Positions 1 to 39,779 of a stretch of 39,779 bases of DNA are shown piece by piece (positions within the stretch are counted from its first letter, which is position 1; each line of letters opens with the position of its first letter). The position numbers and the translations under genes were made by a program. This stretch comes from Octopus bimaculoides. Taxonomy: Eukaryota. The notes under the pieces were generated by a model. It saw nothing but the letters and a program-made list of their open reading frames with translations. It was not told where the DNA came from and did not search any database. The stretch covers positions 7,595,051 through 7,634,829 of the forward strand of contig NC_068991.1 in assembly GCF_001194135.2 (NCBI RefSeq), given 5' to 3'.

Positions 1-27
1 TACATATATATATATATACATATATAT

Positions 28-178
28 GACGGGCTTCTTTCAGTTTCCGTCTACCAAATCCACTCACAAGGCTTTGGTCGGCCCGAGACTATAGTAGAAG
101 ACACTTGCCCAAGGTGCCACGCAGTGGGACTGAACCCAGAACCATGTGGTTGGTAAGCAAGATACTTACCACACAGCC
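28..178 (-). mobile_element. tRNA-derived SINE, family A
   Basis: Reverse complement of the tggctgtgtggtaag...ggttcagtcccactgcgtggcaccttgggcaagtgtcttctac consensus seen many times in the window. Confidence 0.8.
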
Positions 179-863
179 AACATTTATTTTCCAATGACTA
201 GTATGAGTTCAAAGAGTCTGAAGTACCATATTTTTTTTTTACTCTAGGCAAAAGGCTCGAAATTTTGGAGAGGGGGGGCCAGTCAATTAGATCGACCCCA
301 GTACACAACTGGTACTTAATTTATCGACCCCGAAAGGATGAAAAACAAAGTCGACCTAGATGCACTTCCAGGTGCCAACCCTCATCTCTTTCCAAGCAAA
401 GTAATAACCTCCCACTCTCTCGAACAATAAACAGCCCAGACATGGTTATGCAGTGAACTGGAAACAAACACTGCTTCTTTTATCTTTTACATGCTTCAGT
501 CATTAGGTGGTGGCCATGCTGGAGCACCACATTGAAGGGATTTTTTAATCAAAAGAATTAATTCCAGTAATTATATCTTTTCAAACGGGGCATTTACTGT
601 TTTGGTCTCTTTTGTCAAATAGCCAAGTTACAGGAACACAAACAAACCAACACCAGAACGTGTATGCACACACACATTTATACGCTGGGCTTTTCTCTCA
701 GTTTCCATCTGCCAAATCCACTTACAGGGCTTTGGTTGACCCACAAACACTTGTCCAAGGTGGGACTAAACCCAGAACCAGTTCTTACCAGAAAGCCATG
801 GCTGCAACTATTTTCTGAAGCATAAAAAATAATAAAAATAATATACTTCTTAAAGTTACCTAC

Positions 864-988
864 CTCTTTCATTGGTATCCATTTTTCAGCAGTAACACTT
901 AAAGACTGGAAATTCTTATCAACAAGATGTCTCAAACTTCCTATCACAAATTCTGATATACCAAACACCTCAGCTGTTCGACAAAGAC
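864..988 (-). CDS. TARBP1: TARBP1 exon (LCRTAEVFG...[14 protein letters not shown]), SpoU methyltransferase domain
   Basis: tctgttag acceptor, gtaggt donor, phase 1 to 0. The remaining exons are not in the window. Confidence 0.93.
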
Positions 989-3900
989 CTAACAGACATA
1001 CAGAAAAGCAAATGTATTCTTAAAACATTAACTTTTGCTTCCATTAAACAAAATCTCCAAATAAGTAAAACAGACAAGTGAATAAGTTATTGAGAATACC
1101 AATACACAGAACTCAGGTTCAAATACACTGCAAGTATTTCTTTGTACATTTGAGAAGTAGACTTCTTTTTATGAACTTTAGTACATCTATCATCATCATC
1201 ATCATTTAACATTTGTTTTCCATGCTGGCATGGGTTGGATGGTTTGGCAAGAGCTGGCCAGGTTCAAATTGTCTGTTTTGGCATGGTTTCTACAAATGGA
1301 TGCCCTTCCTAACACCAACCACTCTACAGAGTATACTGGGTGCTTTTTATGTGGCGCCAGCACCAGTGATTTATATGTGGCACTGGCCACATATAAAGCA
1401 CCCATGCTGGTACCACATAAAAAGCACCCACTCCACTCTATAAAATGGTTGGCATTAGGAAGGGCATTGGTGAATATTTACCATATCTTCAGGGAATGCT
1501 ACTTGCAATAGATTGGTATCTTATCCTGATAGAGATCTCAATACAGGACAAATACTTTATGTTATCAAAAGTTGACCCCAGCAGGAATTGAGCTCAGAAT
1601 GTAAAGAGTTGGAACAAAATACCAATGGCATAAATAAATAATCAAAAAAAAAACCCAAAATCTTTACCTCCTAAATTTGGAACTTTGTTGATAAGTGAGG
1701 TTACCAATACCAACTGGCTTACATTGGTCTTCTTTTCTAAGAAATCTTGCTGTTCCTCATTTAAAACATCTGGGGTCATTAATCGCCAAGGCATTATTTT
1801 CTTCTGAAAATCTAGGCCTTCTGTAGATGATTCCTCATTTGGCAACACAGGGGCATCTTTTAAAAGAGAAATATTCTAAATGAAAACATTACCATTCCAG
1901 ATTTGAAGAAAATTAATTTAATTAAAATATGTCTTTGTGATCTCATAACAAATAATTTACTCTTTTATTTGCCTCAGTCATTTGACTGCAGCCATGCTGG
2001 AGCACCGCCTTTAGTTGAACGAATCAACCCCCCAGAACTTATTCTTTGTAAGCCAAGTATTTATTCTATCGGTTTCTTTTGCCGAACTTCTAAGTTACGG
2101 GGGACATAAACACACCAGCATCGATTGTCAAGCATGGCCATAGTATATTGAGTGAAAAGTAGAAAATAAAAAAATAAGAATACATACGAGAAATTTTCAC
2201 TTTCCAGGGTTCTGACTTGCACTGGCTCAAAGCTCTGTCTTCATTATAGAGAGGTAGTAGCCTTGCTTTGCTTTCTGTAGGATCAGACCAAGCAGGATCT
2301 GTTTGACTGAACATTTGTGGTAAAATCCATTCTTCCTCATTTAATCCAGTCAGCTTAGGTAAAAGATGAAATATAGTCTACAAAGAGAATGAAAAATGTT
2401 CATCAAATATGACAAAATATCATTTTCATCATCATTTTAACATCCACTTTTCCAAACTTGCAAGGGTCCAATGAATTTGTTGAGGTGAATTTTCTATGGC
2501 CGGATGCTCTTTCTGTCACCAACCCTCAGCTGTTTCCTGGTAAATATTTTTTCCCATGGCCAGATTTTTTTTTTTTTGCAAAATATTGGAAATGAATGAT
2601 ACTCTTTTACACCAATCATGTAAAGTGGTGAGCTGGCAGAATCGTTAATCCATCTTTACGTTTTGAGTTCAAATTCCGCAAAGGTCAACTTTGCCTTTCA
2701 TCCAGGTAAGAACTCAGAACATAAAGACAGATAGAATGCCGCAAAGCATTTTGCTCAGCATGTTAACGATTCGGCCAGTTCGATGCCATAATACATTCAA
2801 ACATTACTTATACACTTACTTCAATGCTAAAATCTCTGATTGGATCAAACACTGCCATAAAATAAGATTCCATTAGCTTTATTGTGTTCTTCGTTGCATT
2901 ACTGGAATAAGAAGTGAAAAGCAAAAAGTTTAAAAAAGTGAACTAAAAATGCATTAGTAAATAAGTGCTTTCATTCTTTCTAGAAAATATATATAGACAA
3001 GGACATGGCTGTGTGGTTATGAAGCTTGCTTTGCAGCCACATGGTTTCAGGTTCAGTCCCACAGCAGGGCACCATGGGCAAGAGTATTCTACTATAGTCT
3101 TGGTTTAACCAATGCCCCATGAGTGAATTTGGTAGACAGAAACTTTGTGAAAGTTTGTGTGTGTGCATGTATGCGCATCTTTGTGTTTGTGTTGTCCCTA
3201 GCAGCACCTGATAATTGATATTGGTTTGTTTGACATCCCTATAACTTAGCAGTTCAGTAAAGAAGACTAATAGAACAAGTACCAGGCTTTAAAAGATAAG
3301 TACCAGGATCAATTTGTTTGACTAAACCAGGGCTGGCCAATCTGAGGCCTACGAGCCATATGCGGCCCATAGACTTATATCTAGCGGCCCGCTTGATACT
3401 TTCTTGAAATGGGTTTATTTAAACAAACATTTAAAAAATTTTATCAAAAATTAAAAATAATATTTCATGTTGAATCAACGATCATTCATTCATTATTTTA
3501 ATAGTAGCATGAGAAAATAAAATGCTTTCAATTCTGTCAGTATTCAAGTGGCCCTCAAAAAACTTTGTGATGAAAGTGGCCTGCAATGTAATTCGAGTTG
3601 GCCAGGCTTGAACTAAACCCTTCAAGGTAGTACTCCAGCATGGCCACATTCCAATGATTGAAACAAATAAAAGATAAAAGATATATATATACACAGACTT
3701 CTTAAGTAGAAAATCAGAAAGCGTGAAGAGAAAATGATATAAATAAAAAGATTGCTAGAGAGGAAGGGTAAGTGATCACCCCACACAGGTAATCAAATTA
3801 CTTTCAGGTAACCCTAACCCTAACCAGGTTACCAGCAAGAGTCAAATTACTTTACAAGGGGATTAACAATGTTCAAAGTAGCTGGTTTGCACAATGAGCA

Positions 3901-6900
3901 CAATTCATGACAACATGAAAACAATGTTACTTTTATATTCAGGATGTTATCATATCGCTGAAGAATCTGTGTTTAGAACCTCTAATGTATGTCAATTCCT
4001 CAAAGGCCTGCCATTAACAGTGGTTAAACCTCACAAAATAAAAAGACATTTTTTTATATTCTCTGCTCACATCACATGTGAGAGGTGACAACAACCATTT
4101 CAAGTAAATGACGGCAAGGAAAGAGAAAAAAAGACATCAACCTTTTTGCAAATGTTTTCTATTGAAATATACTGCTTTTGTTTCAACTAATTTTGAAACT
4201 AAGGAAAATTCTGTTCAATAACGATTATTATTAACCCTTCAGCATTCAGATTATTCTGTTAAAAGTAAAGCTCATTAATTCACATTGTTTTAAATAAATC
4301 ATGCATTATCTCATAGCTTTCAGATTTCAATGATGTAATTGCTTATTTTTAGAATGACATTGTAGGATAGGTGTGAGAGGCTGGATCCAGCCTTGCACAC
4401 CTATCCTACAATGTTGACCAATGCCTTGTGAGCCCTCCCCCACTGCTTGACAGACTGATGCTAGTTTGTCTATGTCCCATAACTTTGTGGTTTAGCAAAG
4501 AGACCAATGGAATAAACCAGACTCAAAAACGAGTACTAGGGTTGATTTGTTTGACTAAACCCTTCAAGGCAGTGCCCCAGCATGGCCATAAGCCAATAAC
4601 TGAAAGAAGTAAATGCTAAGAGGTAAATTGTATCAGTATTTTGATCTGAATACTTCCCTTACCTGTCATCAGTGAATTGAAGACATCCTTCCAAAAGAGA
4701 AAATTTACTTATGGTATGATTCAGTTGAAGGGATTCGCATTGTTTCAACATTTTACAACTTGTGGCATGAGCATAAATTCGTGTGTTGAAGTGATGATTC
4801 GTACACAACGGCATTAAATGCAGAAAGGCAGACTCATAGAACTTTGTCTATAAACAAGGAAAATAATGTTAATGGCTTCAAAATAAAACTAATAATTAAA
4901 GAACAAAAAGATAGCAAAGTTGATTATATGAAAGAGGTGCTGGAAAGTTCCTGGCTTTAAGGGTATCATGAAAGGCCTGGTTAGAAGCACAACCTTCTGA
5001 GTTCTTTTACGGGGCTTAGAAAAACAGAAGTGTGTGAATTTGAGAGGGGAATATGTTGAATAAAATCATAAGCATTTTATTTTACCCAAGGCCAGGAACT
5101 TTTCAGCATGTCCTCGTAAATAGACTAAAGTGATAAACCATACAAAATATAGTTGTCTATGGCAAGACATAAATAGCTACAAACAGAACCAAGAAGTCAA
5201 TTACAGGATGAGCTATCTAATCCAGTTCTCTAAGGTTTATGTTTTAATGAAGAATTAAACTGTATGTTTAATATATGAATTTTAGGTTTATATTTTGAAT
5301 TTTAATATACAGTAATTAAAACTTTCTTTTGTATTTTGCATTCGTTTTTCTGAAACATGAAATGATAAAAACAATGTTTTTTGTAGCTTATATAGCATGT
5401 TCTACATTTAATAAGATGGAACTTTATAATTAAGATTCCTGGTTGTTTGCAAAAGAATGAGAAATTATTTTTCAACAGTCAGACATTTTGTGTAATTCAG
5501 TATTTGACTCACTAGAATTATGAAATTTCAACTGTGTATGTCTCCTCCACAGATGAAATGAACAAAGTTCAACATTAAATACCATATTTTCTGCTCAACA
5601 GTGCATAAATAAGGGATTAGCACTAATGGCTTCAGGGAAAAGGACCGTTTTTGTTCTTGCCCTTCAAGTCATTTCAGTTGACAACATCAGCCAAAATGAA
5701 ACAAGACACAACAAAGAACTGAAACTTAATTCGCTGAGAGGTCGTATCTACTCTGCAGCATTCGCTACGCAATAGTAATCCAATATTCAAAATTACATGG
5801 AAACAGCAGTTGTTTTGATTGATATGAAACATAAAGCAAATAATATATGAATTAGGATAACAAAGAACCTGTTCAAGTTCTGACTCCAACCGAGGTCCAA
5901 TATGAGACAAAATCTTCAGCAAGGAACAAGTACACATGCTACTGGTTTCTGCTAACTGAAAGCAACAACAGCAAAGAATAAATGAAACAAGATTTTTTTT
6001 TTACAGTAAATTTATAATATACAGAACTAGAAATTACATAATTATAACTGGAAACTAAACTTTAGCTCAATAAGTATCTACATGAAGTGCATGCAAATAT
6101 GTACATTCATTTGGAACAAGTCTAACTGTGGCAAGTAGGATGTTCAACCCCAGCTAAGACACCACCATTGCTGTCACAGATTTTTATAAAGAGAAAAGGA
6201 GTGTCACTACATATTCATGGTATTTGTTTTGCCACTCTCAAACGGGGAATGAAAGATGGTGTTAAGGCAAACTAGCTTGCAAAGCAGGAGAACATTTCAC
6301 TGCTTTCAGTACTAAAAGAGATTCCCAGGTTAGCCATTATACAAGACTAATATATATGCCATCAAAACAGTTCATGTTTTCATTTATTCATCTTCTTTGA
6401 GACTCTTTTCTACTTTCTTAAGTATTTATCTTCAACATATGAGGCGTTACTAGCCAATCCACTTTCACCACTGGCCCCTATCTATGACAAGGTCAGCAGC
6501 TGAACCCTGGTTAGAGCTTCGTTAATGTCTCATAAAGTTTCTTTGACACAATAAAAGTCAGTGGCTCTATTTTTGTGTTTTGAAACAATGGCCAGTCGTA
6601 TAACTCCCTTCTCAAAGCCTATCCATTCAACCAAAATTAATTTTTACAATGTAGAACACTATCGGCTAAGAAAGTCTTCACTTCTGCAATTAACCACTTA
6701 TTATGAACAACTTCAAGTGCAACTCCAGCAAATATATCTCTTCTGTTAATTATCAGCATTTAACATCGGTGCAGCCCACTGGCTTGCCAGTCCTCAGTCA
6801 AAGCATCCAACCCATGCCAGCATGGAAAGCAGACGTTAAATGATGATGATGATGATGTTCCATGCTGACACGGGTTGAACAGTTCGACAGGATCCAATGT

Positions 6901-9900
6901 TTCCAAAGAATGAATTGAGCCTCGATGTCTGCTTAGGCATAGTTTTTACAGCTGGATACCTTTTACGTCTGCTAATGTTTTGTTATTTATTCATAGAGGA
7001 AGAGATTTACTGAAGATACAAATTTGGCAGCTTTATCTCATTTTTAAGCTTTAAAACACAGATTACAGGATACAGTAACTGACACAATGACATTCATTGC
7101 AACACAGATTTTTTACAAAGACTCATAAAATTTGGACATTTTTATATAGAAATATATAATTTCTTGTATTAAATCCTTTCTGCTACTTACCGTCTGATAC
7201 TGTTTCCATATTTGAGAAACATAAGAAGGAAATTTTAGAATCAAGCACAGTGCCAACCAGTCAAGCATATTGCGAACAGATGGCTGGCACTCGACCATTA
7301 GAGTTTCCCAAATATAATCCCAGACAAATTCTTGATTTGACTGCAAATAAAAGAGAAAAAATACCAAATGTTCTGAAATGTTATGGAGTGTTTGGTATTA
7401 GGAAGGGAATCCAGCCTTAGAAACCAAACCAAGAGACAATGGAACCTGGTACGACCCCTGGCCTTGCCAGTTTCTGTCAAGCCATCCAACCCATGCCAGC
7501 ATGGAAAACAGATGTTAAATGATGATGATGATGATGATGATTTTCCATGCTTGCATGGGTCAGACTGAATTTATTGAGGTAAATTTTCTACAGCTGGATG
7601 CTCTTCCTGTTGCCAACCCTCACCTTTTTCCAAGTAAGATAATATTTCCCTATGGCCAGACATGTTTTCACAGAAGTTTGCAAATGAAGGATACTGCATG
7701 CATGGTAGTGACCCTTATTTGCACCTTTCATGCAAAGTCAAGGCAAGGAAACGGTAAAACACACAAACACACACGATGGGCTTCTTTCAGTGAGGCTGAA
7801 CCCCGACCCTTATGGCTTATTCTCACCACACAGCCATGCCAGCAATGCGAAAATAAATGGTAAATAGCATGATAAATTAGGCTTTACCAAAGGGAATCAT
7901 AAATCATACCTATTTTGGTCAAGGCCTTAAAGAAGTGTCAGAAATGTTTTCTTGTGCCGGTGGCACATAAAAGCACCCACTACACTCCCGGAGTAGTTGG
8001 TGTTAGGAAGGGCATCCAGCTGTAGAAACTCTGCCAAATCAGATTGGAGCCTGGTGTAGCCTCCTGGTCCACCAGTCCTCAGTCAAATCGTCCAACCCAT
8101 GCTAGCATGGAAAGCGGACGTTAAACGACGATGATGATGTTATTTCTAATTTCAATATTTTTTCAATATTTGGTGGCAAGCTGTCTAAATTGTTAGCATG
8201 CTGAGCAAAATGCATAACAACATAGCATATTGTCTGTCTTTATGTTCTGACTTCAAATTCCACTGTGGTTGACTTTGCCTTTCATCTTTTCAAGGCTGAT
8301 AAAGTAAGTACAAGTTGAGGATTGAAGTCAATATAATTGACTTACCCCTCCTGCAAAATTGCTGGCCAGTGCCAAAATATGAAACCCCAATTTTATTTTT
8401 TTAATATTTGGTGGTGAGCTAGCAGAACCGTTAACATGCTGGGCAAAATGCTTAACAACATTTCATCTGTCTTCATGTTCTGAGTTCAGATTCTGCCAAG
8501 GTAGACTTTGCATTTCATCCTTTCACGGTCGATAAAATAATTACCCATTGAATACTGGGGGGCCAATGTTACTGACTTACCCACCACCACGAAATTGCTG
8601 GCTTTGTGCCAGAATTTGAAACCAATATTTTTTTCAATATTTAACATTCAATTTCTAATTCTTTCATATCAGAGAATAAAATTAAAAAGAACATCACTTA
8701 CTTCTAATATAAATTCTTTGAACAAAACTAATGCTTGGATTATCCTTTGTTTGAGGCGATGTGGTAAGGAATTGGCAAAGTTACGGTATGATCTGCATTG
8801 GTTAATTTCTCTGTGCTTTTCTATTAAAGCTATAATCAAGGAATGTACTAATCTGCAGTGCTTGGAATCAGAGACATTGAGCTGTGTTAACCAGTTAATT
8901 GTCAACATTCGTACTTCAATATCACACTTAGAAAAGCTGCAACACAAATATTTTCAATTTTTTTTTTAATTTTGGAAATTTTTGTTGAAGACTAAATATA
9001 AATACATTCTTTTATGATTTAGCTACAATTTGTTTTATTTTAGTTCAGAATTATGTCTTCTAGTAATGTTAAGAAACAAATATCTGTGTACTAAATCTTA
9101 GATATTTCTAGTATCTAAAAAAAAAAAAAGACAACAAAATATTCTAATTTTCAACTGTTTTCATTTAGAATACAAATTAAAACAATAAAAAACAACACAA
9201 ATAATAAAAATGTTTTGTGACTAAAACAAGAAGAACAAAATGGAAGATGGTCACTTACTTAGATTGGAGTTCATTGATGGCACATTCATTTTGAATGCTG
9301 CCAATAAAAGCAGAGACATCTTGTCGGAATCTTAAAATAAAACAGAATAAGAACTTCACAACAAACTCTTGGAATCTATACAAAATTTAAAAACAATCAC
9401 TGTAATCTACATAACACCCTTGTTGTGTCCAACCCAATAAGTGCCACACTAACCTTTAACCCCAGAACATCAACCTTCTACAACCTCTTCAGAACACTGA
9501 CCCCTTGGAACCTCCTCAGAACATTGGTTCGCCGCTGCCGCCACCGCCCTCATCATCACTTGTATGACAGTGATGCTCACTTACAACCATCATGCAAAAA
9601 ATACATATAAAAGACAGTCTTCTTCCAGTTTCCACCTGTCAGATCCACTCACACAGTTTTGGTTGGCTCAAGACTAGTGTAGAAGATCTTTGCCCAAAGT
9701 GCCACACAGTGGAATTTAACCAACCCAAGGCCACATGGCTAGGAAGCATTGGATATTGTAATCCTTGATATATAAAAGATTATGTCTGGAAGTAATGGGT
9801 AAGCTATTATGGTCATGGTATACAAACGATAATATAATATATAATGAAAATAAAATAACTGACAACCACAGAAATATTTCAGGCCTAAAGACACAAAATT

Positions 9901-12900
9901 AAAATGACATTGGTAACAAGAGAGAGGTCAGTTAAGGTTATTCGGTGGGAGCATGAACCTACCTTTCATTTTTCCGATACACGGTTCCATATGTACAAGC
10001 ATTAATTATAGTTCTGGTGAAATTTTCAGCATACTGAATCATTCCATCACTTTGAAAGACTTTGCATAAATGTTTAATGAAAATATTTGCCATACCAGTT
10101 CTCTCCTCTCCTATTTGAAGAATTAGTTCACTATTCTAGCAAAGAAAAAAAAAATTAGATAAAAATGAAACAATTTCTTTGAATTCTGAACATGACAATC
10201 AGATAATGTTCCTGCATGAGAAGAAACATCAAATGAAAATCATTAAAGTTTAAAACAAGAAGGAAATACTAAATCTTATTTTCCCTAACACATTCAAATT
10301 ATTTAAGTCTATGTAAATGGCTATTTTAATTTAATACTGCTTCTGTTGCATATAATGGGCTTTTATTCAGCTGGGTTCCTACCAGCAACACCAATGATTG
10401 CTTTTCACTGTTTCATTATATATCTATGGTGACAGATTTCACATAAGCAGTGAGTATGTGTTATTGATAATGCCTAACAAGGCTGAAATGCATCTAGCAC
10501 TATCATTTGCTACAGACTCTCTCTTTCTCTCTGATACATCATATTGTGGTTTTAACATTTAGCATTCAGCAAATTACTCTGTCAAATGTGCAATGCTTGT
10601 TTATTCAGATTGCTTTGAATTAATCATGTATTATCTTGTAGCTTTGAAATTTTGATGAATGCTAAAGAGCTAAAAGAAGAAGGATTAACAAAATTATCCT
10701 CTTCACTAATGCAATCAATTTATTTAAAGGATTCATAAATAATTAAGAAAGTTGATTAAGTTGAGTTGTGATCTATTTGATATGTCAAGTCCCTTTACAA
10801 ATAGTACACTGTTTCAATTATAATGACAGCTAATTTTAATTAGGTTTCTCATGCAATTACTAGTTTAAGTAATTATATGAAGCATGACAAACCATAGATT
10901 ATCTTATATCTTGAAGCATCAGTAAAAGTCATTTCATTCATTTTCAAACGATAATATAATATATGATAAAAATAAAATAACTGACAATCACAGAAATATT
11001 TCAGGCTTAAAGACACAAAATTAAAATGACATTGGAAACAATGACCATAATAGCTCACCACATGCCATCATTTATGATGGCTAATTGTAGTAATTTATAT
11101 ATACATAAGGTACATAACAATCACACATACATTCACATACTTCCCTTGTACATGCACACACATACACTCATATACTCACACAGAGATGAAATGCTGATTT
11201 TTTTCATCCCTTCCTTCTTTATTTATCTATCACCCCTTCCTTTCTCTCATTTCTATTACTTTCTTTCACTCCCTTTCAGTCAGGGTTATTTCTCTCACTA
11301 CTTCTCCTTCACTGAATTGCTATTTCATCTCCTCCTCCACATCTGGTGTGATTCTGAACAAATATATATATATATATATGTGTGTATATATATATGTACA
11401 AATATATATATATATAAACACTACACTCGTTATTATATTAGGAGATAAGAGATTAGTTTTAATATGTTTTTGTGTGGTCATCAGAACAAAACAAAAATTC
11501 ATTTGAAAGCATAATCACAATACTGAAAATATTAAAGACAAAACGAAAAATAACTCTGCAGTAAATATACTTTCTTGCTTAAACAACCAAATTTTTAAAA
11601 AAAAATATTTACACAAAATTCTCAAAAGTTTAAGATTAAAAGCAAGTCGTTATGAATCTAAATACTTAACAAAAGAGGTGCAGATATGGCTGTGTGGTTA
11701 AGAAGCTAGTTTTGCAACCATGTGGTTTTCAGTTCAGTCCCATTGTGCTGCACCTTAGAGACATATATTCAACAGGTTCACCAATGCCTTGTGAGTGAAT
11801 TTGGGTAACAGAAACTGTTTGGAAGCCCTTTGAGTGTGTGTGTGTGTGTCTGTGTCTGTGTTTATGTTTGACAACCAGTGTCAGTTTCTTTTACATATCT
11901 GCAACTTTGCAGTTCAGTAATAGAGACTGACAAAGTAAGTACCAAACTTAAAAAGAAATACTGAGGTCAATTTGTTTGACCCTTCATGGCTGCAGTCCAA
12001 CAACAGAAACAAAAAAAAGAAGAAAGATGAAACATAAAAAAATACAAAATTAAGGATTCAAGAAACATTACCTCCTGAAGAAATTTATTGATAGAAGAAT
12101 CAGGCGCAGATCTGATGGTCTCAGTTTGGAAGCAACTAGTAACATAGGCTTCAAACAACTGCCAATAAGCTGCGGACTTGTGTTCTTCTTCAATGCGATT
12201 CCATGCAACATTCATTGCATTGACAATAATATCACAGTAAGTTGACTCAGAGGCTACCTATTACGAAAAATACAATGATATATTAAAACAATGAAGCTTG
12301 AAGTTGAGTTCGATATATTTCCCAAGGAAAGATTAATGAATGGCTGCAATAAGATATATAAAACTCAAGATAGGAAGGAATGTCTTATTTTGTAAGCATT
12401 GCAAATTTCTGTCACAGATGACTTAATGAAAACAATATCCACTTACCAAAGCAATATCATATTTTTACCTGAGCAATATCATTTTCGAGGCACTTAAGCA
12501 TTGGTAAAGCACTGTCACCAGAACCAAGGCAAAGAGCATCCATTGTTTGTTGGAGTAACTTTTCAGACTCATTCAAATTAGAGACTGACTTTTCTTGAAT
12601 TTGGCTAAAGTACAGCATACACCACCATCTGTTGATGGAATAAAGGCTGCTGAGTTTACCCCATGCGTATCTTAATAATTGATTTTTGTCAGCATCTTTC
12701 ACACTGTTAAAAAAAAACAAAAAAAAAACAGATAATAATAATAACAATGATGATGCTGATGATGATGATGATAATGATGATAATGCTTTCTACTAAAGGC
12801 TCAAGGCCTGATAGTTGTAGGAAGGGGACTAGTTGATTACATTGACCCCAGTGTTTCACTTAATTTATTGACCCTGCAAAGATGAAAAGCAAAGTCAACC

Positions 12901-15900
12901 TTGGTGGAATTTGAATTCAGAACATAGCAACAGGCAAAATACTGCTAAGCATTTCGTCCAGTGAGCTAACAATTCTGCCACCTCACAGGAATAGATGGAT
13001 AAAGGAAATAGGTATCACACCTGGTTTAGTACCGCTCCAGAAAACAGTGTTATTAGGAACAGGTAGAATACTTAGGATTGCTCTTGGCATCTAAAGTTAC
13101 TTGTTGTACCCAAATGTTAGAAATTTTTCTTTTCCAATAGTTTAATCTGTTGTACATTATATGAAATAATAATAAAGATAATTTTTATAAATATTTCAAA
13201 AACTAGACTAACCAATGTTTTAAAGCTCGATTTTTCACTTTAATTAGCAGAAGATAAAATTTTTTAAATGTTAAATAGTAATAAAGACTTGTGTACCCAA
13301 CATTTGTTACGAAATGAATGGCACATTCAGGAAAATGTATTGGATTTTATCAAAGCTTAAGAAAGTGCTTCGTTTTGAGATTAGAAGAAAGGGTTTATAT
13401 TGTGATGAATTCAAGCTTTACTACAGTTATTGTGTTTTGTCCACACTACTGCCTTCTCTAGTTTATTTGATAATGAAAAACAGATTCTAGTCCTACATTG
13501 CAGTTAAATGGTCTGTAGTAAAATAAGTGAAGGCGTGTGGCCTAGCGGTTAGGGTGTTGCACTTATGATCTCAAGATCATGGTTTCAATTCCTAGATTGG
13601 ATGGTGCATTGTATGCTTCATGGAAGCACTTCATTTCACATTACTTTGTGATCTCTTTAACGTCTGACATGTAACATACTGTTCACCTGTTCAGACAATA
13701 TTGATTTGATGGAAAAAGTGAGCTAATGTCCAGCAGAAACATTTGATCACAATAAACAAATCGTCTGTGCAGGTTATTCAGCAAAAAGTCGTGGAACCTT
13801 CATCCGTTATTTAAAAATAGGAGGATCCGCCAGTAAAAAACAAGTGTACCAACAAAAAACTGTCCCACCCTAACAAGAAGGGAAAAAAATGAATGTAAAA
13901 GATTTTAAATTTACTGAAATAAAACAAGGTTAAAGTAAGGATTTCTAAGCTTAAAACCAACCCGTCTACATTAATAACATTATTACTCACCTGTTTTCAC
14001 ATTCCAGGGAATTGGGTTTGATGAGATTCAAGTAATTGCTGTCAAAATCTTTAGAGAAGTCTTTCAACATTGACTGAATTTCACAATGAGAATAACAGAG
14101 TTTATTATGATACAAAATTTTGGTTATTGTTCCTAAAAGACTCATTGCGAAGGCCTGCAATATCTGGCTTGAGATAGAAACCTGTAGTTGTGTTCAAAAT
14201 AAAAAATAAATTTTCATAATTCCCAAATAGAAATGTCATTAAAAAAATTTTATTTTCATTTTCTTTTTTTTTTTAGTATTTATTTATCCATACTTGTATG
14301 AACAAATGATTTTCTTTTTTAAAGAAGTTATGACACAAATAGTACACCACAATATCAGCCAGTAATAACAAGGAACAGAAAGAAAATATCATCCAACATT
14401 GTACGGTGCCAGGCAAAAAGCACCGATGCTGGTAACACATTAGAAGTACCCACGCCAGTACCATGTAGGAAGCACTTGTGCTGGTGCCATACAAAAGGCA
14501 CTCAGTTCACTCTATAAAGTGGTTGGCATAATGCCATAGAAACTATGCCAAAACAGGCAACTGGAGCCTGGTGTAACTCCCCAGCTTGCCAGCCCCTATC
14601 AAACCATTGAACCGATGCCAGCATGGAAAATGGGTGTTAAATGATTATGGTGATAAGTGTCACCCTTAGAAATTGAAGGTGGATGATTTCAAGTGATTCA
14701 AATTTTAAATTAAAAATTGATTACATAATCTTAATATCAATTTCATAACACATATGATTGTTTCAAATAATATAAAATATATCTCTTGTGCAATAATTAA
14801 AAAAAAAAACAATTTCGGACATTAAAATGGCTAAAATGTCATGCTAAAATGAAAGGCTGTTTATAGATCTAAGAAAGAAAATATAGATTTGGTCTTACAT
14901 CTGATGGAGGCTTGCTTGATCTTTTAAGGAGTTCAATACAAGTTGAAATCAGTAAACTGATATCTTCAATGATGTGATCCCATAGGTTCCATTCAACATA
15001 TTTCAAGATGAGATGGCAGTAGATATGAAGGAGTTCTGTGTGATCCAACTGATGAAATACATTAGATATCATAAAATTAGTTATGAGTTTCTGTGGTTTA
15101 TCTATTAGCCATTAAAATCAAATAACTGGTAAAAGAAATGAAGTAGCTAACAAGAGAAAGAGAGAGGGAGGGAGAGAGAGGAACTGCTCTATTTTAAGCT
15201 TTGAAGATTTTCTATACATCATCAGTAATGTTTCTTGAGGTCATTAGGTGTTTTGGGTCTTTCAACACTAGACACCAATCTTGTGTTCAGTTAGCACTGC
15301 CCTTGGTAATACTGCTCCTTCCAGGGCCCACACCTCCTAATCCACAGCCAGCTTGAGGCAAACTCTGCTGCCTCCACAGACTTTCTGTCCGTCAACCTGA
15401 CCCCTGTGATGTCAAGCATGTTGTAAGCTCTGCAAAGGGATCGAGATTGGCCTACCAAACCCTCTGCATTCCATCTCAAAGTAAATAATATAACAAATAA
15501 ACTATCAGATGAAGGTGTGGGATATGTTACAAACTGTTCAATCACACAATTAAACAAATTAATACTTATTAGCAATTTCTTTTCTTCCTCATTTGGAAAG
15601 AATTTCATTTCGTAACTGGTTGTTTATTTATTAATTTTTGTTTTTTTACTTAATTAACCCTTTGTTTGTTCTATGTATGACACAGGATACACAGGACATA
15701 TTATCTTGGCATCTATGCATCGTATATAATAGACATTCCTAACTTTTTTCAACCACCAGAGAAAGATTTATACCACTCTGAATGTATCAAATGAGGGCTA
15801 AGTCTAAAAACAAGCACGGACATTTAAAACAGACAAGCAAAGGGTTCAGAGAACGCTTGACCCTTTAGCATTCAGAGACTTGGTCATTCACATGACTTGG

Positions 15901-18900
15901 TCAAATGTGATACTTATTCATTCACATTGTTTTGAATTAACCATGCATTATCTCGTAGCTCCAAGATTTCAATGTTGTGTTTGTATATTTTTAGAATGAC
16001 ATTGAAGGGCAGGTGTGAGAAGCTAGACCTGGCCAATTTGAATGTAAAACAGGTAGAACATATAGGTCAGATATGGCCAGTTTAAATGCTAAAGAATTAA
16101 AGAGAAGAAAAAAAAGCACTTAAGGAAAATGGTACTAAATGAAGAAAATATTAATAATGTCACTTACACATTCAATTTCGTAAGTAATCTGACAGGAAAT
16201 ATACTTCACTGTCTCACTCGCACATTTTGTAACAATATGGAAAATTAATTTTGAGACAGAATCATTCTCTTCTCTTTGTAATTCATCTTGAAATGAAAAA
16301 GAAAACGTTTATCAGAAAATAAGCTAAAAATATCATTTAATGTAAAACATTCAGAATTTTTCTTGAAACACAAAATGACCAAGCATGGCTGAGTGGTTAA
16401 GAAGCTTGCTTTAACCATATGGTTTTGGGTTCAGTCTCACTGTATGACACCTGAGGCAAGTGTCTTTTACAGTAGCTCCAGGCTGGTGCCTTATGAGGGA
16501 ATTTGGTAGAAAGAAACTGAGTGGAAACCCATTGTATATATGTGTATATGTACAATAAATATGTGTGTGCAGACGTGTCATTGGGTTTGTCCTTACCCCC
16601 ATGGCTGGGTACTCTGTCGGTTATGATGACAAGTGTTCCAGTTGATCCAATCAATGGATGAGCCTGCTCGTGAAATTAACATGCAAGTGGCTGAGTACTC
16701 CACAGAGATATACCCTTTATGCAGTTGTCAGGGAGATTCAATGTGACACAGAATGTGAAAAGGCTGGCCCCTTGGACTACAGGTAGAACTCATTTTTGCC
16801 AGCTGAGTGGACTGGAGCAATGTGAAATAAAGTGTCTTGCTCAAGGACACAATGCATTGCTAAGAATTGAACTCACAACCTTGCAATCTTGAGCCAAATA
16901 GACTAACTAGTAAGCCACACACTTTCTTGCAACCTACCACCATCACCCCAGTTGGAAAAGGAGAGGTGAGGGTGAAGAAGTGTCAGAGTGTAGGTGGAAA
17001 GAAGAGAAGGCGGCGAGCTGGCAGAAACGTTAGGAAGCCGGGCGAAATGCTTAGCGGTATTTCATCTGCCGCTACGTTCTGAGTTCAAATTCCAACAAGG
17101 TCGACTTTGCCTTTCATCCTTTTGGGGTTGATTAATAAGTACCAGTTATGCACTGGGGTCGATATAATCGACTTAATTCATTTGTCTGTCCTTGTTTGTC
17201 CCCTCAGTGTGTAGCCCCTCTGTGGGCAGTAAAGAAATAGGAAATAAGAGAAGTACTACAGGGGATTTGATAGGGTGAATGGGTAGGTAAGTTTGCAAGA
17301 GTGTGAAAGGAGAATGGCAGATGGATGGGGATGGGAACAGAAGAGAATGCAATGAATGGTAAACACAAGTGGATGTGACTGTTGTTTTAGATTAGGAAGA
17401 TGAAGGAAATAGGTTTGGTTCTGTCCAGCTGACCATCTTCACCGCTCTTAGTGAATAAATAGTAATACAGACTCATTACAGTTCGTTTTTCATTATCAAC
17501 ATTTCATGGAAGATCACTTACCCATTCCAAATTCCTCGAGTAATACAAGTAATAAATGCAAGGCTCGATGTGCTTTGCCAACTGGAAGATACGAGTGAGT
17601 GTTTAAAGATAATAATATATCAATTAAAGGCAAAAGAAAATCGTCTGCAGACAGACGCCCTTGTGTCTCTTGATCAGGTGATGGCATTGTTGCTTTTGAA
17701 GTTAATATGTCTGCATCACAGCATAAAAAGAATGTTCGCACTATTTTGATAGCTTCAATACCATCTATAACAGAAACAGTATCTAAAATAGGAGAAAAAA
17801 GAAAGTATGTTTAATAATTAATCATTGAAATGCAACACCACTTGGCAATATTTATGTCAGTATGAAAGTGATGAGATGGCAGAATCGTTAGCATGCTGGC
17901 CAAAATATTTTGTCCATTTTTATATTCTGAGTTCAAATTCTGATGAGGTTAATTTAACTTTTAATTTTTTCAGAGTCAATAAAATAGCACTAGTTGAAGG
18001 CTGAGGTGGATGTAATCAACTTATCCCCTCCCCACGAACTTGCTGGCCTTGTGCCAAGATTTGAAAACTATATTTATGTTAATATAAGGCAACGAGCTGG
18101 CAGAATTGTTAGCATGCCGAGTAAAATGCTTAGCAGTATTTTGTCTGTATTTATGTTCTGGGTTTCAAGGTTGACTTAGCCTTTTATCCTTTCAGGGTTG
18201 ATAAAATGAATAACAGTTGAAGGCTGGGGTCAGTACACTTGACTGTCCCTCTCCAAACTTTGAAAACCAATATTTATGTTAGTATATGTAGTACATCTAA
18301 ATCACATTATATAATGTTGTCTCGAAAATCATAATAATAATGAAACAAGAAAATTGTGAAATATGATAAATTAACACTTTAGCATTTAAATCAGCCATAC
18401 CCAGCTCAAATAGTCAACCTTTTTGATATTGAAACTGGCCAGATCCTGCCTCTCACACTTACTCTACAACATCATTTTGAAAATACACAATCACATCATT
18501 GAGATCTCACTGCTACAAGATGATAAATAATTAGTTGAAAACATTGTGAATAAATAAGCATTAGGTTTGACAGAGTGATGCAAATACTAAAGGGTTAAAG
18601 AATATTACAAGTTTTGTATAAAAGATTAGCGTTACAAAGTCACAGTGTGACTCTCTTTGCCACCTTTTGAGACAACTATGCTTGAATAAAAGACAGAAAG
18701 GTCACAGCTAGAATGTCTTTGATTGTAAGCCAACTAGATTGAAGTTGACTTGTGTTAAGCAAAGACAACAGTTATATTTCTCTGAAAAATCACTGTTCCA
18801 TTTATAATGCTGTCGGCTAACTATCTTACATTTCCATGTATTAATAAATGATACAGTAGCTAAAATAACTTACCATCTTTCAAGTAATTCAGAAATGCAT

Positions 18901-21900
18901 CATGCAAAGCTTGAATAAATGGTTTTGTTGCCCAAGTTCCATAAGCATCACTTGTGATGTTATTTTGAAGCCATCTGACATAGCATTTCCAAAGAGAATT
19001 GTTGCGTTGTAGGCTTTCATCTCGGTAAAAAACAGAGACGCAGTAGGCCCACTCTGAAGGTGTCACTAATGTCTGATTAGAAAAGATCAATACAAGGAAA
19101 AATCAATCAACAATGCATGTATTTATATTTCAACATTGTTATTCGTCTATTGTTAGCCTTCTCCTTTCTCTTTACACATAGCTTTTCCAAGCCAACAGTA
19201 TTTAAATAATTACTAAGCAGTTACATAGTGAATTTAAAGACAAATTACTAAATAGCATAGAAAACTACCATTAAGATAGGAAATCAGGGTATAGACATTA
19301 AACTATATTAATTTCTTACTTAATAATCAAAAGACTAAATTTCTAGCTAAAAAGAAATTGAATATGATCTTCATCAAAATATTAAGGCAATAAAAATAAT
19401 GACTACAAAGAGTTGCTTTCATTTTAACCATTCATCCTAACAGTAGAAAAGTTCCTTCTCTGTATATTTAGCTTGAATTTCCTATTTTGCTATTTTTAAA
19501 GCAGCTCTTCAATAGAAGTTACATCTAACTTGGATATTACTAATAAGACTAAAAGAAAAAAAGAAAAAAGGCAATTCCTGTTAGTAGTGACTCGAGATTT
19601 TAAACAAGATTTTAAAATATTAATCAAAACATTTTGCTTTTCCAATGTAGAAGAAAACTTACAAAGTCCAACAGATTGATAAGTGCTTCTGCCAGAAAAC
19701 ACTGAGTGGCACCTCGTATGTAAGTTTCAACAGTTCGTTGGCATGTCACAACTATCTCACTGTTGTAAATATCGGGAAAGAAATGAAAAAAAAAAACCCA
19801 AAGATTATTTTTGTAAGAAATCATGGAATCACCATAATTATTTTAAAATCCACTTTTCTATGCTTGTAGGGGTTGGACAGAATTTCTGTTGCTAATCCCT
19901 ACCTGTTTCCAATGCAAGTTCAATATTTCCCATGGTTAGATATGTCTCTCATGGGAGACTGGGAACAAACAACATTGTTTATATAATGGTGATGCTCATT
20001 TACAATCATCACAAGATGTCATGACAAAGGGGCACATACATGCAAGCTCACACACACACACACAAGTTTCTTTTAGTTTCCATTAACCAAATCCACTCAC
20101 AAGACTCTCCCAAGGTGCTGTGCAGCAGGACTAAACCCAAGACAATATGGTTGGCAAGTACACATACACATTCCCACTTCAGTTTAATGACTTCTCAGCC
20201 ATATGAAGGCAACCTGTCTACAAAGTTGGGCCCTCCAAACATGTTGTACTGTATATGAAAAAGGCACTACCCTGCTCACATGGAGGAAACATGAACTCCA
20301 CAATCCACACCAAGACTAAGAGAGCAGTAATTCTAAAAATATACAAACACAACATTGAAATCTTGAAGCTACAAGATAATGTGTGATTAATTCAAGAACA
20401 ACGTGAATAAATAAGCATTACATTTGACAAAGAAATCTGAATGCTAAAGGGTCAATCTAGTTTTATATCCAACATTTCAACATAAGAATAAAAACAAGCA
20501 AAAAAAAAAAAAAATGAAATGAAAGAAAAGGTGAAGTTAATAGGGATAATGAAAGGTACATGTAAGATAGATGATACACATAAATAGATAATTTACCGTA
20601 TGTTTACAATGGCAGGTTTATCTAATAAAGGAGACTGAGGTAGCTTTGTTAGTGCTCTAGAAAGAAATACAAGTGGGATAGGACTCCAGCTTTGTGAATT
20701 CATGGTATCCAAGACTTTACAGAAGAAGTTAGCTAAAAAACAGAAAGACAATTGAGAACATATGAAATGTGGTTTTCTCCTATTTTTAAAAATAGGTTGG
20801 AAATATTTGTATTTGTAATCATCAATCATGACCTTTCATCAGTTTTCACATGATCACATCGTTTTAATGCCCACTTTTTCTATTCACACAAGTTGGATGG
20901 AGTTTATTGGAGCAGATTTTTTGTGGTTAGATGCCCTTCCTGTCACTAATCTTCGCCCATTTCCAAGCAAGGTAATATTTACCCATGTCCAGACGTGTTT
21001 TCGTAGACTATTGGAAATGAATGATATTCATTAACAACAATCAAGTGATGTCAAGAAAGACACACAAACAAACATACACACACACACACACACACGTGAC
21101 AGGTTTTCAGTTTTCATCCACCAAATCAACTCAGAAGGCTTTGGTCAACTTGGAGCTACCACAAGAAGACACTTGCCCAAGGTGCCACACAGTGGGATTG
21201 CATCCAGAAGCATGTGAAGTGAACTTCTTACATCACAGCTACACCTGATCCTATAAACCAGTGATTCCCAAACGGTGCAGCAGAAGAGGATAGCCAGTGA
21301 GGCGGAATTATTGAAAGACAATCAAACATTTGGAAACAGTTTCAAAAAATTCATTGGCCAAAAATAAATATGATTTCAAAATTTAAAATATTATTATGGA
21401 TTACTTGTAATTGCATGTATGAGTCCCAGTATAGATAGTTATAAATAATTATCGATCGATTTTATCATTGGGATTTTTTTTGCATTATATCAAGTAATAA
21501 GAATATAGTAACTAATCTGCAAATTGGAGGAGACAGTTATCAATGATAATGTTCTCGCTTCCAATCCGCGGTTATTTCCCTTTAATTCTCTCTCTCTGGA
21601 CCTTTGGTCAGGCGTATGTAAATTTCCATTCCAAAAATGCAGCCCAGAGAAAAAAATATGGGAACCACTGCTGTAAACCAATAAACCAAAAATTTTGCCC
21701 CGATACAAAAAACAAAAATNNNNNNNNNNNNNNNNNNNNNNNNNNNNNNNNNNNNNNNNNNNNNNNNNNNNNNNNNNNNNNNNNNNNNNNNNNNNNNNNN
21801 NNNNNNNNNNNNNNNNNNNNNNNNNNNNNNNNNNNNNNNNNNNNNNNNNNNNNNNNNNNNNNNNNNNNNNNNNNNNNNNNNNNNNNNNNNNNNNNNNNNN

Positions 21901-24900
21901 NNNNNNNNNNNNNNNNNNNNNNNNNNNNNNNNNNNNNNNNNNNNNNNNNNNNNNNNNNNNNNNNNNNNNNNNNNNNNNNNNNNNNNNNNNNNNNNNNNNN
22001 NNNNNNNNNNNNNNNNNNNNNNNNNNNNNNNNNNNNNNNNNNNNNNNNNNNNNNNNNNNNNNNNNNNNNNNNNNNNNNNNNNNNNNNNNNNNNNNNNNNN
22101 NNNNNNNNNNNNNNNNNNNNNNNNNNNNNNNNNNNNNNNNNNNNNNNNNNNNNNNNNNNNNNNNNNNNNNNNNNNNNNNNNNNNNNNNNNNNNNNNNNNN
22201 NNNNNNNNNNNNNNNNNNNNNNNNNNNNNNNNNNNNNNNNNNNNNGCCAGTGCCCCTGGACTGGTTCTTGTGCGGGTGGCACATGAGATGCACCATTTTG
22301 AGCGTGGCCGTTGCCAGTACCGCCTGACTGGCTCCTGTAGGATTTTCGAGCGAGATCGTTGCCAGTGCCCCTGGACTGCCTTGTGCGGGTGGCACATAAA
22401 AGACACCATTTCGAGCGTGGCCGTTTTCGTGCGGGTGACACGTAAAAGCACCCACTACACTCTCTGAGTGGTTGGCGTTAGGAAAGGCATCCAGCTGTAG
22501 AAACTCTGCCAAATCAGACTGGAGCCTGGTGTTGCCATCCGGTTTCACCAGTCCTCAGTCAAATCGTCCAACCCATGCTAGCATGGAAAGCGGACGTTAA
22601 ACGATGATGATGAAAAGATATTAACACTCACATGAATATGATACAACCAATCAGCACAGGTGAGGTGGCAAATTCAAAAGAAGTAAGCAAGTTTTCCCAT
22701 CAAACAGTTTGGACAAAGTTTTTTGAAGGATGGCTAACAGCTATAAAAAGACTGACAAATTTAACCTAACCGGAGAGCTGTGTAGCTGTCTAGGAGAATC
22801 TATGTTTGTCTCAACAAGTTGTTTTCTCTCTCCCATGCTTTCACTTTTAAGTAACATGCTCATGTCATGGTCGACAAAAAGCACAAACTTTAACTGTAGT
22901 ATTCACAAACATATATTAATTATATGCAATGATTAATTTCCTTGCACTATTTTCATTACATTATCCAGTAAGTTATATGCAAAAGATTCCTAACCATTGT
23001 ATTCATTGAAGATTGATCCATTAGTTTATTGAATGTACATCTGTAACAATGCAAGTTAATAAAATATTTGAAAACTCAAACTTTAGTAAGGTCATTGTTG
23101 ACACATGCAACCCTCTTCATAAGAATATCAGCATAAGAATATATGACTAATCAGTATACTAATGAAGAAAGATAATTTCCATATTTGTTGTTTATTTTTT
23201 TACGATGTTTTCAGTACATTAGGTTTTTAATGCTTAAACAATGGTAACATTATCTGTGCTCAAGAAAACCTGCCCACCACAACAGAATTGAGATCTTAAA
23301 ACCAAAGTGCATTGTAAAAAGCATAGGTCTGGGTACTGGTGCCACATAAAACACCCAGTACACTCTGTAAAGTGGTTGACATTAGGAAGCGCATCCATGC
23401 TAAAACAGACTGTGGAACTTGGTGCAGCTCCTGGCCTTGCCAGTTCCTGTTAAACCATCCTACTCATGCCACGATGGAAAACAGACATTAAATGTTGATG
23501 ATGATGATAATGATGATAATACATACCGTCCATATAACTTAATTTCCTTCAAAGAACCCAGAAATTTTCCAGAGAAGTACTACAATAAAAAAAAATTACA
23601 TATTCTAAATAATAATGAAGTATTTACATTAGCTCAGGTTTTAGTTTTGAAATGAAACTCTGCATTATGCAGAATTAAAGATTTACCTTTTATTCTATTT
23701 TTTTTTTTACTCGTTTTACCTTTAGACTGTAGCCATGCTGGAGCACCACTTTAATGAATTTTTAGTTGAATGAATTGATCCCGATACTTATGTGTTTTCA
23801 TAGCCTGGTACTTATTCTATTGGTTTCTTTTGTCAAACTGCTAAGTTATTGGGATGTAATCACACCAACACCAGTTGTCAAGCAGTGATGGGGGATAAAC
23901 ACAGACATAAAGACACACACATATATATGATGAGCTTCTTTCAGTTTCCATCTATGAAATCCACTCAGAAGGCTTTAGTCAACCCAAGGCTACAGTAGAA
24001 GACACTTGCCCCAAGGAACAATGAGAAATAAAACCAAAGTAAATCACAAGAAAACAGGCATATGAATTAATGGTGATTAAGTAGGAATTTCTATGTATAA
24101 TTTGAAAGTCTTTAGATAGAAACATCTGTATGTAAATATTTTCCATTTTCTTATTTTAAAGTGAATTTGTAAATACAGTTACACAATTCTGTAGTATGAT
24201 GACGCATGCAAAATTAGAACAAAAATATTGTTATTGAAGTTATAACTCACTGATTCTTGATCTTGCCAAATAAAAGGACATGTGACTAGGTTGAAATCTA
24301 GAGCAACGTTGACAGCCCATTTGATAAGGAAAATGTTTTCATGAAGGAGACAACGGGATATTAGAACCAGAAGCCAGGAAGAATGCAGAAGAAAACCTAC
24401 CATTGTAAAACATTACAAAATATATTAGTCACAAAGCAAGGAAACAATAAGAAATGACAAAACAGAATAAAACAATTTCACAATTGACAATTAAATGGCA
24501 TGTCTTCTTTATATTTAGTGGAAAGTTATAGATGGGAAGTAATAGGGAAAGTGATTAGTGTAAGGGGTAAAGAAGTGAGAGCTAATAGAGATGTCCAGAA
24601 GAGAGACAGATGTTATGGATAAATATTTGTGTGTGTGTAAGAGAGTGCATATAGGAAATAACTTCAAAGGAGTGCAGTGGTTATTTGTCGAAATAGAGAG
24701 TAAGACAGGATGGAGACATAAACCAGACTGACAGATATGAGGTAATTTGTAATGAGAGGTTTGTCTACAACAGGGGTGGGGAAACCCCAGCCCGCAGGCA
24801 CAATTACGCCCACGAGCCCATTTTATTGCACCCACAGGCTGGCATACTTGTATATACAAAATATAGTAAATTTTTCAATTATAAAATTTATACAATATTC

Positions 24901-27900
24901 ATATGCCTATTTGCGACATAGGTCGCATTTCCACTACGACTTAAAATGGTTAGACTCGAAGAGAAAATTGTCCGGCAATTCCCAATTAAATAGAAATTTC
25001 GTTTTCACTATGAAACACATAATGCTAGGTTTGCACACACACACCCCTTGAGACCCAACTATAAGGAACTGCCTGAGGATTCTACCCCCATAACCCTTCA
25101 GTGAACAGTTGACAGCAAGAATGGATGGACGGATGGATGGTTTGCAACTTAAATTTGCAGCAACAAAAAAAACAAAACTAAACATCTTAATATTGAAAAA
25201 TATATGTAAAACACTTCAATTTCTTATATTCTGCATTTTATCCAAGCTCTCTTTCTCAGAGCTTTCTGCTAGGGAGCAGTCTCCCTAAGAAGTGAGAAAT
25301 GGAATGGGTGTCAAGAAGAAAGGAATCTAATCATATGTTTATGTAAGAGAAGAAAAAAGAACTCTCTAGTTATAAGTACTAAACTTGTCTTTGTCCATGA
25401 AACACAATCAACAGAGCATAGCATACATCAACAAGCTACATACCTCCATTGTCTGTAGTGGCTTCCACAAGATTTGAGAAACGGGGAAGAAGAGGTTTTA
25501 TGATATGTACCTAAAAGAAATTGTAATCAGTAAATCAAATCAATAAGATTATCTCCCTCTCTCACACACACATAAATACACATATAAACTGCACAAAAGA
25601 AAAATAATTTAATTTTTCAAGCTTACTTTGTGGGAATATCACAGAACATATTTCATAGTTATATACCATTCCTTACTGTTGTAATACTTAGTGAATGAAT
25701 GCAATAAGCACAGCTCAAACTATAGCACGAGGGTACAGCAGATATAGCTTATCAGAACCCTCCATCTGGACCATTTGTTCAATTAACTTTTCAGCTGTAT
25801 ACTGAAAAATGTGCCATAGGTTTTCAAACTTTCAGCCTTTACTTTAGCATTTGGTCAAATTTTACCAACTGAATCAACAATCGTTTTATGAATGTTTACT
25901 TGTTGGTTGTTTTAAAATTGATTTTAAATACTAATAAGTGCCCCACCAGTTCTGCTTGAGCAAATACATAACATAAAGCAAGGCTGTCTTAGCAGCATTA
26001 GTGCTACCACCACCCCATTCTTGGCAAATCAATGCATTGTGCCCTATTGTATTTATTTACTGACAGCAAGCCACAGCATGCATGGATCAGGATTGGGGCC
26101 CTAAGCCCACAAGGCCCCTGAGCAAATCAGTACACTGGGGCCCTATAGTATTCACTAACAGAAAATTACAGCATACATAGGTCAGAATTGGGTCATTTCA
26201 ACATTGACTCCCCCCTGGGCAAATCAGTGCACTGGGTCCTATCATATTTCTTTATTGATCAGAATTGGGCTCTTAGGCAAATTACACTGGGCCCTATTAT
26301 ATTATTTATTGACAGCAAATTAATGCCCTGGAGCCCTGTCATATATATTTATTGACAGAAAACCACAGCCTTCGTAGATCAGAATTGGGCCCCTAAACCC
26401 ATGAAGTCCACAGGCAACTGCTTAGTGTTCCTATCTCTTATACAAGTAGCTGGTTAATGTATTCTGCCAGTGTCTTGTGACCACCCTGCCTTCGGCGACT
26501 ACATAGACTAAATTTCTTTACTGGTTGATAGCATGTTTGATGTAGTTATAATCATTACAGAGTTTAATCTGATTGGTGTAAAGAAACGAGAATGGTTTGA
26601 TACTAGATAATTCAAAGCATTGATGTTGCTAAGACTAGTGTAATATCGTTAATGTTTTAACATATTAGTGTTAATAATATCTCCATTAAACAGTAAGACA
26701 GGAAAAGGAATTCCTGGAAATGCTATTTCGGGTTTTAAATTCACAAGTAAAGTAAATTAGTGTAGCTCTGCCTACCAAAATAGAACTTTAAAAATGAATG
26801 TAAATGTAAGAGTGATTGTAATTATAAACTGGAATTTATTAATAAATATATACCTGTTTTTCTTCGAATATTTCAAACAGAATAATAAAATCGTCCCAAA
26901 GTTTTGTTAGTTGATGGGAATGTTGTTTGTCCCACCAAAATAATGGCACTTGATGACTTTCTGAAAGAGAACACTTCAAGTTTTCCTGAGTTTGATTGCA
27001 TAAATCAACAATTCGTTTTAATAGATATATAGACTGTTTTCTCGCTAGCGAATTATTTTGACTAAACCCCTGTTGCAATAAATTCCAGAAGAGCGGGTCA
27101 CAACGGAGATCTAGAAATTGTTTACTTTGAATATTCTGTTTAACAGGAAACCAAAAGTCAGCTAGAGAACATAGAATGGTCAGTGGTTTGCAGTTATAAA
27201 CTTCGTCTGAACATGTTTCAGTCTCCTTTAAAATGTCAGCAATAACTGCCCAAAGTGCTACAGCTTGTGAATAGTTATCGTCACAAGATCGTATCATATC
27301 TTTCAATAATGTACAACTAATCTGACCAACTAAGGTTTCATCAAAAACTTTGAAAGCTTCAATAAATACTGGGTACAGGCATTGGACAATTTCTCCTACG
27401 ATCGGAAATTCAAAATTGACAGCGGAGGCTTTCCTTAAAATTCTTTTTAAGGTTTCGATAACAATCCGAACATCAACAAACGTACATGTAATTTGATATT
27501 TACCAAAAGCAGTCGGGTTTTCGTGGATATAATGCAAAATCGACGTCTTAAACATATGAATGATGTTATTTTGGATTGAATGAGGGCACAAGTCTAGACA
27601 TAAAATAAAAACATCACAAAGCGGTGCTAGCTGTTCGTAAGGTATACTAAAACCGAGAGGTAAATGATGTTGAAATTGTAAAAGTTTTGAATAGAATTCA
27701 GTGACGATTTCACCTATAATAGGTTTAATCGCATCACTTGATACAACACATTCAATGTTTTTGTCTTGATATGTTTTAATTATCCGATCAAGCGAAGGTG
27801 TGGTTTGAACTAACTGCTCCATACAGGTGCTCGAAGATACACGTTTCGATATCCGAGTTAAGAGCTGTACAATGATATCTGTAACAAGAGAATGGTCGAT

Positions 27901-27972
27901 GGCATCACCAGAATCGTTCACTATATTTAGAGTCACTTGAAAAAGGTTTATTTCTGAATTGAGAATATCCAT
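864..27972 (-). CDS. TARBP1: tRNA (guanosine-18 2'-O)-methyltransferase TARBP1/Trm3 homologue, multi-exon gene span; 3' end lies beyond the left edge of the window
   Basis: The 23 exons listed below join in consistent phase with GT-AG boundaries. Peptides match remembered human TARBP1 in order, e.g. VHIIKPLLP (IHVIKPVLP), IRGATQCFL (LRGAAQCYL), [10 protein letters not shown] (NSLQHRVKNR), DFQKKIMPW (DVQKKIIPW), and [24 protein letters not shown]...[11 protein letters not shown] (SpoU motif). Comparison is from memory, not an alignment. Confidence 0.95.
1190..1458 (-). mobile_element. SINE family B (GAT-tailed)
   Basis: (atc)n tttaac...ttccatgctggcatgggttgga...ggatgcccttcctaacaccaacc. Confidence 0.7.
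1668..1856 (-). CDS. TARBP1: TARBP1 exon (APVLPN...DFQKKIMPW...VPNLG), start of the SpoU domain
   Basis: cttttaaaag acceptor, gtaaag donor, phase 1 to 1. Confidence 0.92.
2188..2377 (-). CDS. TARBP1: TARBP1 exon ([18 protein letters not shown]...KIS)
   Basis: ctctttgtag acceptor, gtatgt donor, phase 0 to 1. Confidence 0.9.
2820..2901 (-). CDS. TARBP1: TARBP1 exon ([27 protein letters not shown])
   Basis: ttattccag acceptor, gtaagt donor, phase 2 to 0. Confidence 0.9.
3001..3680 (+). mobile_element. SINE family A, split by the hAT MITE
   Basis: Head ggacatggctgtgtggtta; tail ...tttgactaaac|ccttcaagg continues across the MITE. Confidence 0.75.
3328..3610. mobile_element. hAT (Buster/Charlie-type) MITE nested in a SINE
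   Basis: TIRs cagggctggccaa and ttggccaggcttg; 8-bp TSD gactaaac (3320..3327) / aactaaac (3611..3618). Confidence 0.85.
4235..4623. mobile_element. TTAA-type MITE interrupted by an inverted duplication and a SINE fragment
   Basis: ttaa|cccttcagcattc start; aaatgctaagagg end; shared internal sequence tcacattgtttt...catgcattatctc. Confidence 0.6.
4357..4414. repeat. 58-bp near-perfect palindrome
   Basis: acattgtaggataggtgtgagaggctgga|tccagccttgcacacctatcctacaatgt; arms differ at 2 positions. Confidence 0.95.
4663..4847 (-). CDS. TARBP1: TARBP1 exon (TKFYESAF...[10 protein letters not shown]...FTDD)
   Basis: ttgtttatag acceptor, gtaagg donor, phase 0 to 2; resembles NHNFSVRLYA. Confidence 0.92.
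5869..5955 (-). CDS. TARBP1: TARBP1 exon ([20 protein letters not shown]...ELEQ)
   Basis: ttgctttcag acceptor; donor CAG|gttctt is weaker; phase 0 to 0. Confidence 0.8.
7191..7340 (-). CDS. TARBP1: TARBP1 exon (SNQEFVW...QPSVR...LKFP...QYQT)
   Basis: ttatttgcag acceptor, gtaagt donor, phase 0 to 0. Confidence 0.92.
7950..8139 (+). mobile_element. SINE family B
   Basis: gcacccactacactc...ggaagggcatccagctgtag...gcatggaaagcggacgttaaacgacgatgatgatg. Confidence 0.8.
8172..8622 (+). mobile_element. Two tandem SINE family C copies
   Basis: Two roughly 215-nt copies separated and flanked by caatattt...tcaatattt. Confidence 0.7.
8702..8936 (-). CDS. TARBP1: TARBP1 exon (FSKCDIEVR...[10 protein letters not shown]...FILE)
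   Basis: gtgttgcag acceptor, gtaagt donor, phase 2 to 0. Confidence 0.92.
9259..9330 (-). CDS. TARBP1: TARBP1 exon ([23 protein letters not shown])
   Basis: ttattttaag acceptor, gtaagt donor, phase 2 to 2. Confidence 0.9.
9823..9919. repeat. About 97-bp direct repeat, copy 1
   Basis: caaacgataatataatat...cagaaatatttcagg...aaaatgacattgg, repeated at 10945..11041. Confidence 0.9.
9963..10135 (-). CDS. TARBP1: TARBP1 exon (NSELILQIG...[12 protein letters not shown])
   Basis: ctttgctag acceptor, gtaggt donor, phase 0 to 2; resembles ACIFGTVFRRDQR. Confidence 0.9.
10945..11041. repeat. About 97-bp direct repeat, copy 2
   Basis: Few differences from 9823..9919. Confidence 0.9.
11370..11420. repeat. 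(TA)n-rich microsatellite
   Basis: Direct reading. Confidence 0.85.
11682..12005 (+). mobile_element. SINE family A
   Basis: Same head, (TG)n middle and tail. Confidence 0.75.
12072..12257 (-). CDS. TARBP1: TARBP1 exon (VASESTY...MNVAW...KFLQE)
   Basis: cgtaatag acceptor, gtaatg donor, phase 0 to 0. Confidence 0.9.
12469..12703 (-). CDS. TARBP1: TARBP1 exon ([16 protein letters not shown]...NDIAQ)
   Basis: tttttaacag acceptor, gtaaaa donor, phase 2 to 0. Confidence 0.9.
12733..12785. repeat. (AAT)n/(GAT)n microsatellite
   Basis: Direct reading. Confidence 0.8.
12788..12975 (-). mobile_element. SINE family C
   Basis: Reverse complement of the family C consensus. Confidence 0.65.
13531..13660 (+). 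mobile_element. tRNA-like SINE head of a further family
   Basis: ggcgtgtggcctagcggttagggtg...ggtttcaattcc. Confidence 0.5.
13991..14181 (-). CDS. TARBP1: TARBP1 exon ([13 protein letters not shown]...ECEN)
   Basis: actacag acceptor, gtgagt donor, phase 0 to 2. Confidence 0.9.
14400..14655 (+). mobile_element. SINE family B (degenerate)
   Basis: Same body and tail as 7950..8139. Confidence 0.65.
14899..15048 (-). CDS. TARBP1: TARBP1 exon ([10 protein letters not shown]...KPPSD)
   Basis: tttcatcag acceptor, gtaaga donor, phase 0 to 0. Confidence 0.85.
15213..15480 (-). mobile_element. Decayed 3' end of a HERO-like RLE non-LTR retrotransposon
   Basis: EMECRGF, frameshift, then [18 protein letters not shown]...[18 protein letters not shown]. 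Downstream gaaagacccaaaacacctaatgac...actgatgatg resembles a HERO 3' UTR (from memory). Confidence 0.7.
15861..16096. mobile_element. TTAA-type MITE, same family, opposite orientation
   Basis: ccctttagcattc ... aaatgctaaagaa|ttaa; internal sequence shared with 18375..18594 and 4235..4623. Confidence 0.7.
16168..16286 (-). CDS. TARBP1: TARBP1 exon (DELQREEND...YEIEC)
   Basis: tttcatttcaag acceptor, gtaagt donor, phase 1 to 0. Confidence 0.85.
16562..16920 (-). mobile_element. SINE family E (degenerate)
   Basis: gagcctgctcgtgaaattaacatgcaagtggctgagtactccacag is the reverse complement of 28655..28700. Confidence 0.7.
17010..17240 (+). mobile_element. SINE family C (well preserved)
   Basis: ggcgagctggcagaaacgttag...gagttcaaattcc...gtcgactttgcctttcatcc. 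Confidence 0.8.
17522..17782 (-). CDS. TARBP1: TARBP1 exon ([11 protein letters not shown]...EEFGM)
   Basis: ctattttag acceptor, gtaagt donor, phase 1 to 1. Confidence 0.9.
17864..18267 (+). mobile_element. Two tandem SINE family C copies
   Basis: Two roughly 190-nt copies separated and flanked by caatatttatgtYagtat. Confidence 0.7.
18375..18594. mobile_element. TTAA-flanked MITE (piggyBac-like termini)
   Basis: ttaa|cactttagcattt ... aaatactaaaggg|ttaa. Confidence 0.75.
18874..19072 (-). CDS. TARBP1: TARBP1 exon (TLVTPSEW...[11 protein letters not shown]...YLKD)
   Basis: ctaatcag acceptor, gtaagt donor, phase 0 to 1. Confidence 0.9.
19663..19759 (-). CDS. TARBP1: TARBP1 exon (EIVVTCQ...[19 protein letters not shown])
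   Basis: caacag acceptor, gtaagt donor, phase 2 to 0. Confidence 0.9.
20597..20732 (-). CDS. TARBP1: TARBP1 exon ([10 protein letters not shown]...[14 protein letters not shown]...IVNIR)
   Basis: ttttttag acceptor (phase 1), gtaaat donor (phase 2). An alternative phase-2 acceptor exists about 56 nt upstream. Confidence 0.85.
21259..21670. mobile_element. hAT (Buster/Charlie-type) MITE
   Basis: TIRs cagtgattccca and tgggaaccactg; 8-bp TSD ctataaac (21251..21258) / ctgtaaac (21671..21678). Confidence 0.85.
21720..22245. other. Assembly gap
   Basis: Run of N. Confidence 1.
22246..22613 (+). mobile_element. SINE family B with internal tandem repeats; 5' part lies in a gap
   Basis: Repeated gccagtgcccctggactg...gtgcgggtggcacat...gagcgtggccgtt units, then the family B tail. 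Confidence 0.8.
23320..23520 (+). mobile_element. SINE family B whose tail ends a few nt from a TARBP1 splice donor
   Basis: Family B body and gatgat tail ending about 23520; donor at 23526. Confidence 0.65.
23527..23579 (-). CDS. TARBP1: TARBP1 exon ([17 protein letters not shown])
   Basis: ttttattgtag acceptor, gtatgt donor, phase 0 to 2; resembles FIIGPLMDALSESSLYSR. Confidence 0.8.
23705..24015 (-). mobile_element. SINE family A (degenerate)
   Basis: Reverse complement of family A body and tail. Confidence 0.65.
24251..24396 (-). CDS. TARBP1: TARBP1 exon (FLLHSSWLL...WQDQES)
   Basis: ggtag acceptor, gtgagt donor, phase 1 to 0. Confidence 0.9.
24771..25050. mobile_element. Degenerate hAT/Charlie-like MITE
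   Basis: 5' end caggggtggggaaaccccagcccgcaggc; 3' end ttgcacac(ac)nccccttg; upstream gtcTAcaa; right TSD not clear. Confidence 0.55.
25444..25510 (-). CDS. TARBP1: TARBP1 exon ([22 protein letters not shown])
   Basis: tttcttttag acceptor, G|gtatgt donor, phase 0 to 1. Confidence 0.9.
26023..26400. repeat. Degenerate minisatellite
   Basis: Several imperfect units of gcaaat...actgggccctat...tttattgacag...gatcagaattggg. Confidence 0.65.
26854..27972 (-). CDS. TARBP1: TARBP1 coding exon 1 (MDILNSE...FEIFEEKQ), 1119 nt
   Basis: Long ORF 26839..28023. First ATG at 27972, acceptor-like ttttcggaaaatatag at 28024, donor CAG|gtatat at 26853. The start codon is uncertain. Confidence 0.85.
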
Positions 27973-28374
27973 GGCTTTAATTTTTATGAAGTATTCACAA
28001 CACAAAATATATTGTAAACACACCTATATTTTCCGAAAATAAATATAAAATGAAAACTAGTAATTAGTTTTCATACTTTATAATCATAACAATAGTAAAT
28101 TCTTTTCAATCAACAGAAGCTTGGTTAGGAGAAAAACAAATTAAAATACGCAACACGTGTATCACAAGGTACGTGTACCTTAAATAAGTGTGGCACACGT
28201 TGCTAACCATGTGGTGGAACTCTTCAGCGTGAAGATTAGAATTAAACAGACTTCCGTCTTTCCAGCAACAACAATAATTGGTTTAAGCTGTTTTGTTATT
28301 GACACAAGTCCGCTGCATTGATGATGTTGATAAGTAGCCTCGCCTAGTTTTACTTTAAGCAGACGACTAATGAC

Positions 28375-28760
28375 AGGGAGGTAACTGCCATTTGCAATGG
28401 CCTAGTGGTTAGGGTAGCGGACTCGCAGTTTCGATTCCCAGACCGGGTGTTGTGAGCGTTTATTGAGAGAAAACACCTAAAGCTCCACGAGGCTCCAGCA
28501 GGGGATGTTGGCGAACCCTGCTGTACTCTTCCACCACAACTTTCTCTCACTCTTACTTCCTGTTTCTGGTGTGCCTGTAATTCAAAGGGTCAGCCTTGTC
28601 ACACTGTGTCACGCTGAATATCCCCGAGAACTACGTTAAGGGTACACGTGTCTGTGGAGTGCTCAGCCACTTGCACGTTAATTTCACGAGCAGGCTGTTC
28701 CGTTGATCGGATCAATTGGAACCCTCGACGTCGTAAGCGACGGAGTGCCAACAAACAACA
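28375..28760 (+). mobile_element. tRNA-derived SINE, family E, CpG-rich copy
   Basis: A-box-like tggcctagtggtt, B-box-like gtttcgattccc, (aac)n tail; homologous degenerate copy at 16562..16920 on the minus strand. Confidence 0.8.
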
Positions 28761-29435
28761 TCGCGATATAAAAGTGTCGATACGAAAAAGAAAACTCGAC
28801 TTAAAAGCAAAAGATTGTGGTAATATGTTATCGTCACCACATCCACGGCTCGAATTGTGTATTAAATAACAGTTTCAAAACGAACATCAGACATTGTTGA
28901 AAGATCTGTTCGTTTTCCCCCGTATTTTATTTGCCGTAATTCTGGCGGAGACAAAATAAGTGCCCATAAAATTCAGATAATTGCTTTAACGATATCATTT
29001 CAATGGTATTGAATTCATATATTAGATAATGCCAAACTATAGTGCCCCAACATGACCGCAGTCCATTGACTGACGTAAACGATAAAAAAATTTTAAAAAC
29101 CTTTGTGTCTGCCTTGCTAAATAACACAATGCTTCGCTGAGAATACACACACACAATACACATGTGTGTGTCTGTTTGCATAATAATCTGCTTTAATATG
29201 GTATTCTTTATTCAAACATTTCAATATATTCAAGCATTAAAAAGAGCAGAAGGAATATTGTTTAATTTATTAAACAATTCATCTTCTTTTGATTAAAAAT
29301 TTATTACATAAAAAAATGATCAATTCATTAAGTTACAATTTTTTTCCTCAATTTTATTTTTTAACATTTTACAGACAATGACAATGTCACATCATTGTCC
29401 TTCGTTATGTATTCTTATCTAAACGAACATTAGTT

Positions 29436-29690
29436 CTAGACCATTGTTTCTGAATCTGAGATCCTGAGCTGGAGTTCTTTAGGTTTTTTGAGAGCCCAGA
29501 TGACCTCATCTTCAATAACGGGTTCCCTTGTAACTTCAAGCTGTTTTGCTGTCTGGTCAGCTCCTGTGAGAGTATCAGATGACTCGGGGTGATTTAGAGT
29601 CACTGTGAAGTATTCCACCCAGCATGTATATTCCTCCTTCTATCAGCAAGATCTACACATTCTTATCTTTTCGAATACAACATATTCTAC
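29436..29690 (-). mobile_element. Decayed RTE-like LINE fragment (linker between endonuclease and RT)
   Basis: RKDKN...(frameshift)WVEYFTVTLNHP...EPVIEDEVIWALKK resembles KDKNG...RWKEYFEELLN...ITEEEVRKALKK. Confidence 0.5.
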
Positions 29691-29826
29691 ATATCAGACA
29701 AAAAAACCATGCAAGTTAGAACTTGATCTTTTGCCTCTTGACTTGAAGGTTCTGATTCCTCAGAGGAGTAAAGAACTTCAGGTTTTTTATAGTCTACCAA
29801 GGTTTGCAGCAGTATTTATTTTATTT

Positions 29827-31428
29827 TTATCTGGTTACTTTTAAAATTGCATTCTTTTTCTTTGTGGTCCTTATTTTCATTGCTGTTTTAGTATCCTGTC
29901 TTGTTCTCAGCTTTTGTTTCCCTTTCGGAAGGTCATTTTTTCTTGTTTTTATTGCTTGTTGTTTGGCTTTCAAGAGATTATATAATTTTTTCTGAGTTAC
30001 CAAGGGGTCTTTCTTGGCTCGGTTATATTTCAATTTCAGTTGCCTGCTTTCTTCTTTCTTTAAATGCAGTTTTAACAGCTTCCAACAATGATACACAACA
30101 TCATCACATGGAAGACTGACCTCAAAGTTTCTTCTGTATAAGATTTGTTCATCAGGACTAAGTGTTGTCTCTATTGCCTCAAGAGCTAAAAGCACTTTGG
30201 ACTTCATTGGTGAATGTTGAGGTGTAATGACCTCAGAGTTACTTTGACCATTCAAAGATGAAGTTCCACTGCTTTGCAAAATTGATGTAATCACAGAGGA
30301 AGAAATAGGTTGTGGTGATAGCAACATTGATTCTTTGGAAGTGGATGCATTTTTTAATTCAAACGGATTAAAAGATAAAGCTTCCTCAAGTTCAGTCTCA
30401 TTACTTTTATTAGATACATTTAAAACTGGAGAAGATGCTACCAGCTGAGAAGTTAATCCATGGTGCATATCAGATAATGAAATTGTAGAAACATCTAAAT
30501 CAGTGATAGATGTTGTTGAAATGTCAGTAGCCTCATTGTCAAAATGTTGATTTAAGGGCCAGATACCAGCACATGCAAAGTTACTTACAATGGATAATTC
30601 ATTTAAAGCATTTATATGAGCTTTCTTGAAAACTCTAGCAAAAGTTATTTTATCAACAGAAACACCGTTAGTTCGGATCCATTCTTCACATGCTTGCAGC
30701 CACTTGGCTTTCAATGGTCCCACATATATATTGGTCAAAGGTTGTAGAATTTGATTGCAACGTGATGGCAAACAAAAAAGAATAACATTGTTTACTTTGC
30801 ACAAAGTGCTACAAGAAATATCTTTATGCGATTTATGACCATCCAACAACAATACAACATTACTCCGATTTTCAAGGGTTGGGAGAGATGGAATGAAACA
30901 ATCTTTCAACCACGAGTAAAATGTGTTTTGTGTCATTCCTCCACAATCTGAATGAATAGCTTTTGTACCAGCTGGGAGATCAATCGTTATAGAAACACTG
31001 AAAGACTTAGCAGGGTACACAACAAAAGGTGAAAGGGTTCTTCCGTCAGCACATATTGCCATCAGTACAGTTATTTGTGAATAGCCTGGAGAAGTTAAAT
31101 GATAGTCGTCTTTCATTAAGACATCCGTTGCAAGTTTTCCAGTCTTTGTATGCAATGGAAAGCTAATCTCATCACAGTAATAGATTTGTTCAGATTGTGT
31201 AATGTCTTCTTCCAAAAGCATTTCTTGGAAGCGTTTAAACCAGTCACGTGTACGATTTTCTTTTGTGGTCATTGTTTTATTGACCTTCGATTTGTTGATT
31301 GAACCTATATTTAGATCTTGGTGTCTTGACATAAATCCATACAACCATGACTTTCCTGGTAGATTATCCATGAACATATCAACTTTCCATTCACATTGAT
31401 CCAGATATTGTTTGACACATTGCCGAAT
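29827..31428 (-). CDS. Transposase-derived gene exon 3 (rest of HTH, DDE_1, Ser/Thr-rich linker, basic tail)
   Basis: tttttctataatag acceptor (phase 0) extends ORF 29827..31377 by 17 codons. AATAAA follows the stop codon immediately. Confidence 0.9.
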   Translation of the reverse strand: MRQCVKQYLDQCEWKVDMFMDNLPGKSWLYGFMSRHQDLNIGSINKSKVNKTMTTKENRTRDWFKRFQEMLLEEDITQSEQIYYCDEISFPLHTKTGKLATDVLMKDDYHLTSPGYSQITVLMAICADGRTLSPFVVYPAKSFSVSITIDLPAGTKAIHSDCGGMTQNTFYSWLKDCFIPSLPTLENRSNVVLLLDGHKSHKDISCSTLCKVNNVILFCLPSRCNQILQPLTNIYVGPLKAKWLQACEEWIRTNGVSVDKITFARVFKKAHINALNELSIVSNFACAGIWPLNQHFDNEATDISTTSITDLDVSTISLSDMHHGLTSQLVASSPVLNVSNKSNETELEEALSFNPFELKNASTSKESMLLSPQPISSSVITSILQSSGTSSLNGQSNSEVITPQHSPMKSKVLLALEAIETTLSPDEQILYRRNFEVSLPCDDVVYHCWKLLKLHLKKEESRQLKLKYNRAKKDPLVTQKKLYNLLKAKQQAIKTRKNDLPKGKQKLRTRQDTKTAMKIRTTKKKNAILKVTR

Positions 31429-33171
31429 CTATTATAGAAAAAAGAAACAAATTTCACTTATTTTTTTTATTTTCAATCAAGTAAAATTAACCATTCCTAA
31501 CAAATGTTATCTTTAAAAAAAATTTAATTTTCTACACAATAGTATAAGTGCAGGCATGGCTGTGCGGTTAAGCAGCTCATTTTGCAACACCACAGTTTCA
31601 GGTTCAATACCACTGTGCAACACCTTGGGTAAGTGTCTTCAACTATAGCCCCAGGTTAACCAATGCCTTGTCATTGAACCTGGTAGATAAGAATTGTGGA
31701 AGTCAATCATATACACACACATACATAACCACACGCACACACAGATAAACACATGCACACACACACATGGGGGAGTGTCTTTGTTTGTTCTCCCACCACT
31801 TGACAACTGGTGCTGGTTTGTTTATATCCCCATAGCTTAGCTAAAGACTGATAGAATAAGTATCGGACTTAAAGAAAAAAACAAGTACTCAAGTCAATTT
31901 GTTTGATTAAACCCTTCAAGGCAGTGCCCCAGCTTGGCCGCAGTCCGGTGATTGAAATAAGTAAAAGATAAAAGATAAAATATCATGAATAAATTTAAGA
32001 TAAATAGGAAACATACCGCCTCCCCCGTTAACTTAAATCCATATTTTGACATATCTTTGATCCAGCACTTCAAACATTTCTCTTCTTCTTTCGTTAGTAC
32101 AGGTCTTGGGCCTCTGACAGGCAAAGCTGTTCTTTTTCCTAAAGAGAATATAAATGTTGTCAGGGTAGAAATGCAAATAAGATCCAAGAATTAGATTAAA
32201 TTAAATTCGTTTGGGTTATTTCATGACTAAGTGAAGGTGTGGATATGTGGTACGAAGTACAGAAATATTTCAACCAACCCAGAAGAAATCTTAAACATTT
32301 CATTATTTTGGATGCAAAATAAAGGCGTGAGTGGCTGTGTGGTAAGTAGCTTGCTTACCAACCACATGGTTCCGGGTTCATTCCCACTGCGTGGCACCTT
32401 GGGCAAGTGTCTTCTACTATAATCTCGGGCCGACCAAAGCCTTGTGAGTGGATTTGGTAGATGGAAAACTGAAAGAAGCCCGTCGTATATATGTATANNN
32501 NNNNNNNNNNNNNNNNNNNNNNNNNNNNNNNNNNNNNNNNNNNNNNNNNNNNNNNNNNNNNNNNNNNNNNNNNNNNNNNNNNNNNNNNNNNNNNNNNNNN
32601 NNNNNNNNNNNNNNNNNNNNNNNNNNNNNNNNNNNNNNNNNNNNNNNNNNNNNNNNNNNNNNNNNNNNNNNNNNNNNNNNNNNNNNNNNNNNNNNNNNNN
32701 NNNNNNNNNNNNNNNNNNNNNNNNNNNNNNNNNNNNNNNNNNNNNNNNNNNNNNNNNNNNNNNNNNNNNNNNNNNNNNNNNNNNNNNNNNNNNNNNNNNN
32801 NNNNNNNNNNNNNNNNNNNNNNNNNNNNNNNNNNNNNNNNNNNNNNNNNNNNNNNNNNNNNNNNNNNNNNNNNNNNNNNNNNNNNNNNNNNNNNNNNNNN
32901 NNNNNNNNNNNNNNNNNNNNNNNNNNNNNNNNNNNNNNNNNNNNNNNNNNNTTATATTATATTTGATCCTTTATATTGAACACTCAATATTTCATCTACA
33001 TTCAATACTTTCTTTCATGGTGCCATCCATTTTTATTTTATTTTATATTATATATTGTATATTATATTATATATTGTATATTCCATATTCTATACCCCAC
33101 ATTGGTTCTGCAGGAATATAAATAAAACATAAAAAACAGACAGCGTTGGAACTCTTTTAAACAAAATAATA

Positions 33172-33248
<77 letters not shown>

Positions 33249-33479
33249 TTGTGTGTCTGTGTTTGTCCCCCCAACATCGTAAATTTTAAGAATACATCTT
33301 ATATATTGACAAGAGGTGAAACATCACCTACCCGAAATTCTATCAGATAATGTTGATTTTGGTATGTTATAATGCAAAGATGCCTTTCTTAGAGTCATTC
33401 CAGCTTTAACTGCTGTTACAGCTGCTTTCATGGTCTCGTCAGTGTAGGATAACTTGTGTGTTATCCGACGTCCAGGCAT
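29827..33479 (-). CDS. pogo/Fot-like transposase-derived protein, 623 aa (psq-HTH, CENP-B-like HTH, DDE_1), three coding exons, probably domesticated
   Basis: complement join of 33332..33479, 32017..32138 and 29827..31428 gives 1872 nt with no stop or frameshift. Motifs YCDE (D176), LLLDGHKSH (D286) and LQPLT (T322, normally LQPLD). Confidence 0.88.
31551..31975 (+). mobile_element. SINE family A in intron 2 of the transposase-derived gene
   Basis: Head caggcatggctgtgcggttaag, (CA)n, tail aaacccttcaaggcagtgccccagc. Confidence 0.8.
32017..32138 (-). CDS. Transposase-derived gene exon 2 (KRTALPVRGPRPVLTKEEEKCLKCWIKDMSKYGFKLTGEA)
   Basis: ctctttag acceptor (phase 1), gtatgt donor (phase 0). 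GPxPVLTxEEE...W...GF is the typical start of the CENP-B-like HTH. Confidence 0.88.
32325..32497 (+). mobile_element. SINE family A (well preserved) in intron 1 of the transposase-derived gene, running into a gap
   Basis: ggcgtgagtggctgtgtggtaagtagc...gaaagaagcccgtcgtatata. Confidence 0.85.
32498..32951. other. Assembly gap
   Basis: Run of N. Confidence 1.
33172..33245. repeat. (TA)n(TG)n microsatellite
   Basis: Direct reading. Confidence 0.95.
33332..33479 (-). CDS. Transposase-derived gene coding exon 1, psq-type HTH (MPGRRITHKLSYTDETMKAAVTAVKAGMTLRKASLHYNIPKSTLSDRIS)
   Basis: Not in the ORF track because it is under 60 aa. Typical MSIRKAAxxYNIPKSTLxDR pattern. G|gtaggt donor in phase 1; acceptor ttttacttag just upstream at 33513. 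Confidence 0.85.
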
Positions 33480-33815
33480 ATTGAAGGAGTAAAATCAGCA
33501 GACAGACCAATTCTAAGTAAAATAAATAATGAAAATAATCACATCCAGTAATAATTCAGTCTGCGGATCTTTTTTAAAACGGGGGCCACATTTTTCATTA
33601 ACGAAACACTTTGAAACTTGGAACACTGGTAGAATGTGTCATATAAAACATCTTTTTCTCTTAGTCTTCTTTAAAAAAAAAGAAATCCATAAATTATTCC
33701 ATGTTAAAGTTGTCGTATTTCTGTAATTTCAACCAATCACTGACGTCCATTCAGCCGATATACATTAAGTGCCGACTACATAAACAAACGATTCTGAAAC
33801 AATTAACCCTATCCC

Positions 33816-33841
33816 TAACCCTAACCCTAGGGTTAGGGTTA
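33816..33841. repeat. Perfect 26-bp palindrome built from TTAGGG units
   Basis: taaccctaaccct|agggttagggtta, preceded by a degenerate ttaaccctatccc. Confidence 0.95.
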
Positions 33842-33931
33842 AAGCAAACTTAAAATGAAAAAAGCAAATAAAACGAAGGTATGGAGATTAAATACGCTTT
33901 ACATCGCTTAATGAGCCAAAGGAGTAAAGGT

Positions 33932-34438
33932 NNNNNNNNNNNNNNNNNNNNNNNNNNNNNNNNNNNNNNNNNNNNNNNNNNNNNNNNNNNNNNNNNNNNN
34001 NNNNNNNNNNNNNNNNNNNNNNNNNNNNNNNNNNNNNNNNNNNNNNNNNNNNNNNNNNNNNNNNNNNNNNNNNNNNNNNNNNNNNNNNNNNNNNNNNNNN
34101 NNNNNNNNNNNNNNNNNNNNNNNNNNNNNNNNNNNNNNNNNNNNNNNNNNNNNNNNNNNNNNNNNNNNNNNNNNNNNNNNNNNNNNNNNNNNNNNNNNNN
34201 NNNNNNNNNNNNNNNNNNNNNNNNNNNNNNNNNNNNNNNNNNNNNNNNNNNNNNNNNNNNNNNNNNNNNNNNNNNNNNNNNNNNNNNNNNNNNNNNNNNN
34301 NNNNNNNNNNNNNNNNNNNNNNNNNNNNNNNNNNNNNNNNNNNNNNNNNNNNNNNNNNNNNNNNNNNNNNNNNNNNNNNNNNNNNNNNNNNNNNNNNNNN
34401 NNNNNNNNNNNNNNNNNNNNNNNNNNNNNNNNNNNNNN
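33932..34438. other. Assembly gap
   Basis: Run of N. Confidence 1.
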
Positions 34439-36059
34439 GGACCACCCCCATCCCCCAGCTACGCTAGTGCCTTTACTAAAAGACCAACTGATTTTAAGGT
34501 GGGGATTTCGTGAAATATAAAAATGTTGCTTACCGCGAACTTCTCGCCTGTGCATTAAGGCGTTTTGGGCCGGTTTTCAGCGCCAAAATATATTTAAGTT
34601 ACGAGTGGGAAATTAAAGTAAAAGACGACAAAACTATTATTTAACAATAATTGATATTGATTTTACTGTAAAAATGTTCTTTTTATTTAATTATTTATTT
34701 TGTCAAAGAAAATTGCAAACTGATAACTTAATTACACATACTTAAGTTTCGGATTAATTTTCGCAACTCCAGTAAAAGTAATTAGTTATGAATAAATCGA
34801 ACTCAGACAATTTTAAGCTTTTCTCTCTATGCATAAAATAGTAAATATAAATTGAGCAATTAGAAAAAAATTTGTAAACAGTGAAATAAACCAAACATAA
34901 AATTTAATGACTTCTTTGTTCCTGCTTTTATCAAAACGTGGAACTTTCTTGCAGACTCTGATCCACAGGCCTACCTGTGGATTCAGGTGGTTCCTAGAAT
35001 TGGTGTTGATTAACAAAAGAGAACTGAATCCAGTCCCACAAGCCCGTCGTTGTAAATGAAATGACACAACTTGAGGAAATAATCTCTTAATAAAGTTCTT
35101 GGTGTGTTTAATACAATGCAATTATTTTGAGTTGATTAACGATTTAATTTTGAAAAGTGAATTTAATAAACTGTGTCACAATCCCATGAAATTCCATCTC
35201 GCACAACACCTGGGGTGCACGTACTCCAAGTTGAGAACCCTTGATTTTTATACAGATTTGTCGCCACGAATAACAATCACATTAAAGAAGAATTTTGCTC
35301 ATTTCCATTCTATTGCACGGCAAAAACTTTAGAATAAAAATAAGCTGAGCCTACCAGTATGCGGACATAAGATGTTTCCAAATCTGGCACTGCTACTGTT
35401 CTGTGCTAGATAGATATTTTTTGTATATTAAATAAACGAAGTAGATGCTGTCATAGAGAATATATAATCATAATAACAGCCTTAGCTGTATGACGAAAAC
35501 CATAATTCTTCCGTGTCGGTAATTCGACCGGTGTGCGAACCGCGTCACCAGTTTGCGGACATCCACCTAAGAATACATTAAAACTCTTGCGATCACCTTT
35601 GCCCTGAAATAAATGAGAGCGTATAATATTATTAATTTTAATACACATGCAAGTAACCGAATAAATTTCTTGAATATGTAAGATATAATCAATAAGTATA
35701 ATCATACATCTTAGTTGTTTACCATTAAAACAATTTAGTTATTAAAAATTGCGCTGTATATATTCTGTATTAAGAATTAAATGCGTTAATCAAACTGATT
35801 TATTCATTTTAAAGAACATATAAAGTAAAATCCTTATTTATTCTCATCCCAATGAAAAGTAATAACTCATCTTATTTTGAATATCAGAAGTTTGTCGGGG
35901 CGGGGGACAGAGTGTGCCTGTTACAAGTGGAGTTCTCAAGAAATGAATAGTTCTAAATAGGGATAGTTATTAAAGGATTCCTTAATCGTTAAAGATTACA
36001 GCTGAAGTATAAGTTCATCAAAGTAGAAAAAGAAAATTTCATGGTACAAACATATTTGG

Positions 36060-36902
36060 ACACTGGAGGAATTGGACTTGTCTGCTCCTGAGAAGGTGGA
36101 GGACTGTCGGAGTCAGAGAGCTTGGGACAACATAATTTCGAAGGCCATCTTCGATTCCCTCTTCATCCAGTCGGACCAGTTTTCAAGGTGTCGCTTACTG
36201 TCTGCTAGCGTCAAATATTCAGGTGACTGGATTGATGCCATCCCTGTGGCTAATGTTGGTGGCCTACTCAGCTTGGACGAACTTTGTGTATCCATTGCCC
36301 TCAGAGTGGGAGCTGACGTATGCACGGGTTTGATCTGTCGTTGTGGCAGGTTCCTCGACTCCACAGGCCTTCATGCATCATACGGAGTTGAACCTGATAC
36401 TCAAAAGGAGCTCGGACCAGGCAAACATCCCCTTCATCTTGGAACCATATGGATTCTTCTGATGTGACAGGAAGAGACCCAACGGCCTCACCCTGTGCTC
36501 CTGGTCACATCCTTGTCTGGGATGTCACAGTTAGTGACTCCTTTGCTTCTTCTCACATNNNNNNNNNNACATCCTTGTCTGGGATGTCACAGTTAGTGAC
36601 TCCTTTGCTTCTTCTCACATCCTGGATGCTGCATTCAGGGTGAGATCACAGCTTCTGTGGTTGAGCGGAACAAAATCTTGAAATACCGCAATCTGTCGGC
36701 CAACTACATTTTCCATCCTGTGGCATTTGAGACATTTGGTGGGGTCAGACCACTAACTGCAAGATTCCTGTCTTCACTGGCAACTTGCCATGTAGAGGTA
36801 ACTGGTGAGGCTCGTGAGGGCACTTGGCAGTTCCAGCGCATCAGCTTTGCCATCACCCGCGGCAACACTGCAAGCATGCTGGTGTGTCTCAATAACCATT
36901 AG
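36060..36902 (+). mobile_element. Decayed 3' fragment of an RLE-type (CRE-like) non-LTR retrotransposon
   Basis: GDWIDAIP...IALRVG...CRCG...LDSTGLHA, KRPNGLTL, LVWDVT, KY..., PVAFETFG and FQRISFAITRGN across frameshifts and a stop; followed by a T-rich tract. Confidence 0.8.
36559..36568. other. 10-N gap with a duplicated 52-nt overlap on either side
   Basis: 36507..36558 is identical to 36569..36620. Confidence 0.95.
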
Positions 36903-37752
36903 AGAGGTTTCCCAGTGCCCCCAACTTTTCAACCCAAGGTGGTGAATTGTTTTTTTCTTTTTCTCTTTTTCCTTTTTCTCTTTTTTTCTTCTTTTTTCTT
37001 TTTAATTTTTTCAATTGAGTTCTCTGTTTTGTCCAGTTTTCTAGATTGATTTTTTAAAACAGTAAATAGTGTGAAGGCAATAAAAAGTATATTCTACTAC
37101 TTCAGATTCCTGTAGATGAGCAAAATGGAAAAGAGGATGTAATATTCTCTGAGGGTATCAAGACTACGCACAACTTCAGGTCAAATTTGACAATCAATTC
37201 TCTCAATATTCCCGTTCCTCACTTGATCATTTTCACAGCTTCCTTTATTTAGACTCATATCTCTGATAATTACTGACCCTCTACACCCAAACACAGTAGC
37301 CAAAGCAGTTCAGATCTGGATATCACACAACCCCTAGGGCTAAATTTCTGCCTATCAACTCAACGTTCACTTTAGTTACATTGATGTGATTGTAATTATC
37401 TTTCTTCCTAAGCCAGGCCACATCCTCAACTTCAGCATCATTGCCACTGTCCTTTCTTCAATTTTCTTTGAAACTCCTTAGTGGAAATCTAGTCCTATTT
37501 GAAATTAGTTAATATGAACATGTCTAATATAGAAAACTTAACAACTGATAAATATCTTCTCTTAGTTAAGTAGGTTAACTCAACAAATGAAAATATTTTC
37601 CTGAAATGATAAGATCAGTTTTGAAACACAAGACAGCAGCTGGTAGTTCACAGTAATGATAAACTATAATTCACAGTTAAGCAGAGAAGAAAAAAAATGG
37701 AAAAGAACTGCAAAATAAGCCCCACAAAAGAATTTTTATTCTAGGTTTTTAA

Positions 37753-38706
37753 ATGGAACCATACATACTTGCTATTTTAATTATCACAATAATTGCTTTG
37801 ATTGTTATATGTTTGTGTTTACTGCGCTGCTATATAATTCGGCACAGAACATGTCTAAGTCATGCTGATCTCAGTGGTAAAATAGCAATTGTAACTGGAG
37901 CAAATATTGGCCTTGGTAAGGAAACTGCATTAGAGCTGTCACTAAGAGGAGCCAAAGTAATACTAGCTTGTCGCAATGAAATCAAAGGAAAAGAATGTGC
38001 TGCTGAAATTCGTTGTCAATCTAACCAAGAGGTGTTATTTTATAAACTTGATTTAGCATCTCTGAAGTCTGTGAAAAAATTTTCTCAGACAATAATTGAG
38101 CAAGAACCACGTATTGATATATTGGTAAATAATGCTGGAGTTTTTCGATGTCCTTATATGCTAACAGAAGATGGTTTTGAGATGCACATAGGAGTGAACT
38201 ACCTGGGGCATTTCTTACTGACTAATCTTTTATTGGATCTACTTAAAAAATCTTCAGCAAGTCGTATTGTTTGTGTTGGAAGTTTCCTTTACACCAGAGG
38301 AACCATCAACTTTAAGGATTTCAATTCTGAAAGAAACTATGATCGAACACTTGCTTACTGTAACAGTAAACTTGCTATCAGCTTATTCTGTCGAGAGCTT
38401 AGCAAACATCTAAGAGATACAAGTGTAAATGTGTACTGTGTGAATCCAGGAATTGTAAGAACAAATTTACTTCAATATTCCGTTCCCGCTTTCATTCGGT
38501 ACCTGCAGCCTTTATTTCCAATGTTTTTAAATGCCAAAGAGGGAGCACAATCGATTATCAATTGTGCTGTTTCAGAACAACTTGCTGAGGAAACTGGGTT
38601 GTACTATTCTGGCTGCCAACGGAAAGAATGGCATGACAAAGCTTTAAACGAAGAAGTTGTCAAAAGCCTATGGGAGTTTAGTGAAAGACTAACTGGATTG
38701 TCCTAA
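37753..38706 (+). CDS. Retinol dehydrogenase 11/12/14-like short-chain dehydrogenase/reductase, 317 aa, single coding exon
   Basis: Hydrophobic N-terminal anchor, TGANIGLG cofactor motif, ACR (NADP-type), NNAG, YCNSK catalytic YxxxK, NPGIVRT, and the LWEFSERL ending typical of this subfamily. Confidence 0.92.
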   Translation: MEPYILAILIITIIALIVICLCLLRCYIIRHRTCLSHADLSGKIAIVTGANIGLGKETALELSLRGAKVILACRNEIKGKECAAEIRCQSNQEVLFYKLDLASLKSVKKFSQTIIEQEPRIDILVNNAGVFRCPYMLTEDGFEMHIGVNYLGHFLLTNLLLDLLKKSSASRIVCVGSFLYTRGTINFKDFNSERNYDRTLAYCNSKLAISLFCRELSKHLRDTSVNVYCVNPGIVRTNLLQYSVPAFIRYLQPLFPMFLNAKEGAQSIINCAVSEQLAEETGLYYSGCQRKEWHDKALNEEVVKSLWEFSERLTGLS

Positions 38707-38799
38707 CAGGTACGTAAAAAACAATAGTTTCTAGGTTTATTTAATTTTATTATAACTATACTTTATACATAAAATAATTTAAGAATAGCTACAAAACAT

Positions 38800-38940
38800 G
38801 TTTCTTTCTACCAAATTCACTCACAAGACTTTGGTCGGCCCAAGGCTATAGTAGAAGACACTTGCCCAAGGTGCCACACAGTGGGACTGAACCTGGAACC
38901 ATGTGGTTGGGAAGCAAGCTTCTTATCATACAGTCATGCC
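38800..38940 (-). mobile_element. SINE family A
   Basis: Near-identical to 28..178. Confidence 0.8.
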
Positions 38941-39779
38941 TAAGCCTGGTGCTTATTTTATCAGTCTCTTATGTCAAATCACTAAGTTATGGAGACACAA
39001 ACACATCAACACCAGTTGTTAAGCATTAAGTGGTGGTGGGGGGGCGAATATACAAACACACATCTGATTGAATCCTCTTTGCGTCAATATGTACTTCCTT
39101 GCGATAATATAGCCTTTAATCTAATTAAGATATCCTTGACCTGAAGAGTATCCAGCAGTACACACCTCGCTTGGATTTTACCATTTCTGAGGTTCCACTT
39201 GCTATGAAACATATGTAGCCCGGATTTTCCATACTCCATTCTGTAACTCTAGTATTCTTTTTCACACACTCAGCAGCCTTGGTTGCCTACCATGGAATAT
39301 AAAAAAGAACTTTTTTTTTTAGCTCATCGTTCTCCAATAAGGAAAAATAATCCGCAACCTTCCATCTCTCAATAAACCACTAGTGTTCCTGAAAGTTGTT
39401 TTCTTTATATTCACTACGGATTGCTTGAAGCTAACTTTCTTCCTACACCTTGATCCCTGGTTGGGAAGCAAGCTTTTTACCACTCAGACACGCTTGTAAA
39501 CAATTTCAAAATGAACTTTCAGCTTCAAAGAAAAACATTCTTCTACTTCTGTTTCATTGCTGAGTTTAATGGAGTACTACCAAACGTAAAATTATTTCTA
39601 TCTAATCTGCCAAACTTCAGTAGTTTCACTTTCTGGATCATAAAACGAAACATTGCTCAATTAAAAAATAAACACTAACAACAGAAAGTTATGAAAAAAC
39701 GAAAACAATAAATGCTTTGGGAAAAAACGTGTTGCATTTATTGTATATTATTGCTTACAATTTTCTTTTTTTTTTTTTT

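Follow-up and report, generated by a model that had tools for sequence, protein, structure and literature searches.

New DNA-binding proteins have arisen repeatedly from domesticated transposases. SETMAR/Metnase (DD34N), a domesticated mariner transposase that is fused to a SET domain, has residual nicking activity. Cephalopod genomes are large and repeat-rich and encode many lineage-specific regulators. The pogo-derived genes of vertebrates, TIGD1-7, JRK, JRKL, CENPB, POGK and POGZ, arose from complete or nearly complete transposase ORFs whose products keep an N-terminal HTH pair and a DDE_1 domain; the genes are without TIRs, stationary and syntenic, and their Ka/Ks is about 0.05-0.2 (Gao et al. 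2020, PMC7386202). The catalytic triad of these proteins is often altered at one position, as in TIGD2 (DD34S), the TIGD-type DD30N and POGK (DN35D) (PMC7386202). Pogo transposons with a DD35D triad comprise Fot and Fot-like elements (Gao et al. 2020, PMC7386202) and groups 33-40 (Dupeyron et al. 2020, PMC7325037); Fot-like elements from animals were not reported by Gao et al. (PMC7386202). In Octopus, pogo-derived Psq genes have been independently domesticated and show a family-level Ka/Ks below 1, and the supplement of the same study has XP_014778256/LOC106874873 among its HTH-PSQ factors of transposon origin (Mukherjee and Moroz 2023, PMC10027918).

We analysed LOC106874873 within a window of 39,779 nucleotides (the whole stretch of Octopus bimaculoides DNA under study). 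The gene resembles the vertebrate pogo genes in its triad, DD35T, and in its dN/dS, but it represents an independent event in a mollusc lineage, its first HTH is of the psq type and not CENP-B_N or BrkDBD, and its source clade has a C-terminal PHD finger. We found no orthology with the vertebrate genes, the best non-octopus identity being at most 41%. With the DD35D pogo transposons it shares an HTH_psq, an HTH_Tnp_Tc5 and a DDE_1 domain and the 35-residue spacing from the second to the third catalytic position; unlike them it lacks TIRs, is apparently single-copy, has introns and carries Thr at the third position. The name Fot, given to it in the original prediction, thus fits its two HTH domains and its DD35 spacing, as an assignment by domain type and spacing only. 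Like SETMAR, it is a domesticated Tc1/mariner-type transposase in which the third acidic residue has been replaced, and in the structure search with the octopus model the SETMAR catalytic domain was one of the top matches. SETMAR, however, belongs to the mariner branch and is a SET fusion, whereas the octopus gene is a pogo derivative.

The gene had been proposed to be possibly undescribed; this does not hold, since NCBI has an annotation for the protein and PMC10027918 includes it in its supplement. The words 'catalytic' and 'synteny' are absent from the main text of that paper, where we saw no gene-level orthologue analysis, and a literature search by locus and accession names gave no match in main texts. 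What is added here is the DD35T change, the synteny with TARBP1, the orthologues in O. sinensis and O. vulgaris and the intron structure. Domestication of this kind is well known, and this gene has been annotated and catalogued before; it is of value as a thoroughly documented case and as a subject for functional study, and brings no new principle. It is nonetheless a clean case of domestication outside the vertebrates with evidence at the level of the gene, in which the loss of both the PHD finger and the catalytic Asp is datable and introns were apparently acquired.

Structure of the gene

The features of the locus, in window coordinates, are as follows; residue frequencies were taken from 146 aligned non-octopus relatives, of which 145 are ungapped at T322.

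33480..33514, minus strand: 5' UTR of 33 nt (33512-33480) and conserved AG (33514-33513), candidate acceptor for an upstream non-coding exon
33332..33479, minus strand: coding exon 1; ATG at 33479-33477; aa 1-49 and base 1 of codon 50; first part of HTH_psq
32139..33331, minus strand: intron 1, GT..AG; assembly gap 32498-32951, microsatellites and an interspersed repeat of about 165 nt at 32329-32496
32017..32138, minus strand: coding exon 2, 122 nt; end of HTH_psq and start of HTH_Tnp_Tc5
31429..32016, minus strand: intron 2, GT..AG; interspersed repeats also in the O. sinensis orthologue
29827..31428, minus strand: coding exon 3; aa 91-623 and stop codon TAA (29829-29827)
31171..31173, minus strand: D176 (GAT), first catalytic Asp, kept; Asp in 94% of relatives
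30937..30939, minus strand: G254, where the GWM motif reads GGM; Trp in 87% of relatives
30841..30843, minus strand: D286 (GAT), second catalytic Asp, kept; Asp in 97% of relatives
30733..30735, minus strand: T322 (ACC), third catalytic Asp position; Asp in 92% of 145 relatives
30577..31077, minus strand: DDE_1 domain (RNase H-like), aa 208-374; Pfam E 8.6e-18; AlphaFold model matches the catalytic domains of Mos1, SETMAR and Sleeping Beauty
30064..30210, minus strand: C-terminal helical motif, aa ~497-545, SPMKSKVLLALEAIETTLSPDEQILYRRNFE..VYHCWKLLK; conserved and common to transposon relatives
29825-29820 and 29820-29815, minus strand: two AATAAA hexamers that overlap, immediately 3' of the stop codon, candidate poly(A) signal

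On the minus strand, exons 33479-33332, 32138-32017 and 31428-29827 form one continuous frame, with a CDS of 1872 nt that encodes 623 amino acids and a stop codon, and both introns have a GT donor and an AG acceptor. From end to end, the predicted protein shows 100% identity with XP_014778256/XP_014778257 of O. bimaculoides, an exact match to the three phase-consistent exons that the original prediction had set out. The CDS model also matches independent NCBI models in two species, which lends indirect support to its being transcribed and spliced as a host gene. The AG of the further acceptor proposed at 33513 is present and conserved: three Octopus species share it and, without a single difference, the 33 nucleotides between it and the ATG. 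The AATAAA noted after the stop codon is there as well, twice over. The prediction that SINEs lie in both introns was borne out in that both contain multi-copy interspersed repeats; their identity as SINEs is plausible but unproven, for an Rfam scan of the window gave no match and so does not tie the repeats to a tRNA-type SINE. Among window ORFs of at least 110 aa there were no reverse-transcriptase matches.

The assembly gap, 454 N in length, lies wholly within intron 1 and thus between exons 1 and 2, where it might conceal an exon, or the three ORF pieces might come from separate transcripts; we regard such an artefact as extremely improbable. The orthologous loci of O. sinensis (L001) and O. 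vulgaris (L003) contain no N and yield the same three exons and junctions, with an identical exon 1 at 10001-10148 of L001 and in O. vulgaris. The HTH_psq match runs uninterrupted over the exon 1/2 junction, as in intronless relatives, and so does the DRISGR/K motif; since the relatives are continuous through this position, no exon is missing. The agreement of independent NCBI models in two species also speaks against an artefact.

Domains and predicted structure

Three domains exceed the Pfam gathering cut-offs, as the prediction of a psq-HTH, a CENP-B-like HTH and a DDE_1 domain had implied: HTH_psq (aa 13-53), HTH_Tnp_Tc5 (aa 66-130; 34.1 bits against a cut-off of 22.2) and DDE_1 (aa 208-374; 65 bits against 22). 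CENP-B_N gave no match at E <=0.1, the first HTH being of the psq type. A PDB search by sequence returned no match, but the AlphaFold model, with pLDDT values of 70-92 over most of the core, has a Tc1/mariner-like fold whose best PDB structural matches are Mos1, SETMAR and Sleeping Beauty (probability 1.00, E down to 4e-8). A DDE_1 domain behind a Tc5/CENP-B-type HTH, together with the RNase H-like fold of IS630-Tc1-mariner transposases, points to an origin in the pogo superfamily. In the predicted model T322 stands at the start of the helix after the fifth strand. The protein also has a disordered Ser/Thr-rich linker, predicted helices at aa 501-563 and a basic tail, and BLASTP found its C-terminal motif in the relatives P0105, P0015, P0017 and P0021.

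A stationary, apparently single-copy gene

Orthologues were found within the genus Octopus only. That of O. sinensis encodes 636 amino acids, is 89% identical and has the same three exons, as does that of O. vulgaris, and these two differ from each other by only 6 nt. The synteny proposed for the locus was confirmed: TARBP1 lies downstream of the gene in all three species. Upstream of it O. bimaculoides has an SDR ('RDH-like') gene, and the flanking DNA is collinear with that of O. sinensis (window 37576 to 23461). The window and the orthologous loci each contain one copy of the gene, and in protein sets of 5.8 billion and 1.84 billion entries there was no close paralogue, and outside Octopus no protein, of more than 41% identity. 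These copy-number searches covered annotated and predicted proteins, from which repeats tend to be missing because annotation pipelines mask them.

In keeping with the original prediction, a search of the window and of L001 detected no TIR pair around the gene; it returned microsatellite matches and one AT-rich pair only, and the TIR motif of the relatives, GGTTATCGAC, had no match in the window at up to 1 mismatch. The AT-rich 26-nt pair (29810-29835 / 33506-33531) is 77% complementary and one of its arms begins with CAGT, but we rejected it as a TIR: it overlaps the stop codon, lies within the would-be ancestral ORF and is at the level of noise, with 49 such pairs in 7.3 kb.

It is most improbable that the locus remains a pogo element able to move autonomously in spite of its unusual third catalytic residue. 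For mobility speak a complete transposase ORF with both DNA-binding domains and two of the three Asp residues; against it stand the identical chromosomal position in three species with collinear flanks, the lack of TIRs, the two introns with old repeat insertions and the want of a further copy above 41% identity in the protein databases.

Selection on the coding sequence

The dN/dS of the gene lies in the range 0.20-0.26 (0.20 by NG86, with a bootstrap interval of 0.14-0.29 that excludes 1; 0.25 by ML), in favour of domestication; O. sinensis and O. vulgaris being so nearly identical, the estimate comes in effect from a single pair of species. We observed 54 amino-acid differences where 87 are expected under neutrality; none of 5000 simulations gave so few. 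The value of pN is 0.039, compared with 0.091 in alignable non-coding DNA (P = 5e-15), and indels in the CDS number two, neither of them shifting the frame, against an expectation of about 17 (P = 9e-6). Constraint is strongest in the DNA-binding part (dN/dS 0.12), with values of 0.20 for the catalytic domain and 0.15 for aa 501-623.

These data bear on the proposal that the locus is a fixed, immobile transposon copy in neutral decay that has stayed intact by chance, which we consider highly unlikely. Nucleotide identity in the CDS (93.2%) is barely above that of the introns and flanks (about 91%), as decay would have it, but the substitutions show an excess at third codon positions (30/27/70 by position), only 1% of neutral simulations remained without stop codons, the dN/dS interval does not reach 1, indels are few and in frame, and the ORF is intact in three species. 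With the synteny in three species, purifying selection on an intact ORF and no TIRs found, the claim of domestication in the original prediction stands, and LOC106874873 is very probably a domesticated host gene of the genus Octopus.

A changed catalytic triad

A complete D, D, D triad is absent. As had been read from the sequence at the outset, D176 and D286 are present and QPLD has become QPLT: 35 residues separate D286 from T322, giving DD35T, and the T322 codon ACC (30735..30733) is identical in O. bimaculoides, O. sinensis and O. vulgaris. The reading of GWM as GGM was equally correct. Transposition by DDE/D transposases is known to require each of the three acidic residues. Further near-invariant residues of the core have been replaced (W254G, N174Y, P280N and F326V/A), while H288, H291, Q319 and P320 have been kept beside D176 and D286. 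In all, 9 of 35 near-invariant columns have changed in the core and 1 of 17 in the DNA-binding region, a contrast that is not significant (Fisher P = 0.14).

Relatives and origin

The nearest relatives are transposase-like proteins of invertebrates and tunicates, at most 41% identical. True elements occur among them: P0008 has an intronless ORF that keeps QPLD, TIRs of 26 nt that are 96% identical, TA at both outer ends and 37 near-identical proteins. Among the loci of relatives, L006 has a clear TIR, and L004 and L005 have short CAGT-type inverted repeats without TA flanks. A C-terminal PHD finger, missing from the octopus protein, is present in its closest relatives. In an NJ tree built from protein-search matches only, the octopus pair is sister to the PHD-bearing Styela protein P0015 (35 of 40 bootstraps). 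A relic of the PHD finger 3' of the stop codon, suggested by eye (CLIC..., ..LH..), was rejected: tblastn with nine PHD-bearing relatives found nothing there, and an HMM of 15 PHD tails scored negative in all three species. The Biomphalaria protein P0014 was also considered as an old molluscan orthologue and rejected, being 32% identical and not grouped with Octopus; its high score arises because it has two tandem units.

Function of the domesticated protein

DNA binding with a non-catalytic core as scaffold is the presumed mode of action of domesticated pogo proteins such as CENP-B, Abp1, JRK and the TIGDs. The octopus gene is likely to have arisen when a single copy of a DNA transposon of the pogo superfamily went to fixation and was then retained for a cellular role. 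It encodes nearly the whole transposase (the psq and Tc5/CENP-B HTHs, DDE_1, the linker, the C-terminal helices and the basic tail) and has lost its inverted repeats, the PHD finger and, by change to Thr, the third metal-binding Asp, with several further near-invariant core residues altered. The protein has most likely lost both DNA cleavage and joining; it is probably a sequence-specific DNA-binding nuclear protein in which the two HTH domains would read DNA, and the dead catalytic core and the C-terminal helices may serve as a scaffold for self-association or partner binding. On balance we favour a non-catalytic DNA-binding factor.

Two of three acidic residues and a constrained core (dN/dS 0.20) make some residual enzymatic role possible, and a domesticated protein that nicks or cleaves DNA with an incomplete triad, as human SETMAR is reported to do, would have its role in DNA repair, replication or programmed DNA processing and not purely in binding. 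The retention of D176 and D286 with H288, H291, Q319 and P320, and the full RNase H-like fold of the predicted model, agree with such a protein. We nevertheless think it unlikely, given that all three species have Thr in place of the third metal ligand, that W254G, N174Y, P280N and F326V/A have also been replaced and that the loss of an acidic residue is known to abolish transposition in this class of enzymes. Constraint on the core is itself found where the core is dead, as in the pogo genes TIGD2 (DD34S) and POGK (DN35D) (PMC7386202).

LOC106874873 might be a regulator specific to the octopod lineage, derived from the PHD-bearing pogo clade, that after the loss of its PHD finger and catalytic Asp binds dispersed remnants (MITEs) of its parent transposon and thereby wires a lineage-specific network or silences transposons; we hold this specific role to be doubtful. 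A weaker variant is that such a regulator may have kept SETMAR-like nicking activity. Transposon silencing is a known function of the Abp1/Cbh proteins of fission yeast.

Results

The pogo-derived gene LOC106874873 has three coding exons with GT and AG bounds, which join in frame to give a coding sequence of 1872 nt (623 codons and a TAA stop). Three domains of its product were matched by Pfam, each above the curated cut-off. The features of the gene and of its neighbours are these:

33479-33332, 32138-32017 and 31428-29827, minus strand: the coding exons
Residues 13-53: HTH_psq
Residues 66-130: HTH_Tnp_Tc5
Residues 208-374: DDE_1
26839-28023, minus strand: large exon, the first coding one of the SpoU-type methyltransferase gene TARBP1, located about 1.8 kb downstream of the pogo-derived gene's stop codon
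37753-38706, plus strand: intronless short-chain dehydrogenase (adh_short) of 317 aa, upstream in O. bimaculoides

From end to end, the 623-aa protein is identical to the NCBI 'uncharacterized protein LOC106874873' (XP_014778256, XP_014778257) of Octopus bimaculoides, and the window matches chromosome record CM046611.1 (assembly GCA_001194135.2) with 0 mismatches. An assembly gap (32498-32951) falls within intron 1 (33331-32139). It hides no coding sequence and the reading frame is secure, because the N-free loci of the O. sinensis and O. vulgaris orthologues share exons of 148 nt and 122 nt, a long last exon and identical GT-AG junctions, and because the exon 1/2 junction is spanned by the HTH_psq match and by the motif DRISGR/K, which reads uninterrupted there in relatives, intronless ones included. 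The gene model of three exons, 623 aa and three domains that was originally predicted from the DNA is upheld by the GT-AG joins and the Pfam matches, and the motifs named in that prediction were all found: YCDE (D176), LLLDGH (D286), QPLT (T322) and GGM (residues 253-255).

Of 1869 coding sites aligned between O. bimaculoides and O. sinensis, 127 differ, distributed 30/27/70 over the three codon positions. With dN at 0.040 and dS at 0.16-0.20, dN/dS among these orthologues is 0.20-0.26 (Nei-Gojobori 0.20, with a bootstrap interval of 0.14-0.29; YN00 0.26; maximum likelihood 0.25). When the observed numbers of transitions and transversions were scattered randomly over the coding sequence in 5000 neutral simulations, the mean number of amino-acid changes was 87 against the 54 observed; none of the 5000 runs was as low, and in only 1% was the coding sequence free of stops. 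In alignable introns and flanks 9.1% of sites differ and there are 34 indel events over 3.8 kb, mostly of lengths that are not multiples of three, whereas in the coding sequence pN is 3.9% (P = 5e-15) and there are two indels, of 3 nt and 36 nt, against an expectation of about 17 (P = 9e-6). The DNA-binding region has the lowest dN/dS of the four regions (0.12), with the C-terminal 123 residues at 0.15, the catalytic domain at 0.20 and the Ser/Thr-rich linker (residues 381-500), predicted by an AlphaFold model to be disordered, at 0.57. In the same species pair pS is about twofold higher than the divergence of alignable non-coding sequence in window 29110-37207 (0.173 versus 0.091; P = 2e-7), an excess that may reflect transition bias, CpG content or the choice of conserved non-coding blocks and that leaves the verdict on the gene unaffected.

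A 36-nt tandem duplication in the basic C-terminal tail (RDTKTAMKIRTT twice) is present in O. sinensis and O. vulgaris and not in O. bimaculoides; it lies at about 14786-14857 of the O. sinensis locus and corresponds to the 29860-29900 region of the window. NCBI isoform X2/X3 (P0163) lacks one copy of it.

Among 146 non-octopus relatives Asp occupies the D176 column in 94% and the D286 column in 97%; 145 of them have a residue at the T322 column, where Asp is found in 92% and the preceding QP is conserved. In the octopus protein this site, 35 residues past D286, is the Thr of QPLT (codon ACC at 30735-30733). Further near-invariant core residues are replaced in both species (W254G, N174Y, P280N, K206Y, F326V/A); near-invariant columns are changed at 9 of 35 positions in the core versus 1 of 17 in the DNA-binding region, a difference that is not significant (P = 0.14). 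The same ACC codon is found in O. sinensis and O. vulgaris, so the Asp-to-Thr change is older than the species split and, as had been surmised, is no read error. The AlphaFold model, built from 13 sequences (mean pLDDT 63, with 70-92 for most of the HTH regions and the core), has the expected order of strands and helices: D176 lies on the first strand, D286 closes the fourth and T322 opens the long helix. The PDB structures that it matches best are those of the Mos1, SETMAR and Sleeping Beauty transposases.

On either flank of the gene, window 37576-23461 and the O. sinensis locus are collinear, and each of the three species has TARBP1 downstream in the same orientation, so the synteny with TARBP1 holds. 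The dehydrogenase reading frame is in divergent orientation to the pogo-derived gene, whose ATG is about 4.3 kb away. The gene is present once in the window and once at each of the O. sinensis and O. vulgaris loci. As in the first inspection of the flanks, no terminal inverted repeats were found around the gene, either in the O. bimaculoides window or at the O. sinensis locus. A word-indexed search of 5.8 billion proteins returned only Octopus orthologues above 33% identity, and HMMER, run in full over 1.84 billion cluster representatives, returned nothing above 41% outside the octopus cluster.

Other repeats were seen in the region. About 330 nt upstream of the ATG (33803-33840) is a telomere-like palindrome, (CCCTAA)n head-to-head with (TTAGGG)n, that neither the O. 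sinensis nor the O. vulgaris locus contains; another short stretch, (CCCTAA)2, is at 3812-3823. An interspersed repeat of about 165 nt, with no match in Rfam or to tRNA, occurs in at least 8 copies in the window (32329-32496, 16-179, 38800-38947 and others) and in 5 at the O. sinensis locus. Intron 1 of the O. sinensis orthologue has about 1.6 kb without counterpart in the window outside the gap, and carries a MITE-like inverted repeat of 111 nt (84% identity, 65-nt spacer; 10639-10925 of that locus).

Discussion

LOC106874873 is intact and conserved, with one copy at each of the three loci compared; constraint is strongest on its DNA-binding part, and its catalytic triad is incomplete. Synteny, selection and the lack of TIRs support its original interpretation as a domesticated host gene with a broken triad. 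The same evidence, with that from the assembly gap, the substitutions, the indels, the single copy at each locus and the protein searches, makes it very improbable that the locus is a neutral relic, and equally so for the separate proposals of an active element or an artefact of the gene model. Metal-dependent catalysis by DDE/D enzymes requires all three acidic residues, so transposition activity has likely been lost, judging from the sequence. The main rival is that a core in which D176 and D286 persist has kept a partial, SETMAR-like nuclease activity, and this we regard as unlikely. A domesticated protein with an inactive core would be nuclear, given its basic tail, and would bind specific DNA through its two HTH domains, while the core and C-terminal helices may serve self-association or partner binding by analogy with other domesticated pogo proteins. 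Remnants of the parent element are possible DNA targets.

The nearest relatives occur in a scatter of lineages, among them Styela clava (a tunicate), a crinoid, a sea urchin and gastropods; a distribution as patchy as this is typical of transposons. One of them, P0008, shows the picture of a mobile family member: an intronless 1938-nt reading frame with QPLD intact, in a 2.8-kb element (2843-5675 of its locus, L006) with 26-nt inverted repeats of 96% identity and TA at both outer ends, and a cluster of 37 near-identical protein copies. This element also has subterminal TATTATCGACCAG repeats, and its GGTTATCGAC motif is found again at L004, the locus of another relative. In a neighbour-joining tree the octopus pair stands beside the Styela protein P0015 in 35 of 40 bootstraps, in a small group with P0016 and P0017. 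P0015 and P0016 have a C-terminal PHD finger above the Pfam cut-off; the octopus protein lacks such a finger, nor is a relic of one detectable 3' of the stop codon. A helical motif, ALEAIETTLSPDEQILYRRNFE..VYHCWKLLK (about residues 497-545), is common to the octopus protein and these relatives. We suggest an origin from a pogo element with a PHD finger that landed upstream of TARBP1 and lost its ends and this finger; the two introns were probably, if not provably, gained later, because intronless relatives differ. A PHD finger ends the closest transposon relatives (P0015, P0016, P0021, P0010), and the C-terminal helical motif is unnamed.

The pattern matches that of domesticated vertebrate pogo genes, which derive from complete transposases and have Ka/Ks of 0.05-0.2 and triads such as DD34S, DD30N and DN35D (Gao et al. 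2020, PMC7386202). The source of the octopus gene resembles the Fot/Fot-like family of that study only in its psq and Tc5 domains and DD35 spacing, and the DD35D groups of Dupeyron et al. (2020, PMC7325037) in domain type and DD35 spacing. LOC106874873 does not belong to the CENP-B/TIGD/JRK group, because it has neither a CENP-B_N domain nor orthology to those genes. The suggestion that it was undescribed does not stand: the 'HTH-PSQ' entries in the supplement of Mukherjee and Moroz (2023, PMC10027918) include XP_014778256/LOC106874873. Those authors reported independent domestications of pogo-derived Psq in Octopus with family-level Ka/Ks below 1, and their main text makes no mention of catalytic residues or synteny. 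The gene is therefore of a known kind and already catalogued; new here are the orthologues, their syntenic position, the estimates of selection, the Asp-to-Thr change that the species share, the C-terminal motif and the proposed loss of a PHD finger. A Biomphalaria glabrata protein (P0014/P0165, LOC106063552; 1143 aa) has two tandem pogo-like units, both with QPLN instead of QPLD, a motif also seen in P0026, P0058 and P0113, and may be a separate domesticated lineage.
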